In this document: positions 1 through 64,000 of the stretch, piece by piece | Layout: each line of letters opens with the position of its first letter | How positions within the stretch are numbered: the stretch's first letter is position 1 | Assembly (NCBI GenBank): GCA_964368085.1 | Contig: CAYJBG010000001.1 | Coordinates: forward strand, 23,135-87,134 | Source of the DNA: an uncultured Acidiferrobacterales bacterium | GTDB lineage: Bacteria > Pseudomonadota > Gammaproteobacteria > Acidiferrobacterales > UBA6901 | Length of the DNA: 64,000 bases | Direction: 5' to 3' | Position numbers and translations under genes: made by a program | The notes under the pieces: model-generated | Seen by the model: the letters and a program-made list of their open reading frames with translations, nothing else | Databases searched by the model: none | What the model was told of the DNA's origin: nothing

Positions 1-1815
1 TACTACCCGGTGGGGAACACCGCAGCGGCTGAATACAACTTAGCGATGGTCAACGAGATGGGCATGCTGAATGTCGCGGCGCTGCTCATCATCATGTTGC
101 TGTTGTGGCTTATTTTCCGCTCGTTGAGTGCGGTTGTTTGGCCGGTCGTCATCGTAATATTGAGCACGATTTGGGCAGTAGGCATAACAGCCTGGATCGG
201 CTTGCCTATCACGGCCTTTGTCATGGTGACCGTCATGCTTACTTTGGCGGTTGGCGTCGCCGATACCGTTCATGTGATGTCGGCATATTTGTCTTCGCGC
301 AATGAAGGCCATGATCACCCATCTGCCCTGAAACGAGGGTTTAGAAATGTCGCCGTGGCATGCCTGCTGACGACAGTTACCAACATAGTGGCTATTACGG
401 CGTTAAGCATTACGCCTATTGTTCCTATCCAAGTCTTCGCGTTCATGTGCGCGCTGGGCGTGGGGCTTCCCTTCATATTCTCGGTTTATCTGCTTCCGCT
501 TATGCTTGATCTATGGGCGCCAAAGAAATCTGAGAATGCGGGTAGAGGCCGGTTTGGTGCGTTCTTCTCCCGTTTGACCCCCGACATTTCCTCCTATCTG
601 GGACGTCTTCTGGAAAAGGTCTTGCCCACTGTGGAAAAGAGGCCGGTGGCTATCATCGCTCTCTTCATGATCGTGCTCGCCGTCTGCATTTACGGCGCCA
701 CGCAGACGAAGGTGGATACCGATCCGGTCGGGTCTTTTCCAATCGACTCTAAGATTAGGCAAAGCGTCGCGGTCGTGGACAAAAACATGATGGGCGCACA
801 AAGCATGGAGATCTATCTGGATCTAGGAAAGGAAAATGCCTTTCACGATCCTTTCGTTTTGAATGTGGTGAACAAGCTGCAAGACACGATTGAGCGTGAG
901 CACAAAGATCTTGTCGTGCGAACCACTTCTTTGGTGGATACGGTCAAGAATTCATACAAGACTCTGAATGACGATAGGGAGGATATGTATGTCATTCCCG
1001 AAACTCAGAGCGCTATATCGCAAACGCTATTCTTGTTCAACCAGTCCAATCCGGACGATCGAAGTAAGCTGGTTTCCGACAATTACGATAGATCGCGCAT
1101 AAGCGTTCGTCTTTATAACAAGGGGTCTTACGAATATACAAAAGCTTGGAATTCGATGCGGGCTGATATCAATAAGTCCGTTGAGGAGATCAAGCAGAAG
1201 TATCCAGATGCCAAGGTTTCCATTACTGGCATGCTGGCTCTGCTGATGCAGGGCTCCGACTACCTCACGAGCAGTGAGTTGACGAGTTTCGGATTGGCTA
1301 TCGTTTTGGTCAGCGCCGTGTTGCTCGTACTTTTCGGCTCTCTAAAGGCGGGCACCATTGCGCTCATTCCCAACCTGATTCCGGCCATATTGGCGTATGG
1401 TGCTTTGGGTCTTCTAGGCAGACCCCTCGATATCACGACGATGATGATCGCGCCGATCATTATCGGTATCGCCGTCGACGATACGGTGCATTTCATCACC
1501 CACTACCGAAATCAAGTCGTCATCCACGGCGATATAAGAAGAGCGCTGCAAACGACGATAACCGAAGCCGGCCAGTCCGTTGTTTTCACCACCTTAATAC
1601 TAGGACTGGGTTTCGGCATCATGGCGTTTGCTTCCGATGCCGGTGTGGCGAACCTGGGGATCTTTGGCTCTCTGGCTATCCTTGTGGGTCTGCTCAACGA
1701 TCTATTCTTATTGCCCGCAATGATCTTGGTTTTCAAGCTGAGGTTCGAGGGCCATGGGCTGACCGAACCAGCGCTAATCAAACCGAAACTGTCTTCGTCT
1801 AACTTGGAGCCATGA
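1..1815 (+). CDS. RND-superfamily (COG1033/MMPL-like) exporter, 5'-truncated by window edge
   Basis: The frame is open from base 1; GTG at 10 is only the first start-like codon. Two hydrophobic multi-helix blocks are separated by a ~250-aa soluble loop. A paired TM4-like motif occurs in each half: LAVGVADTVHV and IGIAVDDTVHF. Stop at 1815. Confidence 0.8.
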   Translation, partial: YYPVGNTAAAEYNLAMVNEMGMLNVAALLIIMLLLWLIFRSLSAVVWPVVIVILSTIWAVGITAWIGLPITAFVMVTVMLTLAVGVADTVHVMSAYLSSRNEGHDHPSALKRGFRNVAVACLLTTVTNIVAITALSITPIVPIQVFAFMCALGVGLPFIFSVYLLPLMLDLWAPKKSENAGRGRFGAFFSRLTPDISSYLGRLLEKVLPTVEKRPVAIIALFMIVLAVCIYGATQTKVDTDPVGSFPIDSKIRQSVAVVDKNMMGAQSMEIYLDLGKENAFHDPFVLNVVNKLQDTIEREHKDLVVRTTSLVDTVKNSYKTLNDDREDMYVIPETQSAISQTLFLFNQSNPDDRSKLVSDNYDRSRISVRLYNKGSYEYTKAWNSMRADINKSVEEIKQKYPDAKVSITGMLALLMQGSDYLTSSELTSFGLAIVLVSAVLLVLFGSLKAGTIALIPNLIPAILAYGALGLLGRPLDITTMMIAPIIIGIAVDDTVHFITHYRNQVVIHGDIRRALQTTITEAGQSVVFTTLILGLGFGIMAFASDAGVANLGIFGSLAILVGLLNDLFLLPAMILVFKLRFEGHGLTEPALIKPKLSSSNLEP

Positions 1816-1888
1816 GCTAGCTTTGCTGTTGGTACTCTTGCCGTGGCGATCAAATCGCTCTATCTATTGGTCATTAAGGAAGGAAGGT

Positions 1889-2779
1889 ATGAAATCCATC
1901 AAAACGAATCTACACGTCATGTTGTTGGCTTGTGCCTTGGCGCCTTTGACGGCATTGGCAGCCAAGTCAGCCGACCAGATCATGGCGAACGTGGATCATG
2001 CAACACGCACCGCCTATTCCACCCAGCTTGCGAGTGTGAAGATCACAACGTGCAAGTACGTGCTCGCGAACGGAAGCGTGAAGTGCTCCGAAAAACCCAG
2101 GGTCGTAGTTGCCGAGAACATAAAAAAGGGTGAAGTGGTCGATGGAAAATACAACGACAAATCATTACTGATCGTCCGCGAGCCGATAAGCGACAAGGGG
2201 ACAAGCCTGCTGGTCTACGAATATGGAGAGCGTGGCAGAGACAACGATAACTGGCTATACCTGCCCGCATTGGGCAAGGTCAATCGGATCATTGCGAGCG
2301 ACGACGAGGCTGGAAGTGTGTTCGGATCCGAATTTTCCGTTGAGACCACGGAAAACCCCGAGGGCAGAAAAATTTACGAATATACGTACAAGCTTCTCGA
2401 GGAAACAACCCATCAAGGGCGCCCGGTTTGGGTCATAGAAATGCTTCCCACCCAGGTAAAAGCGAAAAAGACGAGTTATGACAAGGTCGTGGCGTGGATC
2501 GACAAAGAAACATACCTCCCCTTGAAGGAAGACCTTTACCGCAATGGAAAGATACATAAGCAGCGGACCCAGAGCGACATCAAGAAAATCGATGGCGTCT
2601 CCGTGGTGCTAAAGGTAGTGGTGAACAACCGATCGTCATCTCGCGTAAGTCAAATGGACTATATGGCGATGAGACACAATACGGACATACCCGATGAATT
2701 TTTGAGCCAAAGGGGATTGACCGACTTTGCTTTCAGGGAAAGAAATCTCGCTACGTTCCGTGACCGACTGAATAAATAG
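1889..2779 (+). CDS. LolA-like outer-membrane lipoprotein-sorting family periplasmic protein
   Basis: ATG 1889 is preceded by aaggaaggaagg. Signal peptide MKSIKTNLHVMLLACALAPLTALAAKS. The motif WLYLPALGKVNRI...GSVFGSEFS is typical of LolA-like partners of COG1033 exporters. The track ORF start at 1823 was rejected as an upstream extension. Confidence 0.7.
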   Translation: MKSIKTNLHVMLLACALAPLTALAAKSADQIMANVDHATRTAYSTQLASVKITTCKYVLANGSVKCSEKPRVVVAENIKKGEVVDGKYNDKSLLIVREPISDKGTSLLVYEYGERGRDNDNWLYLPALGKVNRIIASDDEAGSVFGSEFSVETTENPEGRKIYEYTYKLLEETTHQGRPVWVIEMLPTQVKAKKTSYDKVVAWIDKETYLPLKEDLYRNGKIHKQRTQSDIKKIDGVSVVLKVVVNNRSSSRVSQMDYMAMRHNTDIPDEFLSQRGLTDFAFRERNLATFRDRLNK

Positions 2780-2793
2780 TCGTCGAACGCTTA

Positions 2794-4185
2794 ATGAAAA
2801 AAAACTGTCGAATGGCCTGTCTTGTTTGCTGCCTTGTATTGAGCATTCCGCTCGGCGCACAGGAGAGGAAGGAGACGGTGGATCCGAAGTCACAGGTCGC
2901 GCCGGACGAAGACATCGATTTATCAAAGGCAGAGCCCTCTGCAGGGAACGCCGGGGCCTTCGAGCATATCGATCTATCCAGGATAGATAAATCCGATGCT
3001 TCTTCGAAGGCTATGCGATCTACCCTGGGCCATGAAGGCTCGTTCAGAACGCGGGGGCAGCATGGCGTCGTAAACAATCGAAGTTGGTTTCGTATCGAGT
3101 ATTCGAAATTTTTCCTCGATAGCTTTTTCGTGCAGATCGATTCCAAGCTGAACGCATTTTGGAGCAACGATCATCGCGCAAAGGCGGAAGATCAAGCGAC
3201 TCTGTTCGAGACCAACACTCAGGAAGCTTTCCTGCAATACAGCGGGACCGGTGGTTATACGAGCATCAAGACGGGTGTGCAAAGGTTGATTTGGGGGGAG
3301 TCTGAAGCTGGAGCAATCACTGATGAAGTAAGCCCGCGGAATTTTTCGGAATTGTTTTTCGCCCCCCTTGAAGAGTCCAGAATTGGTCAGTTCATGCTGA
3401 ACCTCGACCATTTCTCTTCGAGCGGCGATTGGAGCTTCTTCTTTGTGCCGAATCCAAAGTTCAATAAGTACCCGAAAAGTGGCACTGCGTATTACGTCGA
3501 CCCTTTCAATGGCCTGGCTGATATCCGAGATGAGCCATCTGACAAGAAACAATACGAATATGGCATGAGATGGAAGAAAACCTTCGGTAAAAGCGATATC
3601 AGCTTCATGGCAGCCAGCTTGGTCGACAACGACTACGTCTTTCACATGGATGGCGTAACCGATGCAGGTAGGCTGTTGATTTCGCGCCTAAAGCAGCGTT
3701 TCACTTTGACCGGAGTGACCTTCAACTATGCAAAAGGCAAGTACCTTCTCAAAGGCGAAGTGGGGTTAAAGTCCCCTAAAGGGTTTAACGATGCAGCCTT
3801 CCAGATCATAGAAAAAGACGTGATAGATAGCTCGCTGGGGTTGACGTCCTCCTTAGGACAATCGAATACCATCGGATTGGAAGTTGTAAACAGTTATGTG
3901 CGTAACTGGAATAACACTATTGTAGGTGTTCCACGGGACACAAGCTCTTTGGTGTTGAATACGACATTATTTTTCTTCAACAACACGCTGTCAGTTAATT
4001 GGTTGACGATATACAACCGGCCTTTCACTAGCTACCAGTCATCTGTAAGAACATCCTATAAGTGGAACGACAATACGACTTTCAGCGTCGACGCTCATGT
4101 CATCGACGTTCCGGACAAGAATAGTTCTCTCCGTCCATACCGCGACCAAGATCAAATCGTTTTCAGAGTCCAGTATCAATTTTGA
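2794..4185 (+). CDS. Outer-membrane beta-barrel protein (DUF1302-like context)
   Basis: Signal peptide MKKNCRMACLVCCLVLSIPLGAQE. Amphipathic alternating strands rich in Y/F/N/G. C-terminal ...FRVQYQF with a terminal Phe, as in OM barrels. It sits after the exporter and the LolA-like gene. Confidence 0.6.
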   Translation: MKKNCRMACLVCCLVLSIPLGAQERKETVDPKSQVAPDEDIDLSKAEPSAGNAGAFEHIDLSRIDKSDASSKAMRSTLGHEGSFRTRGQHGVVNNRSWFRIEYSKFFLDSFFVQIDSKLNAFWSNDHRAKAEDQATLFETNTQEAFLQYSGTGGYTSIKTGVQRLIWGESEAGAITDEVSPRNFSELFFAPLEESRIGQFMLNLDHFSSSGDWSFFFVPNPKFNKYPKSGTAYYVDPFNGLADIRDEPSDKKQYEYGMRWKKTFGKSDISFMAASLVDNDYVFHMDGVTDAGRLLISRLKQRFTLTGVTFNYAKGKYLLKGEVGLKSPKGFNDAAFQIIEKDVIDSSLGLTSSLGQSNTIGLEVVNSYVRNWNNTIVGVPRDTSSLVLNTTLFFFNNTLSVNWLTIYNRPFTSYQSSVRTSYKWNDNTTFSVDAHVIDVPDKNSSLRPYRDQDQIVFRVQYQF

Positions 4186-4219
4186 CCGGCGACAGCCCTT
4201 CAGATGGAGCATAAATAAA

Positions 4220-5494
4220 ATGTACGAAAAACATGAATTCGACGCCATCGTCATAGGCTCCGGGACGAGTGGAGCAACTATCGCTAGAGAGCTTAGCAAA
4301 CATAAGAAGAAAGTTCTTATCCTGGAACGGGGAGGCAATTCCCCTCTCAAAGAAACTTTCATGGGGATCGCTGCAATAGCGGATGAAGTCGCTCTGGGCG
4401 GTGACAAGTTGTCGACGGTGAGGGCCATAACGACAGGGGGTTCCACCGGCCTCTATTTCGGCGTAGTCAATTATCCTCAAGCGGATACTTTTCGCGCAGT
4501 CGGTATCGATCTTTCTCAAGAGCTCGAAGCGGTCAAGAAGGACTTGCCTATTGCACGTTTGACTGACGAACTTTTGGGTAACCAAGTCAAGAAATTGCGC
4601 GATAGCGCGGTTGCCCTAGGGCACGCATGGCAGAAGAACGACATGTTGGTCGATTTGTCGAAGTGCGCATCCGGGTATTCCTACGAGGCGAAATGGAAGG
4701 CGAAAAGTTATGTAGAGGAGGCCGTCCGGGAAGGAGCAATCCTAATCACTCGCGGTACCGTCCAGAGAATAATCATCGAAAACAACGTGGCCGTCGGCGT
4801 CGAGTACAAGATCAAAAAGAGCGCTGTCAGTTCTGAGCTAAAACGAGCCTTTGGAACAAAAATCATCCTCGCCGCGGGCGAACTCGCGTCTCCAAAAATC
4901 CTGCGGGATAGCGGCTTAAAAGGGGTAGGTGATCGAGGGTTTTACTGCAATCCTGGGTATGCCATATACGGCCTCGTCCCTGGACTAAAAGGTACGAGCA
5001 GTTTCGTCGGGAGCATGGGCTGTGTCTATGACGATGGTATCGAGCTGGGTGACGCCAATGTTCCTCAGCCCCTGCATCGGCCGATGATGCTTGGCGGCCT
5101 GAAGCTTAGGCATCTTTTCGCATTCCCAAACAGTATAGGAATTGGCGTAAAAGTGAAGGATAGCCTCGGAGGGGAATTGAAGGCCGATGGTCGTTTCTAC
5201 AAAACATTCGATAGAGAAGACCATTTGAAGCTGAGCAAGGGAAAACAGGAAGCCATAAAAATCCTTAAGAAAGCCGGGGCGAAGAACATAGTCAATTTTG
5301 GGCTGACTGCGGCAGGGCGCGTGGGTGGTTTGGTCAGGTTCCAAGAACACCTGGATGAAAAATTAGAAACGCAGTATCGCAATCTCCATGTCTGCGATGG
5401 ATCTGTAATCCCCGACGATATGAGAGGTACACCGACGATAACGCTCGTTTGCTTGGCAAGGTACTTATCCAAGCATCTCATCTCCTCCTTTTAA
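4220..5494 (+). CDS. GMC-family FAD-dependent oxidoreductase
   Basis: ATG at 4220 gives an N-terminal Rossmann motif FDAIVIGSGTSGATIARELSKHKKKVLILERG. The C-terminal LHVCDGSVIPDDMRGTPTITLVCLARYL resembles the GMC_oxred_C signature. The track start at 4097 overlaps the previous gene and was rejected. Confidence 0.75.
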   Translation: MYEKHEFDAIVIGSGTSGATIARELSKHKKKVLILERGGNSPLKETFMGIAAIADEVALGGDKLSTVRAITTGGSTGLYFGVVNYPQADTFRAVGIDLSQELEAVKKDLPIARLTDELLGNQVKKLRDSAVALGHAWQKNDMLVDLSKCASGYSYEAKWKAKSYVEEAVREGAILITRGTVQRIIIENNVAVGVEYKIKKSAVSSELKRAFGTKIILAAGELASPKILRDSGLKGVGDRGFYCNPGYAIYGLVPGLKGTSSFVGSMGCVYDDGIELGDANVPQPLHRPMMLGGLKLRHLFAFPNSIGIGVKVKDSLGGELKADGRFYKTFDREDHLKLSKGKQEAIKILKKAGAKNIVNFGLTAAGRVGGLVRFQEHLDEKLETQYRNLHVCDGSVIPDDMRGTPTITLVCLARYLSKHLISSF

Positions 5495-5529
5495 GTATAT
5501 TCGTTCAAGCCACACATCAATTCACTACT

Positions 5530-6294
5530 ATGGAATCCAAAATGGAAAAGTCGACACCAACAATCAGCGCCCGCTCATCCGCGGAGCCGACATCAAGACA
5601 AAAACGAAAAAAGAAGATTCTTAAGTACGTTCGATACGGCGCTCTGGCGTTTGCGGTCATTCTGTTGATCGCGCATTTTATCTGGAACGCGTCGGGTTCA
5701 AATCAATGGGAGCTGGTCAAGGACGAGAATGGGGTCAAGGTGTGGAACTTGAAAACGCCAGGTTCCAACCTAGTGAGGGTGAAAGCGACAGTGAGGGTTA
5801 AATCCAGGATGGCCGGTATGGTGAAGCTGCTGGAAGACCTCGAGAGTTGTGTTGATGCCTATTGTTACGACACAAAAGTAATACAGCAGATACCGAGTTT
5901 GCCCGGACGTTCTGCTACGTATGTCCGATTCAAGTTCGACATACCGGGCTTGAAAACGCGAGAGTACGTATTGTTTGCAGAACACTATCAGGATACCGGC
6001 AGTAAAATACTTGAAATCAACGTCATATCCGCACCGAATAAGCTACCTCGCGACGAGTGTTGCGTTCGCGTTACGCACTTACACAACAACTGGAAACTCA
6101 CGCCTCTGAAGAACAACGAGATTGACATCGAGTTCATGCAAGACACCGATCTAGGAGGTTTGCCCTATTTCTTCTCGAACATCGCTTTGACGGAGGGTAC
6201 TTACGAAGTTATGCATGACATGCAAAACCTGATGAACAAGGAAAGATATCGAAACGCAAGGGTCGACTATATACAAGAGCTACGCGAGCACTGA
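5530..6294 (+). CDS. Membrane-anchored START (StAR-related lipid-transfer, SRPBCC) domain protein
   Basis: Start MESKMEK at 5530. One TM helix (YGALAFAVILLIAHFIW) is followed by a START-like pattern: WELVKDENGVKVWNLKTPGSNLVRVKATV...REYVLFAEHY...VRVTHLHNNWKLTP...DLGGLPYFFSN. Confidence 0.6.
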   Translation: MESKMEKSTPTISARSSAEPTSRQKRKKKILKYVRYGALAFAVILLIAHFIWNASGSNQWELVKDENGVKVWNLKTPGSNLVRVKATVRVKSRMAGMVKLLEDLESCVDAYCYDTKVIQQIPSLPGRSATYVRFKFDIPGLKTREYVLFAEHYQDTGSKILEINVISAPNKLPRDECCVRVTHLHNNWKLTPLKNNEIDIEFMQDTDLGGLPYFFSNIALTEGTYEVMHDMQNLMNKERYRNARVDYIQELREH

Positions 6295-6467
6295 TTGCAG
6301 ATTAGACAAAGATGGAAGCTCAAAGTGCAAAACCTTTCGTTGACACCAGCCCGTCGGTAACCTGTGTCCAGAAACGTTCCACTAAGTTGCGGTGGATGCG
6401 ACGTCTCCCCAATTGTCAGTAGCGCCAGGCACAAGAGTCCGATCCAGTAGCACGAAGGAGGTCGGAC

Positions 6468-6698
6468 ATGAAGAAACGCTTTTCCGAAGTACAGATCATC
6501 CGCTTTCTGCGGGAGGCCGACGCGGAATCAGCAGTGCAGGATTTGTGCCGTCGGTGTTTCTTTCGTAGCGAGTTACTACCTCTGGCGTATTAAATTCGGT
6601 GAATGGCGGTGTCGGAGACAAAGTGCCTGACGACACCGGAAGCAGAGAGCAGTCGACTGAAGCGACTGCTAGTGACGTCGCTCTGTGAGGACAAGGCA
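6468..6698 (+). pseudogene. IS3-family transposase orfA relic (at least 2 frameshifts, 3'-truncated)
   Basis: ATG 6468 follows ggaggtcggac. MKKRFSEVQIIRFLREAD..QDLCRR is in one frame, ASYYLWRIKFGEW in the next, and MAVSETK..EAESSRLKRLL in the third. Together these reproduce the conserved IS3/IS407-type OrfA helix-turn-helix protein. No orfB follows. A possible left end TGAC lies at 6341 (tentative). Confidence 0.75.
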
Positions 6699-8138
6699 AT
6701 GAGATGGATAAAGGAACGCTTTCAACAGTTCGATCAACGATTCGTCGCGGTCAACGAGTCTGGCGCTGTTACTTACGCCGACTTCCTTCGAAAAGTCGAA
6801 CAGTGGCATCAAGCTATCCAGAAGTGGGGCGTCGTGTCCGGTGATCGCGTTGCTCTAGTGTCGGACTATCACATAGACGTCGTTGCCCTTCTGCAGGCAC
6901 TGATGGAAAACGCTTGCATCGTCATTCCTTTGTCGGAAGACGACCGAAGCCTGTTTGAAGAGCGCTTGCAGACGGCTTGTGCCACCAAGATCGTAACCAC
7001 CTCCGCCCGCAGGGAGATTGTTCCCAATACGACGGAATGCCGCAACTTAGTTTTCGACGATGCCGGGGTACACCCTTTGCTCGAGCCAATGGTGTCGAGC
7101 GGCAGGCCTGGTTTTGTGATCTTTACGTCGGGGAGCACAGGCAAAGGTAAGGCAGTGTTGTTGGATTATGGTCGCATGATCCAGAAGTATCGCGGAAAAA
7201 TACGGGGGGCGTTCCGCACGCTGCTGTTCCTGAAGCTCGACCATATCGGTGGTTTGAATACACTGTTTTCCGTCATCTTCAACGGCGGCACGATAGTGAC
7301 CTCTCCATCGAGGCAAGCGAAGGATATCTGTTCTTGCATAGAAACATACTCCGTGGAATTGCTACCTACCACACCGTCTTTCTTGACCATGCTGCTCATG
7401 TCGAGCGTGTACAAGAACCACGATTTGTCGTCGCTCAAGGTAATCACTTACGGAACGGAAGTGATGCCGAACTCGACGCTTGCGAGTCTCCATCAGAGCT
7501 TTCCCAAGGTAGCGTTGAAGCAGACTTATGGCTTGTCCGAGCTGGGGATTCTAGCCACGAAGTCGAAGGCCTCTTCGTCGAACTGGATGAAGATCGGTGG
7601 GGACGGTTTCGAGCTGAAGGTCATGGATGGCACGTTGTGGATCAAGAGCGAGCAGGCCATGTTGGGCTACTTGAACGCACCGAGCCCATTCGACGAGTAT
7701 GGTTGGTACAACACCGGCGATAAGGTCGAAGTCGACGGCGAGTACTTCCAGATATTGGGCCGTGAATCCGAGATCATCAATGTCGCTGGCGAGAAGGTAT
7801 TCCCCATAGAGGTCGAGAGCTTCCTGCTGACCGTCGACAACGTCAAAGACGTGGTCGTGAGGGAAAAGAGGAGTCCGGTGGTGGGACAGATGATCTGGGC
7901 CGAGTTTCTCCTAGAGCAGGAAGAAGATTCGGTGTCCTTCAAAAAACGTGTCATCGAGCAATGCCAACGTCATCTGGCGCCATTCAAGGTGCCGGGATTC
8001 ATCACCATCGCAGAGGGCGACACCCTGGTCGGTTCCCGTTTCAAGAAGATCCGCAAGGGAACAACTGACGGTGACGCACCCGGCTCGGCTGCAAGCGCTG
8101 CCGATGGTTCTGCGGCATCGGAACCTGCTATCGCCTGA
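6699..8138 (+). CDS. Acyl-AMP/acyl-CoA ligase (ANL adenylate-forming superfamily), putative starter-unit activating enzyme
   Basis: ATG 6699 follows gaggacaaggca. Core motifs: IFTSGSTGKGKAV (A3), YGLSELG (A5), WYNTGDKV (A7), GRESEIINVAGEKV (A8), SRFKKIRKG (A10 Lys). The track start at 6603 reads through the IS relic in the same frame. Confidence 0.85.
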   Translation: MRWIKERFQQFDQRFVAVNESGAVTYADFLRKVEQWHQAIQKWGVVSGDRVALVSDYHIDVVALLQALMENACIVIPLSEDDRSLFEERLQTACATKIVTTSARREIVPNTTECRNLVFDDAGVHPLLEPMVSSGRPGFVIFTSGSTGKGKAVLLDYGRMIQKYRGKIRGAFRTLLFLKLDHIGGLNTLFSVIFNGGTIVTSPSRQAKDICSCIETYSVELLPTTPSFLTMLLMSSVYKNHDLSSLKVITYGTEVMPNSTLASLHQSFPKVALKQTYGLSELGILATKSKASSSNWMKIGGDGFELKVMDGTLWIKSEQAMLGYLNAPSPFDEYGWYNTGDKVEVDGEYFQILGRESEIINVAGEKVFPIEVESFLLTVDNVKDVVVREKRSPVVGQMIWAEFLLEQEEDSVSFKKRVIEQCQRHLAPFKVPGFITIAEGDTLVGSRFKKIRKGTTDGDAPGSAASAADGSAASEPAIA

Positions 8139-8158
8139 TCAAACTACGGAGTATTTCA

Positions 8159-8899
8159 ATGTCGGGATCGAAGGAAAAAGTCGTCGTCGTCAGCGGTGGC
8201 AGCAAAGGGCTGGGCCTGGCCATCTGCAGGGCCCTGCTGGCGGAAGGCTATTGTGTTGCGACGTTCAGCCGGAAAAACACGGTCGAACTGGAAACGCTGA
8301 TGAGAGAAAGCGGGGGAAAGCTGTTCTGGGAATCAGTGGACATCACCGACGAGGCCCAGCTGACTAGATTTCTTCGCCGGGTGAGGGAGAAATTCGGACG
8401 CGTCGGCTATTTGGTCAACAGCGCCGGTATGGCCAACGAAGGTCTACTGACGATGATGAAAAGCAGGGACATCTCACGGATGATCCAAGTGAACCTGGAA
8501 GGCGCGATCACGCTGGCGCAGGCCTGCATCAAACAAATGATGGTTGGCGGCGGCTTCGGTGTCATCGTGAACGTCTCCTCGGTCGTCGGCGTGCGCGGTT
8601 TCAAAGGCGTCGCCGCTTACAGCGCGACTAAGGCTGCGCTGGACGGATTGACCAGAAGCCTCTCGAAAGAGCTAGGCTCGGTGGGTATCCGCGTCAATTC
8701 TATTGCCCCAGGTTTTATGGAAACGGAAATGACTTACGAACTCACCGATCAGCAAAAGGCAAGAATCATCCGGCAGACGCCGATGGGCAGGCTCGGCACC
8801 GTCGAAGACGTGTCGTCGGTCGTCAAGTTTCTGTTGTCCGAAGAGTCCAGTTTTATTACCGGCCACACCATCGTTGTCGATGGCGGGCTCACTGTCTGA
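8159..8899 (+). CDS. Classical short-chain dehydrogenase/reductase (FabG-like ketoreductase)
   Basis: VVVVSGGSKGLGLAI cofactor motif, NSAG, and a catalytic Ser...YSATK triad. ggag lies upstream of ATG 8159. Confidence 0.85.
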   Translation: MSGSKEKVVVVSGGSKGLGLAICRALLAEGYCVATFSRKNTVELETLMRESGGKLFWESVDITDEAQLTRFLRRVREKFGRVGYLVNSAGMANEGLLTMMKSRDISRMIQVNLEGAITLAQACIKQMMVGGGFGVIVNVSSVVGVRGFKGVAAYSATKAALDGLTRSLSKELGSVGIRVNSIAPGFMETEMTYELTDQQKARIIRQTPMGRLGTVEDVSSVVKFLLSEESSFITGHTIVVDGGLTV

Positions 8900-8915
8900 T
8901 GGGAGAGTCAACAAA

Positions 8916-9182
8916 ATGAGTAGCGATGTGAAAGTCACGATCGAGAATGTCATCCGGGCGGTGGCGGAGGAGCGCAGCCTCAGCCTGCCCGAACTCAAGG
9001 ACAACACGGAGATCGTGGACGAGCTCGGCTTCTCCTCGCTAATGGTGGCCGCGTTGATCGCGAATCTGGAAGAGGAGTTCGGCTTCGATCCGTTCCAGCA
9101 GGAGGATGTCATGATTACTGACATCAGAACCATCAAGGATCTTTGCAACGTTTACGCGAGCTGTCTGGAACGTAGCCGCTAA
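8916..9182 (+). CDS. Discrete acyl carrier protein (putative starter ACP)
   Basis: 88-aa acidic four-helix-type protein with the phosphopantetheine-site motif DELGFSSLMVAALI. It lies between the SDR and the N-terminal KS of the first PKS. The track start at 8874 overlaps the SDR and was rejected. Confidence 0.75.
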   Translation: MSSDVKVTIENVIRAVAEERSLSLPELKDNTEIVDELGFSSLMVAALIANLEEEFGFDPFQQEDVMITDIRTIKDLCNVYASCLERSR

Positions 9183-9218
9183 GCGTTCCTGTGGAAGTTT
9201 TTCAAGAGATAGAGCCGT

Positions 9219-12200
9219 ATGAACATTAAGGATAACGATATTGCTGTTATTGGGATGTCGGGAAAATTTCCTGGGGCGAATAGTGTCTCTGAATTTTGGG
9301 AGAATATCTGCGCTAAAAGGGAAAGCATCCGCTTGCTCTCCGACGAAGAACTGAGAAACGCCGAGGTCCCCGAGAAGGACATCGCCGACAGTTCCTATGT
9401 GAAAGCATCCGCGCTGCTGGACGACGTCGCTATGTTCGACCCCGGCTTTTTCAAGATATCGCCGCTGGAAGCGGAGCTGATGGACCCGCAGATCCGGCTG
9501 CTTCTGCAATGCGCCTGGGAAACCCTGGAAGACGCCGGTCATGCGAAGAAAGAAGCGCAAAACATCGGCGTTTTTGCGGGTGCGGGCGGGGTGGCGACCA
9601 GCTATTTTTCAAACTTCGTCAATGTGAACGGCCACTTCGAGAAAATTACTGCCAGTCCCACGCATCTAGGAAATGACAAGGATTTCCTGGCGACATACAT
9701 TTCGTACAAATTGAATCTAACCGGGCCGAGCATGACGGTCCAAACGGCATGCTCCACTTCTTTGGTTGCCCTGCATCAAGCACGCTTGAGCCTGCTGAGC
9801 GGCGAATGCGATATGGCACTTGCGGGAGGCGTCACCGTTCGCGTTCCTCACGGTCACGGCTACCACTACAAAGAAGGCTATATATTTTCGAAATCGGGGC
9901 GCGTCAAGACCTTCGATGAAGGCGCCGACGGCGTCGTTTTCGGTAGCGGTCTGGGACTCGTTCTGATCAAGAAGCTGTCCGATGCGATTCAAGACGGCGA
10001 CAACGTCTACGCTGTCATCAAAGGCTCGGCGATTGCGAACGATGGCAAGGGGAAGATGAGCTATGCTGCCAGCAGCGCCAAGGGGCAGATCGCATGCGTG
10101 CGTGCGGCACTTAAGAATGCCGGGGTCGAGGCGGGATCAATCGGGCTCGTCGAAGCCCACGGAACCGGCACGTCCATGGGCGATCCGGAAGAGGTCAAGG
10201 CCCTGTCGACTGCTTTCAAAGAACAGACGAGTAAGAAGACGTACTGCGCGCTGGGCGCGGTGAAAACTAACGTTGGCCATTTGGAGGCTGCTGCCGGTAT
10301 CGTTGGTTTCATCAAGGCCGTCCTGGCCGTCAAGCACGGCCTTATTCCGCCGACGGTGCACTACGCGAAGTCGAACCCCAGGATCAAGTTCGAAAATACG
10401 CCGTTTTACGTCAACGGTAAGCTGCAGAAATGGAGTGAGGGTAAGCGGCCACGGAGGGCAGCCGTCAATAGCCTGGGCGTCGGGGGCACCAATGCCTTCG
10501 TGATACTGGAAGAGTACGTTTCCGCGGAGACATCGCTGAAAAAGGCTTTGCCTACTCCTGTCGTCGTTCCGCTGTCGGCAAAATCCGAATCGAGCCTGCG
10601 CGCCTACGCGAAGAGACTCGCCGACTTCCTCGTTGCCTGTAGCGAAAAGAAGGATGCGATCAATATCGAGGATGTCGCCTACACATTGCAGGTCGGTCGC
10701 GAAACCATGGATTGCCGGGTGGCCTTCGTGCTGTCTTCTGTCGACGAGCTGAAGGCCGCATTGGACCGTTACCTGCAGGGCGCCGAGGTCTGCTCCGCGC
10801 AAGGCGAGGCATCGGGTCTCGCCACATCGTGGGTCAATAACGGCGACGTGGATTGGACGAATCTTTACGCGGATACCAAGCCGCGGCGAATCAGTCTTCC
10901 TACTTACGTCTTCGCGAGAGAGCGGTACTGGATCGAGACTGGGGGCGTTGTCCCTTCTCGCGCGGTCATCCATCCGCTCCTGCACACCAATATCTCCGAC
11001 CTGAACGAGCAAAAGTACAGTTCGTCTTTCACGGGTAACGAGTTCTTCCTCAAAGACCATCAAGTGCACACGAAGCAGCGCGCTGGCAGTGGTTCGCAGT
11101 TGCAGAAAATCCTGCCCGGGGCCGCCTATCTGGAGATGGCGCGCGTGGCGATCGAACAGGCAGCGCCGATCCATTACGACGCCAGAGTTCCAGAGTTCCG
11201 TGACATCGTGTGGTTACAGCCCATCGCAGTGTCCGGGGGAAAGCAGGTCAATATCGCACTGGTGGCCAGAGATCGGGACGGTCAGCAGCGCATCGATTTC
11301 GAAGTCTATACGCGGAATGACCATATCCATTTTCAGGGCCGGTGCGTGTTCGCCAGCGAATCGGCGCGTGATCGGCTCGATCCTGCGCGGCTAAAGGACT
11401 CTATGGCGCGGGACCAGTGGTCGGCCGACAGCGTTTACGCGGCTTTTGCCAAAATGGGTCTCGACTACGGGCCTGCGCATCGGGCGATCATTGCGATCGA
11501 TCGTGGCGAACGCGAGCTGCTCGCGCAGTTGAAACTACCGCTTACGGTGGAGGCAAGCCAGCCGGATTACGTGCTCCATCCCAGTTTGATCGACGGCGCC
11601 TTGCAGGCCGCCACCGCGCTGCTCTTCGATCTGAACAACGTCCCCAGTCATCCCATCGTCCCGTTCGCCATCGAGAGCCTGCGCGTAATCGCGCCGTGCG
11701 CCAAGGAGATGCTCGCGTGGGTCCGCTATTCACAGGGCGCTCAGCCGAGCGATAAGTCCGCGAAGCTGGATGTCGATTTGCTCGACAAGGAAGGGAACGT
11801 GGGCGTGCAAATCCGCGGATTCGTGCCTCGGTCGCTCGGTCAGGAGACCCTCGGTAGCCTGCTTGCGACGCAAGTATGGCAGCCCAGCAACCCTGCCGCG
11901 ACTCAAGCGACTTATACGGAGCGGCACGTCGTCCTATGCGACCTGCCGCATGTCGACGCGAGTAAAATCGCCCGTGATTGTTCGCTACTGCAGATTGAAA
12001 AAGGAAAAAACATTGCGGAGCGGTACAGTGATTTGGCGCTCGCATGTTTCGAAAAAGTGCAAGCGTTGGTCAAACGCAAACCTCAAAGCGAGACGTTCGT
12101 GCAGGTGGTGATACCGAACACGGACGAAAACGCGGCGTATGCCGGCTTGTCGGGCCTGTTCAAGACGGTGAGACTGGAGAACCCGCAGATCGCAGGCCAG

Positions 12201-15200
12201 CTTGTTTTCGTTGACGTCGGTGTCGGCACTGACGAACTCATGAATCTGCTGCACGCCGAGTGCAGTCATCCCCACGACACGTTGATCAAGTATGAACAGG
12301 GCGTCAGACACATCTCGAGCTGGCAATTCCTGAAGGAGGACGATGCCGACACGTTTGATGGGAATAACCCCTACAAAGACCAAGGCGTCTATCTGATCAC
12401 CGGCGGGCTCGGCGGTCTGGGCGTTGTATTCGCAAAAGAAATCCTAGCCCGAACCTCGAACGCGAAAATCGTCCTGAGCGGGCGGGCGCCGCCGTCCGAA
12501 GTCAGAAAGTCCGCAAGCAAGAAGGCGGTTCTCGAATCGCTGCAAGCCGGTGGAGCGACGGTGGAGTATCGGCAGCTCGATCTGGACGATCCGAATAAGG
12601 TCAAAAACCTGATCGCGGCGATCCAGAAGAAGTACAAGCAGCTGAACGGCATCATCCACAGCGCGGGAATGACGTCGGACGGCTTTATCTTAAAAAAGAC
12701 CGCCGCCGACGTCGGTCGCGTTCTTGCCCCGAAAGTCCTAGGCACCTTCCATCTGGATCAGGCGACGCAGGACGTCGACCTCGACTTCCTGGTCTTGTTT
12801 TCGTCGCTGACTTCTGCCGTGGGTAACCTGGGGCAGGCGGATTACGCCGCAGCCAATGGGTTCATGGACGAGTTCGCGGCTTATCGCAACCGCTTGGCGA
12901 ATGCCGGAAAACGCCGGGGTTTCACGCTCTCCATCCGCTGGCCGCTGTGGCAGGACGGCGGTATGCAGCCAGATGCCGCCGGCAGGGAGATGCTGCAGGA
13001 GACAACCGGCATCTGTCCTATGCAGACGTCGGTTGGGATTCGAATGTTCTATCGGAGTTTGGCATCCCGGTACGACCAGACCCTGGTAATGGAAGGCGAT
13101 CTGCATCTGATGCAGCGGACCTTGGGCGTTGGGGCAGCGATCCATGCGGCTACGCCGGCAGTCGACGTCCCGAAGCTCGAATTCTCGTCCGAAACCGAAG
13201 GCGAAGATAGGGGTGGGCGTAGCCTCACGGAGCTGACCGAGGCCTACCTATGCAAGCAATTGTCGGCGTCACTGAAGTTGCCGGCACACAAAGTCGATCC
13301 GCGGGCTCCCCTTGAAGACTATGGGATTGACTCGATACTGGCTTTGGGTTTGACGAGCTCGCTGGAGAAGACCTTCGGGTCTCTTCCGAAGACTCTGTTC
13401 TTCGAGTATTTGACGGTCCGCGAGCTGGCCGGTTACTTCGTCAAAGCGCATGTCGCGCGGTTGTCGAAACTCTTTTCGGTTTCGGAGAGCGGCAGCGGCC
13501 AAGAATCGATGCAAGTATCGGCGCAAGCGCTGGCCCCGGCCCAGCAGGAATCCATTTCCAGCGTTCGCTTCGGCAGCCGGCGCTTCATTGACGAGGGCGG
13601 TCAACCGGTATCCCGTGAGGTAGCACCTTCCACGAACGATCCGATTGCGATCATCGGATTGAGCGGCCGTTATCCCGAAGCGCGTAATCTGAAAGATTTC
13701 TGGCGCAATCTGCGCGAAGGCAAAGATTGCATCGTCGAAGTGCCGAAAGGCCGTTGGGATTGGCGGGATTATTACAGTGAAGATCGCTCCGAAAAGGGCC
13801 GCCACTACAGCAAATGGGGCGGCTTCATCGAGGGCGTCGACGAGTTCGACGCGAGGTTCTTCAATATTTCCCCGGTCGAGGCCGAAACGATCGATCCGCA
13901 GGAACGCTTGTTCCTGCAGCATGCTTGGATGGCGATCGAGGATGCGGGCTATACCCGCGCCGCTTTGCAGATTCCGAAGGAGAGTGACCTTGCCGGGCAG
14001 GTGGGCGTGTATGCGGGTGTGATGTACGGCGAATATCAGCTCTTCGGCGCCGAAGTCAGCTTGCAGGGCAATCGCGTGGGCTTCGCCAGCAATCTCGCCA
14101 GCATCGCCAATCGCGTTTCCTATGTTATGAATCTGCACGGTCCCAGCATGGTTGTGGACACCATGTGCTCGTCGTCGCTGACGGCGATCCACTTGGCGTG
14201 TCAGGACCTCAAGCTCGGCCGCACGTCGCTAGGTATCGCAGGCGGCGTCAATGTCACAATCCATCCCAACAAGTACCTGATGCTCAGCGCCGGACAGTTC
14301 ATTTCCAGCGACGGTCACTGTCAGAGCTTCGGCGAGGGTGGCGAAGGCTATATCCCGGGCGAGGGCGTTGGCGTCGTCGTGCTGAAACGGCGATCCGAAG
14401 CGGAGCGCGACGGCAACCACATCTACGGCATCATCCGGGGCAGCGCGCTTAGCCACGGCGGCAAGACCAACGGCTACACGGTGCCAAATCCGCAGGCGCA
14501 GGCCCGCGCTATCCGTCTGGCGCTGGCGGAAGCCGGCATTGATCCCCGCCATATCAGCTATGTCGAAGCGCATGGCACGGGCACCAAACTGGGCGATCCG
14601 ATCGAGATCGCCGCGCTGAGCAAGGTTTTTCAAGAAAGCACGCAGGACACCGGATTCTGCCTGATCGGATCGGCGAAATCGAATATCGGCCACTGCGAGG
14701 CCGCGGCGGGCATTGCGGGACTCACCAAGGTGCTGTTGCAGTTGAAGCACAAGCACATCGTGCCTTCGCTGCATTCGGCCCGACTGAATCCACACATTGA
14801 TTTCGACAGCACCCCGTTCATCGTCAATCAGGCGCTCAGGCCATGGGAGCAGCCGGTCGTTGACGGAAAGAGGTTGCCGCGTATCGCTGGCATCTCGTCC
14901 TTCGGGGCGGGCGGTGCGAACGCGCACCTGATCGTCGAGGAATATCCGCAGCCCGTGGTGGCCGTGTGTCCGCAGGCCGATGTCGAGTACATCTTCCCGC
15001 TCTCGGCGAGAACTGCGGAGCAGCTGCGTGAGAAAGCGCGCGATCTGCTCGACTTTATCCGCGGCGAAGAGCCGCCGCTGCCTCTGGCGTCGATCGCCTA
15101 CACGCTCGAGGTCGGCCGCGAGGCGATGGACGAACGCTTGGCCGTCCTCGCGGATTCCGTCGCGACGCTCGCCGACCGACTTCAGGCCTATCTCGATGGC

Positions 15201-18200
15201 CACACCACCACCGACGACGTGTATCAAGGGCAGGTCAAGGCCAACAAAGACACGCTGTCGCTGCTCACAAAGGATCCCGATCTGCACGCGACGATCGGGA
15301 AGTGGATCGCTGACAGGAAGCTGTCGAAGTTGGCGGATCTCTGGGTCAAGGGCCTGGAGCTGGATTGGCGCAAGTTCCATGTTGCGACGCCCGCGCTGAT
15401 CAGCCTGCCAACGTATCCGTTCGCGAAGCAGCGGTTCTGGATCGACGCGGCGGTCGCCGCGCGCCGCGCGCCGCAGGCGCTGTCCGCGGCGCTTCACCCA
15501 CTGCTGCACAGTAACACCTCGGATTTCAGCCAGCAGAGCTACGCTGCGACGTTCGGCGCAGACGAGTTCTTCCTGACGGGTGCGCCCGGCCGGCGTTGTC
15601 TGACGGAAGCGGCATACCTGGAGATGGCGCGCGCTGCCATCGATGCGTCGATGCCCGCGCGGAAACAGTCGAGCATTCTCGAGCTGCGCGATGTCGCATG
15701 GGCGCAGCCGGGCGTCATAGTCGACAACAGGCCGGTCATGATCGCTCTGTTCGACAAGCTCGGTGAACAAGTGACGTTCGAGATATACAGCGCCGGCGGC
15801 GTGGATGGCGCCGGGGACATCGTGCACTGCCAAGGGCGTGCGGCCCGCAGCGATCAGCCGGCGGGCGCGAGGCTCGACATCGCCGCGATCGCGGTGCAGG
15901 AAGGGCGGGCGCTGATCGAATTGCGCCTGCCGACTGGGATGGAGAATGGCCAGGACGACTACGTCCTGCATCCCGCGCTGATGCAGAGCGCGCTGCAGGC
16001 GGCGGGCCTGACCAGCAGTTTGTCGCAACCCTTCGCCATGGCGTCGCTGCGCGTTGTCTTCCCCAGCACCAAGGCGAAGTTCGCATGGGTACGTCACTCG
16101 GCGTCTGCGGAGCGTGCGATCGACATCGATCTGTGCGACGAGCACGGCCATGTCTGTGTGCAGATGCGCGGCCTGCACTATGGGGTTTCCGCGACCCACG
16201 CTGCGGAAGCGCCTGCCGAACGTGCGTCGATCGAGGAGCCGAAATCGGTCGCGATCACCGATTCCGGTTCCGCTAAGCGCACCGCCCAGCCGACCCGCGT
16301 TCGCTTTGACACCTCGTCGTCGATCATCTCCGACGCGCCGATCCTGGAAAAGCTGAACCACAGTATCGCATTGAAGGCGCCCGGCGCATCGCTGGCGATC
16401 GTCGCCGAGCACGCCAAGGCGAGCCGGATCCGGTTCGCCGCCCCGCAGGCGGCGTTCTCCGACTGCTCGATTCTCGGAAAGCCGAACGGCAGCATCTTGC
16501 TGATGGCGCCCGACGCATCGCCCGAGGTCGAGGCCGAGCGCGGCGCCTCGGCCAAGCCGCGGGTCTTGCTTTCGCCGCCGATTGCCGGGATGGAGACGCC
16601 GGAACAATCGCGCGCCGCTTCCTCCGTCGGCCTGTTCGACTATGGCAACGGCGTGTTCGCGATCCGTATCGGCGCGGCCGTGAGCCGCAATACGCTGTCG
16701 GCCGACCTGATCGAGAATGTGCTGCGCGCGATGCGAACGGTCGAAGACGCCTCGTCGGCGAAGGTACTGACGATCGAAGGCAGCGACGAGCATTTCCTGG
16801 CCGGCGGACTCGAGCAGCATCGCGATGCCGTCGCCTCGAAGCTTTATAGCGCGATCGCGGAATTCCCGTATCCGGTGATCGCCGTGGTCCGCAACGATGC
16901 CGTCGGCGCCGGTTTTCTGGCCGCCGCGGTCAGCGATTTCATGGTGTGCAGTGACTCGGCACGCTATGCGTTTGCGCTTCCGGAAGAGGGGCTGTACCCA
17001 TCGGCCGCCGAGGACATCCTGATCGAGCGTTTCGGCCGTGCACACGCGACCGACTTCCTGTATATGACGACCGGCGCCACCGGCGCCGAACTCAAGGCGA
17101 AGGGCTGGACCTGCCCGATCATGCCGCGCGATCAGGTCGCGGCGTATGCCCAGGACCTGGCCGCGAATTTGGCGAAGAAATCCCAGATCTCGCTGCGGCT
17201 GCTAAAGCAGCACCTGGCGCGCCACATCGCCAGCGCGGTGAAGGCGTTGCCGACCGTCGATGGCGCACCGTTCGCGGCGGACGCGGCCAAGCCCGGCACG
17301 ATCAAAGCGCCTTCCGTGCGCCTCCAGTTGGATGCGCACGGCGAACGCGCGCTGGTCGTAAGGATCCGCGCGCAGGCGGACGGATCTAATGCGAAGGACC
17401 TGCTGGCCGACCTGGAAGCGGTATTCGCCAAGATCGACGACGCTTCGCCGTATCGCTGCGTGGTGCTCGCGAGCGAGCTCGTGCAGTTCCTGCCGGACGT
17501 TGCCGAGGACGCCCGCGCCGATGTCGCGCAGGGCTTCAGGAAGGCGTTGCTCGCGCTGGATCGCCCGATCGTTGCCGCCTTGAACGGTGACGCGACCGGC
17601 ATCGCCTGGTACGTCGTCCAGTTCTGCGACGCCTGCGTTTACAGCGAGCAGGGCCGCTATTCCGGCGCCGATATTCTGCGCGATCCCGCGTTGGCGGGCG
17701 ATGCGGCCGCGGTGTTTTCCCTGCGATTCGACGATGAGGCCGCGAAACAGATCCTGCTGGTGGGCGCCGAGGCTTCGGGCGTCGAATTGCGGGCCGACTA
17801 CGGTGCGCTCCATGTCCTGGGCGCCGATCAGGTGTTTGCGGGCGCGCTGGAACTGGCTGATGCTCTGGCCGCATTCCCGACGCCGGTGTTGTCCGCTTGG
17901 AAACAGCGCACCGCGTCGTTCCTCACCGCTGATACCGCGAGCCTCGGCGACGAGAGCATGCGGGCGGAGGAGGGAGCCGGTGACACCGCCGATGCGGCGG
18001 TCGGCGCGCCCGTTGCGGTCGCGCTCGAATCGACAGTGATCTCGGCGATCGCGCATCCGGAAGGCGTTCTGGAAGTGCATATGGCCGACCGTGACGCGAA
18101 GAACATGTTTTCCGACGCGTTCTCGCGCGGCATGCGCGAGGTGTTCGCGCATGTGGAGGAGAACCGTGCGTACAAGGTCGTGGTCATCACCGGATACGAC

Positions 18201-21200
18201 AACTATTTCTCATCCGGCGGGACACAGGACACGCTACTGGCGATCCACGAAGGCAAGGCCAGGTTCACCGACAACAAGGTCTTCCAATTGCCACTGACTT
18301 GCACGGTGCCGGTGATCGCTGCCATGCAGGGTCATGGCGTCGGCGCCGGTTGGGCCATGGGCATGTACGCGGACTTCGCGCTGTTCAGCGATGAAAGCCG
18401 CTACCTCAGCCCGTATATGGGCTATGGCTTCACGCCGGGCGCAGGCTCGACGCTGATGTTCCCGGAAAAGACCGGTTACGACCTCGCGCGCGAGACGCTG
18501 CTGACCGCGCAGGAGTACTCCGGTGGCGAGCTCAAGGATCGGGGTTTGCGCAATCCGGTGTTGCCGCGAGAGCGCGTGCTGCCTGCCGCGATGGCGCTGG
18601 CGCGACGGATCGCGCAGGGCTCCCGCGGCCGGCTCGTTGTCCTTAAGCGGCGTTGGGCACATGTCCTGCAAGCGTCCTTGCAGGACACGTTCGATCGCGA
18701 ACTGGCGATGCACGAGCGCACCTTCGTCGGGCAGGCCGACACACTGGCGCGGATCCAGGGCGGCTTCGGCGCCGAAGCCGCCGCACAAACTGTCGCGCCG
18801 CAGCAACCGGCCTCGCTGCCGGCCCGCGAGGAAGACCTCTGTGCCATCACCGCCAGCCTCAAGCAGATGCTGGCGCACGAACTGCGCATGCAGGAACACG
18901 AGATCGGCGAGGGCGAACAGTTCGTCGATCTCGGTCTGGATTCGATTACCGGCGTTACCTGGATCCGCAGGATCAACCAGAAGTACGGGACCTCGATCGA
19001 GGCGATCAAGGTCTACAGCTATCCGACGCTGACGCAGCTCAGCCGTTATGTCCGTGAGGAAGCTGAAAAGGCAGGGGCAGTGTTCATCGCGCCGCAGGTC
19101 CACACGCCTGTCGTTCCGATCGAAGTGCCTGCCGCGCGCCCGGTCGTGACCTCGCTGGCGTCCTGGCGCGATCGAAGCAGATCGAAGGCGGTCGCCGGGA
19201 CAGCCTCGGCCGCCGGACCCATCGCCGTGATCGGCATGGCCGGTCAGTTCGCGAAGGCCAGAGACCTCGAAGAGTTCTGGCAAAACATTGCCCAGGGCAA
19301 GGACTGCATCGAAGAGATCCCGAAACACCGTTGGGATATTGACCTCTACTATCAGGAGGGCGAAGTCGTGCCCGGCAAGACCTACAGCAAGTGGATGGGC
19401 TTTCTGGAAGAATATGACCTGTTCGACGCTGCGTTCTTCAATATCTCGCCGCGAGAGGCGAGAAGCATGGACCCGCAGCAACGCTTGTTCCTGCAGGCAT
19501 GCTGGCACAGCATCGAGCACGCGGGATACAACCCCAAGTCGCTTTCCGGCAGTAAATGCGGCGTGTTCGTCGGATGTTCCGCCGGCGACTACCACCAGCT
19601 TTCGAAGCGCGAACAGCTCAGCGGTCAAGGGTTCACCGGCGCGGCGCCGTCCATCCTGGCGGCGCGCATCTCTTATTTCCTGGACCTGCACGGTCCCAGC
19701 CTGTCCATCGACTCGGCGTGCTCTTCCTCGCTGGTCGTGATCGCCAGCGCCTGCGATAGCCTGGTCTCCGGCGCCAGCGACATTGCGCTGGCAGGCGGCG
19801 TCAACGTCATGTGCGGCCCAGCCATGCAGATCATGACCGCGCAAGTAGGCATGTTGTCACCGCAGGGCAGATGCTTCACCTTTGACGAAAGGGCGAACGG
19901 CATTGCCAACGGCGAGGGCGTCGGCGTCGTGATGCTGAAGAGACTGGCCGATGCGGAAAGGGATCGCGACTGGATTTACGGCGTCGTCGAAGGCTGGGGC
20001 GTCAACCAGGACGGCAAGACCAATGGCATCACCGCGCCGAACGCGGATTCGCAGACGCGCTTGCAGCAGGAGGTCTACGACAAGTTCCGGATCGATCCCG
20101 CCGGTATCCAGCTGATCGAGGCTCACGGCACGGGTACCGCGCTGGGCGATCCGATCGAAGTGGCGGGACTCAAGGCGTCCTTTGGAAAATACACCAGGAA
20201 CAAGGACTACTGCGCGCTCGGATCGGTCAAGAGCAATATCGGCCACTGCCTGACCGCCGCGGGCGTGTCAGGATTCCTCAAGATCCTGCTCGCGCTGAAG
20301 CACGAGCAGCTGCCGCCCACGATCCACTTCAGCAAGCTGAACAAGCATATTTCGCTGCAGGATTCGCCGTTCTATGTCAACGACCGGCTGCGCGAGTGGA
20401 AGCACAACGGGACCGAACCGCGTCGGGCCGCGATCAATGCGTTCGGCTTTAGCGGAACCAATGCGCACGCCGTGATCGCCGAGTACCGCTCGCAGCAGGA
20501 CATCGCAGCGCCTCGCGGGCCGGCGATTGTGCCGCTGTCGGCCAGGACGCCCGAGCAGCTCAAGCACAAGGGGCGTGATCTGCTCGCTTTCATTCGCGCA
20601 CAAAGCGCGTCGACGCTCTACCTCGACAGGATCGCCTACACCCTACAGGTCGGCCGCGAGGCGATGAACGAGCGCGCCGCTTTCATTGCGGGCACGGTTG
20701 CCGAGCTGGAGAGCAAGCTCGAGGCCTTCGTCGAAAGTGAAGATACCGATGGCGGCCCGCAGGCGGCGCACGTATATCGCGGCCAGGTGAGCAGCAACAA
20801 GGACACCTTGCTGGCACTCAGCTCGGATACGGATTTCCAGACGATGATCGCAAAATGGATCAGCAGGAAGGAATTGCCGAGACTGGCCGATCTGTGGGCG
20901 AAGGGCCTGGCCCTGGACTGGAACGCATTCCATGCGGCCGGCGACGCGCCGCGACGCATCGGTTTGCCCGTGTATCCGTTCGCCAAGGAGCGTTACTGGA
21001 TCGACGCGGCATCCGATGAACGCATCGTGCTGACCGGTCACGCGAACGCCGCCATCCATCCCTTGCTGCACGCCAACACGTCCGACCTGAGCCGGCAGAA
21101 GTACAGCACTACGCTCAATGGCGATGAGTTCTTCCTGATCGATTGCGATATTCCGGGAGGCGGTACGAAGCGGGTGTTGCCCGCGTCCGCCTGTTTGGAA

Positions 21201-24200
21201 ATGGCCCGGGCCGCCGTTGAGAACGCGGTCCCGGGTTTGCAGCAGTCCGAAGGCATAGAGCTGTGCGATGTCGAGTGGGGGCAGCCGGTCGAAGTCGGAC
21301 AAATCTCCATCGCGCTGTCGAGCCAACGCGACGGAAGTGTGGCGTTCGAGATCTTCAGCGGGGAACAGGAGGAAGTCGTTCATTGCCAAGGCGCTGTCGC
21401 GCTGCGCGGTGAGGTTGCGCCGAGTACGTTGGATCTTGCACTTCTACAAGGCCGGATCCGGAAAGGGGGCCAGACCCCGGAGAATCTGTACGATGCCTTC
21501 GCGAAGTCCGGTGTCAGGTACGGCGTCGTGCAGCGGGCTATTCACGAAATCCATACAGGCGACGACGAACTGCTCGTCCGCTTGGTGTCGCCTGCGGCGA
21601 TGGATGGCTCCCTCGGCGATTACCGGATTCATCCCAGCCTGATGGACAGCGCGATACAAGCCGGTATCGTCCTCCTCGGTGATCCCGCAGCGCGATCCGC
21701 CAAGCCGCTCTCTCCAGCGACGATCAATTCGGTGAACGTCGTATCGGCGTGTGCCGAAGAGGTGTTCGCCTGGGTCCGTCGTAGCGCAGCCGATCGTCGG
21801 AAGGCGGACATCGACCTTTGCGATCGGCACGGAAATGTATGCGTGCAGGTCAGGGGGCTGGCACTGCAGGCGCTGACGGTCGTAACGCCTCGCCCCGCGG
21901 ATACGGAAGTCGCGCCAGCGCGCGCGCAGCCGGCGCCACCCGTCTTCCAGCAGACGCAAGCCGCCGTTCGCCCGGCGACCACCGACGCCCGGCCGTCAAT
22001 CTCGCAAGAGCAGCTGCAGCAGCAGCTCAAGGCCAGTCTGGCCGAGGCGCTGTTCATGAAGCCCTTCGACGTGGACGTGAACAAATCCTTCACAGAACTC
22101 GGTCTGGATTCGATCATCGGCGTCGAGTGGGTCAAGACCATCAACAAGCAGTACGGCACCGGCATCTCAGCCACCCGGGTCTATGACTATCCCAGCGTGA
22201 AGGAGCTTGCCGCGTATCTGCAAGTCGAAATCGGCGGTGCAGTGTCTGGTTCCCTGGCCACCGTCGCCGTCAGCGCGGTCGCGCCGATCGATGCGCCGGA
22301 AGCGCGTCCCGCCGCGGAACCGGCGATCTCCCGCGAGGCCCTGCAGCTGCAGCTGAAGGCGAGTCTGGCCGATGCGCTGTTCATGAAACCTTCCGATGTC
22401 GACGTGAATAAGTCCTTCACCGAGCTGGGGCTCGATTCGATCATCGGCGTCGAGTGGGTCAAGACCCTCAACAAGCAGTACTGCACCAACATCTCCGCGA
22501 CCCGAGTCTACGACTATCCCAGCATCAAGGAGCTGGCGTCGTTCCTGATCGGAGAGATGGCCGCAATCAAGCTGCCGCAAAGCCCTGCATCGGCCCCGCT
22601 CGCAACCGTCATCGCGCAAAGCGATAAGCCGAGTCCGCGCGCGGAGACGGCGGTGCAGGGCGTTTCTCCGCCCCCGCGGGCGAAAGCGGCATTCGCCGGA
22701 AGAACCACCAGGTTCTCGAGACTCGAACGCATCCGCTTCGAGCCCAAGTACGCCAGGAACTTCAAAGATCTGTATTTCTATAGCCCTTATTGCCACGGCG
22801 ATTTCGAGGCAGAAGGCGAGTTTTCGGTTCAATGCGCTATCAACCCGGAAACCAACGTCAGTTTGAAGGAACACGTCGTCTTCGATGAGCATCTGTTGCC
22901 GACGGATGCGTACATCGAGCTGGTCTATTCCGCGTACAGAACCTATTTCTCCGCCGAAAACGTCTGCCTGAAGAATATCGCCATCGTCAATCCTATCTTG
23001 GGCGAGAAAGGCAGGGACAACCACATCAGGGTCGTGTTCCGTCGGGCCGGCGACGATCTCCAGTTCTTCGTCAAGTCCAGCCTTTCGCCCGATTTCCTGA
23101 ACGACAAGCTGCACATGCAGGGATTCGTCTCCATCGCGGATAAATCCCCTGCGACCAGGTTCGACGACGGATTCGCGATCGAAAATGAACTCGGCAGCGC
23201 GGAGATACCGACGAATACGGGGACGTACTATGCGCCTCTGCAGGCACTGCGATTCGGCGAGTCTTCGGCGGTCGGTCTTATCAGCGTACCGGGCCACGAT
23301 TTCAAATTCCTGGCGAGCCCGTTTGTGTTGTACGGAGGGCTGTGCACCGTCATCAACTACGGTGCCTATCTGGCAGGAAGGCATCATGGGATCAGCGACG
23401 ATCAATTCCTCCCGCATAGGATCGGCAATATCGCGGTCCTGGGTTCCCTGAACGAATCCGATTACCGCTGCTACGCCGAAGTCAGGAAGCTGGAAAGGGA
23501 TTCAGTGGAGTTCTATTTCGAAATCGTCGACCGGGCGGGCAAGCCAATGCTAGTTGTCGACTCGATCAGTTTGCGCCGGGTCGCGAGAAAGACCATCCAG
23601 CAGCAAGCGGCGGCCGCGAAGACGCTCCCGGTGATCGATAAGAAGGATCCTTCGATCGAGGCGGGCGCGGCGGCCGAAAAGATTGCCATCATCGGCATGT
23701 CCTGCCGTTATCCGATGAGCGAGAACGTCGACACGTTCTGGGAGAACCTCAAAGCGGGCAAGGATTGCGTGATCGAAGTACCCGCCGACCGCTGGGGTGC
23801 CTATTCCGACTGGTATCACCCTGATCCGCGCCACCCGCACACCTCGTATTCCAAGTGGAGCGGATTCCTGGACAGCATCGACACCTTCGACGCCCTGTTC
23901 TTCGGCATCTCGCCTGCGGAGGCGGAACTCATTGATCCGCAGCAGCGCATTTTTTTGGAGGAATGCTGGAAGACCATCGAGAGCGCTGGTTACGCGCCGA
24001 GCACGCTGTCTAACAGCCCTTGTGGTGTATATGTGGGCTGCTCTATGAGCGATTACGGCAGGGTGCTGGCCACCGATGGCCAGGACACCGCCGGTGCCGC
24101 CTTCATGGGTACGTCCAGCGCGATCCTGGCCGCGCGGATTTCCTATTACCTGAACCTCAAGGGCCCGGCCTTGGCGCTGGATACTGCGTGCTCGTCGTCC

Positions 24201-26462
24201 CTGGTCGCGGTGCATCTGGCGTGTGAGAGCATACGCAGCGGTGAGAACCAGCTGGCGCTGGCAGGCGGCATCAACCTGCTGGCCACGCCATTCGGCCACA
24301 TCCTCACCTCGCAGGTTGGCATGCTGTCGCGCGATGGTCGCTGTGCGGCGTTCGACGCCACGGCGAATGGCATCGTGTTCTCCGAAGGCTGCGGCGTGCT
24401 GTTGCTCAAGGCCCTGTCCGCCGCCAAGCGCGACAACGACAATATCCTCGGTGTGATCCAGGGATCTGGCAGCAACCAGGATGGCAAGACCAACGGCATC
24501 ACCGCGCCCAGCTCGAAAGCGCAGGAACAGCTGTTGCAGCAGGTGTATACCAAGTTCGGCATCGATACTAAGCGGATCAGCTATGTCGAAGCGCACGGCA
24601 CGGCAACGCCGCTGGGCGATCCTATCGAGTTCAACGCGCTGACCTCGGTGTTTGGCAAAGCCACGACCGACAGGAAACACTGCACGTTGGGCTCGGTGAA
24701 GAGCAATATCGGCCATACCGGCTTTGCCGCTGGCGTCGCCGGGGTTGTCAAGGTTCTGCTGTGTATCAAACACAGGAAGCTCGTACCTTCTATCCATTAC
24801 AGCCAGCCCAATCCCCATATCGAGTTCGAGAAGTCGCCGTTCTACGTCAACACCGAGTACCGCGACTGGGAGAGCGAGCAGCCGCGTCTGGCGGCTGTCA
24901 GCGCGTTTGGCTTTAGTGGCACCAACGCCCATGTCGTGATCGAGGAGCATGTGCCGTCGTCCGAGCCCGTGCAGACCGGCGCCGCGCCCGACGGCAAGGT
25001 GCTCGTGCCCTTGTCGGCGAAGGCCGCAGAGCAACTGCAGCAGAAGGTCCGCGATCTTCTGGACTTCATCGGCAACCAGGAGCAGCCGGTGGACCTCGCC
25101 AGGTTGGCGTACACCCTGCAGGTCGGCCGAGACGCCATGGATCATCGCCTCGGTTTGATCGTCGGCTCGGTCGACCAGTTGGCCGAAAAGCTCCAGGCGT
25201 GGCTCGACGCCAAGGTGCATATCGAAGACGTCTATCGCGGCCAGCCGTCGCATGGCGACGACACGCTAGCCGCGTTCGCTGGCGATGCGGAGATGCGCAA
25301 CGTCATCGAGCGCTGGATCGCGCGCAAGGACCTGCCGAAGGTCGTGGATCTATGGGTCAGAGGCTTCGATCTGGACTGGAACAAGCTGCACGAGGGCACC
25401 AAACTGCGGCGTATGATCCTGCCGACCTATCCATTCGCCAGGGAGCGTTGCTGGGTAGATGGGGCCACGTCGCGCAAGCCCATCGCGACGGGCAACGCGG
25501 CCGCGTTGCTGCATCCGCTGCTGCATCGCAATACGTCCGATCTGAGCCAACAGAGCTACACCAGTACGTTCGGCGGCGACGAGTTCTTCCTCGCCGATCA
25601 CCGGGTCAACGGGCAGCCGGTGCTGCCGGCCGTCGCCTACCTGGAGATGGCGCGCGCCGCGCTGATGGATGCGATGCCCGCGGAGAAGGCATCGCTCCAT
25701 CTCGAGCTGCGCCACGTCGTCTGGGCGCAGCCGATCGTCGTTACCGACAAGAAGAGCGTCACGATCGCCGTCTTCTCTGAGAACGAAGAACAAGTCGATT
25801 TCGAGGTTTATAGTCCAGGTGTCGACGGTACCGACGAAGTTCTGCATTGCCAGGGTAGCTGCGTATTCGGCGGCCAGCCCGCAGCACCCAAGCTCGATCT
25901 TGGCAGACTCCGCACGCAAATGTCGCGGGGCAGCCTGGAGGGAGCTGTTCTCTACCCGACATTCGCGACGATGGGTCTCAATTATGGACCGGCCTTCCGG
26001 GGACTCGTCGCGATCCACCAGGGCGAGAACCAGTTGCTGGTCGAACTCAGCCTGCCCGACGCTGCGCGCAAGCGCGGCGGGAATTACGTCTTGCACCCGA
26101 GTCTGATGGACAGCGCGCTTCAAGGTTCCATCACCTTGATCGACGACGTCGTCAGGGCCTCGGGCAAGTTGTCGCTTCCTTTTGCCCTGGAATCCCTGCG
26201 CATCGTCTCGCTCTGCTCGGATCGGATGGTCGCATGGGTCCGGTATTCGCAAGGCGCGCCAGGCGCATCGTCCAATCTCATCAAAGTCGACATTGATCTC
26301 TGCGATCCGGACGGCAACGTCTGCGTGCAGATGCAAGGTTTTTCGTCGAGGCCCATGGAAAACGTCGCTTCCTTCGATGAAGCATATTACCAATCCATCA
26401 TCGCCGGCATACTCAGCAACGAGATCTCCGTCGATGAAGCCGTGGAATTAGGGAACCTATGA
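9219..26462 (+). CDS. Trans-AT polyketide synthase 1 (5747 aa): KS-DH-KR-ACP / KS-DH*-ECHx3-ACP / KS-DH*-ACP-ACP-X / KS-DH
   Basis: Uninterrupted 17.2-kb ORF. It has four KS domains with C-H-H motifs, each followed by a flanking subdomain ending LPTY(P/V)FxxxR(Y/F)W. No GHSxG AT domain is present. The C-terminal helical tail FDEAYYQSIIAGILSNEISVDEAVELGNL looks like a docking element. The stop overlaps the next start (ATGA at 26459-26462). Confidence 0.97.
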   Translation: MNIKDNDIAVIGMSGKFPGANSVSEFWENICAKRESIRLLSDEELRNAEVPEKDIADSSYVKASALLDDVAMFDPGFFKISPLEAELMDPQIRLLLQCAWETLEDAGHAKKEAQNIGVFAGAGGVATSYFSNFVNVNGHFEKITASPTHLGNDKDFLATYISYKLNLTGPSMTVQTACSTSLVALHQARLSLLSGECDMALAGGVTVRVPHGHGYHYKEGYIFSKSGRVKTFDEGADGVVFGSGLGLVLIKKLSDAIQDGDNVYAVIKGSAIANDGKGKMSYAASSAKGQIACVRAALKNAGVEAGSIGLVEAHGTGTSMGDPEEVKALSTAFKEQTSKKTYCALGAVKTNVGHLEAAAGIVGFIKAVLAVKHGLIPPTVHYAKSNPRIKFENTPFYVNGKLQKWSEGKRPRRAAVNSLGVGGTNAFVILEEYVSAETSLKKALPTPVVVPLSAKSESSLRAYAKRLADFLVACSEKKDAINIEDVAYTLQVGRETMDCRVAFVLSSVDELKAALDRYLQGAEVCSAQGEASGLATSWVNNGDVDWTNLYADTKPRRISLPTYVFARERYWIETGGVVPSRAVIHPLLHTNISDLNEQKYSSSFTGNEFFLKDHQVHTKQRAGSGSQLQKILPGAAYLEMARVAIEQAAPIHYDARVPEFRDIVWLQPIAVSGGKQVNIALVARDRDGQQRIDFEVYTRNDHIHFQGRCVFASESARDRLDPARLKDSMARDQWSADSVYAAFAKMGLDYGPAHRAIIAIDRGERELLAQLKLPLTVEASQPDYVLHPSLIDGALQAATALLFDLNNVPSHPIVPFAIESLRVIAPCAKEMLAWVRYSQGAQPSDKSAKLDVDLLDKEGNVGVQIRGFVPRSLGQETLGSLLATQVWQPSNPAATQATYTERHVVLCDLPHVDASKIARDCSLLQIEKGKNIAERYSDLALACFEKVQALVKRKPQSETFVQVVIPNTDENAAYAGLSGLFKTVRLENPQIAGQLVFVDVGVGTDELMNLLHAECSHPHDTLIKYEQGVRHISSWQFLKEDDADTFDGNNPYKDQGVYLITGGLGGLGVVFAKEILARTSNAKIVLSGRAPPSEVRKSASKKAVLESLQAGGATVEYRQLDLDDPNKVKNLIAAIQKKYKQLNGIIHSAGMTSDGFILKKTAADVGRVLAPKVLGTFHLDQATQDVDLDFLVLFSSLTSAVGNLGQADYAAANGFMDEFAAYRNRLANAGKRRGFTLSIRWPLWQDGGMQPDAAGREMLQETTGICPMQTSVGIRMFYRSLASRYDQTLVMEGDLHLMQRTLGVGAAIHAATPAVDVPKLEFSSETEGEDRGGRSLTELTEAYLCKQLSASLKLPAHKVDPRAPLEDYGIDSILALGLTSSLEKTFGSLPKTLFFEYLTVRELAGYFVKAHVARLSKLFSVSESGSGQESMQVSAQALAPAQQESISSVRFGSRRFIDEGGQPVSREVAPSTNDPIAIIGLSGRYPEARNLKDFWRNLREGKDCIVEVPKGRWDWRDYYSEDRSEKGRHYSKWGGFIEGVDEFDARFFNISPVEAETIDPQERLFLQHAWMAIEDAGYTRAALQIPKESDLAGQVGVYAGVMYGEYQLFGAEVSLQGNRVGFASNLASIANRVSYVMNLHGPSMVVDTMCSSSLTAIHLACQDLKLGRTSLGIAGGVNVTIHPNKYLMLSAGQFISSDGHCQSFGEGGEGYIPGEGVGVVVLKRRSEAERDGNHIYGIIRGSALSHGGKTNGYTVPNPQAQARAIRLALAEAGIDPRHISYVEAHGTGTKLGDPIEIAALSKVFQESTQDTGFCLIGSAKSNIGHCEAAAGIAGLTKVLLQLKHKHIVPSLHSARLNPHIDFDSTPFIVNQALRPWEQPVVDGKRLPRIAGISSFGAGGANAHLIVEEYPQPVVAVCPQADVEYIFPLSARTAEQLREKARDLLDFIRGEEPPLPLASIAYTLEVGREAMDERLAVLADSVATLADRLQAYLDGHTTTDDVYQGQVKANKDTLSLLTKDPDLHATIGKWIADRKLSKLADLWVKGLELDWRKFHVATPALISLPTYPFAKQRFWIDAAVAARRAPQALSAALHPLLHSNTSDFSQQSYAATFGADEFFLTGAPGRRCLTEAAYLEMARAAIDASMPARKQSSILELRDVAWAQPGVIVDNRPVMIALFDKLGEQVTFEIYSAGGVDGAGDIVHCQGRAARSDQPAGARLDIAAIAVQEGRALIELRLPTGMENGQDDYVLHPALMQSALQAAGLTSSLSQPFAMASLRVVFPSTKAKFAWVRHSASAERAIDIDLCDEHGHVCVQMRGLHYGVSATHAAEAPAERASIEEPKSVAITDSGSAKRTAQPTRVRFDTSSSIISDAPILEKLNHSIALKAPGASLAIVAEHAKASRIRFAAPQAAFSDCSILGKPNGSILLMAPDASPEVEAERGASAKPRVLLSPPIAGMETPEQSRAASSVGLFDYGNGVFAIRIGAAVSRNTLSADLIENVLRAMRTVEDASSAKVLTIEGSDEHFLAGGLEQHRDAVASKLYSAIAEFPYPVIAVVRNDAVGAGFLAAAVSDFMVCSDSARYAFALPEEGLYPSAAEDILIERFGRAHATDFLYMTTGATGAELKAKGWTCPIMPRDQVAAYAQDLAANLAKKSQISLRLLKQHLARHIASAVKALPTVDGAPFAADAAKPGTIKAPSVRLQLDAHGERALVVRIRAQADGSNAKDLLADLEAVFAKIDDASPYRCVVLASELVQFLPDVAEDARADVAQGFRKALLALDRPIVAALNGDATGIAWYVVQFCDACVYSEQGRYSGADILRDPALAGDAAAVFSLRFDDEAAKQILLVGAEASGVELRADYGALHVLGADQVFAGALELADALAAFPTPVLSAWKQRTASFLTADTASLGDESMRAEEGAGDTADAAVGAPVAVALESTVISAIAHPEGVLEVHMADRDAKNMFSDAFSRGMREVFAHVEENRAYKVVVITGYDNYFSSGGTQDTLLAIHEGKARFTDNKVFQLPLTCTVPVIAAMQGHGVGAGWAMGMYADFALFSDESRYLSPYMGYGFTPGAGSTLMFPEKTGYDLARETLLTAQEYSGGELKDRGLRNPVLPRERVLPAAMALARRIAQGSRGRLVVLKRRWAHVLQASLQDTFDRELAMHERTFVGQADTLARIQGGFGAEAAAQTVAPQQPASLPAREEDLCAITASLKQMLAHELRMQEHEIGEGEQFVDLGLDSITGVTWIRRINQKYGTSIEAIKVYSYPTLTQLSRYVREEAEKAGAVFIAPQVHTPVVPIEVPAARPVVTSLASWRDRSRSKAVAGTASAAGPIAVIGMAGQFAKARDLEEFWQNIAQGKDCIEEIPKHRWDIDLYYQEGEVVPGKTYSKWMGFLEEYDLFDAAFFNISPREARSMDPQQRLFLQACWHSIEHAGYNPKSLSGSKCGVFVGCSAGDYHQLSKREQLSGQGFTGAAPSILAARISYFLDLHGPSLSIDSACSSSLVVIASACDSLVSGASDIALAGGVNVMCGPAMQIMTAQVGMLSPQGRCFTFDERANGIANGEGVGVVMLKRLADAERDRDWIYGVVEGWGVNQDGKTNGITAPNADSQTRLQQEVYDKFRIDPAGIQLIEAHGTGTALGDPIEVAGLKASFGKYTRNKDYCALGSVKSNIGHCLTAAGVSGFLKILLALKHEQLPPTIHFSKLNKHISLQDSPFYVNDRLREWKHNGTEPRRAAINAFGFSGTNAHAVIAEYRSQQDIAAPRGPAIVPLSARTPEQLKHKGRDLLAFIRAQSASTLYLDRIAYTLQVGREAMNERAAFIAGTVAELESKLEAFVESEDTDGGPQAAHVYRGQVSSNKDTLLALSSDTDFQTMIAKWISRKELPRLADLWAKGLALDWNAFHAAGDAPRRIGLPVYPFAKERYWIDAASDERIVLTGHANAAIHPLLHANTSDLSRQKYSTTLNGDEFFLIDCDIPGGGTKRVLPASACLEMARAAVENAVPGLQQSEGIELCDVEWGQPVEVGQISIALSSQRDGSVAFEIFSGEQEEVVHCQGAVALRGEVAPSTLDLALLQGRIRKGGQTPENLYDAFAKSGVRYGVVQRAIHEIHTGDDELLVRLVSPAAMDGSLGDYRIHPSLMDSAIQAGIVLLGDPAARSAKPLSPATINSVNVVSACAEEVFAWVRRSAADRRKADIDLCDRHGNVCVQVRGLALQALTVVTPRPADTEVAPARAQPAPPVFQQTQAAVRPATTDARPSISQEQLQQQLKASLAEALFMKPFDVDVNKSFTELGLDSIIGVEWVKTINKQYGTGISATRVYDYPSVKELAAYLQVEIGGAVSGSLATVAVSAVAPIDAPEARPAAEPAISREALQLQLKASLADALFMKPSDVDVNKSFTELGLDSIIGVEWVKTLNKQYCTNISATRVYDYPSIKELASFLIGEMAAIKLPQSPASAPLATVIAQSDKPSPRAETAVQGVSPPPRAKAAFAGRTTRFSRLERIRFEPKYARNFKDLYFYSPYCHGDFEAEGEFSVQCAINPETNVSLKEHVVFDEHLLPTDAYIELVYSAYRTYFSAENVCLKNIAIVNPILGEKGRDNHIRVVFRRAGDDLQFFVKSSLSPDFLNDKLHMQGFVSIADKSPATRFDDGFAIENELGSAEIPTNTGTYYAPLQALRFGESSAVGLISVPGHDFKFLASPFVLYGGLCTVINYGAYLAGRHHGISDDQFLPHRIGNIAVLGSLNESDYRCYAEVRKLERDSVEFYFEIVDRAGKPMLVVDSISLRRVARKTIQQQAAAAKTLPVIDKKDPSIEAGAAAEKIAIIGMSCRYPMSENVDTFWENLKAGKDCVIEVPADRWGAYSDWYHPDPRHPHTSYSKWSGFLDSIDTFDALFFGISPAEAELIDPQQRIFLEECWKTIESAGYAPSTLSNSPCGVYVGCSMSDYGRVLATDGQDTAGAAFMGTSSAILAARISYYLNLKGPALALDTACSSSLVAVHLACESIRSGENQLALAGGINLLATPFGHILTSQVGMLSRDGRCAAFDATANGIVFSEGCGVLLLKALSAAKRDNDNILGVIQGSGSNQDGKTNGITAPSSKAQEQLLQQVYTKFGIDTKRISYVEAHGTATPLGDPIEFNALTSVFGKATTDRKHCTLGSVKSNIGHTGFAAGVAGVVKVLLCIKHRKLVPSIHYSQPNPHIEFEKSPFYVNTEYRDWESEQPRLAAVSAFGFSGTNAHVVIEEHVPSSEPVQTGAAPDGKVLVPLSAKAAEQLQQKVRDLLDFIGNQEQPVDLARLAYTLQVGRDAMDHRLGLIVGSVDQLAEKLQAWLDAKVHIEDVYRGQPSHGDDTLAAFAGDAEMRNVIERWIARKDLPKVVDLWVRGFDLDWNKLHEGTKLRRMILPTYPFARERCWVDGATSRKPIATGNAAALLHPLLHRNTSDLSQQSYTSTFGGDEFFLADHRVNGQPVLPAVAYLEMARAALMDAMPAEKASLHLELRHVVWAQPIVVTDKKSVTIAVFSENEEQVDFEVYSPGVDGTDEVLHCQGSCVFGGQPAAPKLDLGRLRTQMSRGSLEGAVLYPTFATMGLNYGPAFRGLVAIHQGENQLLVELSLPDAARKRGGNYVLHPSLMDSALQGSITLIDDVVRASGKLSLPFALESLRIVSLCSDRMVAWVRYSQGAPGASSNLIKVDIDLCDPDGNVCVQMQGFSSRPMENVASFDEAYYQSIIAGILSNEISVDEAVELGNL
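9228..13470 (+). other. PKS module 1: KS1-DH1-KR1-ACP1
   Basis: KS1 ~9228-10520 (TACSTS, Cys codon 9750; EAHGTGT; NVGHLE). DH1 ~10960-11840 (HPLL at 10971; LKDHQV...LPGAAYLEM; HPSLIDGALQ). KR1 ~11850-13130 (GVYLITGGLGGLG at ~12384; HSAGMTSD). ACP1 ~13225-13470 (GIDSIL, Ser codon 13332). Confidence 0.85.
16296..16556 (+). repeat. Degenerate 43/44-codon tandem repeat in the DH*2-ECH linker
   Basis: RVRFDTSSSIISDAPILEKLNHSIALKAPGASLAIVAEHAKAS is followed by RIRFAAPQAAFSDCSILGKPNGSILLMAPDASPEVEAERGASAK. Shared positions are R.RF......SD..IL.K.N.SI.L.AP.AS. A third partial start, PRVLL, follows. Confidence 0.7.
16620..18770 (+). other. In-line triple crotonase-fold array 1 (ECHa 16620-17250, ECHb 17315-17925, ECHc 18015-18770)
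   Basis: ECHa: GVFAIRIG...VLTIEGSDEHFLAGG...PVIAVVRNDAVGAGF. ECHb has the same fold pattern (ALVVRI...RCVVLAS...PIVAALNGDATGIAW) but lacks both glycine oxyanion motifs. ECHc: VVVITGYDNYFSSGGT...AAMQGHGVGAGW...ELAMHERTF. By eye ECHc shares roughly half its positions with the discrete ECH2 at 59234-59983. Confidence 0.8.
21999..22550 (+). repeat. Tandem ACP-coding direct repeat (period 327 nt)
   Basis: ISQEQLQQQLKASLAEALFMKPFDVDVNKSFTELGLDSIIGVEWVKTINKQYG... recurs as ISREALQLQLKASLADALFMKPSDVDVNKSFTELGLDSIIGVEWVKTLNKQYC.... The nucleotide copies are mostly identical, including the run ggattcgatcatcggcgtcgagtgggtcaagacc. Confidence 0.9.
22710..23590 (+). other. Orphan DH-like double-hotdog domain (X) between tandem ACPs and KS4
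   Basis: SLKEHVVFDEHLLPTDAYIELVYSAY mimics the DH HxxxGxxxxP/AYLEM region (His codon 22872, Gly replaced by Asp). The second half, FKFLASPFVLYGGLCTV, aligns with HPxLLDxxLQ but lacks both His and Asp. About 290 aa, flanked by Ala/Pro-rich linkers. Confidence 0.6.
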
Positions 26463-28150
26463 AGCAAAAGTTGACGAAAATCTATAGCGAGCTGTCGGCC
26501 GGAAAGCTTTCGCAGCAGGAGGCTTTGGAGAGAATCAAAGCGCTGAAACTGCCGGAACCGAACAAGCCGATCGGGACTCTATTGGCTACTCCGGTGTGGG
26601 AGCCCTCCGCGCCGCCGGCATCGCCGAAGGACGCGGCGACTACGTGGACACAACATCACATCATCGTCTGCGATTTGCCGCAAATCGCGATGGCAGAGCT
26701 CGAGTCGCTGATCCCTAAGAGCCGCTGCGCAACCGTGCAGACGGCGCAGTCGGGCAAAGTTTCGGAAGCGTATGCCGGCGTTGCGCTCGCATGCTTCGAA
26801 ACGATACGGCGCATCCTCAAGGGAAAGTCTCAAGGCCATTCGTTTGTGCAGCTGGTGGTCGCTGAGCGCGATGATACGCAGATGTTCGCCGGTCTATCCG
26901 GCCTGGTCGAAACCGCGACGTTGGAAAATCCCGGTGTCATGGGGCAGATCGTCTTCGTTCGATCCGATATCCAGTGCGTCGATCTCGCACGATGCTTACA
27001 GATAGAACGCAACAACCCGCGGGATCGCGTCGTCCGATACACCGGGGATGAGCGGCAGTCGCGGCGCTGGCGGCTCATCCATGAGGTCTCGATCCTCACC
27101 GAGGAGCGATGCGCGTTCAAGGAGCACGGCATCTACCTGATTACCGGTGGTCTCGGCGGCCTGGGCATCCTGCTGGCGAAGGAGATTCTACACAGGACGT
27201 CGGGCGCGAAGATCGTCCTGTCCGGGCGCGCCGCCGCTGCCGACGCGAAGCTCGCTGCCTTAGAATCCCTGCAAAAGACCGGTCGTGTCGAATACCGCCA
27301 GGTCGATGTCACCGGCACCGGGGAGGTCGAACGCCTGCTGTCCTCGATCGCGAAGGAATATGGGCAGCTCAACGGCATCGTCCACAGCGCCGGCATCGTG
27401 CGCGACGCCTTCATCCTGAAGAAGAGTTCCGCGCAGTTCCGCGATGTGCTGCAGCCGAAGGTCGCGGGCACTGAGCACCTGGACCTCGCCAGCCAGGCGA
27501 TGGAACTGGACTTTTTCGTGCTGTTTTCGTCGATCGCCTCGTGGGCCGGTAACGTCGGTCAGGCCGATTACGCGGCTGCGAACGGTTTCATGGAGCAGTT
27601 CGCGGGCTATCGCAACGCCTTGGTGGCCGCTGGTCAACGCATGGGTAAGACGCTCGCCATCGCCTGGCCGCATTGGCTGGAAGGTGGGATGAACATCGAC
27701 GCCACGGGCATGGCCCTGCTGGAAAAGCGCACGGGGCTGCGCTCGCTGAAGACCACCGAGGGCATGCAGGCGCTGCATCACTGTTTGGCGCTGCCGCAGA
27801 GCCATGTCATGGTGATGCGCGGCGATACGGCCGACATGCGCCGTGCGCTCGAGGCCCAGCGCACGGCCCGGCCGGAAACGTCGCCCGTCGCGAAACACGG
27901 CGCCGGAGCCGATGCGACGGGTACCGGCGATCTGTTCGGGAAGACGCGCGCATTCCTGCGCAAGGAATTCTCCGCCGTCCTGAAGATTCCCGTCCACAAG
28001 ATCGAGACCCGCGCTCCGCTGGAGAACTACGGTATCGATTCGATCCTGGCGATGAATCTGACGGGCCAGCTGGAGGCTACGTTTGGCGCGCTGGCGAAGA
28101 CCCTGTTCTTCGAGTACCAGACCATCGACGAGCTCGCGGATTATTTCGTG
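23675..28150 (+). other. PKS module 4 (split across PKS1/PKS2): KS4-DH4 | KR4-ACP4
   Basis: KS4 ~23675-24950 (TACSSS, Cys 24189; EAHGTAT variant; NIGHTG). DH4 ~25505-26355 (LADHRVNGQPVLPAVAYLEM; HPSLMDSALQ). Protein break at 26459-26462. KR4 ~26570-27870 (GIYLITGGLGGLG at ~27127). ACP4 ~27930-28150 (GIDSILAMNL). Confidence 0.85.
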
Positions 28151-31100
28151 CACTCCCATGCGGACAAGCTGAACGACCTGCTCGCGACGGCGCCGGCCAA
28201 CATCGCGAAAGCCGCGCAGGCGCAGCCCGCCACCGTGGCGTCCCCGGCGCTACAGGGGCAGCGAGCCGGCCGTCGCAACCGCCAACGCTATCCGTCCGCG
28301 CCGGCGAGCGCGCAGGCGCCGCCGCCCGCCAACGAGCCCATCGCGATAGTCGGCTTGAGCGGCCGTTATCCCGAGTCGAGGGATATCGAGGAGTTCTGGC
28401 GCAATCTGCGGGATGGCAAGGACTGCATCGTTGAGGTCCCGAAGGAACGCTGGGATTGGCGGCAGTACTACAGCGAGGACCGGACGAAGGAGGGCGCTCA
28501 CTACAGCAAGTGGGGCGGGTTCATCGAGGGCGTGGACGAATTTGATCCGCGCTTCTTCAACATCGCGCCGCGCGAGGCGCGCACGATCGATCCGCAGGAA
28601 CGCCTGTTCCTGCAGTACGCCTGGATGGCGATCGAAGACGCCGGTTACACTCGCGCCAGTCTGCAGATTCCGAACGCTAGCGGCCAGGCCGGTCAGGTCG
28701 GCGTCTACGCTGGCGTGATGTACGGCGAATACAATCTTTCGGGCAGCCTGGCGAGCATCGCCAATCGTGTTTCGTACTTCCTGAATCTGCACGGCCCCAG
28801 CCTGACGCTGGACACCATGTGCTCGTCGTCGCTGACTGCGATCCATCTCGCGTGTCAGGACCTGCGGCTGGGACGAACCAGCCTGGCGCTCGCTGGCGGC
28901 GTGAACGTCAGTATTCATCCGAACAAGTACACGATGCTGAGCGGCGGCCAGTTCATCTCCAATGATGGCCACTGCCAGAGCTTCGGCGAGGGCGGCGGCG
29001 GCTACATCCCGGGAGAGGGCGTGGGCGTGGCCGTCCTCAAACGGTTGTCCGACGCCGAGCGCGACGGCAACCATATCTACGGCGTGATCCGCGGCAGCGC
29101 GCTCAATCACGGCGGCAAGACCAACGGTTACACGGTGCCGAATCCACAGGCGCAGGCCGAGGTCATCCGCCGCGCGCTGGTCGAGGCCAGGATCGACCCG
29201 CGGCACGTCAGTTACATTGAGGCCCATGGTACGGGCACTAAGCTGGGTGATCCGATCGAGATCGCGGCTCTGACCAAGGCGTTCTACGAAGGCGCTCAGT
29301 TATCCGCGCGCGAGGTCGAGTTCTGCCTGATCGGTTCGGCCAAATCCAATATCGGCCATTGCGAATCGGCGGCGGGCATCGCCGGAGTGACCAAGGTGCT
29401 GCTACAGATGAAGCACGCCTCCATCGTACCGTCGCTGCATTCCAAGAAGCTCAACCCGCATATCGATTTTAAGACCACGCCCTTCGTCGTCAATCAGACA
29501 CTGCAAAGCTGGGAGCAGCCGGAGCTGGATGGCCAGCTCAAGCCCCGCATCGCCGGCATCTCATCGTTCGGCGCGGGCGGCTCGAACGCGCACCTGATCA
29601 TCGAGGAGTACCGCACGCCCGAGCAGCCGATCGCGACCATGCACGTACAACTCGTCGTGCCGCTGTCAGCGAGAACCGCGGAGCAACTGGAGCAACGTGT
29701 CCGCGATCTGTTGGCGTTCATCGAGCGCAGCGAGCGCCCCATCGATCTGCGCGCCATGGCCTACACCCTGCAGGTGGGACGCGAAGCGATGGAGGAGCGC
29801 GCGGCCTTCCTGGCGATCTCCATCGAGGATCTGACCGCGAAACTGAAGTCGTTCCTGAAGGGTGACGACGCGGGCGGCGATGTCCATCGCGCCCAGGTAA
29901 AGCAGCACCGAGAAGCGCTCGCGCTGCTCGCCGCGGATGCAGATTTCCAGAACTCCATCGAGCAATGGATCGAAGACAGGAAGCTGCCGAAGCTGGTGGA
30001 GCTGTGGGTCAAGGGAATGGAGCTGGACTGGTCCAGGTTGATCGACGCCGGTAGCGTGCCGCGGCTGATGAGTCTGCCGACGTATCCCTTCGCCAGGGAG
30101 CGCTACTGGGTCGAGCCGCCGGCCATGGCTGCCGTGGCGACGGTGCAGCAGACGACGGTTCTGCATCCTCTGGTGCACGCGAACACGTCGAATCTGCTGC
30201 AGCAAAGTTACGCGTCCCGCTTCGCGGGAAGCGAATCTTTCCTCGACGAAGGTCCGATGGCGGGGCAGAAAGCGCTGCCGCCGCTGCTCGTGCTGGAGAT
30301 GATCCGTGCCGCCGTCGAGCTGGCCTCGCCGCAGCGGTCGGAATCCGGCCAGTGGGAACTGCGCGATACGGTGTGGGGTGAGCCGCTGCTCATTTCAAGC
30401 GAGCGCACCGTCGGTATCGCGCTGTTCCCGCGCGCCAACGATACCGTCGATGTTGAGATCTACAGCGGGACCGGAACCGTCGATGGCGCGGACGACTGCG
30501 TCCACTGCCAGAGCCATGCGGTGTTCAGCCGCCTTCCCGCGCCGGCGCGCGTGGATATCGCGCGGCTCAAGGACGCGATGCGGGCGCAGCCGGATGCATT
30601 GCATGCCGTTTACCTGGACGACGGTCAGGCTTTGGCGCAGGTGCGCCTGCCGACGCGATCCGACAAGGATCGCGCCGAGTATACCCTGCATCCGGATCTG
30701 CTGAAGCAGTTTGCACAACTGCTGGATCGCGTTGCCGGCGCGTCGTTGTCACCCACGTCTCTCGAGTGCCTACGGTTCGTATTCGCATGCCCGGAGAACA
30801 CGGTCGTGTGGCTGCGCTATTCGTCGTCCGCAGCCGTCGACATCGACGTCTGCGACGAGCAGGGCAACGTCTGCGTGCAGATGAGCGGCCTGTGCTGCGA
30901 GTCCGTCGCGCAGGCCGCGATGATCGTGGCCGCCGACGTTCGCGCAACGGTTGCACCGGTGCTGGTCGACGCAGCGGTAATGGTCGAGCCCGCGCCGGCG
31001 ACCACACCGACACAGCCTCTGGCGCAAGCGGCCGGACCCAGGGAAATCGTTCTGACGCCGGTGACGACGCACGAGCCTGAGACCCAGTTCGAGCCGGTGA

Positions 31101-34100
31101 GCAAGAAGCCGACCGGTGTCCGCTTGCTAGCGAGCGCCGAAGTGCCGTCAAGTCCAGTCGCGGCAAAAGCGACCGTAGCGCTTTCCGTTCTCTCGGCGAA
31201 GCCCTGGTCGTCCACTTTCACGAAGGAGGCGTCCCGGCCGGTCCGCTTGTTCGAGTTGGGTGCTGGCGTGTTCTCCATTGAAATGGAAACTACCTCCTTC
31301 GAGGCGGTGATCGAACCGTTATTGCAGGGCTTGAACCGGGCCCGCAATGAAACGTCGCTCAAAGTCCTGCTGCTGATCGGCCGCCAAGCGAACTCCTGGT
31401 GCGGCGACCGGAACGCCAGCAATGCGGCGACAGAGCGCCGTTTGTTCAGTGTCGTCGCGGTTTTCCCTTGTCCGGTCATCGCCGTCGTGCAAGGCGATGC
31501 CGTGGGTGCCGGATTGTTGTTGGCTTCGGTCTGCGACCTCATGGTGTGCAGCGAGGACGGGCAGTATGGCTACACCGACATCGCATCGGGGATTTTCCCG
31601 AGCGCGGGCGAAGAGCGTTTTTTCCGTGAACGGCTGGGCGATGCCGTCGCCGACGACTTGCTCTATCGGTCCACGCGATGCAGCGGTCGGCGGCTTAACG
31701 CCAAGGGCTGGGCCTGCCGCGTCGTGCCGTCGGCACAGGTGGAGGCCGACGCCCAGCGCCTCGCCGTCGATCTGTCGCGCAAATCGCAGCTCGCGCTGGG
31801 TCTGCTCAAGACCCATCTGGGCCGCCACCTCTCCCCGCTGGTCGACCATCTGGCCGCGGTCGATGTCTTGCATGCCGCGCCCCGCGCCGCGGAACACGCG
31901 GTGGATAGCGCACTGGTGCTAAAGCTCGGCGCCGACCGGGAGGCCTACGACCTGCAGGCGCTGATCACCGATCTGAAGCTCGCCTTCGATCACGTCGGCG
32001 AGGCATTGGAATACAAGTCCGTCGTGCTCACCAGCGTGTTGGGCGGGTTCCTGCCGCAGATAGACGAGGCCAGTGACGCCGCGACCGTGGCCGAGTTGAA
32101 GCATCTTGTGCGCTGTTGCCCTGTGCCGCTGATCGCGGCATTCGAATCGAACGCCGATGGCCTGGCCTGGCTGTTTGGCTTGTTCTGCGACACCGTGGTT
32201 TACAGCAACGACGGCCGCTATTCCGCGTCCGCCCTGTGGGCGGCGCCGTCGTGCGCGCGCGAGGCCGCGGCCCTGTGCACGCAGCGCCTCGGCGCGTCGT
32301 TCGGGCAAGAAGTCTGCCTGACCGAAGGCAGCTACTCGGGTGCGGATCTGCGGGCACGTATGGGCGCGCTCGTCGCCGTCGACAGCGACGAAGTGATGCC
32401 CCAGGCGCTGCGCCTGGCCGCATTCTGGGACGCGTGGCCGCGCGCCACCGTCGTCGCCTGGAAACTGACACAAACCGCGCATCTGCAACGTCTGCTGGAG
32501 GCGTTGCCTGACGCGCAGTTATTGGAGGATGGCTCTGCCGTCGCGACGGATCCGACCACCGTCTCGGCACCCACGGCCATCGCGCTTCGCTCCACCGTTA
32601 TCAGTGCCACCGCACATCCCGAAGGCGTGGTGGTAGTCAGCATGCAGGAGCGGGACGCAAAGAATATGTTCTCCGAGGCACTGGTCAGCGGGCTGAAGGA
32701 GGCCTTCGCGCACATCGCACAGACCCCCGCCTACAAGGCGGTGGTGTTGACCGGATACGACAGCTACTTCGCGACCGGCGGCACGATGGAGACGCTGTTG
32801 GCGATCCAGCAAGGCCAGGCGCAGTTCACCGACGAAAAGGTGTTCCAGCTGCCGATGGACTGCCTGCTGCCGGTCGTCGCCGCGATCCAGGGCCACGGCA
32901 TCGGCGGCGGCTGGTCTTTCGGCATGTTCGCCGATCTCGTTGTGCTCAGCGAAGAGAGCCGCTATCTCAGCCCGTACATGGGATACGGCTTCACGCCGGG
33001 CGCGGGCTCCACGCTGATGTTCCCGGAAAAGATCGGGTACGACCTGGCGCGGGAAACGCTGCTGACCGCGCAGGAGATTTCGGGTCGCGAACTGAAGGAA
33101 CGCGGTGTGCCGCTGCCGGTGTTGCCGCGGCGCGACGTGGTTGCGGCCGCGATCGGCCTGGCCACGCGCATGGCGCGGCAGCCGCGCGCGCGACTGATCG
33201 GGCTCAAGCGGCTGTGGACGCATGCGCTGCGCCAGTCGCGCGAGGACAGCTATCGGCGCGAAGTCGAGATGCACGAGCGGACCTTCGTCAGGAACGCCGA
33301 AACACTGGGGACGATCCAGGCCAAGTTCTCTGCGGAAACCGCACAGACTCAGGTCACGGTCGCGAAGGTCGGGCAGCCGGCGTCGTCCATCGTCGGAAAA
33401 CTCAAAGCGATGCTGGCGCAGGAGCTGTTCCTGAAGCCCGAGGAGATCGACGAGGACACTCAGTTCATCGATCTCGGACTGGATTCCATCACTGGCGTGA
33501 CCTGGATCCGCAAGATCAATGCGCACTATGGCACGGACATCGAAGCGACCAAGGTCTACAGCCATCCGACACTGAAGCAACTCAGCCAGCTCGTCGCGAG
33601 CGAGGCCGTGATCGAAAACGCGCCAGCGCCCGCCGCCGCGATTGCGCAGCAGGCCGGAACGAAGGGTCAGGCCGCTTCGGCGCAGGTAGCTGGCGTGTCG
33701 TCGTCGACGGAGCGCGAGAGCCTTGACAGCGTCATCACCAAACTCAAGGCGATGCTGGCGAAGGAACTGCTGCTGCGGCCCGATGAGATCGAGGAAACCG
33801 TGCAGTTCATCGACATGGGGCTGGATTCGATCACCGGCGTCACCTGGATGCGCAAGATCAACGAGCACTACCGAACGGACATTGAGGCCACCAAGGTCTA
33901 TAGCCATCCGACGCTGCAGGAGATCGGCCGTCTGGTGCAGCAGGAAGCCGAAAAAGCCGGAACGCTGGCCAAGCCTGTGCCCGCACAGGCGGCTCCGCCC
34001 ACCGGCGTGCGGCAACCGGTCCCGTCCGCGCGTCGCGCACTCGCGTCGTGGCGCCGACAGGCGCGCGCCAATGCGCGCATCGCGCCGCAGGCAGAAGCGG

Positions 34101-37100
34101 CCGGCGGGGCGCGGCCGATCGCCGTCATCGGCATCGCCGGCCAGTTCCCGCAGGCGAAGAATCTTGACGAGTTCTGGGCGAATCTGGCCGAAGGCAGGAA
34201 CTGTATTGACGAAGTGTCTGATGCGCGTTGGAGCCTCGGCGACTGTTTCCAGGCCGGCACACCCACGCCGGGAAAGACCAACAGCAAATGGTTCGGCGCC
34301 CTGGACGAGTACGATCTGTTCGATCCGCTATTCTTTAATATATCGCCGACCGAAGCCGAATGCATGGACCCGCAGCAGCGCATGTTCCTGCAGACATGTT
34401 GGCACAGCATCGAGAACGCCGGCTACAGTCCGCAGTCCTTGTCCGGCAGCCAATGCGGTGTATTCGTCGGTTGCGGACCCAGCGACTATCACCAGATATC
34501 GCGCGAGCAGCAACTGAGTGCGCAGGGTTTCACTGGCGCGGCGAGTTCGATCCTGGCAGCACGGATCTCGTATTTCCTGAACCTGCGCGGTCCCTGCATT
34601 GCGATCGAAACCGCGTGTTCGTCGTCCCTGGTCGCGATCGCCAATGCCTGTGACAGCCTGAACACCGGCAACAGCGATCTGGCCCTGGCTGGGGGTGTCT
34701 ACGTCATGGCGGGTCCCGCCATGCACATCATGACCTCGCAGGCTGGTATGCTGTCGACCGATGGCCGCTGCTACACCTTCGACCAGCGCGCGAATGGCTT
34801 CGTACCGGGCGAGGGCGTCGGCGTGCTGATGCTGAAGCGCCTGGCGGATGCCGAGCGCGACCAAGATCGCATCCTAGGGGTGATCGAAGGCTGGGGCGTG
34901 AACCAGGACGGCAAGACCAACGGCATTACCGCACCCAACGAAGAATCGCAGACTCGGTTGTTGCAATCGGTCTACAAGAAATTCGGCATCGATCCCGCCG
35001 GCATCCAACTCATCGAAGCGCACGGCACGGGCACCAAGCTGGGCGACCCGATCGAGGTCGCCGGGCTGAAGGCCGCGTTCAAACCCTTTACCGACAAGTC
35101 CGGCTACTGCGCCCTCGGCTCGGTGAAGAGCAATATCGGCCACTGCCTCACCGCTGCGGGCGCCGCCGGGTTCATCAAGCTGATCCTGGCCTTGAAGCAT
35201 CGCTCGCTGCCGCCGACGATCAACTACGAACGTCGCAACGAACATATCCAGCTCGACGGCAGTCCGTTCTACATCAACGACACGCTCAAGCCCTGGAACG
35301 TCGCGCAGGGCGAAAAGCGCCGCGCCGCGATCAGCTCGTTCGGTTTCTCCGGTACCAATGCCCACCTCGCGATCGCCGAGCATGTGCCGAGCGTGCAGGT
35401 CAGGCCGGACGTCTCCATCGTCGCGCAAGACGGCAAGATCATCGTGCCCTTGTCGGCGAGAACCGAATCGCAGCTAAGGCAGAAGGCGCAAGATCTGTTG
35501 GCGCATATCCGCAGGAATCCGTCTCTCGATCTGGCGGAGCTCGCCTATACCCTCCAAGTCGGCCGCGATGCGATGGGCGAACGCCTGGGCTTCCTGGTCG
35601 GCTCGCTGGATGCGCTGGCCGCCAGGCTCGAGGCGTACGTGACGGGCGAGGGCGATGTTGAAGGCGCTTATCAGGGCCAGGTCAAGCGCAACAAGGAAGA
35701 GTTGAAGCTCATCACTCAGGACGACGAGATGAGAGCGACGATTGTCGGCAAATGGCTGAGCGAGTACAAACTATCCAAGCTGCTGGACCTGTGGGTCAAG
35801 GGCCTGAATCTGGACTGGCACCTGCTATACGGCGAGGCGAAGCCGCAGCGCATCGAATTGCCGAACTATCCGTTCGCGAAGGACCGCTACTGGCTCGATG
35901 CCGGCACTACGCTGCCGCTTTTGGCCCCGCTTTCCTCGCACAACTCGGCACGCGACATTCTGCATCCCTTGCTGCACAAGAACACCTCGTTGCTGAGCCA
36001 GCAACGTTACCGTTCGAATTTCAGTGGCAAGGAGTTCTTCTTCGATATGCAGATCGATGGCGTAAAAGTCCTGTCCCCGCTGTCCTTACTGGAGATGGCA
36101 CACGCGGCCGTTGCGCAGGCGACGCTCGATCTCGCTGAGCCCGCAATGATCGAACTTAGCCGAATAAGCTGGAGGAAGCCGCTGTTCGTCGCTGGCGATA
36201 CGGAGCTAGAGGTTGTCATCGATTTGTTCGCGAACGAAGATGAAAGCGTCTCCTTCGAGATCTACACGACGGCAACGAACAGCGCGGGCGAATCGGAACT
36301 CACCGTTCATGTCCAGGGTGTTGCCTGCTTCATCGAGCGGATTTCGTCTGGGCGCGTCGACATCGCTGGCCTACGCAAGCAATCGTTCGCCGAAAGATTC
36401 GATACACCGGCCTTTTATGCGGGCTTGAAACGTGCCGGAGTGGATTACGGAAATGCGCTGCAAGGCTTGCAGGCCATCCATCTCGGCCACAATCAATTGT
36501 TGGCGCATATCGGTCTGCCTGGCGCCCTCGACAGCTATGGGAAGGACTATGCGCTTCATCCGAGCTTGCTCGAAGGCGCAGTGCAGGCCTGCATGGTCTT
36601 TGTCAGCGATGCGAACGAGCTGTCGGCTCAAGCCTTGTCGCCCGTTTCGATCGATTCCTTGACGGTCGTAGCGGATTGCGAAAGAGCTTGTGAAGCTGAA
36701 ATGTTCGCCTGGATTCGGTATTCGGATCGTGTCGATGACGATGTGAGCGATGGCGACGTGCATTCCCGGAAACTGGATGTCGACATCGTGGATGCGCAAG
36801 GCGATTGTCGCGTCGCGATCCGCGGGCTCGTTCTGGGCTTGGCGACCGTGAGTGAAGTCGCCGCCGCGCTGCCGGAAACGGCGATGACGACCCCTCTGTG
36901 GGATGTGATCAAAGATTTCGACGACGCAGCCGATCCGGTTGCCGGAAAACGGATTCTGGTGATCGGTGCGAACGACGAGCAGAGATCGGCCCTTGAGCGG
37001 CACTATCGGGAATCGACGACCGCTTTCGTGAACATATTCGAGGCCGACACCGTCGCCGATATCAGCGGAAAGCTGGAAGGCGTCGAGTTCGACAAGCTGG

Positions 37101-40100
37101 TATGGATCGCCTCCGCGCACGATGTCGAAACGCTGACTGAAGAATCGATCGTCGAGGATCAAAACCGCGGCATTCTTCAGGTGCTGAGGATCATGCGATC
37201 CCTGACGGAACTGGGGTACGAAAAGCGCACCCTGGAGTGGGATCTGATCACGATCAACAGTCTGCCGGTCAGGAAGTCGGATATCGTGAATCCCACGCAT
37301 GCGGGGCTGCAAGGGTTTTCCGGCAGCATGGCGGAAATGTATCCGCGCTGGAAAATCCGTCTATTCGATCTGCAAGAGATGTCCGAAGCCATTGTCGCCG
37401 GCATGCGCAGGTTGCCTTTCAGGGTAAAGAACGCGTGCTACGCGCTCAGGGGCAATGAGTGGTTCTGCCAGAAGCTGATTCCTGTGAAAGAGCTGGCCCA
37501 AAGAAAATCGCTGTATCGATTCCAGGGCGTCTATGTCGTTATCGGCGGGAGCGGCGGGCTTGGAGAGATTTGGACTCGGCACGTCATCGAACGCCATCAA
37601 GCGAATGTCATATGGATCGGGCGGCGCAAACTCAACGACGAAATCCAACGCAAAATCGACAGCTTGTCCGTGTTCGGAAAAACGCCGGAGTACCTACAAG
37701 CCGACGCCAGCAATCTGCAAGAACTCCAAGTGGCCTACGAACGCATCAAAGAGAAATATTCGACGATTCACGGAATCGTTCACTCGGCCGTCGGCGCATT
37801 CGATCAAAGCCTGAAAACGGTGTCGGAGGACGATTTCAGGTCGATTCTTTCCGTAAAAATCGATCTCAGCGTGAGGATCGCCCAGGTCTTCAACAAGGAA
37901 GCCTTGGATTTCGTTTTGTTCTTCTCGTCGAGCGCCTCCTTCGTGAGAGGAGCGGGGATGAGCGGCTACTCCGCCGGATGCGCTTTCAAGGACGCCTTCG
38001 CGCTGCAGTTAGCCAAGCGATGGGACTGCGATATCAAGGTGGTCAATTGGGGATATTGGTCCGTGGGCGCGGGCGATGCCATGACCGATGCGATGAAGGC
38101 ATATTTCTACGAAACAGGCTACAGACCTCTTGATCCGGAAGAAGGAATGAAGGCGCTGGACCAGTTCCTTGCCAGCGGGTTCGATCAGATGTCGATCGGC
38201 AAGAATTTGCGGCCGACTGCGGAGCATCTCGATATCGATGACGAATGGATGGCCAGTTACGACGATGAATCCGGCCGCGTTGGCGCGCAACTGAATCAGT
38301 TGGACATCGACGGCATGGGCCTGTCCCCGAAATTCCATGACATCAAAAACAAAGCCGGAAAGGAGATGGAGGACCTGCTTTCCCGACTGTTGCGCGGCAT
38401 TCTGGACGCCACGCCGAATATCTTGCGCAGCTACGATCGCTGGTTGATGGAAAGCAAGAAGATCGTCGCACCCTACGTTCGCAGCGAAGACGCTGGATCG
38501 TCAGAGACTCTGGAACGGCTGTGGGGCGAATGGGGCGCGGCGATGAAAGTGTGGCTGCAAGACGGCGGCAAGAAAGCGCTGTGCTTGCTGGTCGATAAGT
38601 CCGTGCGCGCATTGCCGGACATCTTGACAGGCAAGCAAAAAGCTACAGACGTCATCTTCCCCAAATCGTCCTTGGAGTTGGTCGAAAACGTTTACAAAAC
38701 CGACACCATCGGGCTTGCCTACAACGAAAGTCTCAGCGATACGCTGATGACCGCGGTTCGGGCACGTTTGAAGGCGGAGCCCGATGCGCAAATCAGGCTC
38801 CTGGAAATCGGTGCTGGCACGGGTGCTACGACCGTCGGCATAATCGAAAAGCTCGAACCCTACCAGAGCCGGATCGCCGAGTATTGCTATACGGATCTCT
38901 CGAAGGCCTTCCTGTTCCATGCGGAGAATGTTTATGCCCCGCGTGCGCCCTATCTTCGTACGCAGATATTCAACGTTGAACAGCCGATCGCGCAGCAAAA
39001 CATCGAGGCCGGTCGCTATGATTTCGTCATAGCGGCCAACGTCTTGCATGCCACCAAAAACATCCGCAATACGCTGCGCAACGCCAAGGCGGTTCTTCGC
39101 AAGAATGGGATGCTATTGCTGAATGAAATCAGCGATAAATCGATTTGTGGCCACGTGACCTTCGGCCTGTTGGACGGCTGGTGGTTGAACGAGGACGACG
39201 AAATCAGGATTCCCGGATCGCCCGGGCTTTACCCTGAAGCCTGGAAAAACGTCCTGGAAGAAGAGGGATTCCATTCGGTGCTGTTTCCCTGCAAGGACGT
39301 TCACGCAGTGGGGCAGCAGATCGTCGTGGCGTTCAGCGACGGCGTTGTTCGGCAAAGGCAATCCGCCGTTTCGAAGCAGCCTGCTGCCAAGACCAAGCTC
39401 GTCGAAAGCCGGAAAGTCATAGCGCCGACCAATCGAATTCTGGTCAAAGGGACTCCGGCCAAAGTCGCCGCAATCGCATCGGCGTCGGCCATTGCAGGGC
39501 AGGCGTCACGCCCTCATACGCCGACGGCACAGAGTGGCAGTCGCGACCGGCTCTACACCGATGAGCTCCTAAGAGAGAAGACCGTCCAGTTCTGCAAGCA
39601 ATTGATAGGCAAGGCGCTGAAGATAAGCAGCCATCAGATCGATGCCGCGGAACCCTTGGAAAGCTACGGTATCGACTCGATCATCGTGGGTCTGGTCAAC
39701 CAGCAGTTGCTGAAATACTTCAGCGATGTCAGCGCTACGCTGCTTTACGAGTTCCAGACAGTAGATGCCTTGTCGGACCATTTGGCCAGAACGCGCAGGG
39801 CCGAACTGGAACGCTTGTTCGAGTTGGATCGCTCGGCGCCGGATACCCCGCCGCCCATCGCGGCCGCGAAGCCAACGGATGCCACACGACGTGGCGGCGC
39901 CCGCATGCCCTTGCGCGCCAGGGTGCAGCACTCGGCAGAGCCGGCCCGGCCAAGCGACTCCGGCCGTAAAGCAATCGCCATTATCGGCATCAGCGGCCTG
40001 TATCCCCTTGCGTCAAGTCTCGAAGAGTTCTGGGAGAACTTGAAGTCGGGTAAAAACTGCATCACCGAAATACCCGAGAACCGCTGGTCCCTCAACGGCT

Positions 40101-41941
40101 TCTACGAGCCGGACGAGCAGAAGGCGGTCGAGGGAGGGAAGAGCTACTGCAAGTGGGGCAGTTTCGTCGATCAGTTCGCCGAATTCGACACGCTGTTCTT
40201 CGGCATCCCTCCGAGAGAAGCGCTCAACATGGATCCGCAAGAGCGTTTGTTCATGCAGGCCTCCTGGAGCGCACTGGAGAATTCTGGATATACGCGAAGC
40301 GCACTCAAACGCAAGTTCAAGGGCAAAGTGGGCGTTTTCGCCGGCATCACCAGGACCGGCTACAACCTTTATAGGAACACCGCCCAGAGCGACGACAAAT
40401 TCTGGCCGCGTACCTCGTTCAGTTCCGTCGCGAATCGTCTGTCATACTTCCTGGATATCAACGGGCCGAGCCTGCCTGTCGATACCATGTGCTCGTCCTC
40501 GTTGACGGCAATCCACGAAGCCTGCGAGCACATCCACAACGGCGACTGCGACCTCGCCTTCGCCGGTGGAGTCAATCTGTACCTTCATCCCACGAGCTAT
40601 GTGGACATGTCGTCCCAGCACATGCTGTCGAAGGACGGCGTGTGCAAAAGCTTCGGCGAAGGGGCAAACGGATTCGTGCCGGGAGAAGGCGTGGGCGTCG
40701 TGTTGCTGAAATCGCTGGATCGTGCCGTGGATGACAATGACGTCATTCATGGCGTGATCCTGGCCACACATGTCAACCACGGCGGGAAGACCAACGGCTT
40801 TACCGTGCCCAACCCTGTCGCGCAAGCCGAGCTCGTCCGTATCGCTATCGAAAAGGCCGGCATAAGCGCGCGCGACATCAGTTACATCGAGGCGCACGGG
40901 ACCGGAACGGAGCTCGGCGATCCGATTGAAATAGCAGGCTTGCAGCAGGCTTTCGCCAAGGACACCCAGGATAAGGGGTTCTGCAGGATCGGCTCGGCGA
41001 AATCGAATCTCGGGCATCTGGAGGCGGCCGCAGGGATAGCAGCATTGACCAAGGTGCTGCTGCAGTTGAGGCACCAGCAGATCGTTCCGTCCCTGCATGC
41101 TTCAGCAGTGAATCCTCACATCAAGTTCGACAAGACGCCATTCGAAGTGAACCAGGCGCTTGTCCCCTGGGAGCAGCCCGTCGTCGAGGGGAAGGTCAAG
41201 CCCAGGATCGCCGGCATATCCTCCTTCGGCGCTGGCGGCGCGAACGCGCACGTGATCGTGCAGGAATATCAGCCGGTCGCCCAAAGGGCGCAGTCCGCCG
41301 CGTACGGTCCGGATCACCCCATGATCGTCCCCTTGTCCGCGAAGACCAGCGAGCAACTCCAGCAGAAGGCGAGCGATCTGCTCGATTTCCTGGGGATTTC
41401 CCACGGCAGCGTCGATCTCGGAGCGATCGCCTATACCCTGCAGATCGGACGGGAGCCCATGGAAATGCGGGTCGGCTTTGTGGTGGATTCCGTCGAGCAG
41501 CTCACGAAAAATCTGAGCGCATATGTTTATGGCAAGGACGATATCGAAGGCGCATACCGCGGCCAGGTCCAGCGCAACAACGATGGGCTGAGTCTCTTCA
41601 CCCAGGACGAGGATATGAGCGAGGCGATCGACAAGTGGATCGCCCGGAAGAAATATTCGAAGCTCCTGGAGCTGTGGGTCAAAGGCCTGGATTTCGACTG
41701 GAATAGGCTGTACGGCGAAGCGAAGCAGCAGCGCATTCAATTGCCGACCTATCCCTTCGCGAAGGACAAATTCTGGCTGGACAGCACGGCCATGAGCCGT
41801 CCCGCGAGCGGCGAAACGAAGATCGAGCGCAAGCCGGCGACGCCCGCCAATTTGCAAACGATCGAAGACATCATCAACAAAATCGACGAAGCCTCCATCG
41901 AGGCGACTCAGGGCGTTCGGCTGCTGAAAAAGCTCGTTTGA
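26459..41941 (+). CDS. Trans-AT polyketide synthase 2 (5160 aa): KR-ACP / KS-DH*-ECHx3-ACP-ACP / KS-DH*-KR-cMT-ACP / KS
   Basis: Uninterrupted 15.5-kb ORF. The N-terminal docking-like helix MKQKLTKIYSELSAGKLSQQEALERIKALK is followed by a KR-ACP that completes the split module begun in PKS1. It has three KS domains. The C-terminal tail is ANLQTIEDIINKIDEASIEATQGVRLLKKLV. Confidence 0.97.
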   Translation: MKQKLTKIYSELSAGKLSQQEALERIKALKLPEPNKPIGTLLATPVWEPSAPPASPKDAATTWTQHHIIVCDLPQIAMAELESLIPKSRCATVQTAQSGKVSEAYAGVALACFETIRRILKGKSQGHSFVQLVVAERDDTQMFAGLSGLVETATLENPGVMGQIVFVRSDIQCVDLARCLQIERNNPRDRVVRYTGDERQSRRWRLIHEVSILTEERCAFKEHGIYLITGGLGGLGILLAKEILHRTSGAKIVLSGRAAAADAKLAALESLQKTGRVEYRQVDVTGTGEVERLLSSIAKEYGQLNGIVHSAGIVRDAFILKKSSAQFRDVLQPKVAGTEHLDLASQAMELDFFVLFSSIASWAGNVGQADYAAANGFMEQFAGYRNALVAAGQRMGKTLAIAWPHWLEGGMNIDATGMALLEKRTGLRSLKTTEGMQALHHCLALPQSHVMVMRGDTADMRRALEAQRTARPETSPVAKHGAGADATGTGDLFGKTRAFLRKEFSAVLKIPVHKIETRAPLENYGIDSILAMNLTGQLEATFGALAKTLFFEYQTIDELADYFVHSHADKLNDLLATAPANIAKAAQAQPATVASPALQGQRAGRRNRQRYPSAPASAQAPPPANEPIAIVGLSGRYPESRDIEEFWRNLRDGKDCIVEVPKERWDWRQYYSEDRTKEGAHYSKWGGFIEGVDEFDPRFFNIAPREARTIDPQERLFLQYAWMAIEDAGYTRASLQIPNASGQAGQVGVYAGVMYGEYNLSGSLASIANRVSYFLNLHGPSLTLDTMCSSSLTAIHLACQDLRLGRTSLALAGGVNVSIHPNKYTMLSGGQFISNDGHCQSFGEGGGGYIPGEGVGVAVLKRLSDAERDGNHIYGVIRGSALNHGGKTNGYTVPNPQAQAEVIRRALVEARIDPRHVSYIEAHGTGTKLGDPIEIAALTKAFYEGAQLSAREVEFCLIGSAKSNIGHCESAAGIAGVTKVLLQMKHASIVPSLHSKKLNPHIDFKTTPFVVNQTLQSWEQPELDGQLKPRIAGISSFGAGGSNAHLIIEEYRTPEQPIATMHVQLVVPLSARTAEQLEQRVRDLLAFIERSERPIDLRAMAYTLQVGREAMEERAAFLAISIEDLTAKLKSFLKGDDAGGDVHRAQVKQHREALALLAADADFQNSIEQWIEDRKLPKLVELWVKGMELDWSRLIDAGSVPRLMSLPTYPFARERYWVEPPAMAAVATVQQTTVLHPLVHANTSNLLQQSYASRFAGSESFLDEGPMAGQKALPPLLVLEMIRAAVELASPQRSESGQWELRDTVWGEPLLISSERTVGIALFPRANDTVDVEIYSGTGTVDGADDCVHCQSHAVFSRLPAPARVDIARLKDAMRAQPDALHAVYLDDGQALAQVRLPTRSDKDRAEYTLHPDLLKQFAQLLDRVAGASLSPTSLECLRFVFACPENTVVWLRYSSSAAVDIDVCDEQGNVCVQMSGLCCESVAQAAMIVAADVRATVAPVLVDAAVMVEPAPATTPTQPLAQAAGPREIVLTPVTTHEPETQFEPVSKKPTGVRLLASAEVPSSPVAAKATVALSVLSAKPWSSTFTKEASRPVRLFELGAGVFSIEMETTSFEAVIEPLLQGLNRARNETSLKVLLLIGRQANSWCGDRNASNAATERRLFSVVAVFPCPVIAVVQGDAVGAGLLLASVCDLMVCSEDGQYGYTDIASGIFPSAGEERFFRERLGDAVADDLLYRSTRCSGRRLNAKGWACRVVPSAQVEADAQRLAVDLSRKSQLALGLLKTHLGRHLSPLVDHLAAVDVLHAAPRAAEHAVDSALVLKLGADREAYDLQALITDLKLAFDHVGEALEYKSVVLTSVLGGFLPQIDEASDAATVAELKHLVRCCPVPLIAAFESNADGLAWLFGLFCDTVVYSNDGRYSASALWAAPSCAREAAALCTQRLGASFGQEVCLTEGSYSGADLRARMGALVAVDSDEVMPQALRLAAFWDAWPRATVVAWKLTQTAHLQRLLEALPDAQLLEDGSAVATDPTTVSAPTAIALRSTVISATAHPEGVVVVSMQERDAKNMFSEALVSGLKEAFAHIAQTPAYKAVVLTGYDSYFATGGTMETLLAIQQGQAQFTDEKVFQLPMDCLLPVVAAIQGHGIGGGWSFGMFADLVVLSEESRYLSPYMGYGFTPGAGSTLMFPEKIGYDLARETLLTAQEISGRELKERGVPLPVLPRRDVVAAAIGLATRMARQPRARLIGLKRLWTHALRQSREDSYRREVEMHERTFVRNAETLGTIQAKFSAETAQTQVTVAKVGQPASSIVGKLKAMLAQELFLKPEEIDEDTQFIDLGLDSITGVTWIRKINAHYGTDIEATKVYSHPTLKQLSQLVASEAVIENAPAPAAAIAQQAGTKGQAASAQVAGVSSSTERESLDSVITKLKAMLAKELLLRPDEIEETVQFIDMGLDSITGVTWMRKINEHYRTDIEATKVYSHPTLQEIGRLVQQEAEKAGTLAKPVPAQAAPPTGVRQPVPSARRALASWRRQARANARIAPQAEAAGGARPIAVIGIAGQFPQAKNLDEFWANLAEGRNCIDEVSDARWSLGDCFQAGTPTPGKTNSKWFGALDEYDLFDPLFFNISPTEAECMDPQQRMFLQTCWHSIENAGYSPQSLSGSQCGVFVGCGPSDYHQISREQQLSAQGFTGAASSILAARISYFLNLRGPCIAIETACSSSLVAIANACDSLNTGNSDLALAGGVYVMAGPAMHIMTSQAGMLSTDGRCYTFDQRANGFVPGEGVGVLMLKRLADAERDQDRILGVIEGWGVNQDGKTNGITAPNEESQTRLLQSVYKKFGIDPAGIQLIEAHGTGTKLGDPIEVAGLKAAFKPFTDKSGYCALGSVKSNIGHCLTAAGAAGFIKLILALKHRSLPPTINYERRNEHIQLDGSPFYINDTLKPWNVAQGEKRRAAISSFGFSGTNAHLAIAEHVPSVQVRPDVSIVAQDGKIIVPLSARTESQLRQKAQDLLAHIRRNPSLDLAELAYTLQVGRDAMGERLGFLVGSLDALAARLEAYVTGEGDVEGAYQGQVKRNKEELKLITQDDEMRATIVGKWLSEYKLSKLLDLWVKGLNLDWHLLYGEAKPQRIELPNYPFAKDRYWLDAGTTLPLLAPLSSHNSARDILHPLLHKNTSLLSQQRYRSNFSGKEFFFDMQIDGVKVLSPLSLLEMAHAAVAQATLDLAEPAMIELSRISWRKPLFVAGDTELEVVIDLFANEDESVSFEIYTTATNSAGESELTVHVQGVACFIERISSGRVDIAGLRKQSFAERFDTPAFYAGLKRAGVDYGNALQGLQAIHLGHNQLLAHIGLPGALDSYGKDYALHPSLLEGAVQACMVFVSDANELSAQALSPVSIDSLTVVADCERACEAEMFAWIRYSDRVDDDVSDGDVHSRKLDVDIVDAQGDCRVAIRGLVLGLATVSEVAAALPETAMTTPLWDVIKDFDDAADPVAGKRILVIGANDEQRSALERHYRESTTAFVNIFEADTVADISGKLEGVEFDKLVWIASAHDVETLTEESIVEDQNRGILQVLRIMRSLTELGYEKRTLEWDLITINSLPVRKSDIVNPTHAGLQGFSGSMAEMYPRWKIRLFDLQEMSEAIVAGMRRLPFRVKNACYALRGNEWFCQKLIPVKELAQRKSLYRFQGVYVVIGGSGGLGEIWTRHVIERHQANVIWIGRRKLNDEIQRKIDSLSVFGKTPEYLQADASNLQELQVAYERIKEKYSTIHGIVHSAVGAFDQSLKTVSEDDFRSILSVKIDLSVRIAQVFNKEALDFVLFFSSSASFVRGAGMSGYSAGCAFKDAFALQLAKRWDCDIKVVNWGYWSVGAGDAMTDAMKAYFYETGYRPLDPEEGMKALDQFLASGFDQMSIGKNLRPTAEHLDIDDEWMASYDDESGRVGAQLNQLDIDGMGLSPKFHDIKNKAGKEMEDLLSRLLRGILDATPNILRSYDRWLMESKKIVAPYVRSEDAGSSETLERLWGEWGAAMKVWLQDGGKKALCLLVDKSVRALPDILTGKQKATDVIFPKSSLELVENVYKTDTIGLAYNESLSDTLMTAVRARLKAEPDAQIRLLEIGAGTGATTVGIIEKLEPYQSRIAEYCYTDLSKAFLFHAENVYAPRAPYLRTQIFNVEQPIAQQNIEAGRYDFVIAANVLHATKNIRNTLRNAKAVLRKNGMLLLNEISDKSICGHVTFGLLDGWWLNEDDEIRIPGSPGLYPEAWKNVLEEEGFHSVLFPCKDVHAVGQQIVVAFSDGVVRQRQSAVSKQPAAKTKLVESRKVIAPTNRILVKGTPAKVAAIASASAIAGQASRPHTPTAQSGSRDRLYTDELLREKTVQFCKQLIGKALKISSHQIDAAEPLESYGIDSIIVGLVNQQLLKYFSDVSATLLYEFQTVDALSDHLARTRRAELERLFELDRSAPDTPPPIAAAKPTDATRRGGARMPLRARVQHSAEPARPSDSGRKAIAIIGISGLYPLASSLEEFWENLKSGKNCITEIPENRWSLNGFYEPDEQKAVEGGKSYCKWGSFVDQFAEFDTLFFGIPPREALNMDPQERLFMQASWSALENSGYTRSALKRKFKGKVGVFAGITRTGYNLYRNTAQSDDKFWPRTSFSSVANRLSYFLDINGPSLPVDTMCSSSLTAIHEACEHIHNGDCDLAFAGGVNLYLHPTSYVDMSSQHMLSKDGVCKSFGEGANGFVPGEGVGVVLLKSLDRAVDDNDVIHGVILATHVNHGGKTNGFTVPNPVAQAELVRIAIEKAGISARDISYIEAHGTGTELGDPIEIAGLQQAFAKDTQDKGFCRIGSAKSNLGHLEAAAGIAALTKVLLQLRHQQIVPSLHASAVNPHIKFDKTPFEVNQALVPWEQPVVEGKVKPRIAGISSFGAGGANAHVIVQEYQPVAQRAQSAAYGPDHPMIVPLSAKTSEQLQQKASDLLDFLGISHGSVDLGAIAYTLQIGREPMEMRVGFVVDSVEQLTKNLSAYVYGKDDIEGAYRGQVQRNNDGLSLFTQDEDMSEAIDKWIARKKYSKLLELWVKGLDFDWNRLYGEAKQQRIQLPTYPFAKDKFWLDSTAMSRPASGETKIERKPATPANLQTIEDIINKIDEASIEATQGVRLLKKLV
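31240..33335 (+). other. In-line triple crotonase-fold array 2 (ECHa' 31240-31850, ECHb' 31912-32500, ECHc' 32578-33335)
   Basis: Same a/b/c order as array 1. ECHa': GVFSIEME...PVIAVVQGDAVGAGL. ECHb': SVVLTSVLGGFLPQ...PLIAAFESNADGLAW. ECHc': AVVLTGYDSYFATGGT...AAIQGHGIGGGW...EVEMHERTF. Confidence 0.8.
33383..33945 (+). repeat. Tandem ACP-coding direct repeat (period ~339 nt)
   Basis: KLKAMLAQELFLKPEEIDEDTQFIDLGLDSITGVTWIRKINAHYGTDIEATKVYSHPTL recurs as KLKAMLAKELLLRPDEIEETVQFIDMGLDSITGVTWMRKINEHYRTDIEATKVYSHPTL. Confidence 0.9.
34111..39800 (+). other. PKS module 6: KS6-DH*6-KR6-cMT-ACP6
   Basis: KS6 ~34111-35383 (TACSSS, Cys 34616; GWGVNQDGKTNGITAPN). DH*6 ~35958-36845 (FFFDMQIDGVKVLSP, with Met codon 36047 in the His position; HPSLLEGAVQ has Glu for Asp). 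KR6 ~36880-38220 (GVYVVIGGSGGLG ~37525). cMT ~38340-39360 (LLEIGAGTGATT ~38797). ACP6 ~39566-39800 (GIDSIIVGL). Confidence 0.8.
38340..39360 (+). other. C-methyltransferase domain (class I SAM-dependent) of module 6
   Basis: IRLLEIGAGTGATTVGIIEKL (motif I), YDFVIAANVLHAT, and LRKNGMLLLNE. It sits between KR6 and ACP6, as in trans-AT KR-MT-ACP modules. Confidence 0.85.
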
Positions 41942-44700
41942 GATTACAGCGGCGCAACGATCAGATGTCCCTTTTAATTCAAACGAGAGTGCCTGCTTGC
42001 AATGCGCAAGCGGGCACTCCCGCAAGAAAGAATGAATACCATGATTGACTTCATCGAATACGTCGTTTCAGAACTGAAGGGCAGAAGGCTGTCCAAAGAA
42101 AACGTTCTGAATCTGATTAGGCAGTTCTCCGGAAATTCGGCGTCTTCCGGTAAGTCGTCGGTCATACATCCGCTGCTGCAACGGAATATCTCGGATATCC
42201 ACCAGCAGCGCTATCGCTCTTCGTTCGACGGCGACGAGTTCTTCCTGAGCGATCATCAAGTCGTTGCCGACGGGGGCGATCTGCTCAGCGTGCTGCCGGG
42301 CGTCGCCTACCTGGAAATGGCCATGGTCGCGGTAGCGGACGCCTTGCCCGACGTCTCTAGCGCAGAGCGGGTTCAGCTCAAGGACGTCGTCTGGATCAAG
42401 CCCTTCGTGGTGGCCGAACGAAAGGAGCTGTTCATCGCCCTGTCCGCCGCCGGCTCGGACATGATCACGATCGAGTTCGAGGTTTTCAGCGAGGAGTTTG
42501 TAGATGAAGGGCAGGTGGACGAAGTAGTCCATTGCCGTGGCACGGCTACGTTCGGCCACTGCGAAACGCCCGAACGGCTGGATATCGAATCGCTCGAAAA
42601 GCGCGCGGCCTCCGGACAGATCAACGCGAGCGCCGTCTATCCGGCCTATCTCAAAATGGGCATGAAATTCGGACCCGCGCACCAAGCGGTCAGCCGGGTC
42701 TTCCGGGGGGAAAGAGAGGTCGTCGCGCGGCTGGCCCTGCCTTCCGCGGTCAGCGGCACATTGGAAGAGTACGCGCTTCATCCCAGTCTGATGGACGGTG
42801 CACTGCAGGCCGCGATAGGCTTGCTGGGCGACCTGCAACAATTGCCCGGCCGGCCGTCCTTGCCGTTCGCGTTGGAGTCTTTACGCGCGTTTTCCGGTTG
42901 CAAGCAGGACATGGTCGCATGGATTAGGCATGCGAAAGACTCCAGCCCTCACGACAAGGTCACCAAGCTTGACATCGATCTCTGCGACGATGAGGGGAAC
43001 ATCTGCGTTCAGCTCAGGGGATTTTCTTCGAGAACCCTGAGCGCCAGCCCCGACATCCGCAAGCGGCCGCTGTCCGAAAAAATCGGCCAACAGGTCGGTC
43101 TTATACTCGCAAACCCCGTTTGGAAGCGCAGCGAGATCGAGAATGCGGGCGCGGCAAGCGCCGCACAGCATCACGTCCCTCAGCACCACGTTCTCTTCTG
43201 CGACCTGCCGGGCGTATCCGCCGCACGGGTTCAGGAGCTGATGCCGAACATTCGCGTCCACCAAGTGTCGGCGAAATCCGCTGGCATGGCGGAACGTTTT
43301 CTCGAAACAGCTCTGAGCTGTTTCGAAACGGTACGCAAGATCATCAAAGCCAAGACTGAAGTGGGCGCTCGGTCAGGTGCTTTCATCCATATAGCGGTCC
43401 CCGATGAGCTCGACGCGAACCTGCTGATCGGGCTGTCCGGTCTGTTGAAATCGGCCGCGCTGGAAAACCCGGACGTCCAGGGGCAACTTCTGCTTGTCGA
43501 TGGGCGCGTCGCATCGGACGAGATGCTTTCCCGTCTTCGGGCCGAATCCGGGCAAGCAAAGGATGCGATAGTCCGATACCGGGAAGGCGTTCGCCAGGTG
43601 CTCGCCTTGCAGGAGTTTCACGCAAGCTCCGCCACACCTGAGATCGCGTTCAAAGAAGGCGGCGTTTATCTCGTCACGGGCGGGCTCGGTGGATTGGGCA
43701 CGCTGTTCGCCAAAGAAATCCTGCGGCAGACGGTCCATGCCAAAATCATCTTGACCGGCCGCGCCGAGCTGTCGGAAGGCGTGCGCGAAAAACTGAAAGC
43801 GTTGGCAGCTGAGGACGCCGCGGAGCGCCGAATAGAATACCGAGCCTTGGATCTGGCCAATCCGGACCAGGTCCGGCAGCTCGTCGCGGATATCGAAGCG
43901 AGGTATCGCCAGTTGAACGGGATCATCCACAGCGCGGGAATGATCGCCGACAACTTCATCGCGAAGAAGACCCCGGAAGAATTCGCGCAAGTGCTCGCGC
44001 CCAAGGTCTTCGGCGCGGTCAACCTCGACTCGGCGAGCCAGGACCTGGATCTGGATTTTCTGGTGCTGTTCTCTTCTGGCGCCTCCATTATGGGTAACGT
44101 CGGTCAGTCGGATTACGCCGTCGCCAACGGGTTCCTAGATCAGTTTGCAGACTACAGGAACCGCTTGGTCGTGACCGGACAGCGCAAAGGCAAAACGCTC
44201 TCCATCAACTGGCCGCTTTGGCAGGACGGTGGCATGCATATGCCGCAGCACGATCAGGACGCCATGCGCGAAACCACCGGAATGCATCCGATGCAAACGC
44301 ATACGGGCATCCACGCATTCTATCGGTGCCTAGAAGCGCAGCAGCAAACCGTGGTGATCGAGGGCCAACTGGAGAAAATAAGACACATACTGTTCGACGG
44401 GCACAAAGCCCCGTCCGAAAGCGCCCCGCAGGAATCCACCCCTGCGATCGGCGGTGCCGTCGAGAAGCCGCTCGGGGATCTGTCGGAGCAAACGCGGGAT
44501 TACCTGCGGAAACAATTCGCGGATCTGTTCAAGCTGCCTTACAGCAAGGTCGATTCGAGAGCGCCGTTGGAAAAATACGGCATCGACTCGATCCTGGCCA
44601 TGGATCTGACCAGGCAGTTGGAGAAAACATTCGGCTCGCTATCCAAGACGCTGTTCTTCGAGCACCAAACGATCGATGAGCTGACCGACTACTTTTTGCG
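39967..44700 (+). other. PKS module 7 (split across PKS2/PKS3): KS7 | DH7-KR7-ACP7
   Basis: KS7 ~39967-41269 (TMCSSS, Cys 40490; NLGHLE) plus a flanking subdomain and docking tail to 41941. DH7 ~42161-43048 (LSDHQVVADGGDLLSVLPGVAYLEM; HPSLMDGALQ). KR7 ~43100-44400 (GVYLVTGGLGGLG ~43660). ACP7 ~44480-44700 (GIDSILAMDL). Confidence 0.85.
41987..42019 (+). promoter_or_regulatory. Intergenic RNA stem-loop between PKS2 and PKS3 (14-bp stem, 5-nt loop)
   Basis: GAGTGCCTGCTTGC-AATGC-GCAAGCGGGCACTC. There are 13 Watson-Crick pairs plus one G.U. No U-tract follows; the next sequence is ccgcaagaaagaATG, with the start at 42032. Confidence 0.6.
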
Positions 44701-47700
44701 TTCGCACCCCTCGAAACTGACATCGATCTTCAAGGTTCCGAACCAGGCCCATGCCCAGGTTCAGGTCGCGTCTTCCAAATCGCCGGCTGACGCGCCGTCA
44801 CCAGCGGCGCTACGACTAGCGCGTACGAGCGCGACGAGAAAGCTCCGGCGCGAACATGAGCCTGCCGCTGCCGCACCCATCTACAGCGCCCGCAATGACG
44901 AGCCTATCGCCATCGTCGGCTTGAGCGGCCGGTATCCTGAGTCTACGGATATCGAGGCCTTCTGGGAGAACCTGCGAGACGGCAAGGACTGCATCGTCGA
45001 AGTGCCGAAGGATCGGTGGGACTGGCGCGAGTATTACAGCGAAGACCGTACCACAGAGGGATGCCACTACAGTAAATGGGGCGGTTTCATCACCGGCGTC
45101 GACGAGTTCGATCCGCTGTTCTTCAACATCCCACCGGTCGACGCCGAGCTGATCGATCCGCAGGAGCGTCTGTTCCTGCAGCATGCCTGGATGGCTATTG
45201 AAGATGCGGGGCACACCCGCGCGAGCCTGAAGGTCGCGCACCAAGAGGGGCAGGCGGGCCAAGTCGGCGTATATGTCGGCGTAATGTACGGCGAGTATCA
45301 GTTGTTCGGCGCCGAATCCAGCCTGCAGGGAAAACGCATGGGAATTCCGCAGAGCTATGCCAGCATCGCCAACCGCGTGTCCTATTTCCTCAATCTGCAT
45401 GGTCCCAGCATGACACTGGACAGCATGTGTTCGTCCTCGCTGACGGCGATTCACCTGGCCTGCCAGGATCTGAAGCAGGGAAGGACTAATTTGGCGATCG
45501 CCGGTGGTGTCAATGTCACCATACATCCGAACAAGTATTTTATCCTCAGCGCCGGCCAATTCATTTCCAGCGACGGCCATTGCCAGAGCTTCGGCGAGGG
45601 CGGCGATGGTTACATTGCCGGGGAAGGGGTCGGCGCTGTCGTCCTCAAGCGATTGTCCGAAGCCGAAAAAGACGGCAATCACATCTACGGCGTCATCAAA
45701 GGCAGCGCGCTCAACCACGGCGGGAAAACGAACGGCTATTCAGTCCCCAATCCCAAAGCGCAGGCCAGCGTCATCGCTTTGGCATTGCAAGAATACGGCG
45801 TAGATGCCCGCCATGTGAGTTATATCGAGGCGCACGGTACGGGTACCAAGCTAGGCGATCCGATCGAGATCGCCGCGCTGACTCAGGTTTTCAGGGAGTA
45901 CACCAAAGAACGCCAGTTTTGCGCGATCGGTTCGGCGAAGTCCAACATCGGCCATTGCGAATCGGCCGCGGGCATCGCGGGGCTGACAAAAGTACTGCTG
46001 CAGATGAAGAACCGGATGATCGTGCCGTCGCTGCACTCTGCGGTACTCAATCCATATATCGATTTCGAAGCATCCCCGTTCGTCGTGAATCAGACGCTGC
46101 GGGCCTGGGACCAGCCGGAGGTCGATGGAAAACGTGTGCCCAGGATAGCGGGTATCTCGTCTTTCGGTGCGGGCGGTTCGAACGCCCACTTGATCGTGGA
46201 GGAATACCCGGTGTACGGCAGTGCGGGCAGTGCGTCGCCGTGTAACGAACTCGAAAGCCCACATGCGCGGGCCATCATTCCGCTTTCCGCCAGAACGAAC
46301 GGACAGCTGAAGCGGAAAGTAGAAGACCTGTTGGCGTTCATCAAAAGACATGAGTACGCCATCGATTTGCATTCCATGGCTTATACGCTCCAGGTGGGCC
46401 GAGAGGCCATGGATGTGCGGCTGGCGTTCGTGGTTGGCTCGATCGCGCAATTGGTGGAGAAGCTCGAATCGTATAGCCGCGACGAGCAGGGCATCGACCA
46501 GTGTTTTTACGCACAGGTCGAGCAAGATAAGGACAGCATGTCCGTTCTCAGCCAAGACGATGACATGATGGAAGCGATCGATAAGTGGATCGCGCGCAAG
46601 AAACTGGCCAAGCTGGCTGATATATGGGTGAAAAGTCTGGACATCGACTGGCGCAAGCTCCATACCGATCGCAAACCTTCCCTGATCAGCCTACCGACGT
46701 ATCCGTTCGCGCGGGATCGGTATTGGGTGACCCGTGCCGTCGGCCGGAGCGCGACGTCCAGGCCGGGCGCGCCTGTTCTGCATCCCCTGTTGCACACCAA
46801 CACGTCCGACTTCTTCCAGCAAAGCTACTCTTCGGAATTCACCGGCGACGAGTCCTTCCTGGCCGATCATCAGATCGGCGCCGACGGCGGCGGAAAGCAG
46901 AAGATTCTTCCCGGCGTCGCCTACCTGGAAATGGTCAGAGCGGCCGTCGACCTGGCCTTGCCTGTTCGCTCCGGAACCCGGCGGCTGGAGATCAGGAACG
47001 TCGCGTGGGTGCAACCGCTCACGGTGGACGGCAAAAAGCGCGTGTCCATCACGCTGTCGCCGAATGGCGAAGGCATCGTCGATTTCGAAGTGCAGACCTC
47101 AGAAGACGATGCGCAAGATCAACTTATCCATTGCCAGGGGCAAGTCGAGGTTTCGAGCGCAGCGCGCCCGAATCCGCTGGATATCGATGCGCTCAAGGCG
47201 CGAATGACGCACGGCACGATGGCCCCGGATGGGATCTACGACGCCTTCAGGGCCATGGGCATCCATTATGGGCCATCGTTCCGATGCGTCGCGACGATAC
47301 ACCGAGGGCACGACCAATTGCTCGCCGAGCTGAACCTGCCGGGCGGATTGGACCAGAATAATAACGACTACTATATACTGCATCCCGGCCTGCTCGACAG
47401 TGCCTTGCAGGCCTCTATCGGGCTCGTCGCAGATCTCGATAGTCTGCCGAACCAACCGTCCGTTCCGTTCGCGTTGGATTCGATCGTCCTGGTCGCTCCC
47501 TGTGCGTCGCGCATGTTCGCCTGGGTACGTCAGGCAGAAGGCGGTCAGCCCGGGAACGGCATCGGAAAGGTCGATATCGATTTGTGCGACCAGGACGGCA
47601 ATCTTTGCGCCCTCCTGACAGGTCTGGCATCGCGTACAATGCATACCCGGGCGGACCAGGATAGCATCGGTCTGTTGCTCGCCTGCCCGAGCTGGGAAGA

Positions 47701-50700
47701 GGTCGCCGTCGCGAGCGACTCCTCTGCGCAGGCGATAGTCTATCGCCGCCATCAGGTGTTGCTGTGCGATCTGCCGCATCTCGATCCGGATCGCTTGCAA
47801 GCCCTTATTCCAGGCATCGAGGCGAAGCGGCTTTCGGTTGCAGGCGCGGAAAACGTCGCCGAACGCTATTGCCTCGCCGCTTTGGCATGTTTCGATGAAC
47901 TGCAATCTCTCCTGAAGAATGCACCCCAAGAGAAGACGCTGTTCCAGTTGGTCATCGGACACGAAGGAGATGATGCGCTGTTCGCCGGACTTTCCGGCCT
48001 GATCGATACGGCGAGATTGGAAAATCCCAATTTGGTCGGCCAAGTTGTTCTGACCGAACGCAACATTGATGAAAGAATGCTCGCCGTGCAGCTGCGTTCA
48101 TCGCAGGCGCGATCCGGCGATTCTCTGTTCAAGCATGTGGGAAAGGCGCAAAGCGTATTGCGTTGGAATCCCCAGGAAGTCCGAGGCGCCGGCAGCATCA
48201 CCTTCAGGAATCGGGGCGTGTATCTGATCACCGGCGGCCTCGGCGGGCTGGGCGTCCTGTTCGCCAGAGAAATCCTCGAGCGGTCCGAAGGCGCAGTCGT
48301 GGTCCTGACTGGCCGCTCCGATTTTAACGCGGAAAACCGCTCTACGCTCGAGCAATTGTCCGCACAGCTGTCCATTCCGGCCGGTCGGCTCGTTTACCGT
48401 AAACTCGATCTGAATAGGTTGAATCAGGTCGAAGCCCTGGTAGCGGGCATCGCCCTGGAGTTCGGCGGCCTCAATGGCGTCATCCACGGCGCGGGGATGA
48501 ACCGGGACAACTTCATCATCAACAAGACGCCCGCCGAATTCGCGCAGGTGCTGGAGCCGAAGGTCGTCGGCACGACCAATCTGGATTTGGCCACGCAGCA
48601 CACGGATCTCGATTTCATGGTGTTGTTTTCGTCCATCGCGTCAGCGTTGGGCAATGTCGGTCAGGCGGACTATGCGGCAGCGAATGGCTTCATGGATCAG
48701 TTTGCGGCCTACCGCAACCGTTTGGTCGGTGCCAATCGCCGGCGCGGCAAAACGCTGTCGATCAATTGGCCCTTGTGGCAGGAAGGGGGCATGCAGCTCG
48801 ATGCGGTAACGCGTGATCTGTTGACGCAGACCTCGGGAATGCTGCCCTTGAAGACGGCGAGCGGCATGCAGGCGTTCCATCGGAGCCTCGAGCTGGACTC
48901 CGGCCAGGCCTTGGTCATCGAAGGCCATCTCGACCGGCTGCGCCGCGCGCTGCAGAATCGGCACGCCCCCGTCGTCGCCGAACAGCCGGCGGTTTCCGCA
49001 ACCGCCACGCATGTCGATATGAGCAAACTTCTGGAAAAGACGCAGCGCTATCTGAGCGATCAGTTTTCGAGTCTGTTGAATATCCCTCCGCACGAAGTCG
49101 ATGCGAAAGCGCCGATGGAGAAATACGGAATGGATTCCGTATTGGCGATGAAGCTGACGAATCAATTGGAGCGCACCTTTGGCTCGCTGTCGAAGACGCT
49201 GTTCTTCGAATACCAGACGATCGCGAGCCTTGCAGGCTATCTGGTAAAGGCGTTTCCCGATATCGTCCAGGCAAAGACGGGCGCAGAGCCCAGCGATGCC
49301 ACGCGTCACGAACCGCTGCTGAAAGCTCCCGTTAGCAACAGATTGTCACCGTCGATCCGAAGCAAAGGCCGCTTCGTGGCGCCAGCGGTGCAAGGCGACG
49401 ACGAGATAGCTATCATTGGCGTCGGCGGAAGATACCCATTGGCGAAGGATCTGCGTGAATTTTGGGAAAACCTGAAGAGCGGTCGCGACTGCATCACCGA
49501 AATTCCGCAGGACCGGTGGGATCACGCGCCGTTCTACGATCCAGCGCGCAATCGGCCGGGCAAAACCTACAGCAAGTGGGGTGGATTCATATCCGGCGTC
49601 GATCAGTTCGATGCCCTGTTCTTCAACATTTCTCCGAAGGAAGCGGAACTGATCGACCCGCAAGAGCGCCTGTTCATCGAGACGGTCTGGGAAACGATCG
49701 AAGATGCGGGGTACAGTAAAGACGCGATCGCCCAGAACCGCGTCGGCGTCTATGTGGGCGTCATGTGGGGGCAATATGAGCTGTACGGGGCGATATCGGC
49801 CGGCTCCGGGGCTCCAAGCTCGTCGTTCGCGTCGATCGCCAATCGCGTCTCCTATTTCTTCAATTTTCAAGGCCCGAGCCTAGCACTCGACACGATGTGC
49901 TCTTCATCGCTCACGGCCATGCATTTGGCGAGTGAGGAGCTGCGTAAGGGAGCGATCGATGTCGCCATCGCCGGCGGCGTCAATGTGTCTATCCATCCCA
50001 GCAAATACCTCAGCCTGAGCCAGGGCAATTTCGCATCGACCGATGGCCGATGCCGTAGTTTCGGCGCAGGCGGGGACGGTTACGTGCCGGGCGAGGGCGT
50101 GGGTGCCGTTCTTCTCAAGCCGTTGGAAAAAGCCATTCGCGACGGCGATCAAATTTATGCCGTCGTGAAAGCGAGTGCCATCAATCATGGCGGTAAAACC
50201 AACGGCTATACCGTACCCAATCCCATCGCGCAGTCGGACCTGATCCTCGACGCGCTCAATAAAGCCAAGGTGGATCCCGCAACCATCGGCTATATCGAGA
50301 CCCATGGCACGGGGACGTCTTTGGGAGATCCGATCGAAATCACCGGCTTGGTGAAGGCTTTCGACGGTGCCGGCCAGCAGGGCCAGTCGCGCGGAAAACA
50401 GTTCTGCCCCATCGGATCGGTCAAGTCGAACATCGGTCACCTCGAATCCGCCGCCGGAATCGCCGCAGTCACGAAGGTTCTACTGCAGCTCAAGCACCAG
50501 CAACTCGTACCTTCGCTGCATGCCGAGCGCCTCAACCCGCACATCGATTTCCCGGATACCCCGTTCTACGTGCAGACGTCGCTCGAGGACTGGAAGCGTC
50601 CGGCGGGCCATCCGCGCCGCGTCGGCGTCAGCTCGTTCGGCGCCGGTGGTTCCAACGCGCATTTGATATTGGAGGAATTCGTTGACACCCGAGGGCCGGC

Positions 50701-53700
50701 GCCGCGCCAGGATCGTCCGGAGGCATTCGTACTTTCGGCGAAGAATCGCGAATCCCTGTTCGCCTATGCGGGGAAGATGGTCGAATTCCTCGATGAAGCG
50801 TCCGATCTGTCGCTCATGGACATCGTCTTCACCTCCCAGGTCGGCCGCACGCCGATGCAGGAGCGTCTGGTAGTCATCGCGTCGAACAAGTCGGCGCTGA
50901 AGGACAAGCTGCGGCAATGGCGGCGGGAATCCCAGACCGGCGACCTGCGGACGAAACGATCCGGCGTTCTCGCGATCGAGGATGTGATCGATGGCAGCAC
51001 CAAGGACACGCAATCGAGCGCCGGCGCACTGATCGAAGGCGATGCCGGCAAGGCGTTCTTGCAGCTGACGCTCGAGAAAAGAGATCTCGCGAAGCTGGCG
51101 AAACTGTGGGTCACCGGCCTGGAGATCGACTGGTCTGCGCTTTACCGCACGGAACATCCGAAGCGGGTGTCCCTGCCAACGTATCCGTTCGCGAGGGAGC
51201 GGTACTGGATCGATGCGCCCGTGGCGCTCGGCGCTCAGCCCGGACAAGAAGTGCGCAAGCAGATGCTGTATTACCGGACCGAATGGAGTTCGACCCAGCC
51301 CGTTGCCGCAAGCGATGGTCGAAGCGCTGCCGGTCCGCTGTTGTTCCTGGGTGCCGACGAACAACTGTTCGCGGAATTCGAGCGCCAAACCTGGGGGGCG
51401 GCGGTCGTAGCGGTGAAGTACGGAGACGGCTACCGGCAGCTCGGGCCGAACATCTATTGCGTCGACCATCAGTCGGAACGCGATTTTGTCTTGCTCATCG
51501 AGGATCTGAAATCGAAGGGCGCGATGCCCGGGACGATCGTCCACTTCGTCGACGAGACAGGCGAACTCCGACAGCAACTCGATCGAGGCGTTTTCGCACT
51601 TCACTACCTGTGCAAGGCGGTGATGAAGCAGAAGCCAAAAGACGCCGTGAGGATAGTCTCCTTGCAGAAGCAAGAAACCGCCGAACACACTGCGCTCCAT
51701 CGTGCCCTGGCCGGCTATCTCAAGAGCCTGGCGCTGGAGAATCCGAAATTCTCGTGGAAGGTCGTTTCCGTGGACGGCGAGCCTGCTGCCGAGGAAACCG
51801 CGCGCGCCGTGTCGGATGAGTTGCGCGACGCCAACTGGCGCGATGGCGAAGTGCGCTATCTCTACGAACAGCAGGGCGATCGCTTCGTTTCGCGCCGACA
51901 GGTCATGCAGATGAAGCGCTACGCGCCTCGCGCCATCGAGAAGGCGAAAGAGGCGAATGTGGCCGTCAAACAGAACGGCGTCTACATCGTCATCGGCGGC
52001 CTGGGCGGGCTGGGGTACATCTTCAGCGAGTACCTGGCGAAGCAATACGGTGCGAAATTGGTGCTGACTGGGCGCTCCGCGCTCGACGCCGATCTACACA
52101 CCAAGCTCGCTATGCTGAAGTCCTACAGCAACGACGTTATCTATGTTCAGGCGGACGTTTCTGTTCAAGAGCAAGCCGAGGCGGTCGTTAACGAGGCCAA
52201 ACGCAAGTTCTCGCGCATAAATGGCGTCATCCACAGTGCGGGCGTGAATCGGGATTCTTTCGTATTGAACAAGACGCGAGAAGAGATGGAGCCCGTGTTC
52301 GCCGCCAAGATCATGGGGACGATCAACCTCGATCGGGCGACCAAGGATGAAGACCTCGATCTGTTCGTCCTGTTCTCGTCGGTCGCCGGCGCGCTCGGAA
52401 ATATAGGGCAGTGCGACTACGCCTTCGCGAATAATTTCCTCGATGTGTACGCGGAGCAAAGGCAGGCATTAGTCTCATCGCGGGAACGATCTGGAAAAAC
52501 CCTGTCGATCAACTGGCCGTTTTGGGAAGACGGCGGGATGCGGATTTCCAAGAGCGATATCGACTTGATGGAGAGGCGTTCGGGCATCTCTCCGCTTCCA
52601 ACGGAAATCGGAATCCGGTATTGGGAAACCTTCTTGCAATCGGAGGAGACGCAAGGCATCGCCCTGTACGGCGATCCTTCGCAGATCGACGCCTACCTGT
52701 CGCGCAGCGCCACGGAACAGAAGCCTTCGGTCCGGTCTGAGATGCGAGCGGAGGATGCGCAGTCGCTGCGCGAAGCGACCGAAAACTACCTCAAAACCCT
52801 GCTGAGCGAGCAGATCAAGCTTTCTGCCGACCGCATCGACTCGCAGGAACGTTTCGAGGCCTTCGGCGTCGACTCAATGATGATCAGCCGGATCAACGCC
52901 GACCTGGAGCGCGATCTCGGCGACCTGCCAAAAACGCTGTTCTACGAGTACGCCACCATCGAGGAACTGGCCGGGTACTTGATCGAGGAGGCGCAGCCTG
53001 CATTGGTCCGGCGCTTCGACGTGCCGGCCTCCGTAAATACCGTCGTCAAGGAGGCCACAGCCACCGCCATCCCCGTCGCGAGAGCGCCGATCCACAGTCC
53101 AGAGAAAGAGTCGGAAGAAATCGCGATCATCGGCGTGCATGGCCACTTCCCCCGCTCCGAGTCCCTGGCGGAGTACTGGCGTAACCTGAGAGAAGGCCGA
53201 GACCTCATCGATCTGGTGCCGGAAAGCCGCTGGGATCTCCACGAATTCTTCGATGCCGATCCCGACAACGCCAAACAGGGAAAGATTTACTGCAAGTGGG
53301 GCGGATTCCTGGACGACTTCGACAAGTTCGACGCGGCGTTCTTCAGCGTCGCGCCGGAAGACGCGCGATTGATCGATCCCCAGGAGCGCTTGTTCATACA
53401 GTCCGTATGGGCGGCTGTCGAAGATGCGGGTTACACCAGAGACAGCCTGAAGAAGCGCTATCCCAAAGCCAAGAGCGCCGACGTCGGGGTTTTCGTCGGC
53501 GTGACGACCAACACGTACCATCTGCTGACGCCGGAAGAGTGGAATCGCGGCAACATGGTGACGCCCGGGTCGCTACCCTGGTCGATCGCCAACCGGGTGT
53601 CGTATTTCTTCGATTTCCAGGGTCCCAGCATGCCGGTCGACACCGCGTGCTCGTCGTCGCTGGCGGCGATCCATCTTGCCTGCGAAAGCCTGAAGAGGAA

Positions 53701-55876
53701 GGAATGCCAGGTGGCCGTCGCCGGCGGCGTCAATCTCTACTTGCACCCCTCGAAGTATCAATCGCTCTGCCGCAGACGCATGCTGGCGGTTGACGGCAAG
53801 TGCCGCAGTTTCGGCGATGGCGGCGACGGATTCATTCCAGGCGAGGGCGTGGGCACGTTTTTGCTCAAGCCCCTGGCAAGAGCGATCGAGGACCGCGACC
53901 ATATTTACGGCGTGGTCGCCGCCAGCGCGTGCGAACACAGCGGCCGTTCGAACGGGTATTCCGCACCCAACCCGAATTCGCAGGCGATTCTGATCGAACA
54001 AACCCTGAACAAGGCGGGTATCGACCCCGAGTCCATTGGATACGTCGAGGGGCACGGTACCGGAACGCAATTGGGCGACAGCCTCGAAATCGTTTCGTTG
54101 ACGCAAGCGTTCCGTAAGCGCACGCAGAAAAAACGCTACTGCCCACTGGGATCTGTGAAGGCGAACGTCGGCCATTCGGAATCCGCGGCGGGGATCGCCG
54201 GCGTGGCGAAAATACTGTTGCAGTTCAAGCATCGGGAGATCGCGCCGACCATTCACTCCGAAAAGGTCAATCCCAATATCGATTTCAAAAATTCTCCTTT
54301 CTATTTGCAGCACGAGCTATCGCCGTGGAACGCGCCGGCCGGGCATCCACGCCGGGCGATGATCAATTCCTTCGGCGCGGGCGGCGTCAATTCTTGTCTG
54401 ATCCTCGAAGAATACGAACGGCCCGAAAGCGATGAAATCGCCGCAGGAAAGGGGCCGTATCTCGTCGTTCTGTCGGCGAAAAACGAACGGCGGCTCAGGG
54501 AAAGCGCGACCCGCTTGCGCAATCATTTGCAGGCGAGAAATGACATCGCCCCCGGCGACATCGACCTCGGCGGGCTGTCCTATACCCTGCAGGTCGGGCG
54601 TGAAGCGATGGACGAAAGACTGGCCGTCGTCGTCACCAGCGTGGACGAGCTGTTGAACGAGTTGTCCGCGCTGGTGGCGAGCGCGGCCAGCGCTGCATCG
54701 TCGAAACTCGTCCTGGGCCGCGTCGAGCCGCACCGCAGGAAGAAGTCGCCCAAGCAAGACGAAAGAGAGCGAACGAAATCCCTGTTCGATCGCGGAGACC
54801 TCGATCCGCTCGCGCGGATGTGGGTCGAAGGGCACGCCATCGAATGGGGCGATTTCTATGGCAGAGACCGCCCTTACCGGTTGCCGCTTCCCACCTATCC
54901 GTTTGCCAGGGAACGTTACTGGGTGTCGGATTCGCCGCTCCCGGAGAAGCGGATGGCCGCCCAGCCAAAGATCACGAAGATCGCTCAATTGCATCCCTTG
55001 GTCTCCCTCAACGTATCGACCTTGAAGGAAGTGTGCTTCTCGTCTTTGTTGTCGGGCAGGGAATATTACGGGCGAGACCATCAAGTTAACGGGGAACTGT
55101 TCTTCCCCGGGGCCGGGTTCCTGGAGATTGCCTGCATCAGCGGGACGATCGCGAGCGAAAAGCCGGTGACTCGTATCGAAGATATCGTCTGGATCCAGCC
55201 GCTCAGGCTCACGACCGGGGACCATCTGGTCAAAACGTTCCTGAAGTCTAACGGCAACAGCACGGAGTATGTGATCGTCTCGTTCAACGATGACAACGAG
55301 CGGGTTTTGCATTCGGAAGGCCGGGTGCTCTACGGGACCGAGAGTAATGAGGCTCAGGCCGTCTATTCGATCCAGGAACTGAAGAATCGCGCCGGGAAGA
55401 CCGTGCAGGGATCGGATTGTTACAGGCAACTCGAAGGCTTCGGCTTGCGTTACGGCCCGTGCTTTCAGACCATCCAAAAGTTATACATCGGCGACAGTTT
55501 CGTGCTCTCCAAACTGAACCTCGCCGAAGAACTGAAAAACGACTTCGAGCAATACATCCTTCATCCATGCATCATCGATGCCGCCCTGCAGACGGTCATC
55601 GGTATGGCCGCGGAAGGGGAGCCGGATACGCCATATTTGCCTTTCGCTTTGGACGGAGTAGAGATCTTGCGGCCGTTGTCGGAGACCTGCTACGCCTATG
55701 TCGAGCATTCCGTATCGGAGCATCCTGCCAAGTCGGATATAAAGCAATTCAATATCCGGTTGCTGAGCGAAAGCGGCAGCGTGCTGGTGCGGCTGAACAA
55801 CTTCTACGTGCGGGCGCTTCGCAGCGCACGAAGCAGCGTGTGGGACGAGACTGACGGCCTTTTGTTGATGAAGTGA
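42032..55876 (+). CDS. Trans-AT polyketide synthase 3 (~4614 aa): DH-KR-ACP / KS-DH-KR-ACP / KS-KR-ACP / KS-DH (no terminal ACP or TE)
   Basis: Uninterrupted 13.8-kb ORF. The start is set at ATG 42032 (MNTMIDFIEYVV..., aagaaaga upstream) because ATG 42002 lies in the loop of a 14-bp hairpin. It has three KS domains and ends ...NNFYVRALRSARSSVWDETDGLLLMK directly after a DH. Confidence 0.95.
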   Translation: MNTMIDFIEYVVSELKGRRLSKENVLNLIRQFSGNSASSGKSSVIHPLLQRNISDIHQQRYRSSFDGDEFFLSDHQVVADGGDLLSVLPGVAYLEMAMVAVADALPDVSSAERVQLKDVVWIKPFVVAERKELFIALSAAGSDMITIEFEVFSEEFVDEGQVDEVVHCRGTATFGHCETPERLDIESLEKRAASGQINASAVYPAYLKMGMKFGPAHQAVSRVFRGEREVVARLALPSAVSGTLEEYALHPSLMDGALQAAIGLLGDLQQLPGRPSLPFALESLRAFSGCKQDMVAWIRHAKDSSPHDKVTKLDIDLCDDEGNICVQLRGFSSRTLSASPDIRKRPLSEKIGQQVGLILANPVWKRSEIENAGAASAAQHHVPQHHVLFCDLPGVSAARVQELMPNIRVHQVSAKSAGMAERFLETALSCFETVRKIIKAKTEVGARSGAFIHIAVPDELDANLLIGLSGLLKSAALENPDVQGQLLLVDGRVASDEMLSRLRAESGQAKDAIVRYREGVRQVLALQEFHASSATPEIAFKEGGVYLVTGGLGGLGTLFAKEILRQTVHAKIILTGRAELSEGVREKLKALAAEDAAERRIEYRALDLANPDQVRQLVADIEARYRQLNGIIHSAGMIADNFIAKKTPEEFAQVLAPKVFGAVNLDSASQDLDLDFLVLFSSGASIMGNVGQSDYAVANGFLDQFADYRNRLVVTGQRKGKTLSINWPLWQDGGMHMPQHDQDAMRETTGMHPMQTHTGIHAFYRCLEAQQQTVVIEGQLEKIRHILFDGHKAPSESAPQESTPAIGGAVEKPLGDLSEQTRDYLRKQFADLFKLPYSKVDSRAPLEKYGIDSILAMDLTRQLEKTFGSLSKTLFFEHQTIDELTDYFLRSHPSKLTSIFKVPNQAHAQVQVASSKSPADAPSPAALRLARTSATRKLRREHEPAAAAPIYSARNDEPIAIVGLSGRYPESTDIEAFWENLRDGKDCIVEVPKDRWDWREYYSEDRTTEGCHYSKWGGFITGVDEFDPLFFNIPPVDAELIDPQERLFLQHAWMAIEDAGHTRASLKVAHQEGQAGQVGVYVGVMYGEYQLFGAESSLQGKRMGIPQSYASIANRVSYFLNLHGPSMTLDSMCSSSLTAIHLACQDLKQGRTNLAIAGGVNVTIHPNKYFILSAGQFISSDGHCQSFGEGGDGYIAGEGVGAVVLKRLSEAEKDGNHIYGVIKGSALNHGGKTNGYSVPNPKAQASVIALALQEYGVDARHVSYIEAHGTGTKLGDPIEIAALTQVFREYTKERQFCAIGSAKSNIGHCESAAGIAGLTKVLLQMKNRMIVPSLHSAVLNPYIDFEASPFVVNQTLRAWDQPEVDGKRVPRIAGISSFGAGGSNAHLIVEEYPVYGSAGSASPCNELESPHARAIIPLSARTNGQLKRKVEDLLAFIKRHEYAIDLHSMAYTLQVGREAMDVRLAFVVGSIAQLVEKLESYSRDEQGIDQCFYAQVEQDKDSMSVLSQDDDMMEAIDKWIARKKLAKLADIWVKSLDIDWRKLHTDRKPSLISLPTYPFARDRYWVTRAVGRSATSRPGAPVLHPLLHTNTSDFFQQSYSSEFTGDESFLADHQIGADGGGKQKILPGVAYLEMVRAAVDLALPVRSGTRRLEIRNVAWVQPLTVDGKKRVSITLSPNGEGIVDFEVQTSEDDAQDQLIHCQGQVEVSSAARPNPLDIDALKARMTHGTMAPDGIYDAFRAMGIHYGPSFRCVATIHRGHDQLLAELNLPGGLDQNNNDYYILHPGLLDSALQASIGLVADLDSLPNQPSVPFALDSIVLVAPCASRMFAWVRQAEGGQPGNGIGKVDIDLCDQDGNLCALLTGLASRTMHTRADQDSIGLLLACPSWEEVAVASDSSAQAIVYRRHQVLLCDLPHLDPDRLQALIPGIEAKRLSVAGAENVAERYCLAALACFDELQSLLKNAPQEKTLFQLVIGHEGDDALFAGLSGLIDTARLENPNLVGQVVLTERNIDERMLAVQLRSSQARSGDSLFKHVGKAQSVLRWNPQEVRGAGSITFRNRGVYLITGGLGGLGVLFAREILERSEGAVVVLTGRSDFNAENRSTLEQLSAQLSIPAGRLVYRKLDLNRLNQVEALVAGIALEFGGLNGVIHGAGMNRDNFIINKTPAEFAQVLEPKVVGTTNLDLATQHTDLDFMVLFSSIASALGNVGQADYAAANGFMDQFAAYRNRLVGANRRRGKTLSINWPLWQEGGMQLDAVTRDLLTQTSGMLPLKTASGMQAFHRSLELDSGQALVIEGHLDRLRRALQNRHAPVVAEQPAVSATATHVDMSKLLEKTQRYLSDQFSSLLNIPPHEVDAKAPMEKYGMDSVLAMKLTNQLERTFGSLSKTLFFEYQTIASLAGYLVKAFPDIVQAKTGAEPSDATRHEPLLKAPVSNRLSPSIRSKGRFVAPAVQGDDEIAIIGVGGRYPLAKDLREFWENLKSGRDCITEIPQDRWDHAPFYDPARNRPGKTYSKWGGFISGVDQFDALFFNISPKEAELIDPQERLFIETVWETIEDAGYSKDAIAQNRVGVYVGVMWGQYELYGAISAGSGAPSSSFASIANRVSYFFNFQGPSLALDTMCSSSLTAMHLASEELRKGAIDVAIAGGVNVSIHPSKYLSLSQGNFASTDGRCRSFGAGGDGYVPGEGVGAVLLKPLEKAIRDGDQIYAVVKASAINHGGKTNGYTVPNPIAQSDLILDALNKAKVDPATIGYIETHGTGTSLGDPIEITGLVKAFDGAGQQGQSRGKQFCPIGSVKSNIGHLESAAGIAAVTKVLLQLKHQQLVPSLHAERLNPHIDFPDTPFYVQTSLEDWKRPAGHPRRVGVSSFGAGGSNAHLILEEFVDTRGPAPRQDRPEAFVLSAKNRESLFAYAGKMVEFLDEASDLSLMDIVFTSQVGRTPMQERLVVIASNKSALKDKLRQWRRESQTGDLRTKRSGVLAIEDVIDGSTKDTQSSAGALIEGDAGKAFLQLTLEKRDLAKLAKLWVTGLEIDWSALYRTEHPKRVSLPTYPFARERYWIDAPVALGAQPGQEVRKQMLYYRTEWSSTQPVAASDGRSAAGPLLFLGADEQLFAEFERQTWGAAVVAVKYGDGYRQLGPNIYCVDHQSERDFVLLIEDLKSKGAMPGTIVHFVDETGELRQQLDRGVFALHYLCKAVMKQKPKDAVRIVSLQKQETAEHTALHRALAGYLKSLALENPKFSWKVVSVDGEPAAEETARAVSDELRDANWRDGEVRYLYEQQGDRFVSRRQVMQMKRYAPRAIEKAKEANVAVKQNGVYIVIGGLGGLGYIFSEYLAKQYGAKLVLTGRSALDADLHTKLAMLKSYSNDVIYVQADVSVQEQAEAVVNEAKRKFSRINGVIHSAGVNRDSFVLNKTREEMEPVFAAKIMGTINLDRATKDEDLDLFVLFSSVAGALGNIGQCDYAFANNFLDVYAEQRQALVSSRERSGKTLSINWPFWEDGGMRISKSDIDLMERRSGISPLPTEIGIRYWETFLQSEETQGIALYGDPSQIDAYLSRSATEQKPSVRSEMRAEDAQSLREATENYLKTLLSEQIKLSADRIDSQERFEAFGVDSMMISRINADLERDLGDLPKTLFYEYATIEELAGYLIEEAQPALVRRFDVPASVNTVVKEATATAIPVARAPIHSPEKESEEIAIIGVHGHFPRSESLAEYWRNLREGRDLIDLVPESRWDLHEFFDADPDNAKQGKIYCKWGGFLDDFDKFDAAFFSVAPEDARLIDPQERLFIQSVWAAVEDAGYTRDSLKKRYPKAKSADVGVFVGVTTNTYHLLTPEEWNRGNMVTPGSLPWSIANRVSYFFDFQGPSMPVDTACSSSLAAIHLACESLKRKECQVAVAGGVNLYLHPSKYQSLCRRRMLAVDGKCRSFGDGGDGFIPGEGVGTFLLKPLARAIEDRDHIYGVVAASACEHSGRSNGYSAPNPNSQAILIEQTLNKAGIDPESIGYVEGHGTGTQLGDSLEIVSLTQAFRKRTQKKRYCPLGSVKANVGHSESAAGIAGVAKILLQFKHREIAPTIHSEKVNPNIDFKNSPFYLQHELSPWNAPAGHPRRAMINSFGAGGVNSCLILEEYERPESDEIAAGKGPYLVVLSAKNERRLRESATRLRNHLQARNDIAPGDIDLGGLSYTLQVGREAMDERLAVVVTSVDELLNELSALVASAASAASSKLVLGRVEPHRRKKSPKQDERERTKSLFDRGDLDPLARMWVEGHAIEWGDFYGRDRPYRLPLPTYPFARERYWVSDSPLPEKRMAAQPKITKIAQLHPLVSLNVSTLKEVCFSSLLSGREYYGRDHQVNGELFFPGAGFLEIACISGTIASEKPVTRIEDIVWIQPLRLTTGDHLVKTFLKSNGNSTEYVIVSFNDDNERVLHSEGRVLYGTESNEAQAVYSIQELKNRAGKTVQGSDCYRQLEGFGLRYGPCFQTIQKLYIGDSFVLSKLNLAEELKNDFEQYILHPCIIDAALQTVIGMAAEGEPDTPYLPFALDGVEILRPLSETCYAYVEHSVSEHPAKSDIKQFNIRLLSESGSVLVRLNNFYVRALRSARSSVWDETDGLLLMK
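44900..49250 (+). other. PKS module 8: KS8-DH8-KR8-ACP8
   Basis: KS8 ~44900-46206 (SMCSSS, Cys 45427). DH8 ~46775-47642 (LADHQIGADGGGKQKILPGVAYLEM; HPGLLDSALQ). KR8 ~47670-48960 (GVYLITGGLGGLG ~48214). ACP8 ~49028-49250 (GMDSVLAMKL). Confidence 0.85.
49399..52985 (+). other. PKS module 9: KS9-KR9-ACP9
   Basis: KS9 ~49399-50680 (TMCSSS, Cys 49898; ETHGTGT; NIGHLE). KR9 ~51260-52690 (GVYIVIGGLGGLG ~51976; HSAGVNRD). ACP9 ~52765-52985 (FGVDSMMISRI). No DH. Confidence 0.85.
53114..55825 (+). other. PKS module 10 (incomplete in this window): KS10-DH10, no carrier or release domain
   Basis: KS10 ~53114-54416 (TACSSS, Cys 53648; EGHGTGT; NVGHSE). DH10 ~54989-55825 (GRDHQVNGELFFPGAGFLEI; HPCIIDAALQ). 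The ORF stops at 55876, about 17 codons later. Confidence 0.85.
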
Positions 55877-55885
55877 TTGCCGGGG

Positions 55886-56356
55886 ATGAGTGTAATGAGC
55901 AAAGCAGCAATAAAATCCAGGATGCCACCGCCGCTCCCATTTTTATTGGGCGTGGTTGCAGGACTAGTGTGTGACTGGTTTTGGCCTTGGCGGATCACGT
56001 GCTATCCCTATGCGTTCACTGTCGGAATCTTGCTAATCGGGGCGGTAGTCGTTTTGCTGATGGCCTTGACGCGAGCGTTCAAAAAGCACGGCACGCCCGC
56101 GGATCCGGTAAAAGAAACTACAGTGATCATTGACGCTGGTCTGTTCAGGTTATCGCGCAATCCGGCTTACGTTACCGTGGCGGTTCTACAAGCGGCTGTC
56201 GGATTTATTCTCAACAACGCATGGATATTACTGTTGATATTACCGGCGATGATCGTCATTCATTATGTTGTTGTCCTTCGCGAGGAAGCTTACTTGGAGG
56301 CTACGTTCGGCAACGAGTACCTGAAGTACAAGACGCGGGTTCGGCGTTGGATATAG
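55886..56356 (+). CDS. ICMT/PEMT-family integral-membrane methyltransferase
   Basis: About 4-5 predicted TM helices. Family signature GLFRLSRNPAYV...VLREEAYLEATFGNEYLKYKTRVRRWI. Alternative starts are TTG 55877 (abutting the PKS3 stop at 55874-55876) and ATG 55895. Confidence 0.75.
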   Translation: MSVMSKAAIKSRMPPPLPFLLGVVAGLVCDWFWPWRITCYPYAFTVGILLIGAVVVLLMALTRAFKKHGTPADPVKETTVIIDAGLFRLSRNPAYVTVAVLQAAVGFILNNAWILLLILPAMIVIHYVVVLREEAYLEATFGNEYLKYKTRVRRWI

Positions 56357-56367
56357 CGGAGCAATTT

Positions 56368-57075
56368 ATGGATCGACATCACATAGGCGATGAAAAACAC
56401 AAATTCTCGCCGCAAGTATTCTTGCTTAAGGTTTCGCGCCAGATGATGAAGAACAATAATTATCTGGTCGTCGATCCTGCCAGTCATCAAGCGGTGGTCG
56501 TGGATCCAGCCTGGCAGATAGAGAAAATCCAGTCCGCATTGGCGAGCACCCGGTCGACTTTGAGCGGCATCTTGATCACGCATACCCATTTCGATCACAT
56601 AGATTTGGCGAAACCGCTGGCGGATTTCTATAACTGCCCCATATGGATGTCCAAGCAGGAGATTGAGGCTTCTGGATTCGCCGCCAGACAGTTGATCGCG
56701 ATAGACGAAAACCCATGGTCCGTAGGGGAGATGTGGATACAGCCGATACTGACTCCGGGTCATACCCCCGGCTGCATCTGCTATCTGATCGGAGACAATT
56801 TGTTTACCGGCGATGTGTTATTCGCTGAAGGCTGTGGGATTTGCAATGATATCCAAGCCGCTTACGAGATGTTCGCGAGCCTCGAACGGCTGAAGTCCCA
56901 CTTGAAACCGCATACGTACATTTTTCCCGGTCACACCTACATGAGACCACCCGGTCAGAGATTCTCGGATGTGCTGGGTAACAACATATACCTTCATTTC
57001 GACGACAAGGAATCATTCGCCGCTTTCCGTTTGAGGAAGGGGCAGAGCGAACGCAAGTTACTGGATTTCCGTTAG
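56368..57075 (+). CDS. Metallo-beta-lactamase-fold hydrolase, glyoxalase-II (thiolesterase)-like
   Basis: ggag lies before ATG 56368. Motifs: ILITHTHFDHID (HxHxDH), LTPGHTPGCICY, FTGDVLFAEGCG, FPGHTY. The track start at 56221 overlaps the methyltransferase and was rejected. Confidence 0.8.
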   Translation: MDRHHIGDEKHKFSPQVFLLKVSRQMMKNNNYLVVDPASHQAVVVDPAWQIEKIQSALASTRSTLSGILITHTHFDHIDLAKPLADFYNCPIWMSKQEIEASGFAARQLIAIDENPWSVGEMWIQPILTPGHTPGCICYLIGDNLFTGDVLFAEGCGICNDIQAAYEMFASLERLKSHLKPHTYIFPGHTYMRPPGQRFSDVLGNNIYLHFDDKESFAAFRLRKGQSERKLLDFR

Positions 57076-57201
57076 CCGGGCGGCAGTGGCGAATGCCGGT
57101 AGTCTCCCGGATTTATATTCTTGAGTTATTGTCATTCGGTCGCCTACAGCAAGCACCGCTAGGGCGTCATTTGAATTTATCTGCATCACCGGAGGTAGCA
57201 C

Positions 57202-58461
57202 ATGAACATGGTTGGAATCGAAGCGATGAACCTCTTTGCCGGTACAGGCTTTGTGGATGTAACGAAGCTTGCTAGGCATCGAAAGCTGGACATGAGTCGG
57301 TTTGAAAATTTGATGATGAAGGAGAAAAGCGTCGCCTTGCCCTATGAGGATCCCATCACTTTTGCAGTCAATGCAGCGAAGCCAATTATTGATGCATTGA
57401 TTCCCGAAGAGAAAGACCGGATCGAGATGGTGATTACTTGCACGGAATCTGCGTTCGATTTCGGAAAATCCATGAGCACCTACTGTCACGATGTGCTCGG
57501 GCTGAATCGCAACTGCCGTCTGTTTGAGCTGAAGAACGCCTGTTACTCGGGCGTTGCTGGCCTACAGATGGCGATCAATTTCGTCTTGTCCCAAACATCG
57601 CCGGGCGGCAAGGCATTGGTCATCGCCACCGACGTTTCCCGTTTCATGGTCGAAGAAGGTGGTGACGCGCTTTCGGCCGACTGGTCCTTCGCCGAGCCGA
57701 GCGGTGGATCCGGGGCTGTTGCAATGTTGATCAGTAACAAGCCCTACGTGTTCCAGATCGATGTGGGCGCGAACGGTTATTACGGTTACGAAGTGATGGA
57801 CACCTGTCGGCCTTCTGCGGACACTGATGCGGGGGACACGGATTTGTCCTTGCTTTCGTATTTGAATTGCTGCGAGAACGCCTACCTCGAGTATCAGAAG
57901 CGCGTCGACGGCGCTCATTTCGGAGAAACCTTCGGTTACTTGGCCTATCACACGCCGTTCGGCGGAATGGTCAAGGGCGCTCACCGCAACATCATGCGCA
58001 AGTTTGTCAAAGCTAAACCGGCGGACATTGAAGATGATTTCCAGCGTCGTGTGACGCCCGGTCTCATCCATTGCCAGCGGGTAGGCAATATCATGGGCGC
58101 GACCGCCGCGCTCGCCCTTGCCAGCACCATCGATAACGGAGAATTCGAAACGCCTAAACGCGTCGGGGTCTTCTCCTACGGTTCGGGCTGTTGTTCGGAA
58201 TTCTTTAGCGGCGTTGTCAGAAAAGAAGGCCAGGAACGTCTGCGAGCGCTCAAGATCAAGGAAAGACTGGACTACAGGTATGAGCTGTCGATGGAGCAGT
58301 ACGACCGCCTGCTCGAGAAGAGTCGGGAACTGAAATTTGGTACGCGCAACATGGTTCCAGACATGGAATTTATCCCGAAGGCCAGAACGACCCTTAACCA
58401 ACCAACCTTGCTACTGAAACAGATCAAAGAGTTTCATCGAGAGTACGAATGGGTATGCTGA
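57202..58461 (+). CDS. HMG-CoA synthase-like beta-branching enzyme (HMGS; PksG/CurD/MupH type)
   Basis: ggagg lies before ATG 57202. Active-site motif ELKNACYSGVAG (Cys codon 57541), plus YHTPFGGMVKGAH and GNIMGA. 419 aa. Confidence 0.92.
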   Translation: MNMVGIEAMNLFAGTGFVDVTKLARHRKLDMSRFENLMMKEKSVALPYEDPITFAVNAAKPIIDALIPEEKDRIEMVITCTESAFDFGKSMSTYCHDVLGLNRNCRLFELKNACYSGVAGLQMAINFVLSQTSPGGKALVIATDVSRFMVEEGGDALSADWSFAEPSGGSGAVAMLISNKPYVFQIDVGANGYYGYEVMDTCRPSADTDAGDTDLSLLSYLNCCENAYLEYQKRVDGAHFGETFGYLAYHTPFGGMVKGAHRNIMRKFVKAKPADIEDDFQRRVTPGLIHCQRVGNIMGATAALALASTIDNGEFETPKRVGVFSYGSGCCSEFFSGVVRKEGQERLRALKIKERLDYRYELSMEQYDRLLEKSRELKFGTRNMVPDMEFIPKARTTLNQPTLLLKQIKEFHREYEWVC

Positions 58462-59234
58462 ATAGCGCCTACGAAACGATCCGAGTGAAGTTTGAAGACG
58501 ACATTTGTTTCGTTCAAATCCATCGACCGGAATTCAACAACGCGATCAACAATCGCCTAATCGAAGAGTTCGGCGACGCCCTTCATGTGTGTGAAGGGCC
58601 CGCGAAAGTCGTGGTGGTGGAGGGGCTACCGGACGTTTTTTGCTCCGGTGCGGATTTCAAAGAGATTCAAACGAGATTCGACGATGAAAGCCCAAGCCAG
58701 GAGCAGGATCCAGAACCACTGTACGACTTATGGCATCGGCTCGCTTCGGGACCCTATATCACCATCGCCCATGTACGGGGCAGGGCCAATGCCGGCGGCA
58801 TCGGCTTCGTAGCCGCGTGTGATATCGTTCTTAGCGAGAACAAGGCGGCATTCAGCTTGTCCGAACTGCTGTTCGGCTTGATGCCGGCATGTGTTCTGCC
58901 ATTCCTTATTCGTCGGATTGGATTCGCGAAGGCCAATTATATGACGCTGACGACTCAGCCGATTCCCGCGAGTCAAGCGCGGGAGTGGGGATTGGTCGAT
59001 GCCTGCGAAGATAACAGCGAGAATCTGTTACGCAAGCAACTGTTGAGGCTCAGGCGTCTCGGTCTGGACGGAATCGCGCGATACAAGCGCTATGCCAACA
59101 GTCTGGACGACGCGCTTAGTGCATCCAAGCTGAAAGCGCTTGAAGCTAACGTGGAAGTGTTTTCCGATCCGGACAATCTTCAGAAGATCGCCCGCTACGC
59201 AAGGACAGGAAAATTCCCCTGGGAGGCCGATTGA
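58449..59234 (+). CDS. Discrete enoyl-CoA hydratase-like ECH1 (dehydratase, PksH/CurE type)
   Basis: Crotonase fold with VVVVEGLPDVFCSGADF and HVRGRANAGGIGFVAACD. It overlaps the HMGS stop by 13 nt. Confidence 0.85.
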   Translation: MGMLNSAYETIRVKFEDDICFVQIHRPEFNNAINNRLIEEFGDALHVCEGPAKVVVVEGLPDVFCSGADFKEIQTRFDDESPSQEQDPEPLYDLWHRLASGPYITIAHVRGRANAGGIGFVAACDIVLSENKAAFSLSELLFGLMPACVLPFLIRRIGFAKANYMTLTTQPIPASQAREWGLVDACEDNSENLLRKQLLRLRRLGLDGIARYKRYANSLDDALSASKLKALEANVEVFSDPDNLQKIARYARTGKFPWEAD

Positions 59235-59983
59235 TGTCAGACCAGATCATCGAAACCAAGGGGCTGGGCTCCGGGATCGTCCAAGTGAAGATGCAGGATC
59301 GTGTCAATAAGAACGCGTTCACCAACGAACTGATTGATGGTCTGACCGAGGCGTTCGAGGACATCAAGGCCCGCACCGACTATAAAGTCGTGATCCTGAC
59401 GGGCTACGATAATTATTTCTCCAGCGGTGGCACGCAGGAAGGACTGCGCGATCTATTCGAGGGGAAGATCAAGTTTACGGACAAAGACCTGTACAGCCTA
59501 GCGCTGAACTGCCCGATTCCTGTGATCGCGGCCATGCAGGGCCATGGTATCGGCGGCGGCTTCGTCATGGGGATGTTCGCCGATTTCGTGATTCTGGCGA
59601 GGCAAAGTATCTACACGACCAACTTCATGAAGTATGGCTTCACGCCAGGCATGGGGTCGACCTTTATCCTGCCAAAAAAGCTGGGGTTCAGTCTGGCCGA
59701 GGAGATGATGCTGACCGCGTCGACCTATCGCGGAGAAGAGCTTCAAAATCGTGGCGTTCCTTTCCCCGTTATTCCTCGAGAAAATGTGCTAGAGCACGCC
59801 TTCGAGCTGGCCAAGAGCCTAGCTGAAAAACCTAGGGTGTCGCTGGTCACGCTGAAAGATCATCTGGTCACGCCGCTTAGGGAGCAACTACCAAAGTTTA
59901 TCGAGCAAGAGATCGCCATGCACGAGCTCACGTTCCACCAGCTGGAGGTCAAGGATCGCATTGAGGCCTTCTTCGGAAAGTGA
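59234..59983 (+). CDS. Discrete enoyl-CoA hydratase-like ECH2 (decarboxylase, PksI/CurF-ECH2 type)
   Basis: The ATG overlaps the ECH1 stop (TGATG). Motifs: VVILTGYDNYFSSGGT, AAMQGHGIGGGF, EIAMHELTF. Confidence 0.88.
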   Translation: MSDQIIETKGLGSGIVQVKMQDRVNKNAFTNELIDGLTEAFEDIKARTDYKVVILTGYDNYFSSGGTQEGLRDLFEGKIKFTDKDLYSLALNCPIPVIAAMQGHGIGGGFVMGMFADFVILARQSIYTTNFMKYGFTPGMGSTFILPKKLGFSLAEEMMLTASTYRGEELQNRGVPFPVIPRENVLEHAFELAKSLAEKPRVSLVTLKDHLVTPLREQLPKFIEQEIAMHELTFHQLEVKDRIEAFFGK

Positions 59984-60020
59984 TTCATCAGATGTTCATA
60001 TCTGTTAGGAGAAAATTACT

Positions 60021-60260
60021 ATGAGTAAAGAGAAAATCTTTGAGATCATCGTTCGCCATACCCGTGAGGTGGTTCCGAGATTGGAAGATCATCAGTTTCA
60101 GCCGAGCGATTCACTGAGGGCGCTGGGCGCCAATTCGGTCGACCGTGCCGACATCATCATGATGACTTTGGAGTCCTTGGCTCTGAACATTCCTTTGATT
60201 GAAATAGCCAAAGCCGACAACATCGGGGAATTGGCCGGTATTTTCCATGAGAAGTCCTAG
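60021..60260 (+). CDS. Discrete donor ACP of the HMGS cassette (AcpK/MacpC type)
   Basis: 79-aa acidic protein with LRALGANSVDRADIIMM (Ser attachment site). ggag lies upstream. It sits between ECH2 and the decarboxylating KS. Confidence 0.8.
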   Translation: MSKEKIFEIIVRHTREVVPRLEDHQFQPSDSLRALGANSVDRADIIMMTLESLALNIPLIEIAKADNIGELAGIFHEKS

Positions 60261-61515
60261 TTGCTTCGACATCGTGATCACTGGTGTCGGCGTCACCTCG
60301 GCCATCGGTCAGGGAAAGGCAGAATTTCTCCCGGCGTTATTAGAGGGTCGGCATCGTTTCGATGCGATGCGTCGCCCTGGCCGGCAACTCCCTGCCTTAT
60401 CGCGCGATGAAATGCCGGAAGCGGGACAGGCCTTTGGCTTCATAGGCGCCGAGATTCCTGCGTTGCCAATACCGGAGTCGATTCCCAGGAGCTTGCTGCG
60501 GACGGCGTCGTTTTCAGGCCAGGTTGCCCTTGCAACCTTGCACGAGGCTTGCGAAGACGCGAGGTTGGATAAGGTCGCGCCTGAGCGCATCGGCTTGGTT
60601 GTCGGCGGCTCCAACGTCCAGCAAAGGGAGTTGATACAGGTCCACGACGCCTATCGGGGCCGTGAGCAATTCCTGCGTCCAACGTACGGAATGTCCTTTA
60701 TGGACAGCGACCTGTGCGGGCTGTGTACGGAGGCGTTCGGCATACGGGGATTCGCCTACACGGTCGGTGGGGCTTCCGCCAGCGGGCAAGTCGCCGTTCT
60801 TGAGGCCATCCATGCAGTCGAATCCGGGAGAGTGGAGGTTTGTATCGCGATGGGTGCGCTCATGGATATCTCCTACTGGGAGTGCCAAGGATTGCGCTCT
60901 CTGGGCGCCATGGGATCGGACCGTTACGCCAATGAACCCGCGTTAGCGAGCCGCCCTTTTGACCGTGATCGCGATGGGTTCATTTTTGGCGAGTCGTGCG
61001 GCGTCGTGGTGATAGAACGACTGGAGTCTGCGCAAAGATTGGAGCGACCGCCGTATGCTCGCTTGTCCGGCTGGGCGATGGGCATGGATGCAAACAGGAA
61101 TCCCAATCCTTCTATCGGGGGCGAGGTCGCCGCGATCAAGGCGGCTCTGGAACGCGCTGGGCTTTCGTCGATGGACATCGACTACATCAACCCTCATGGC
61201 ACAGGCTCGACGATCGGAGATGTTACGGAACTCGAAAGCATTCGTCAGTGCGGACTTGGTCACGCCTATCTCAACGCGACGAAATCTATTATCGGGCACG
61301 GCCTCAGCGCTGCAGGTGTCGTCGAGATGATCGCAATCCTGCTTCAAATGAAAGAGGGCAGACTACACCCGACGAGGAACCTGGAGAACCCTATCGACTC
61401 TTCGTTCAAGTGGGTTGGGCGCCAGGCGGTCTCTCACACGATAGAAAACGCGCTTAACCTCAGCATGGGGTTCGGCGGGGTCAATACTGCGGTTTGTATA
61501 CAAAAGTATTCTTGA
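60247..61515 (+). CDS. Non-elongating decarboxylating ketosynthase (KS-DC; PksF/MupG/CurC type)
   Basis: Discrete (FabF-type) KS fold in which the active-site Cys is replaced by Ser (VGGASASG, Ser codon 60775). Both His residues are retained (NPHGTGS; KSIIGHGLSAAG). It overlaps the ACP by 14 nt. Confidence 0.88.
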   Translation: MRSPSCFDIVITGVGVTSAIGQGKAEFLPALLEGRHRFDAMRRPGRQLPALSRDEMPEAGQAFGFIGAEIPALPIPESIPRSLLRTASFSGQVALATLHEACEDARLDKVAPERIGLVVGGSNVQQRELIQVHDAYRGREQFLRPTYGMSFMDSDLCGLCTEAFGIRGFAYTVGGASASGQVAVLEAIHAVESGRVEVCIAMGALMDISYWECQGLRSLGAMGSDRYANEPALASRPFDRDRDGFIFGESCGVVVIERLESAQRLERPPYARLSGWAMGMDANRNPNPSIGGEVAAIKAALERAGLSSMDIDYINPHGTGSTIGDVTELESIRQCGLGHAYLNATKSIIGHGLSAAGVVEMIAILLQMKEGRLHPTRNLENPIDSSFKWVGRQAVSHTIENALNLSMGFGGVNTAVCIQKYS

Positions 61516-61652
61516 TCTCGTTGACCGTGCTGACGCACGACGCGAATCAGGAAGGTGTCAACTAGATGCGACGCGGTTCCGTCCCCGGATGGTTTGGCGG
61601 TCGCGCGCGTTATGTCCCTGTGTTGCGGAAGCGCGTTTTCTCGGTTTACCTA

Positions 61653-61674
61653 AATCTCAATTCAATCTCAATTC
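61653..61674 (+). repeat. Perfect tandem 11-mer (AATCTCAATTC x2) upstream of the AT RBS
   Basis: aatctcaattc at 61653-61663 is repeated exactly at 61664-61674, 6 nt before ggagg and 17 nt before ATG 61691. Confidence 0.8.
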
Positions 61675-61690
61675 CAATGGAGGTACACTC

Positions 61691-62842
61691 ATGAAGGCGT
61701 ATATGTTCCCCGGCCAGGGTTCACAGTTCAAAGGTATGGGCGGTGACCTGTTCGACCGCTTCAAAGAATTGACCAAGAAGGCCAACAGTATCCTGGGCTA
61801 CTCCATCAAGCAGCTTTGTGTGGAAGACCCGAGGAACGAACTCAGCAAGACCCAGTTCACCCAGCCTGCTCTTTACGTCGTGAACGCCTTGTCATATTTA
61901 AAGAAGATCGAAGAAACCGGGCAGACTCCGGACTTCGTGATTGGACACAGCCTGGGCGAGTTCAATGCTCTTCTGGCGGCTGAATGCTTCGATTTCGAAA
62001 CCGGTTTGAAGTTGGTCCAGAAGCGTGGCGAACTGATGCGTCAGGTGTCCAATGGGGGAATGGCGGCTGTACTGAATGCCACGAAAGATGAAATCGAAGA
62101 AGTACTAAAGGAAAACGGGTTGGCCAACGTCTACTTGGCCAATTACAACACGCCATCACAGATTGTGCTCTCGGGCCCGGCGGACGAGATCGCCAAAGCG
62201 GAGAAATTCTTCCAGGAGGGAAAGAGACGTTATTACCCGCTCGCCACGAGCGGCGCGTTCCACTCCGCCTTCATGCAAGAGGCGATGGAGAAGTTCAGAG
62301 AGTACCTCAAGGGATTCGATTTTGCTGATCAGAAAATTCCGGTCATTGCCAACGTTACCGCAAGGCCCTATCAGAACAACGCCGTTTTGGAGACGTTGTC
62401 GAGCCAGATAGCGAGTACAGTCCGATGGTCCGAGAGCATCCAGTACCTGTTGGCGCTCGGCGTCAGCCACGGCGAGGCGGTGGAGTTTGAGGAGTTTGGC
62501 CCTGGGGATGTTCTGACGAAACTGGTCTACACGATTAAGGTGCAGACTCCGGAATCTGTACTTCATCAGATTATCAAGGAAGAACAGCCGGATGAAAAGG
62601 TCGCGCATGAGGTTGGGAATAAGGTCGAGAACGACGTGCCAGGCAAACTCACCGACGCCGAAGAGAGGGTGATCGCCTGGAACAAGATGTATCCGATTGG
62701 GAAGAAAGTTAGATCTACGATCGCGGATTACGATGATCTTGAAACTAGGACCGAGGCCGTCTTACTGTTCGGGCACAGGGCCGCAGTTTATGTGAAGGGA
62801 TACAATGGCTACTTCGATTTGAACGAGTTAACACCGGTCTGA
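61691..62842 (+). CDS. Discrete trans-acting acyltransferase (malonyl-CoA:ACP transacylase type) with ~95-aa C-terminal extension
   Basis: ggagg lies before ATG 61691. Motifs: FPGQGSQ, GHSLGEF (Ser codon 61949), TSGAFHS (malonyl-type). The AT fold ends near GPGDVLTKLV (~62540). The remainder has no motif I recognise. The track start at 61589 was rejected. Confidence 0.9.
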   Translation: MKAYMFPGQGSQFKGMGGDLFDRFKELTKKANSILGYSIKQLCVEDPRNELSKTQFTQPALYVVNALSYLKKIEETGQTPDFVIGHSLGEFNALLAAECFDFETGLKLVQKRGELMRQVSNGGMAAVLNATKDEIEEVLKENGLANVYLANYNTPSQIVLSGPADEIAKAEKFFQEGKRRYYPLATSGAFHSAFMQEAMEKFREYLKGFDFADQKIPVIANVTARPYQNNAVLETLSSQIASTVRWSESIQYLLALGVSHGEAVEFEEFGPGDVLTKLVYTIKVQTPESVLHQIIKEEQPDEKVAHEVGNKVENDVPGKLTDAEERVIAWNKMYPIGKKVRSTIADYDDLETRTEAVLLFGHRAAVYVKGYNGYFDLNELTPV

Positions 62843-62917
62843 GATCCGAATCTTCCACGTTCCGTCTCCACAGGTTTGCAACGTCAGAAACGTGTAACTC
62901 ATTGAACGGGTGATAAA

Positions 62918-63211
62918 ATGAAAAGCGCCCATTACTATATCTTTGGAGTAGGGTCAGGCCCTGATGACCTTCACTATATAGGGTGGACGCAAAAGTCCCT
63001 CAGTGAAGAGAAAGAGCAAATCTTTTCCAACTTGGCAGATAGTAGCAGTCATGACATTGCACGCTGGGTTAAAGAGGCACTTTATTGCGACAAGATAAGT
63101 ATTTTCGAAATTGAAACGGCACCGTCAATGGAAGATGCTAAAGACTCTGTCATGTTTTGGTGCCAGTACTATCATTCACTCGGGCTAGATGTGGTCGCGG
63201 TCCACTGTTGA
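62918..63211 (+). CDS. Small hypothetical protein, weak GIY-YIG-like N-terminus
   Basis: 97-aa ORF in a low-GC segment. YYIFGVGSGPDDLHYIGWT fits the GIY-(x10-11)-YIG spacing. The downstream catalytic Arg/Glu positions are not convincing. Confidence 0.3.
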   Translation: MKSAHYYIFGVGSGPDDLHYIGWTQKSLSEEKEQIFSNLADSSSHDIARWVKEALYCDKISIFEIETAPSMEDAKDSVMFWCQYYHSLGLDVVAVHC

Positions 63212-63228
63212 AGATATCTTTGTGATGA

Positions 63229-64000
63229 ATGTCTTCAATCAATAAGAACCGTACTGTCAATGAAGTTTCGGCCGAGCCGAATGTTCCGATCAAAGTCGCG
63301 AGCGAGCTGCCTCCCCCGGCGGTCATCGATGGCATCCAGTCGGACGCCCTCAATGCGGCGACCAATGTCGCAACACGTGAACCGGTTGCTGCAGCCACTT
63401 ATGCAAAAGCTGGTGTTCGAGAGGTCGTCGCTGGTTGTTGCGATCGCCGCGGTTCTATCCGACCGGTTGGCTTCGGCGGACATATGACAGCCCTCACTGC
63501 ATGCGTTCAAAGGCGGTGATCCCGCTTGCCTGAACCGTTCACATAGACTGCTCAACATGAAGGATCTTCACGCGCTGCAAATTTACCGGATCGAGCAATC
63601 GTTGTGGCAGCGGGACCGCAAGGGACTTGATCTTGCTCTGTCGAACAAGGGAACGGTCGCTTTCTGTATCGACGTTCATCCTGTTGCCCGCATCGGCGCA
63701 CGTGTGATGCTCGATCACGTCAGCGGAATTGCGAACGGCAAAACAGCGATCGTCGACGACAACGTCTCCATTCTCCAAGACGTTACTTCGGGAAGGACAG
63801 GAAACGAACGGGGCAATCGCCACCCGAAAGTCCGCTGCGGCGCCATGACCGTTGCCAGCAAATATATACTCGGCAAGGTCGAGATCGGCGAGATGAGAAA
63901 AATCGCTGCAGGAAATGTTGTTCCAGAGGCAGTGCCGATACGTTGCACCGTCGACGGCGTGCCTGCAAGGATTGTTCAGCAGCATCAGCATAGCTGTTTG
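63229..64000 (+). pseudogene. cysE: Serine O-acetyltransferase (cysE) pseudogene, runs off window
   Basis: From 63557, frame 2 (absent from the track, which lists only ORFs that end in a stop codon, and this frame has none before the window end) reads MKDLHALQIYRIEQSLWQRDRKGLDLALSNKGTVAFCIDVHPVARIGARVMLDH...NVSILQDVTSGRTGNERGNRHPKVR...DGVPARIV. This is colinear with E. coli CysE LKGFHALQAYRIGHWLW...VDIHPAAKIGRGIMLDH...DRHPKI...GVPARIV. N-terminal homology is split between frame 1 (REPVAAATY) and frame 2 (LMQKLVFERSSLVVAIAAVLSDRLAS). An in-frame TGA lies at 63485-63487. Conserved hexapeptide Gly residues are substituted. Confidence 0.6.

What the first reader, a model, noticed from the sequence alone, without database searches (positions are those of the whole stretch)
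31240..33335. Second copy of the triple-crotonase array, followed by an ACP doublet
Seen: PKS2 repeats the ECHa/ECHb/ECHc order with the same pattern of motif retention and loss. ECHb' is again the degenerate unit and ECHc' is again ECH2-like. Here two Trp-flagged ACPs follow instead of one. Conservation of a motif-less middle unit in both copies argues that it is retained for a structural or regulatory reason rather than being recent debris. In addition, discrete ECH1 and ECH2 genes exist downstream, so the cluster encodes eight crotonase-fold units for three branch points.
Basis: partly seen in the sequence, partly recalled or inferred. Interest (0 to 1): 0.65.

Follow-up and report, generated by a model that had tools for sequence, protein, structure and literature searches.

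The report
Triple crotonase block in a polyketide synthase
A giant antibiotic-type assembly-line enzyme carries three fused copies of one enzyme fold, of which only the last looks active; the other two are ancient, conserved, apparently non-catalytic partners, which extends a known two-copy arrangement to three.

Summary
PKS2 (26459-41941) carries three consecutive crotonase-fold units: a' 31226-31888, b' 31889-32563 and c' 32564-33343. Two Trp-flagged ACPs follow (33344-33958). The block mirrors a-b-c-ACP in PKS1 (16614-19088). Only c/c' keep the ECH2 decarboxylase signature: both oxyanion loops and the catalytic His of PksI/CurF. Units a and b lack the His helix and have no conserved catalytic acid. 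Both are closer to ECH2 than to ECH1.

The middle unit is not debris:
- It is present and gap-free in at least 92 arrays from many phyla.
- It is as conserved as KS, ACP and c in a close ortholog (0.88, against 0.33-0.73 for linkers).
- It folds with high confidence. The whole triad gives pLDDT 87.5/88.1 and pTM 0.89/0.90, so it is predicted as one rigid body.

dN/dS could not be measured because dS is saturated.

Best reading: a beta-branch module, KS-DH*-a-b-c-ACP(n). Unit c acts in cis as the decarboxylase, as in the kalimantacin and pederin logic. Units a and b are structural, probably completing a single-chain mimic of the crotonase trimer. That geometry is inferred, not shown.

The known relative is the "truncated inactive ECH + ECH2" didomain. 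I found no description of the three-unit form. The two arrays are ancient paralogs, not a recent copy.

The parts
28328..29623 (+). KS5, the ketosynthase of the branching module (PKS2 aa 624-1055)
   Evidence: Pfam ketoacyl-synt N and C domains, 284 and 145 bits; envelope.
30164..30919 (+). DH-like domain (DH*) upstream of the array (PKS2 aa 1236-1487). It lacks the HxxxGxxxxP catalytic motif.
   Evidence: PF21089 and PF14765 hits. The motif scan found no HxxxGxxxxP here. N-terminal sequence shown.
31226..31888 (+). ECHa' (PKS2 aa 1590-1810). A crotonase fold that keeps the GDAxGAG loop but has no catalytic His helix and no conserved catalytic acid.
   Evidence: PF00378 84 bits; 42% identical to a of PKS1; family consensus and column counts; pLDDT about 90-97.
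31889..32563 (+). ECHb' (PKS2 aa 1811-2035). The most degenerate crotonase unit: both Gly-rich oxyanion loops and the His helix are lost. It has its own conserved motifs (FLP, PVIAAL, AW, CDACVY, WK).
   Evidence: PF00378 37 bits; phmmer against PksI E 6.5e-17; consensus; pLDDT mostly 84-97; conservation against linkers.
32564..33343 (+). ECHc' (PKS2 aa 2036-2295). A complete ECH2-type decarboxylase domain. The catalytic His is His2272 (nt 33272-33274) in EMHERTF.
   Evidence: PksI 238.8 bits and CurF 188 bits. His aligned to PksI His230. His conserved in 99% of 73 arrays. Foldseek match to PksI with TM 0.90.
33344..33643 (+). First Trp-flagged acceptor ACP (DSITGVTW)
   Evidence: PF00550 64 bits; motif.
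33686..33958 (+). Second Trp-flagged acceptor ACP (DSITGVTW), 72% identical to the first
   Evidence: PF00550 51 bits.
34106..35395 (+). KS6, the downstream KS that receives the branched chain. It is 69% identical to KS3, which follows array 1.
16614..18788 (+). First a-b-c array in PKS1 (a 16614-17303, b 17304-18008, c 18009-18788). Catalytic His is His3165 (nt 18711-18713).
18789..19088 (+). Single Trp-flagged ACP after array 1
22002..22595 (+). Third branch site: a Trp-flagged ACP doublet in PKS1 (DSIIGVEW twice) with no in-line ECH
57202..58461 (+). HMG-CoA-synthase homolog (trans-acting cassette)
   Evidence: Pfam HMG_CoA_synt N and C domains.
58449..59234 (+). Discrete ECH1 dehydratase (PksH-like; the GADF and SELLFG catalytic motifs are kept)
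   Evidence: PksH 3hp0 316 bits, with alignment; catalytic residues from PMC7501309.
59231..59983 (+). Discrete ECH2 decarboxylase (70% identical to PksI; has the AMHELTF His)
60021..60260 (+). 79-aa discrete ACP (LGANSVDR), probably the donor ACP
   Evidence: Gene call in L003; translation. The donor role is inferred from its position in the cassette.
60247..61515 (+). Discrete KS of the cassette (KS0-type role inferred)
   Evidence: Pfam.

Best explanation
The region is the beta-branch-processing block of one trans-AT polyketide synthase module: KS, DH*, ECHa', ECHb', ECHc', ACP, ACP.

Proposed sequence of events:
1. The module KS makes a beta-ketoacyl chain on the two Trp-flagged ACPs.
2. 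The trans-acting cassette (donor ACP, KS0, HMG synthase) adds acetate.
3. The discrete PksH-like ECH1 dehydrates the adduct.
4. The in-line unit c', a complete ECH2 decarboxylase with both oxyanion loops and His2272, decarboxylates the intermediate in cis.

By analogy with the kalimantacin mECH and with pederin-type modules, in-cis decarboxylation most likely gives an exo-methylene branch. The same would happen at array 1. The third flagged ACP site has no in-line ECH. It would be served by the discrete ECH2 and would get a different, endo-methyl branch.

Units a' and b' are ancient, selectively maintained, catalytically dead crotonase folds of ECH2 ancestry. They pack with c' into one rigid three-lobed body. 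This is most likely a single-chain imitation of the obligate crotonase trimer, giving one active site per PKS chain.

Shown here:
- Domain identities.
- Presence or absence of catalytic residues.
- Conservation of each unit.
- A confident rigid three-unit model.
- The module and cassette context.

Inferred:
- The catalytic order.
- The exo regiochemistry.
- The trimer-like geometry.
For: - Domain calls and motifs.
- c/c' match PksI at 239 bits. The His equivalent to PksI His230 is conserved in 99% of 73 arrays. PMC7501309 shows that His is the essential catalytic residue and that PksI is a trimer.
- a and b stop before the His helix. Their E144 and E164 equivalents are hydrophobic or variable.
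- a and b score higher against the discrete ECH2 than against ECH1 (99 and 72 bits against 40 and none).
- AlphaFold2: PKS2 triad pLDDT 87.5 and pTM 0.89; PKS1 triad 88.1 and 0.90. Only the two short inter-unit linkers are uncertain.
- b is constrained like the catalytic domains.
- At least 92 a-b-c arrays occur in diverse bacteria, nearly always followed by 1-4 flagged ACPs.
- KS3 and KS6, downstream of the two arrays, are 69% identical. They are at most 55% identical to any other KS, including KS4 after the ECH-less branch site. This fits the same branch type at arrays 1 and 2 and a different one at site 2.
- The cassette is complete: HMGS, a PksH-like ECH1 with its Asp and Glu, a PksI-like ECH2, an ACP and a KS.
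- Literature: a truncated inactive ECH upstream of ECH2 is commonly associated with exo-methylene (lasonolide preprint; sesbanimide preprint). In-cis mECH against trans BatE controls exo against endo in kalimantacin (PMC12560621).
Against: - No coordinates or PAE were available. The trimer-like arrangement rests on pTM alone plus knowledge that crotonases are trimers.
- The common two-unit form (truncated ECH + ECH2) cannot make a trimer from one chain, so trimer completion cannot be the general explanation for dead ECH units.
- Regiochemistry cannot be read from sequence. c is equally distant (44-48%) from the kalimantacin mECH and from BatE. The lasonolide authors propose an endo-methyl from a truncated-ECH + ECH2 module.
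- Unit a keeps a Gly-rich loop and 36 columns at 80% conservation or more, more than a pure spacer might need.
- The product of this cluster is unknown.
Confidence: 0.6

Rival explanations
1. Units a and/or b are docking or gate-keeping surfaces rather than trimer-completing scaffolds. They would recruit the trans-acting HMGS or ECH1, or the ACPs. Alternatively they would sterically exclude the discrete ECH2, so that the in-cis c unit wins and fixes the branch type.
For: - Unit a has 36 strongly conserved columns, including surface-type motifs (KGWTCPI, ERFG, LRLLKQHL) not shared with c.
- The literature already invokes competition between in-cis and in-trans ECH2.
- Dead ECH units also occur singly in didomains, where a trimer cannot be completed from one chain.
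Against: - There is no direct evidence of any partner.
- pTM 0.89-0.90 shows a and b pack tightly on c rather than lying exposed as independent modules.
- This rival is not exclusive with the scaffold idea.
Confidence: 0.25
2. Unit a (or b) is a cryptic catalyst. It could be an in-cis dehydratase replacing ECH1, or a double-bond isomerase that sets the exo-methylene.
For: - Unit a retains the GDAxGAG oxyanion-type loop.
- Its best solved-structure match is a real 3-hydroxypropionyl-CoA dehydratase (70.8 bits).
- a1 has an LPEE motif at the E164-equivalent region.
- Labrenzin authors treated the upstream unit of pederin-type didomains as a putative ECH1.
Against: - The E144 equivalent is Leu in 55 of 73 arrays.
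- The E164 equivalent is Asp in only 27 of 73 and is otherwise variable.
- The first oxyanion loop is remodelled.
- a and b resemble ECH2, not ECH1.
- A fully equipped discrete ECH1 is encoded in the cluster.
- b has lost both loops.
Confidence: 0.1
3. The a and b units are decaying remnants of tandem duplications with no function, carried along neutrally.
For: - b has few invariant residues: 9 columns at 80% or more, and mean pairwise identity 26.5%.
- b1 falls below the Pfam gathering score.
- dN for b is about 2.5 times that of c.
Against: - The reading frame is intact and the units are gap-free in at least 92 arrays across phyla.
- b is as conserved as KS, ACP and c in a close ortholog and clearly above linkers.
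- b has its own conserved motifs.
- The fold is predicted confidently.
- The two window arrays are ancient.
Confidence: 0.03

Closest known systems
Truncated (inactive) ECH + ECH2 didomain followed by tandem Trp-flagged ACPs, in exo-methylene-forming trans-AT PKS modules (pederin PedI, onnamide OnnB, nosperin, sesbanimide SbnO, lasonolide LasH and LasO, FR901464)
   Same: - A motif-poor, shortened crotonase unit sits directly upstream of a complete ECH2.
- It is followed by one or more DSxxxxxW ACPs.
- It is served by a trans HMGS cassette that includes a discrete ECH1.
- The unit upstream of c in the Burkholderia FERM BP-3421, Nostoc UHCC 0926 and Ensifer PKSs scores against both my a and b profiles (69/66, 106/72, 63/39 bits).
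- Literature descriptions.
   Different: - Here there are two dead units, of two distinct and separately conserved families (a and b), giving three crotonase folds per chain.
- A DH-like domain without a catalytic His precedes them. The three didomain PKSs I examined have no DH and no hidden third unit.
- I found no description of the three-unit form in the held literature.
Kalimantacin (batumin) modular ECH2 (mECH) against the trans-acting BatE
   Same: - One cluster combines in-line ECH2 domains at some branch sites with a discrete ECH1/ECH2 pair, and has a branch site without an in-line ECH.
- The literature attributes exo against endo branch choice to in-cis against in-trans decarboxylation.
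- The Eleftheria terrae bat-like cluster was recovered as a hit.
   Different: - The kalimantacin-type PKS has a single in-line ECH2 with no dead partners.
- Its mECH is no closer to c (44-46%) than BatE is (44-48%).
PksI and CurF ECH2 (solved structures 4Q1G, 2Q2X), beta-branch decarboxylases
   Same: - c' matches PksI at 239 bits and 46% identity, with Foldseek TM 0.90.
- c' keeps the equivalents of His230, Gly66 and Gly108.
- a and b are also most similar to these among PKS crotonases.
   Different: - PksI is a free-standing homotrimer (CurF ECH2, as I recall, also crystallises as a trimer). Here one active unit is fused to two inactive relatives in a megasynthase.
- a and b lack the C-terminal His helix.
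PksH and CurE ECH1 dehydratases
   Same: The discrete 261-aa protein at 58449-59234 is a clear member: 316 bits to PksH, with the Asp68 and Glu137 equivalents kept.
   Different: None of the in-line units belongs here. a and b score 18-44 bits or nothing against the cluster's ECH1.

Membership tests
Crotonase / enoyl-CoA hydratase superfamily (PF00378) | Significant match to the family profile | tested here: met
   a' 84 bits, b' 37 bits and c' 173 bits, all above the gathering score of 27. b of PKS1 scores 24 bits, just below it, but is 33% identical to b'.
Crotonase / enoyl-CoA hydratase superfamily (PF00378) | Crotonase fold (repeated beta-beta-alpha spiral plus helical C-terminal part) | tested here: met
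   AF2 gives pLDDT 87.5 and 88.1, with repeating strand and helix patterns in all three units. The Foldseek match was to the c-sized part (TM 0.90 to PksI). a and b were not searched separately; b matches PksI at E 6.5e-17 by sequence.
ECH2 beta-branch decarboxylase (PksI / CurF ECH2) | Catalytic His on the C-terminal helix (PksI His230, CurF His240) | tested here: met
   Met for c' (His2272, EMHERTF) and c (His3165), and conserved in 99% of 73 arrays. Not met for a and b, which end before this helix.
ECH2 beta-branch decarboxylase (PksI / CurF ECH2) | Two Gly-containing oxyanion-hole loops (PksI Gly66, Gly108) | tested here: met
   - c keeps YFATGGT and QGHGIGGGW.
- a keeps only the second loop (GDAxGAG).
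- b keeps neither (S..FLP and gnAxGxAW).
ECH2 beta-branch decarboxylase (PksI / CurF ECH2) | Decarboxylation of 3-methylglutaconyl-ACP | not testable with these tools
   Needs an enzyme assay.
ECH1 beta-branch dehydratase (PksH / CurE), considered for unit a | Asp next to the first oxyanion residue and Glu at the E164-equivalent position (PksH Asp68, Glu137) | tested here: not met
   In the a family the loop-1 region is FLxGgR, with no conserved Asp there. The E164-equivalent column is Asp in 27 of 73 arrays and otherwise variable. The E144 equivalent is Leu. a scores 27-44 bits against the cluster ECH1 and 76-99 against ECH2.
Truncated-ECH + ECH2 tandem of exo-methylene modules | Shortened, motif-poor ECH immediately upstream of a complete ECH2 | tested here: met
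   Both a and b fit. Literature definition.
Truncated-ECH + ECH2 tandem of exo-methylene modules | Exactly two ECH units per module | tested here: not met
   Three units here and in at least 92 arrays. The examined didomain PKSs have two.
Truncated-ECH + ECH2 tandem of exo-methylene modules | Followed by Trp-flagged ACP(s), with a trans HMGS cassette in the cluster | tested here: met
   DSITGVTW twice. HMGS, ECH1, ECH2, ACP and KS lie downstream.
Truncated-ECH + ECH2 tandem of exo-methylene modules | Product carries an exo-methylene at the corresponding carbon | not testable with these tools
   The product is unknown. Only indirect support exists: KS3 and KS6 are 69% identical to each other and distinct from KS4.
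Beta-branching acceptor ACP (Trp flag) | DSxxxxxW motif | tested here: met
   Found at PKS2 aa 2340 and 2454 and at PKS1 aa 3239, 4295 and 4404. Absent from the other ACPs. Motif as cited.
Single-chain pseudo-trimer of crotonase folds (proposed) | Three units related by approximate three-fold symmetry, as in PksI and CurF trimers | tested here: inconclusive
   pTM 0.89 and 0.90 show a fixed inter-unit arrangement. Coordinates and PAE were not available, so the symmetry was not checked.

The most novel reading that the evidence does not exclude
The a-b-c array is a single-chain pseudo-trimer. Evolution fused one active ECH2 with two dead paralogs, so that an obligately trimeric fold can sit as a self-contained body with one active site inside a dimeric megasynthase. 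More broadly, the long-noted 'truncated inactive ECH' units of exo-methylene modules would be oligomer-completing scaffolds rather than relics.
Probability: 0.45. Interest if true: 0.65.

Novelty: new variant of a known kind. Interest (0 to 1): 0.5.

Why it matters
In-line ECH domains decide which kind of beta-branch a polyketide receives. The 'inactive' ECH next to them has been noted repeatedly but never explained.

This analysis shows three things about the three-unit form:
- It is a widespread, ancient module type with two distinct dead-unit families.
- Both dead-unit families are under constraint.
- The whole block is predicted to be one rigid body.

That gives a concrete, testable structural hypothesis: a pseudo-trimer with one active site. 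It also gives profile definitions that would let genome-mining tools recognise units current Pfam thresholds partly miss.

It matters for engineering beta-branching modules, because excising c alone may fail. It also matters for predicting structures of orphan trans-AT products. If the pseudo-trimer idea is wrong, what remains is a solid but modest extension of a known architecture.

Tried and rejected
1. The search for homologous proteins with the 706-aa triad returned only 2 hits, probably because the word index was saturated. The exhaustive representative search replaced it.
2. I suspected the kalimantacin PKS carried the triad, because Eleftheria terrae covered 91% of the query. It does not. 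All three query units hit one single in-line ECH2.
3. dN/dS was attempted by NG86, YN00 and ML on window against Desulfobulbus and on array 1 against array 2. dS is saturated (ML dS 17-21) or biased by shared codon usage, and YN00 failed. Only dN is usable: b 0.60, a 0.51, c 0.22-0.26.
4. I tried to obtain DNA of closer relatives:
   - The single-protein metagenome scan gave only 41-43% relatives.
   - The close PKS1 ortholog P0024 is 5744 aa, above the 5000-aa limit of the contig look-up.
5. Foldseek against afdb50 was unavailable.
6. Model coordinates are not exposed, so trimer geometry could not be checked.
7. Literature searches for three ECH domains, ECH-ECH-ECH, triple ECH, pseudo-trimer and similar terms found nothing relevant. 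The primary kalimantacin paper (Walker 2019) is not held.
8. I tested unit a as an ECH1-like dehydratase and rejected it.
9. I tested recent duplication or gene conversion between the arrays and rejected it.
10. I looked for a hidden third unit in known didomain PKSs and found none.
Full report
**1. What is in the sequence**

The window holds three co-directional giant ORFs:
- PKS1, 9219-26462, 5747 aa.
- PKS2, 26459-41941, 5160 aa.
- PKS3, 42002-55876, 4624 aa.

Downstream lie an HMG-CoA-synthase homolog, two discrete crotonases, a small ACP, a free KS and acyltransferases. This is a trans-AT PKS cluster with a beta-branching cassette.

The finding's coordinates correspond to PKS2 aa 1594-2293. 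Pfam finds three consecutive ECH_1 (PF00378) domains there:
- a', 31226-31888, 84 bits.
- b', 31889-32563, 37 bits.
- c', 32564-33343, 173 bits.

Two PP-binding domains follow (33344-33643 and 33686-33958). Both carry DSITGVTW, which matches the DSxxxxxW beta-branching flag (motif as quoted).

PKS1 holds the same order at 16614-18788 (103, 24 and 163 bits), followed by one flagged ACP. Units pair with their counterparts at 42% (a), 33-34% (b) and 65% (c), and much less with other unit types.

A third flagged ACP pair (PKS1 aa 4295 and 4404) has no in-line ECH. PKS3 has no flagged ACP.

**2. What each unit is**

c and c' are complete ECH2 decarboxylases.
- They score 239 bits to PksI and 188 bits to CurF ECH2.
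- Foldseek gives TM 0.90 to PksI.
- They keep both oxyanion loops.
- They keep the His aligned with PksI His230 (His2272 in PKS2, His3165 in PKS1).
- PMC7501309 shows that His is the essential catalytic residue and is universally conserved in branching decarboxylases.

The discrete 261-aa protein is a PksH-type ECH1. It scores 316 bits and keeps the Asp68 and Glu137 equivalents. The discrete 250-aa protein is 70% identical to PksI.

Units a and b are different from both.
- Each is about 200-210 residues of fold and ends before the His-bearing C-terminal helices.
- a keeps a GDAxGAG loop, but its first oxyanion loop is remodelled.
- In a, the E144-equivalent is Leu and the E164-equivalent is variable (Asp in 27 of 73 arrays).
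- b has lost both Gly-rich loops.
- Both score higher against ECH2 than against ECH1.

So they are degenerate descendants of the decarboxylase lineage, not dehydratases.

**3. Module context**

Each array sits in a module of the form KS, linker, DH-like domain, a-b-c, flagged ACP(s), next KS. The DH-like domains lack the HxxxGxxxxP motif.

KS3 and KS6 lie directly downstream of the two arrays. They are 69% identical to each other and at most 55% identical to every other KS, including KS4 after the ECH-less branch site. In trans-AT PKSs, KS clades follow the structure of the incoming chain; this is established knowledge that I did not test here. On that rule, arrays 1 and 2 would make the same branch type and site 2 a different one.

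**4. Is the middle unit under constraint?**

An exhaustive HMMER search of 1.84 billion representative proteins with the 706-aa triad found many giant PKSs that match the whole triad as one stretch. Re-annotation gave the following:
- 63 internal and 29 contig-edge a-b-c arrays.
- 32 a-c didomains.
- 20 lone c units.

Carriers include Steroidobacter, Sporocytophaga, Fulvivirga, Kordia, Thermoanaerobaculia, Janthinobacterium, Massilia, Teredinibacter, Pseudoalteromonas and a Desulfobulbus MAG.

Across 73 complete arrays the three families compare as follows:

| Family | Mean pairwise identity | Columns at 80% conservation or more |
|---|---|---|
| a | 34% | 36 |
| b | 26.5% | 9 |
| c | 53% | 100 |

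Each family has its own motifs:
- a: FPYPVIA, GDAxGAG, CDFMVCSE, ERFG, KGWTCPI, LRLLKQHL.
- b: FLP, PVIAAL, AW, CDACVY, WK.

Formal dN/dS failed. Against the Desulfobulbus ortholog dS is saturated. Only dN is informative: b 0.60, a 0.51, c 0.22-0.26.

I used domain-against-linker conservation instead.
- In the 77.5%-identical PKS1 ortholog P0024, b is 88% identical. That compares with a 86%, c 90%, KS 90-91% and ACP 90%. Linkers are 33-73%.
- In the 46-47%-identical PKS2 orthologs, b is 45-48% identical with no gaps. Linkers are 17-36% with gaps, and the DH-like domain is 39-43%.

AlphaFold2 with a 29-sequence alignment gave these results:

| Triad | pLDDT | pTM |
|---|---|---|
| PKS2 | 87.5 | 0.89 |
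| PKS1 | 88.1 | 0.90 |

The b unit is mostly at pLDDT 84-97. Only the two short inter-unit linkers are low.

**5. How old is the 'second copy'?**

The two arrays are 47% identical overall. Arrays from unrelated PKSs are 35-50% identical to either one, so the two window arrays are no closer to each other than to those. Only P0024 (array 1) and P0006, P0010 and L001 (array 2) are specific orthologs. At DNA level nothing exceeds 71.5% over c plus ACP.

The arrays are ancient paralogs or independently recruited module blocks, not a recent duplication.

ACP number after a triad varies from 1 to 4. It differs between orthologs: the Steroidobacter protein has one ACP where this PKS2 has two. The doublet is therefore ordinary variation.

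**6. Relation to what is known**

The held literature describes tandem ECH plus tandem ACP modules as typical of exo-methylene formation, in the pederin family, sesbanimide and oocydin. It debates whether the first unit is functional.

The lasonolide preprint states that a truncated ECH lacking the oxyanion motifs just upstream of ECH2 is commonly seen with exo-methylene. It proposes that the truncated unit is inactive.

In kalimantacin an in-line ECH2 must out-compete the trans ECH2 to give the exo-methylene. The same in-cis against in-trans logic is suggested for phormidolide, leptolyngbyalide and oocydin.

I checked accessible examples.
They have no DH and no hidden third unit.
- The Eleftheria terrae bat-like PKS has a lone c-type unit.

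Searches for any description of three ECH domains in one module found nothing. That covers open-access text only.

I therefore classify the triad as a new variant of a known kind. It is common in sequence databases but apparently undescribed.

**7. Mechanism**

Most likely, the cassette and the discrete ECH1 build the 3-methylglutaconyl intermediate on the flagged ACPs. Unit c then decarboxylates it in cis. The discrete ECH2 serves the ECH-less site.

Units a and b are non-catalytic. Crotonases, including PksI, are trimers. The three fused units are predicted as one rigid body (pTM about 0.9). The simplest reading is a single-chain pseudo-trimer with one active site.

That geometry is an inference, because I could not inspect coordinates. 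Two points count against it as a general explanation:
- Didomains cannot complete a trimer from one chain.

A docking or gate-keeping role for a and b remains a live alternative and is not exclusive. Exo regiochemistry is by analogy only: c is equidistant from the kalimantacin mECH and BatE, and an endo product has been proposed for one didomain module.

**8. Verdict**

It extends a known architecture and offers a testable structural idea. Interest is moderate.

Noticed in passing
window 15495-16178, 21057-21884, 30164-30919: All three beta-branching modules carry a DH-like domain (PF21089/PF14765) that lacks the HxxxGxxxxP catalytic motif; the sequence has FFLTG... where the His should be. 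The close PKS1 ortholog P0024 lacks the one at the ECH-less site altogether (79% gaps).
   Followed up: partly
window 22812-23588 (PKS1 aa about 4533-4790): A further DH-like domain sits after the flagged ACP doublet of the ECH-less branch site and before KS4. This is an unusual post-ACP position, reminiscent of double-bond-shifting DH domains. My simple regex also found no HGTGT motif in KS4.
   Followed up: no
window 14000-36000 against the flanks; arrays against 57202-59983: Composition is heterogeneous. The block holding both arrays is 63-66% GC, the later PKS parts 56-61% and the flanks about 49-52%. GC3 of the in-line ECH units is 0.80-0.85, against 0.63-0.72 for the discrete HMGS, ECH1 and ECH2 genes of the same cluster. 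This suggests a mosaic origin.
   Followed up: partly
window 13632-14954, 28328-29623, 44897-46216 (KS2, KS5, KS8): KS2, KS5 and KS8 are 78-81% identical to each other. The other domains of the two branching modules are only 33-65% identical. This points to either a shared substrate type or gene conversion among KS domains.
   Followed up: no
related proteins P0006, P0013, P0014, P0015, P0009, P0067, P0069, P0066, P0050 and L001: Many carriers from different phyla have the triad at almost the same position (aa about 1550-1700) of a PKS of 3300-5200 aa. Massilia and Teredinibacter each have two triad-bearing PKS proteins. This looks like a widely dispersed orphan cluster family related to this window. 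P0003, P0004 and P0005 carry two triads in one protein.
   Followed up: partly
P0006 (Steroidobacter cummioxidans) against window 33344-33643: The PKS2 ortholog has a single ACP where the window has a doublet. ACP copy number after the triad changes between orthologs.
   Followed up: yes
L002 (Pseudomonas sp. NPDC089392), about 3863-7425 and 12083-12940: There are several consecutive discrete crotonase genes, four ORFs with c-profile scores of 70-108 bits. This is a separate, non-PKS-embedded run of crotonase paralogs.
   Followed up: no
window 26459-26462: The PKS1 stop codon overlaps the PKS2 start codon (4-base overlap), suggesting translational coupling. The ECH1/ECH2 and HMGS/ECH1 genes also overlap.
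   Followed up: no
window 31319-34015, minus strand: Long antisense ORFs run across the array (for example 32519-34015, 498 aa; 31919-32488; 32028-32570). They are probably the usual artefact of high-GC coding DNA. I did not test them.
   Followed up: no
window 10-8899 and 55877-57075; L003 beyond the window end: Cluster periphery. Upstream are an MMPL-family transporter, a LolA-like protein, a GMC/FAD oxidoreductase, an acyl-activating enzyme and an SDR. Between PKS3 and the HMGS are a PEMT-like methyltransferase and a metallo-beta-lactamase-fold protein. Downstream are two ATs, an 879-aa methyltransferase-like protein and a PPTase. The exact HMGS protein recurs in the runs ERR3858115, SRR32696705 and SRR32696702.
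   Followed up: partly

What the first reader, a model, noticed from the sequence alone, without database searches (positions are those of the whole stretch)
53114..57075. Assembly line ends at KS10-DH10: no terminal ACP, TE or other release domain in the window
Seen: PKS3 stops about 17 codons after DH10. KS10 has all catalytic residues, so it should elongate, yet it has no cognate ACP. No alpha/beta-hydrolase TE (GxSxG) is present anywhere in the three PKSs or the downstream genes. PKS1/PKS2 and PKS2/PKS3 are both joined through split modules, so a fourth protein beginning with (KR)-ACP-...-TE is expected. None lies in the ~8 kb downstream (accessory genes, then a pseudogene) or in the ~6.7 kb upstream. 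Two explanations are possible. The missing partner may be encoded beyond the window or elsewhere in the genome. Alternatively, release may be non-canonical. The glyoxalase-II-like MBL hydrolase (56368-57075) belongs to a family of thioester hydrolases and is the only hydrolase candidate. No acyl-hydrolase (AH) paralogue of the AT is present either.
Basis: partly seen in the sequence, partly recalled or inferred. Interest (0 to 1): 0.7.

Follow-up and report, generated by a model that had tools for sequence, protein, structure and literature searches.

The report
Release domain lies just outside window
The polyketide assembly line does not stop at the third synthase: two more synthase genes lie just upstream of the window, the last ending in an ordinary thioesterase, so the missing release domain comes from where the window was cut.

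Summary
The sequence facts hold inside the window. PKS3 (42002-55876) ends 12 residues after DH10. KS10 has Cys/His/His. No ACP follows it, and no thioesterase is found in any of the six frames.

The assembly line does not end there. The same 95.4-kb metagenome contig, read from assemblies 100% identical to the window, carries three more genes upstream. These are PKS-A (3505 aa), an aminotransferase, and PKS4 (1239 aa: ACP-KS0-ACP-TE). PKS4 stops 945 bp before window position 1.

PKS-A homologues begin with an ACP, then a DUF2156 plus PLP-lyase pair resembling the leinamycin DUF-SH didomain, and end in KS-DH. Only one order gives every half-module a partner: PKS1, PKS2, PKS3, PKS-A, PKS4-TE. 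Relatives support this order: some place the PKS3 orthologue directly before the PKS-A orthologue, and others fuse KS-DH-ACP-DUF-PLP in one ORF. A cultured Bordetella tumulicola has the same permuted gene order.

The MBL hydrolase is SolJ-like and sits on the same contigs as the TE protein in at least eight relatives. Its tested relative solJ is dispensable for solanimycin bioactivity. A PksD-like acyl hydrolase starts 94 bp beyond the window end.

Verdict: canonical release and a window-edge artefact.

The parts
10..1815 (+). 3' part of an MMPL/RND-type transporter gene (full length 860 aa), cut by the window start. The TE-bearing PKS4 gene ends about 180 bp upstream of this gene's start, which is 945 bp before window position 1.
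   Evidence: Pfam MMPL. Full gene and upstream neighbours in L010/L012. L010 is 100% identical to window 1-18138.
6603..8138 (+). AMP-dependent ligase, the presumed starter-unit activating enzyme.
   Evidence: Pfam AMP-binding. The position before SDR-ACP-PKS1 is conserved in Bordetella tumulicola.
8159..8899 (+). FabG-like short-chain dehydrogenase.
   Evidence: Pfam adh_short_C2 and KR.
8880..9182 (+). Small free-standing ACP (100 or 88 aa, depending on the start codon), the presumed loading carrier.
   Evidence: Called gene with PP-binding. ACP profile hit.
9219..26462 (+). PKS1: KS-DH-KR-ACP | KS-DH-ECHx3-ACP | KS-DH-ACP-ACP-DH-like | KS-DH.
   Evidence: Domain map. The gaps are ECH and DH-like domains by Pfam.
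26459..41941 (+). PKS2: KR-ACP | KS-DH-ECHx3-ACP-ACP | KS-DH-KR-cMT-ACP | KS.
   Evidence: Domain map. ECH and methyltransferase domains by Pfam.
42002..55876 (+). PKS3: DH-KR-ACP | KS-DH-KR-ACP | KS-KR-ACP | KS10-DH10. It ends without a carrier domain.
53096..54433 (+). KS10, with the catalytic Cys/His/His intact.
   Evidence: Motif table.
54992..55837 (+). DH10, with His (HQVNGELFFP) and Asp (HPCIIDAALQ). It is the upstream half of a split module whose ACP-DUF2156-PLP half is at the N-terminus of PKS-A, outside the window.
   Evidence: Fused or adjacent versions in relatives.
55895..56356 (+). Membrane methyltransferase of the PEMT/ICMT family.
   Evidence: Pfam PEMT. NCBIfam isoprenylcysteine O-methyltransferase hit, below its cut-off.
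56368..57075 (+). SolJ-like MBL-fold hydrolase (THTHFDH motif). It is the first gene of the accessory operon in relatives and is not needed to explain release.
   Evidence: PMC9765074.
57202..58461 (+). HMG-CoA-synthase homologue of the beta-branching cassette.
58449..59234 (+). ECH1.
59231..59983 (+). ECH2.
60021..60260 (+). Free-standing ACP (79 aa) of the beta-branching cassette.
60247..61515 (+). Free-standing KS with Ser in place of the active-site Cys (GGASASGQ). This is the decarboxylase type found in beta-branching cassettes.
61691..62842 (+). AT1, the trans-acting malonyl-CoA:ACP transacylase.
   Evidence: TIGR00128 fabD 334.9 bits, above the 260.9-bit cut-off. GHSLG, Arg and AFHS motifs are visible in the sequence.
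63557..64000 (+). Serine-O-acetyltransferase-like (hexapeptide) gene, cut by the window end. The full gene runs to window-equivalent 64084.

Best explanation
PKS3 is not the last synthase. Its C-terminal KS10-DH10 is the upstream half of a split module, like the PKS1/PKS2 and PKS2/PKS3 junctions. The downstream half is the N-terminal ACP of a fourth synthase, PKS-A (3505 aa).

PKS-A has the architecture ACP-DUF2156-PLP lyase-KS-DH-KR-ACP-KS-DH. It also ends in KS-DH and hands over to PKS4 (1239 aa), which is ACP-KS0-ACP-TE. The chain is released by the canonical C-terminal type I thioesterase of PKS4, after transfer through a non-elongating KS.

The PKS-A, aminotransferase and PKS4 genes lie together upstream of the transport and loading genes, from about window -16,950 to -945. 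Gene order is therefore permuted relative to assembly order, and the 64-kb window cut them off.

Shown:
- The sequence and domains of PKS4.
- The C-terminal 2742 aa of PKS-A.
- Their position on the same contig.
- Conservation of the arrangement in relatives.

Inferred:
- The N-terminal ACP of this genome's PKS-A, from precomputed Pfam hits, matching length, and 36 of 37 close relatives (of 47 loci examined).
- The docking order.
- The activity of each domain.
For: 1. L010 and L012 (ENA ERZ1292623) are 100% identical to window 1-18138. L004 (ERZ1292643, the 95,405-bp contig) is 100% identical to window 52918-64000.
2. Upstream of the window lie PKS-A (3505 aa), an aminotransferase (585 aa) and PKS4 (1239 aa), then the MMPL gene whose 3' part opens the window.
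3. PKS4 (P0001) is recorded on the 95,405-bp contig.
4. PKS4 domains are ACP 12-83, KS 182-626, ACP 851-926 and TE. The TE scores 95.5 bits against PF00975, cut-off 26.4. GYSNG and GNH motifs are visible. Its PDB hits are NRPS, PKS and FAS TE domains.
5. The PKS4 KS keeps the Cys but has Asp and Asn in place of the two His residues, so it is a KS0. KS1-KS12 are intact.
6. The seen part of PKS-A is PLP-KS-DH-KR-ACP-KS-DH, ending about 50 aa after the DH. Its precomputed Pfam hits start with LPG_synthase_C and Beta_elim_lyase.
7. Of 47 PKS-A homologue loci examined, 36 of the 37 close relatives have an ACP at residues about 15-95, before DUF2156-PLP. The unseen N-terminus here is 763 aa, and the equivalent stretch in the closest relatives is 763-777 aa.
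8. In L018 and L019 the gene directly upstream of the PKS-A orthologue is the PKS3 orthologue. It is 52% identical over about 3050 aa and colinear to PKS3 residue 4606.
9. L050 and L066 fuse KS-DH-ACP-DUF-PLP in one ORF, and L049 fuses DH-ACP-DUF-PLP. L019, L050 and L081 fuse the later KS-DH-ACP junction.
10. Cultured Bordetella tumulicola has the same order: PKS-A, AmT, PKS4-TE, MMPL, LolA-like, GMC oxidoreductase, AMP-ligase, SDR, ACP, PKS1.
11. Two proteins end in KS-DH and two begin with an ACP. Only 3 to A to 4 leaves no orphan.
Against: - The first 763 residues of this genome's PKS-A could not be fetched, so its N-terminal ACP is inferred and not read.
- No docking domains were analysed, and no experiment links PKS3 to PKS-A.
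- Module 10 (KS-DH | ACP) has a DH but no KR. The chemistry at this module is therefore not fully explained by the in-line domains.
- The TE's activity and its substrate are untested.
Confidence: 0.9

Rival explanations
1. Non-canonical release. The chain built by PKS1-3 is hydrolysed from the line by the glyoxalase-II-like MBL hydrolase (56368-57075), and PKS3 is truly the last synthase.
For: - The MBL gene lies directly after PKS3 and the methyltransferase gene.
- It has the full THTHFDH, GH, D and H metal-ligand set, read from the sequence, and is related to hydroxyacylglutathione thiolesterases.
- MBL-fold thioesterases exist in other pathways (own knowledge: PqsE and fungal ACTE enzymes).
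Against: - KS10-DH10 has no carrier to hold an elongated chain unless PKS-A supplies it.
- A canonical TE is present in the cluster.
- MBL orthologues (64-79% identical) lie on the same contigs as the TE protein in at least eight relatives.
- In Chitiniphilus purpureus the MBL opens the HMGS/AT operon with no PKS next to it.
- The MBL is below the GloB cut-off, 98.8 against 200.8 bits.
- Deleting the homologue solJ left solanimycin bioactivity unchanged, and solJ is missing from several sol clusters (PMC9765074).
Confidence: 0.03
2. Two separate lines. PKS3 docks directly onto PKS4 (KS10-DH10 | ACP-KS0-ACP-TE), while PKS-A belongs to another pathway or makes a second chain.
For: - PKS4 begins with an ACP that could in principle complete KS10-DH10.
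- An aminotransferase gene separates PKS-A from PKS4.
Against: - PKS-A would have no loading module, because its homologues start with an ACP. It would also have no carrier for its own terminal KS-DH.
- In L018 and L019 the PKS3 orthologue is directly followed by the PKS-A orthologue.
- L050 and L066 fuse KS-DH to ACP-DUF-PLP.
- The PKS-A, AmT, PKS4 block is conserved as a unit in L027, L030, L032, L036, L041, L042 and L084.
Confidence: 0.05
3. Release by the trans-acting acyl hydrolase (AT2, PksD-like), encoded just beyond the window end.
For: - AT2's best solved relative is PksD (E 2e-77), against 2e-17 for the true transferase PksC.
- It has GASLG and lacks the carboxylate-binding Arg, read from the sequence.
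- PksD-type enzymes hydrolyse acyl-ACPs (own knowledge).
Against: - These enzymes are known as proofreading hydrolases for stalled short acyl units (own knowledge). They occur alongside TEs, as they do here.
- A canonical TE is present.
Confidence: 0.02

Closest known systems
Split-module trans-AT polyketide synthases ending in KS0-ACP-TE (own knowledge: bacillaene-type pksX systems and many others reviewed for trans-AT PKSs)
   Same: - No in-line AT domains.
- Free-standing AT1 (FabD-type) and a PksD-like AH.
- Modules split between proteins at KS-DH | ACP or KR-ACP.
- An HMGS/ECH/ACP/KS(Ser) beta-branching cassette.
- A terminal non-elongating KS followed by ACP-TE.
- An MBL-fold gene beside the accessory genes, as with pksB in B. 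subtilis (from memory, not tested here).
   Different: - Gene order is permuted. The last two synthase genes lie upstream of the loading genes, separated from them by transport genes.
- The product is unknown.
Leinamycin-family DUF-SH (thiocysteine lyase) didomain, LnmJ/GnmT type (PMC8479088)
   Same: - PKS-A homologues carry DUF2156 (LPG_synthase_C fold) followed by a beta-eliminating PLP lyase domain directly after an ACP.
- The same search recovered actinobacterial ...KS-ACP-ACP-DUF-PLP proteins next to HMGS genes, which is the leinamycin-type layout.
- The best solved relative of the PLP part is a chain annotated 'Polyketide Synthase Protein' (9cen, 1.4e-80), then tyrosine phenol-lyases.
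   Different: - Here the didomain is in mid-line (module 10 of 13), followed by three more KSs. In the leinamycin type it is in the last module before the TE.
- Carriers are Pseudomonadota, Bacteroidota and Acidobacteriota, not actinomycetes.
- Sulfur incorporation is inferred, not shown.
SolJ, the MBL-fold hydrolase of the solanimycin cluster of Dickeya solani (PMC9765074)
   Same: - It is the best NCBIfam match of the window's MBL (NF041804, 2.4e-82, full length).
- Both sit in trans-AT PKS clusters that have their own TE.
- The paper lists SolJ's closest relative as a Caballeronia udeis protein. That species carries this cluster family.
   Different: - The score of 275.5 bits is below the model's 350-bit cut-off, so it is a relative and not SolJ itself.
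- The sol cluster is a PKS/NRPS hybrid without the same synthases.

Membership tests
trans-AT polyketide synthase | Multimodular PKS proteins lack integrated AT domains. | tested here: met
   There is no Acyl_transf_1 hit in PKS3. All stretches of PKS1-3 are accounted for by KS, DH, KR, ACP, ECH, MT and linkers.
trans-AT polyketide synthase | A free-standing malonyl transferase is encoded in the cluster. | tested here: met
   AT1 (61691-62842) scores 334.9 bits on TIGR00128 fabD, above the 260.9-bit cut-off.
Type I PKS/NRPS thioesterase domain (PF00975) as the chain-release domain | An alpha/beta-hydrolase TE domain scores above the Pfam cut-off and lies at the C-terminus directly after an ACP. 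| tested here: met
   PKS4 residues about 976-1221 score 95.5 bits, cut-off 26.4. An ACP at 851-926 precedes it. Its PDB relatives are TE domains.
Type I PKS/NRPS thioesterase domain (PF00975) as the chain-release domain | The catalytic Ser (GxSxG) and His are present. | tested here: met
   GYSNG and GNH are read in the translation. The Asp was not mapped on a structure.
Type I PKS/NRPS thioesterase domain (PF00975) as the chain-release domain | It hydrolyses or cyclises the full-length chain. | not testable with these tools
   This needs enzyme assays or genetics.
Non-elongating ketosynthase (KS0) | One or both catalytic His residues are lost while the Cys is retained. | tested here: met
   KS13 of PKS4 reads NINCASSA, EVDGYAS and NIGNVE, against HGTGT and GH in KS1-12.
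Glyoxalase II (hydroxyacylglutathione hydrolase GloB), for the MBL at 56368-57075 | It scores above the curated cut-off of the GloB equivalog model. | tested here: not met
   TIGR03413 gives 98.8 bits against a cut-off of 200.8. PRK10241 gives 61 bits against 421.
Glyoxalase II (hydroxyacylglutathione hydrolase GloB), for the MBL at 56368-57075 | The MBL-fold metal-binding motifs (HxHxDH, then His, Asp, His) are present. | tested here: met
   THTHFDH, TPGHT, TGD and PGHT are read in the sequence. The motifs are shared with persulfide dioxygenases, so they do not decide the activity.
SolJ family (NF041804) | It scores above the model's cut-off. | tested here: not met
   The score is 275.5 bits against a cut-off of 350, aligned over the full length. 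It is a homologue and not an exact family member.
Acyl hydrolase (PksD/PedC type) of trans-AT PKSs, for AT2 just beyond the window | It is closer to PksD than to true malonyl transferases. | tested here: met
   PksD 8avz gives 263.5 bits, PksC 66 bits and PksE 58 bits. The fabD model gives 112.6 bits, below the 260.9-bit cut-off.
Acyl hydrolase (PksD/PedC type) of trans-AT PKSs, for AT2 just beyond the window | It hydrolyses acyl-ACP. | not testable with these tools
   This needs an enzyme assay.
Leinamycin-type DUF-SH didomain, for PKS-A | A DUF domain is followed by a PLP-dependent lyase domain inside a PKS, next to an ACP. | tested here: met
   The precomputed Pfam hits of PKS-A start with PF09924 and PF01212. 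Homologues show ACP-DUF2156-PLP-KS. Actinobacterial leinamycin-type architectures were recovered with the same profile.
Leinamycin-type DUF-SH didomain, for PKS-A | It adds cysteine or thiocysteine and cleaves the C-S bond to leave sulfur on the chain. | not testable with these tools
   The product is unknown. The PLP lysine region of this genome's PKS-A lies in the part that could not be fetched.
HMGS beta-branching cassette | HMGS, two ECH enzymes, a donor ACP and a Cys-to-Ser KS are all present. | tested here: met

The most novel reading that the evidence does not exclude
The missing release domain is explained, but the cluster itself may be new biology. It belongs to a widespread, uncharacterised trans-AT PKS family found in Pseudomonadota, Bacteroidota and Acidobacteriota, including cultured Bordetella, Chitinophaga and Aliikangiella.

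In this family a leinamycin-like DUF-SH didomain sits in mid-line, exactly at the split KS10-DH10 | ACP junction. It could install a thiol or hydropersulfide on a lipid-like polyketide.

The conserved SolJ-like MBL has a persulfide-dioxygenase-type protein as its best solved relative (the identity of 4ysb is from memory). Together with the neighbouring membrane methyltransferase and the serine-acetyltransferase-like gene, it could then serve sulfur handling, not chain release.
Probability: 0.3. Interest if true: 0.6.

Novelty: new member of a known kind. Interest (0 to 1): 0.15.

Why it matters
The practical value is negative. An apparent TE-less, MBL-released assembly line would have been a notable exception. 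Instead it is a canonical KS0-ACP-TE terminus hidden by the window edge and by permuted gene order. This warns against inferring missing domains from a fixed window when the synthase genes of a cluster are not colinear with the assembly order. The by-product is a corrected 13-module model of an orphan cluster family. Cultured carriers of that family exist, so its mid-line sulfur-incorporation didomain and its conserved MBL can be tested.

Tried and rejected
- The full-length PKS-A could not be obtained. The search for homologous proteins with its first visible 700 aa returned only proteins up to about 1200 aa and not the 3505-aa protein.
- Exact 60-mer scans of genome contigs and metagenome contigs found nothing.
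- Look-up of ORF 2794-4185 failed because the called start differs.
Taxonomy is therefore only suggested by the closest PKS-A relatives, Thermomonas and Rhizobacter MAGs at about 63% identity.
- Literature searches found no paper describing this cluster family or DUF-SH domains outside the leinamycin family.
- The PksB search returned only genome-mining papers, and I did not read them. The PksB analogy therefore stays a recollection.
- I considered the free-standing 79-aa ACP (60021-60260) as the partner of KS10-DH10 and rejected it. It sits inside the HMGS cassette in the usual donor-ACP position, and PKS-A supplies a dedicated ACP.
- I did not predict or compare structures, because no open question here depended on a fold.
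Full report
**What the window holds.** The window is a trans-AT polyketide synthase cluster. All genes are on the + strand:
- An MMPL transporter cut by the window start (10-1815), a LolA-like protein, an unknown protein, a GMC oxidoreductase and another unknown protein.
- An AMP-ligase (6603-8138), an SDR (8159-8899) and a small ACP (8880-9182).
- PKS1 (9219-26462), PKS2 (26459-41941) and PKS3 (42002-55876).
- A PEMT/ICMT-like methyltransferase, an MBL hydrolase (56368-57075), HMGS, two ECH enzymes, an ACP, a KS with Ser for Cys, and an AT.

A domain map was built by iterating KS, KR, DH and ACP queries over the cluster's own proteins. Pfam was run on the unassigned stretches. The result is:
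- PKS1: KS-DH-KR-ACP | KS-DH-ECHx3-ACP | KS-DH-ACP-ACP-DH-like | KS-DH.
- PKS2: KR-ACP | KS-DH-ECHx3-ACP-ACP | KS-DH-KR-cMT-ACP | KS.
- PKS3: DH-KR-ACP | KS-DH-KR-ACP | KS-KR-ACP | KS-DH.

**Check of the observation.** The in-window facts are correct.
- PKS3 ends 12 residues after DH10 (DH aa 4331-4612 of 4624).
- KS10 has Cys/His/His.
- DH10 has HQVNGELFFP and HPCIIDAALQ.
- No ACP follows DH10.
- A TE profile built from more than 100 homologous TE domains finds nothing in any frame of the window.
- The PKS1/PKS2 and PKS2/PKS3 junctions are split modules.

**What lies outside the window.** The window comes from a groundwater metagenome. L004, from the 95,405-bp ENA contig Hain_H51_01um_R3_57, is 100% identical to window 52918-64000. 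L010, from a second assembly, is 100% identical to window 1-18138.

Upstream of the MMPL gene these assemblies carry three genes:
- A 3505-aa PKS, here called PKS-A.
- A 585-aa class III aminotransferase.
- A 1239-aa PKS, here called PKS4 (P0001).

PKS4 ends 945 bp before window position 1 and is recorded on the same 95,405-bp contig. Its domains are as follows:
- ACP at residues 12-83.
- KS at 182-626.
- ACP at 851-926.
- TE, with PF00975 at 95.5 bits and the GYSNG and GNH motifs.

Its KS keeps the Cys but has Asp and Asn in place of the two His residues. It is therefore a non-elongating KS0, whereas KS1-KS12 are intact. This is a common terminal arrangement of trans-AT PKSs (own knowledge).

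Downstream of the window lie a serine-acetyltransferase-like gene cut by the window end, a second AT homologue (window-equivalent 64094-65035), a TPR-methyltransferase and an Sfp-type PPTase.

**Order of the assembly line.** The visible 2742 residues of PKS-A read PLP domain-KS-DH-KR-ACP-KS-DH, so PKS-A also ends in KS-DH. I could not fetch its first 763 residues. Three lines of evidence describe them:
- The precomputed Pfam hits for the full protein begin with LPG_synthase_C (DUF2156) and Beta_elim_lyase.
- A profile of that region recovered 66 related loci. Of the 47 examined, 36 of the 37 close relatives begin with an ACP at residues about 15-95, followed by DUF2156-PLP-KS.
- The length of the unseen part (763 aa) matches the equivalent stretch of the closest relatives, 763-777 aa.

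Two proteins therefore end in KS-DH (PKS3 and PKS-A), and two begin with an ACP (PKS-A and PKS4). The only pairing without an orphan is PKS3 to PKS-A to PKS4. Independent support comes from relatives:
- In two Thermoanaerobaculia genomes (L018, L019) the gene directly upstream of the PKS-A orthologue is the PKS3 orthologue. It is 52% identical over about 3050 aa and colinear to PKS3 residue 4606.
- L050 and L066 fuse KS-DH-ACP-DUF-PLP into one ORF, and L049 fuses DH-ACP-DUF-PLP.
- L019, L050 and L081 fuse the later KS-DH-ACP junction.

The permuted gene order is not an assembly error. It recurs in several independent assemblies and in the cultured isolate Bordetella tumulicola: PKS-A, AmT, PKS4-TE, MMPL, LolA-like, GMC oxidoreductase, AMP-ligase, SDR, ACP, PKS1.

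**The MBL hydrolase.**
- Its best family match is SolJ, the MBL-fold hydrolase of the solanimycin cluster. NF041804 gives 2.4e-82 and 275.5 bits, below the 350-bit cut-off.
- It fails the GloB cut-off, 98.8 against 200.8 bits.
- Its best solved relatives are 4ysb, annotated only as an MBL family protein, then GloB and ETHE1-type enzymes. From memory, 4ysb is a bacterial persulfide dioxygenase.
- Orthologues 64-79% identical lie on the same contigs as PKS4 orthologues in Bordetella tumulicola, Aquimonas and six metagenomic contigs. In Aliikangiella coralliicola the MBL orthologue shares its contig with the PKS-A orthologue.
- In Chitiniphilus purpureus and Aliikangiella it is the first gene of the MBL-HMGS-ECH-ECH-ACP-KS-AT-AT operon.
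- In Dickeya solani an in-frame solJ deletion did not change bioactivity. solJ is absent from several sol clusters, and that pathway has its own TE (PMC9765074).

The MBL is therefore a conserved accessory enzyme of unknown role. It is not a replacement for a TE.

**The acyl hydrolase.** AT1 passes the FabD model at 334.9 bits. AT2 has PksD as its best solved relative (2e-77, against 2e-17 for PksC). It shows GASLG and lacks the carboxylate-binding Arg. A PksD-like AH paralogue therefore exists, 94 bp beyond the window end.

**Comparison with known systems.**
- The terminus is a canonical KS0-ACP-TE on a separate protein. The apparent anomaly came from the window boundary and from non-colinear gene order.
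- The DUF2156 plus PLP pair matches the leinamycin-family DUF-SH layout. The same profile recovers actinobacterial ...KS-ACP-ACP-DUF-PLP proteins next to HMGS genes.
- The PLP part's best solved relative is a chain annotated 'Polyketide Synthase Protein' (9cen), then tyrosine phenol-lyases.
- Here the didomain sits in mid-line at module 10, and in Gram-negative lineages. I found no paper describing this arrangement.

**Verdict.** The finding itself is ordinary, so its interest is low. The cluster family's mid-line DUF-SH-like didomain and its conserved SolJ-like MBL are the parts worth a separate look.

Noticed in passing
Upstream of the window: L012 1-8229 (PKS-A, window-equivalent about -16,950 to -6436). 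Relatives L016-L081.: PKS-A carries a DUF2156 (LPG_synthase_C fold) plus a beta-eliminating PLP lyase pair directly after its N-terminal ACP. This is the layout of the leinamycin-family DUF-SH (thiocysteine lyase) didomain. Here it lies in mid-line, and the carriers are Pseudomonadota, Bacteroidota and Acidobacteriota. It suggests sulfur incorporation at module 10.
   Followed up: partly
window 63557-64000 (the gene continues to window-equivalent 64084; L004 10640-11167): A serine-O-acetyltransferase-like hexapeptide gene (PRK11132, 1.2e-50) is cut by the window end. A counterpart sits at the same place in Chitiniphilus purpureus. It could supply cysteine for the DUF-PLP step. It is not an evident pseudogene.
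   Followed up: partly
L004 11177-12118 (window-equivalent 64094-65035): A second AT homologue is most similar to the B. subtilis acyltransferase homologue PksD (8avz, 2e-77). It has GASLG and no carboxylate-binding Arg, so it is probably the proofreading acyl hydrolase of the cluster.
   Followed up: yes
window 16203-18848 (PKS1 aa 2329-3210) and 30920-33394 (PKS2 aa 1488-2312): Two modules each contain about 850 aa with three in-line crotonase (ECH) repeats between the DH and the ACP(s). Free-standing ECH1 and ECH2 are also present. This is an unusually heavy beta-branching apparatus.
   Followed up: no
window 10-6294 and L012 13898-20959: An MMPL transporter, a LolA-like protein, a 457-aa protein (its Bordetella counterpart is weakly DUF1302), a GMC oxidoreductase and a 254-aa unknown protein sit between PKS4 and the loading genes. 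They are conserved in Bordetella tumulicola. The set suggests export of a lipid-like product towards the outer membrane.
   Followed up: no
L012 8242-9999 (between PKS-A and PKS4): A 585-aa class III aminotransferase (glutamate-1-semialdehyde aminomutase-like) is conserved between the PKS-A and PKS4 genes in many relatives. It may aminate an intermediate at modules 12-13.
   Followed up: no
window 55895-56356: A membrane methyltransferase of the PEMT/isoprenylcysteine carboxyl methyltransferase family lies between PKS3 and the MBL gene. No gene is called at that position in Aliikangiella or Chitiniphilus. Its substrate is unknown.
   Followed up: no
whole window: G+C is 58-66% in most of the three PKS genes and about 49-55% in the flanking accessory and transport genes.
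   Followed up: no
L004 12167-14806 (window-equivalent 65084-67723): An 879-aa TPR plus class I methyltransferase protein is conserved after AT2 in Chitiniphilus purpureus and several related loci. An Sfp-type PPTase follows on the opposite strand.
   Followed up: no

What the first reader, a model, noticed from the sequence alone, without database searches (positions are those of the whole stretch)
55877..56356. ICMT/PEMT-type membrane methyltransferase abutting the PKS3 stop codon
Seen: a ~155-aa polytopic membrane protein carries the isoprenylcysteine-carboxyl/phospholipid methyltransferase signature (SRNPAY...REEAYLEATFGNEYLKYKTRV). Its possible starts lie 1-19 nt after the PKS3 stop. Established: polyketide O-methylation is normally done by soluble class I SAM methyltransferases, and ICMT-family enzymes methylate carboxylates of lipophilic substrates at the membrane. 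Inference: it may methyl-esterify a carboxylate of the lipophilic product. That could be the terminal acid or a beta-branch carboxylate left undecarboxylated, analogous in outcome to the bryostatin vinyl methyl esters. If so, late tailoring would be tied to the membrane and possibly to export.
Basis: partly seen in the sequence, partly recalled or inferred. Interest (0 to 1): 0.6.

Follow-up and report, generated by a model that had tools for sequence, protein, structure and literature searches.

The report
Membrane methyltransferase inside a polyketide operon
A small membrane-embedded methyltransferase gene sits directly after the last giant polyketide synthase gene, in the same place in a dozen related clusters from uncultured bacteria, so it probably methylates the greasy product at the membrane, but which atom it methylates is unknown.

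Summary
An ORF at 55877/55886/55895–56356 (+) encodes a 153–159-aa protein with four membrane helices. It passes Pfam PEMT (47.8 bits, cut-off 25), keeps the G…RNPxY…EE SAM-binding motif set, and its model folds like Ma-ICMT (4A2N).

It lies 0–18 nt after the PKS3 stop and 11 nt before a glyoxalase-II-like MBL hydrolase gene. No promoter or terminator signal lies between them.

Among relatives of at least 54% identity with readable context, 12 distinct loci sit in the same trans-AT PKS cluster type. The usual order is PKS→MT→MBL→HMGS→ECH→ECH→ACP→KS→AT. Seven are stand-alone. None of about 70 more distant relatives is near a PKS.

A cluster-dedicated membrane tailoring methyltransferase is likely. 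A terminal methyl ester is plausible: I found no TE and no ACP after the last KS-DH, an MBL hydrolase is adjacent, and MMPL/LolA-like export genes are present. But the nucleophile is not determined. The superfamily also methylates N, phosphate and hydroxyl groups, and its polyketide precedent (BpsB) O-methylates hydroxyls. A β-branch ester is disfavoured.

It is a new variant of a known kind, of moderate interest.

The parts
55886..56356 (+). ICMT/PEMT-superfamily integral membrane methyltransferase, the finding. 156 aa from ATG 55886. Alternative starts: TTG 55877, ATG 55895, ATG 55922.
   Evidence: ORF. Pfam PEMT 47.8 bits. Family alignment with invariant G88, R94-N95-P96, Y98, E136-E137. 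PDB profile hit 4a2n. AF2 model and Foldseek.
42002..55876 (+). PKS3, a trans-AT PKS: DH-KR-ACP-KS-DH-KR-ACP-KS-KR-ACP-KS-DH. It ends without an ACP or TE.
   Evidence: Motif scan. Pfam on 1000-aa chunks.
56368..57075 (+). MBL-fold hydrolase, glyoxalase-II-like and SolJ-like. HxHxDH motif at aa 72. Starts 11 nt after the methyltransferase stop, with GGAG upstream.
   Evidence: Pfam Lactamase_B. NCBIfam SolJ 275.5 bits and GloB 98.8 bits, both below their curated cut-offs (350 and 200.8). PDB relatives 4ysb and GloB. Motif and junction.
57202..58461 (+). HMG-CoA-synthase-type β-branching enzyme (HMGS).
   Evidence: Pfam HMG_CoA_synt_N and _C. 84-87% identical in orthologous clusters.
58449..59234 (+). 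Free-standing crotonase, assigned as ECH1 (dehydratase type).
   Evidence: Pfam ECH_1. NCBIfam NF005498 394 bits.
59231..59983 (+). Free-standing crotonase, assigned as ECH2 (PksI-like decarboxylase type).
   Evidence: Pfam ECH_1. NCBIfam NF005496 385.9 bits.
60021..60260 (+). Small free-standing ACP of the β-branching cassette (GANSVD).
   Evidence: Translation. Called as a 79-aa gene in L001 and L008, with a weak PP-binding hit in L008.
60247..61515 (+). Free-standing ketosynthase of the β-branching cassette.
   Evidence: Pfam ketoacyl-synt. NCBIfam NF005490 614.8 bits.
61691..62842 (+). Trans-acting acyltransferase (FabD-like).
   Evidence: Pfam Acyl_transf_1. TIGR00128 334.8 bits. Gene call of 383 aa.
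26459..41941 (+). PKS2: KR-ACP-KS-DH*-ECH-ECH-ACP-ACP-KS-DH-KR-cMT-ACP-KS.
9219..26462 (+). PKS1: KS-DH-KR-ACP-KS-DH*-ECH-ECH-ACP-KS-DH-ACP-ACP-KS-DH.
6603..9182 (+). AMP-binding ligase (6603-8138), SDR (8159-8899) and small ACP (8916-9182), a putative starter-unit set. In L006/L007 the methyltransferase gene follows this ACP directly.
   Evidence: Pfam. ACP translation. L006/L007 gene order.
10..6294 (+). MMPL/RND transporter (10-1815), LolA-like protein (1823-2779), DUF1302-like protein (2794-4185), GMC oxidoreductase (4097-5494) and a 281-aa unknown (5449-6294). Putative export and envelope-delivery genes of the cluster.
   Evidence: Pfam. The same genes in the same order in L006, with 36-66% identity.

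Best explanation
The gene encodes a four-helix integral inner-membrane SAM-dependent methyltransferase of the ICMT/PEMT superfamily. It is co-transcribed, and probably translationally coupled, with the last trans-AT PKS gene and with the MBL-fold hydrolase that follows it.

The N-terminus, the TM2-TM3 loop (G88, RNPAY) and the C-terminal EE helix carry the catalytic motifs and many basic residues. By the positive-inside rule they face the cytoplasm (inferred).

Proposed sequence, all steps inferred:
1. The assembly line shows no thioesterase and no ACP after its last KS-DH. The glyoxalase-II-like MBL hydrolase cleaves the final acyl thioester and yields a free lipophilic acid.
2. The acid partitions into the inner leaflet of the membrane.
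3. The methyltransferase converts its carboxylate into a methyl ester.
4. The now neutral lipid is passed to the cluster's MMPL, LolA-like and DUF1302-like proteins for delivery to the envelope or the outside.

Shown: family, fold, motifs, operon packing and conserved synteny. Inferred: that the polyketide is the substrate (about 0.7), and that the methylated atom is the terminal carboxylate oxygen (about 0.4).
For: Identity:
- Pfam PEMT above cut-off.
- Invariant G88, R94-N95-P96-x-Y98, E136-E137, F144-G145 and Y151 in 28 homologues.
- 4a2n and 5v7p found by sequence profile and by fold. Model pLDDT 86.7.

Operon:
- 0-18 nt from the PKS3 stop and 11 nt to the MBL start, with GGAG upstream of the MBL start.
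- No promoter or terminator hit in either junction.

Conservation:
- PKS→MT→MBL→HMGS→ECH→ECH→ACP→KS→AT recurs in L004, L008, L009/L013, L014, L015, L017 and L093.
- L005, L095 and L098 are cut contigs that show the part of this order they cover.
- Methyltransferase identity is 54-76%, and 4-nt stop/start overlaps are frequent.
- In L006/L007 the gene has moved but stays in the same cluster type, after the ligase-SDR-ACP genes.
- None of about 70 relatives below 50% identity has a PKS, HMGS or MBL neighbour.

Free acid:
- No TE appeared in the PKS scans or among the annotated downstream genes.
- The MBL's nearest characterised relatives are hydroxyacylglutathione (thioester) hydrolases.

Membrane and export: MMPL, LolA-like and DUF1302-like genes belong to the cluster.
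Against: - No residue-level evidence identifies the nucleophile. In the HMM alignment to beetle ICMT, the position of Arg173 falls on a hydrophobic residue of this family. By my recollection, Arg173 is one of the arginines said to position the substrate carboxylate (role of arginines: PMC9539859).
- The only documented polyketide-associated members (BpsB, DquB) act on hydroxyls.
- Seven close homologues (54-68% identity) are stand-alone, share no neighbours and show no group-specific residue differences. In a neighbour-joining tree without support values, the four of them that were included fall in one subclade nested inside the PKS-linked clade.
- The role of the MBL is untested. Deleting its homologue solJ gave no phenotype in the solanimycin producer (PMC9765074).
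- The product of this cluster is unknown.
- The order in which the PKS proteins act and the identity of the last carrier protein are not settled.
Confidence: 0.42

Rival explanations
1. Same enzyme and same operon logic, but it O-methylates a hydroxyl or enol of the polyketide (for example a β-keto enol, pyrone or secondary alcohol). This would parallel BpsB, which acts on alkylpyrones and alkylresorcinols.
For: BpsB and DquB are ICMT-like membrane methyltransferases encoded next to type III PKS genes. BpsB methylates free hydroxyls of phenolic lipids (PMC9827899). The PKS has several KR-containing modules that leave hydroxyls. The carboxylate-positioning Arg of ICMT is not aligned to a basic residue here.
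Against: No type III PKS or obvious pyrone-forming terminus is present. The tight, often overlapping pairing with a thioester-hydrolase-like MBL in 10 clusters fits an acid better. The cluster also has a separate large class I (PRMT-like) methyltransferase that could serve other positions.
Confidence: 0.2
2. The enzyme does not act on the polyketide. It methylates a common membrane lipid or small molecule, for example to remodel the envelope or protect the producer, and was recruited into the operon for co-expression.
For: Seven close homologues (54-68% identity) occur alone in unrelated contexts in Myxococcota, Planctomycetota and other MAGs. They share no neighbours and show no residues that distinguish them from the PKS-linked copies. 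The superfamily is dominated by lipid-modifying and housekeeping members.
Against: 12 distinct clusters keep the gene, usually translationally coupled between PKS3 and the MBL. When it moves, it stays inside the cluster. The stand-alone genomes could carry the cluster elsewhere, which I could not check.
Confidence: 0.15
3. It methyl-esterifies a β-branch carboxylate that escapes decarboxylation, giving a bryostatin-like vinyl methyl ester.
For: There are three candidate β-branching sites: two DH*-ECH-ECH-ACP modules and one DH-ACP-ACP module. There is one HMGS cassette.
Against: Two free-standing crotonase genes follow the HMGS (NF005498 394 bits, NF005496 385.9 bits). I assign them as ECH1 dehydratase and ECH2 decarboxylase from memory of the PksH/PksI pair. 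In-line ECH pairs are also present, so decarboxylation is expected. From my own knowledge, the bryostatin esters are made by in-line class I O-MT domains on ACP-bound intermediates. A membrane enzyme acting on a carrier-bound intermediate is harder to picture.
Confidence: 0.07
4. Protecting-group logic like BioC/BioH. The methyltransferase masks a carboxylate (for example of a dicarboxylate starter) as a methyl ester so that the chain can be processed, and the adjacent MBL hydrolase later removes it.
For: The methyltransferase-hydrolase pair is conserved and translationally coupled. In L006/L007 the methyltransferase sits next to the ligase-SDR-ACP starter genes.
Against: The MBL resembles thioester hydrolases and persulfide dioxygenases, not carboxylesterases. 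There is no evidence for a dicarboxylate starter. This is purely an analogy.
Confidence: 0.05

Closest known systems
Ma-ICMT (PDB 4A2N) and eukaryotic ICMT/Ste14 (PDB 5V7P)
   Same: An all-helical integral membrane SAM methyltransferase fold. They are the best sequence-profile and Foldseek matches. They share the C-terminal motif set G…R-H/N-P-x-Y…EE…FG…Y…Y, and the cofactor site is predicted on the cytoplasmic side.
   Different: Four helices here, against 5 in Ma-ICMT (PMC9539859) and more in the eukaryotic enzymes (6-8 by that review). Asn replaces His in RHPxY. Scores are below the Pfam ICMT cut-off and the NCBIfam equivalog cut-off. No CaaX-protein context. The Arg173 position is not conserved in the alignment.
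BpsB, DquB and SrsB: ICMT-like methyltransferases encoded with type III PKSs
   Same: A membrane methyltransferase of the same superfamily, encoded immediately downstream of a polyketide synthase gene. It tailors a lipophilic polyketide that ends up in the membrane (PMC9827899). SrsB is added from my own knowledge.
   Different: The partner here is a roughly 47-kb trans-AT modular assembly line with a β-branching cassette, not a type III PKS. The known substrates are phenolic or pyrone hydroxyls. Orthology to BpsB was not tested because I had no BpsB sequence.
PEMT/Opi3 phospholipid N-methyltransferases (Pfam PF04191)
   Same: The best-scoring Pfam family. They share N-P-x-Y rather than H-P-x-Y, and the GxG/EE SAM motifs. 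The human PEMT motifs are from my own knowledge.
   Different: There is no phospholipid biosynthesis context. The PKS-operon location is specific to this clade.
LmtA, the lipid A 1-phosphate methyltransferase of Leptospira (TIGR04571)
   Same: A weak family-level hit (21.1 bits). It shows that the fold can methylate an anionic lipid head group at the inner membrane.
   Different: The score is far below the cut-off of 325 bits, and the substrate is different.
Bryostatin-type vinyl methyl esters made by in-line O-MT domains
   Same: A possible common outcome: a methyl ester on a trans-AT polyketide made with an HMGS cassette.
   Different: Those are soluble class I domains within the PKS and act where the ECH2 decarboxylase is absent (my own knowledge). 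Here decarboxylases are present and the methyltransferase is a separate membrane protein.
SolJ (solanimycin cluster) and PksB/BaeB (bacillaene cluster) MBL-fold hydrolases
   Same: The neighbouring gene is SolJ-like (275.5 bits against NF041804, below its cut-off of 350). MBL hydrolases of unknown role accompany other trans-AT PKS clusters (PMC9765074; PksB from my own knowledge).
   Different: No methyltransferase is mentioned in the solanimycin cluster paper (0 occurrences of the word). The conserved pairing of a membrane methyltransferase with an MBL seen here appeared in none of the papers my open-access searches returned.

Membership tests
ICMT/PEMT superfamily of integral membrane SAM methyltransferases | Significant match to a family profile above the curated threshold | tested here: met
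   Pfam PEMT PF04191 at 47.8 bits against a cut-off of 25, E=2.2e-12.
ICMT/PEMT superfamily of integral membrane SAM methyltransferases | C-terminal motif set: G-x-[GFY], R-[HN]-P-x-Y, a hydrophobic stretch, then EE and FG..Y..Y | tested here: met
   G88, R94-N95-P96-A97-Y98, E136-E137, F144-G145, Y148 and Y151. All but Y148 (at least 90% conserved) are invariant in 28 homologues. They align to the same motifs of 4a2n and 5v7p. His is replaced by Asn, as in PEMT.
ICMT/PEMT superfamily of integral membrane SAM methyltransferases | Polytopic α-helical membrane fold like Ma-ICMT | tested here: met
   AF2 pLDDT 86.7 with four long helices plus a C-terminal helix. Foldseek top hits are 4a2n, 8xku_G and 5v7p with prob 0.99-1.00 and TMq 0.60-0.69. 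Hydropathy profile.
ICMT/PEMT superfamily of integral membrane SAM methyltransferases | SAM binding and methyl transfer activity | not testable with these tools
   This needs biochemistry. Only motif conservation is available.
Protein-S-isoprenylcysteine O-methyltransferase in the strict sense (Ste14/ICMT) | Equivalog-level sequence match | tested here: not met
   NCBIfam NF040696 at 45.5 bits against a cut-off of 160. Pfam ICMT at 21.7 bits against a cut-off of 24.
Protein-S-isoprenylcysteine O-methyltransferase in the strict sense (Ste14/ICMT) | Active-site arginine that positions the substrate carboxylate | tested here: inconclusive
   In the HMM alignment the Arg173 position of 5v7p falls on a hydrophobic profile position. 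A conserved R66/K69/K70/H71 patch lies five residues further on. The alignment in this helix is uncertain, and I could not inspect the model coordinates.
BpsB/SrsB-type polyketide-lipid methyltransferases | Encoded in an operon with a type III PKS | tested here: not met
   The partner genes are trans-AT type I PKSs. No type III PKS was seen in the window or in the 9 kb downstream.
BpsB/SrsB-type polyketide-lipid methyltransferases | Sequence orthology to BpsB | not tested
Tailoring gene of a trans-AT PKS cluster | Conserved co-location with the PKS genes across related clusters, and absence of such linkage in more distant homologues | tested here: met
   12 PKS-linked loci against 7 stand-alone loci within the clade of at least 54% identity. 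None of about 70 relatives below 50% identity is PKS-linked.
Tailoring gene of a trans-AT PKS cluster | Effect on the structure of the product | not testable with these tools
   The product is unknown and the organisms are uncultured (Hainich groundwater metagenome).

The most novel reading that the evidence does not exclude
The methyltransferase and the MBL hydrolase together form a thioesterase-free, membrane-coupled off-loading device for a modular PKS. The MBL hydrolyses the last acyl thioester. The ICMT-like enzyme caps the acid as a methyl ester in the inner leaflet. That neutralisation is the hand-over step to an MMPL, LolA-like and DUF1302-like route that places the polyketide in the outer membrane. 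The product would then be an envelope lipid rather than a secreted antibiotic.
Probability: 0.2. Interest if true: 0.7.

Novelty: new variant of a known kind. Interest (0 to 1): 0.45.

Why it matters
Methylation of modular polyketides is almost always assigned to soluble class I enzymes or in-line domains. A conserved integral membrane methyltransferase, translationally coupled to the last PKS gene and to an MBL hydrolase, would add a new type of tailoring and release step. It would also link assembly-line chemistry physically to the membrane and to envelope export.

The practical consequences are three:
- Genome-mining tools would need a rule for PF04191/PF04140 genes inside PKS clusters.
- The enzyme is a candidate biocatalyst for esterifying lipophilic acids.
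- This orphan cluster family, from Lysobacteraceae, Steroidobacteraceae and groundwater bacteria, may make a membrane-resident polyketide lipid.

The effect is modest until a product is known.

Tried and rejected
- **Start at ATG 55922 (the 144-aa public gene call).** Rejected, because the K-S-R-M-P-P-P segment upstream of it is conserved.
- **Fusion of the methyltransferase to the PKS in the high-GC Lysobacter loci.** The long open frame upstream is in a different frame from the DH hit, so there is no fusion.
- **Looking for a known, named cluster.** A plasmid tblastn gave only relatives below 45% identity. Four literature searches gave no modular-PKS precedent: ICMT + trans-AT, phospholipid methyltransferase + trans-AT, ICMT/BpsB/SrsB + polyketide and Ste14 + PKS. 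The Legionella paper returned concerns the icmT secretion gene, not the methyltransferase.
- **Residue roles in ICMT.** The Nature 2018 ICMT paper is not held. 'RHPxY' occurs in no held paper.
- **A shared neighbour that could explain the stand-alone subclade.** None found.
- **Residues that separate PKS-linked from stand-alone copies.** None found.
- **Fold search against afdb50.** The library was unavailable.
- **Literature on MBL thioesterases in trans-AT systems.** Nothing useful.
- **A fourth PKS gene or a TE downstream.** The 9 kb after the window holds ATs, three small ORFs, a PRMT-like protein and a PPTase. None of these genes is a PKS, and none with a domain hit is a TE.
Full report
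**1. The observation**

The ORF is real. The ORF listing gives 55877..56356 (+), 159 aa from TTG. The PKS3 stop (TGA, 55874-55876) is followed by TTG at 55877, ATG at 55886 and ATG at 55895. Public gene calls for the identical contig start at 55922 (144 aa) or at 55895 (153 aa). In an alignment of 28 homologues, conservation begins with K/R-S-R/K-M-P-P-P, upstream of 55922, and the 78%-identical P0002 also starts MSVMSK. I therefore take 55886 or 55895 as the start.

The quoted signature is present, and the family assignment is well above chance:
- Pfam PEMT PF04191 scores 47.8 bits (cut-off 25, E=2.2e-12). Pfam ICMT PF04140 scores 21.7 bits, just under its cut-off of 24.
- NCBIfam 'isopcys_mtase' reaches only 45.5 bits against a cut-off of 160, so this is not an orthologue of true isoprenylcysteine methyltransferase. 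LmtA gives a weak 21.1 bits.
- A family profile finds Ma-ICMT (4a2n, E=2.9e-12) and beetle ICMT (5v7p, 7.5e-8) among PDB sequences.
- An AlphaFold2 model (pLDDT 86.7, pTM 0.80) has helices at 19-35, 43-71, 96-111, 115/121-144 and 146-154. Its best Foldseek hits are 4a2n, 8xku_G and 5v7p (prob 0.99-1.00, TMq 0.60-0.69).
- Hydropathy agrees with a polytopic membrane protein.
- Invariant residues across the 28 sequences are G88, R94-N95-P96, Y98, E136-E137, Y139-L140, F144-G145 and Y151. They align to the G…RHPxY…EE…FG…Y motifs of the solved ICMTs. From my own knowledge, these correspond to the GxG and EE AdoMet-binding motifs of PEMT and the RHPxY-hyd-EE region of Ste14. The His→Asn change is the PEMT-like version.

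**2. Surroundings**

The window is part of a 95-kb contig from a Hainich groundwater metagenome. All the cluster genes lie on the + strand, in this order:
- MMPL transporter, LolA-like protein, DUF1302-like protein, GMC oxidoreductase and a 281-aa unknown.
- AMP-binding ligase, SDR and a small ACP (8916-9182).
- PKS1, PKS2 and PKS3.
- The methyltransferase, then an MBL hydrolase.
- HMGS, two crotonases (ECH1 and ECH2 by my assignment), an ACP, a KS and an AT.
- Beyond the window: small ORFs, a second AT, an 879-aa TPR plus PRMT-like class I methyltransferase, and a PPTase on the opposite strand.

Pfam on 1000-aa chunks gives these domain orders:
- PKS1 = KS-DH-KR-ACP-KS-DH*-ECH-ECH-ACP-KS-DH-ACP-ACP-KS-DH
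- PKS2 = KR-ACP-KS-DH*-ECH-ECH-ACP-ACP-KS-DH-KR-cMT-ACP-KS
- PKS3 = DH-KR-ACP-KS-DH-KR-ACP-KS-KR-ACP-KS-DH

This is a trans-AT assembly line with split modules and β-branching sites. I found no thioesterase domain in it. PKS3 ends in KS-DH without a carrier protein, and that last KS keeps its catalytic Cys and His motifs.

The gene after the methyltransferase is an MBL-fold hydrolase with HxHxDH. It matches the SolJ model at 275.5 bits and GloB at 98.8 bits, both below their curated cut-offs. Its nearest solved relatives are 4ysb and glyoxalase II thioester hydrolases.

No promoter-like or terminator-like site falls in the PKS3/MT or MT/MBL junctions. GC content drops only mildly, from about 0.55-0.60 to about 0.48-0.50.

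**3. Related loci**

The first protein search returned a clear clade of 53-78% identity (P0002-P0025), with the next relatives at 44% or less. I read contexts from exact-protein look-ups, a scan of 185,579 species genomes and a metagenome scan. Each locus was then screened by tblastn with the window's own proteins.

Twelve distinct loci of the clade lie in the same cluster type.
- L004, L008, L009=L013 (a Steroidobacteraceae MAG), L014 (Lysobacter sp. BL-A-41-H3), L015, L017 (Lysobacteraceae MAGs) and L093 show the full order PKS→MT→MBL→HMGS→ECH→ECH→ACP→KS→AT. L005, L095 and L098 are cut contigs that show the part of this order they cover.
- PKS/MT spacing ranges from a 4-nt overlap to an 8-nt gap. 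MT/MBL often overlaps by 4 nt (L008, L093, L095).
- In L006/L007 the gene sits instead after MMPL…ligase-SDR-ACP, at the 5' end of the same cluster type. In L007 an IS element separates it from the first KS.

Seven loci of the clade are stand-alone: L010, L016 (Myxococcota), L018 (Planctomycetota), L094, L096 and L099/L100.
- Their neighbours are unrelated to polyketide synthesis and are not shared among them.
- In a neighbour-joining tree without support values, the four that were included (L010, L016, L018 and P0006=L094) fall in one subclade nested within the PKS-linked sequences.
- No column separates the two groups.

None of the roughly 70 relatives below 50% identity has a KS, HMGS or MBL neighbour within 10 kb. 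The link to the PKS is therefore specific to this clade and conserved, but it is not obligatory.

**4. Mechanism**

Shown: a membrane protein of the ICMT/PEMT fold with an intact cofactor motif set, packed into the operon, with synteny conserved down to about 54% identity.

Inferred from the positive-inside rule and the ICMT structures: the N-terminus (K, K, R), the TM2-TM3 loop (R66, K69, K70, H71, G88, RNPAY) and the C-terminal EE helix face the cytoplasm. A lipophilic substrate would enter sideways from the inner leaflet.

The best-supported chain of events is as follows. The MBL hydrolase releases the finished chain as a free acid, since I could find no TE. The acid partitions into the membrane. 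The methyltransferase esterifies it. The neutral product is exported by the MMPL, LolA-like and DUF1302-like proteins.

My estimates are about 0.95 that it is a membrane methyltransferase, about 0.7 that the cluster product is its substrate, and about 0.4 that the target is the terminal carboxylate.

The rivals are:
- **Hydroxyl or enol O-methylation.** BpsB, the one documented polyketide-linked member of the superfamily, does this (PMC9827899).
- **A generic membrane substrate.** The stand-alone copies support this.
- **A β-branch ester.** This is disfavoured because the free-standing crotonase pair (NF005498 394 bits, NF005496 385.9 bits) and the in-line ECH pairs are present.
- **A BioC/BioH-like protecting-group cycle with the MBL as esterase.** This rests on analogy only.

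Sequence alone cannot name the nucleophile. The superfamily methylates carboxylate (ICMT), amine (PEMT), phosphate (LmtA) and hydroxyl (BpsB) groups. In the alignment to 5v7p, the arginine that by my recollection positions the carboxylate (Arg173) falls on a hydrophobic position. A conserved basic patch lies five residues away.

**5. Comparison with the known, and novelty**

It works like an ICMT-superfamily lipid methyltransferase, and at the level of logic like BpsB: a membrane methyltransferase encoded behind a PKS gene. It is a member of the superfamily (Pfam PEMT). It is not a member of the isoprenylcysteine methyltransferase equivalog, and it is not in a type III PKS operon.

Searches of 7.7 million open-access papers and bioRxiv found no paper combining ICMT or phospholipid methyltransferase with trans-AT PKS, and a search combining Ste14 with PKS gene clusters returned nothing relevant. 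The solanimycin cluster paper, which describes the SolJ homologue of the neighbouring MBL, never uses the word methyltransferase. This is absence of evidence in a partial library, not proof.

I rate it a new variant of a known kind. The enzyme class and its use on polyketide lipids are known. Its conserved integration into a modular trans-AT line, coupled to an MBL hydrolase and envelope-export genes, is not.

**6. Verdict**

Interest is 0.45. The finding is a concrete, testable and unusual tailoring and release arrangement in an orphan cluster family, but it rests on genomics only and the product is unknown.

Noticed in passing
window 42002-55876 (end of PKS3), plus L011:11228-17009: PKS3 ends in KS-DH with no carrier protein, although that KS has intact Cys and His motifs. 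No thioesterase domain was found in the three PKSs, and no annotated TE or PKS gene lies in the 9 kb downstream. How and from which ACP the chain is released is open. The free SDR plus ACP at 8159-9182 could complete the last module in trans instead of serving the starter.
   Followed up: partly
window about 16650-18730 (PKS1 aa 2477-3169) and about 31310-33290 (PKS2 aa 1618-2278): Two modules carry in-line tandem crotonase (ECH-ECH) domains after a degenerate DH, in addition to the free-standing ECH1/ECH2 genes at 58449-59983. The cluster therefore has a doubled set of β-branch processing enzymes.
   Followed up: partly
L011:13394-16033 (about 3 kb beyond the window end): An 879-aa protein with a TPR-like N-terminus and a PRMT-like class I methyltransferase region (VLDIGAGCG; Pfam PRMT_C E=2.5e-9). 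A homologue is also present next to the cluster in L093. Its role is unknown, and it is a second stand-alone methyltransferase in the cluster.
   Followed up: partly
window 10-6294: MMPL/RND, LolA-like, DUF1302-like and GMC oxidoreductase genes precede the PKS genes. They recur in the same order in L006. The set resembles envelope-lipid export systems such as those of aryl-polyene clusters (a comparison from memory), which hints that the product is an outer-membrane lipid.
   Followed up: partly
L007:2346-4646: In one sample an IS (DDE transposase, minus strand) is inserted between the methyltransferase gene and the first PKS gene of the rearranged cluster version.
   Followed up: no
L010:9842-10300: The public 99-aa 'fragment' P0026 is a gene-calling artefact. 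A full-length ORF (MALAGRSRMPPPLPC…) is open in the DNA.
   Followed up: yes
L099:1790-2244 and L100:4089-4549: The stand-alone copy in these two nearly identical contigs seems to be split between two reading frames (a 110-aa ORF plus a separate 3' match). It may be a frameshifted pseudogene or an assembly error.
   Followed up: no
PDB 8xku chain G: The best PDB sequence hit of the family profile is 'AtTam46', a subunit of the Arabidopsis chloroplast Ycf2-FtsHi motor complex. It carries an ICMT-like C-terminal domain with RHPIY and EE motifs.
   Followed up: no
window 9219-55876, minus strand: Many long antisense ORFs (up to 938 aa, for example 14229-17045) lie inside the PKS genes. They are the usual open frames of GC-rich coding DNA, not genes.
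   Followed up: no
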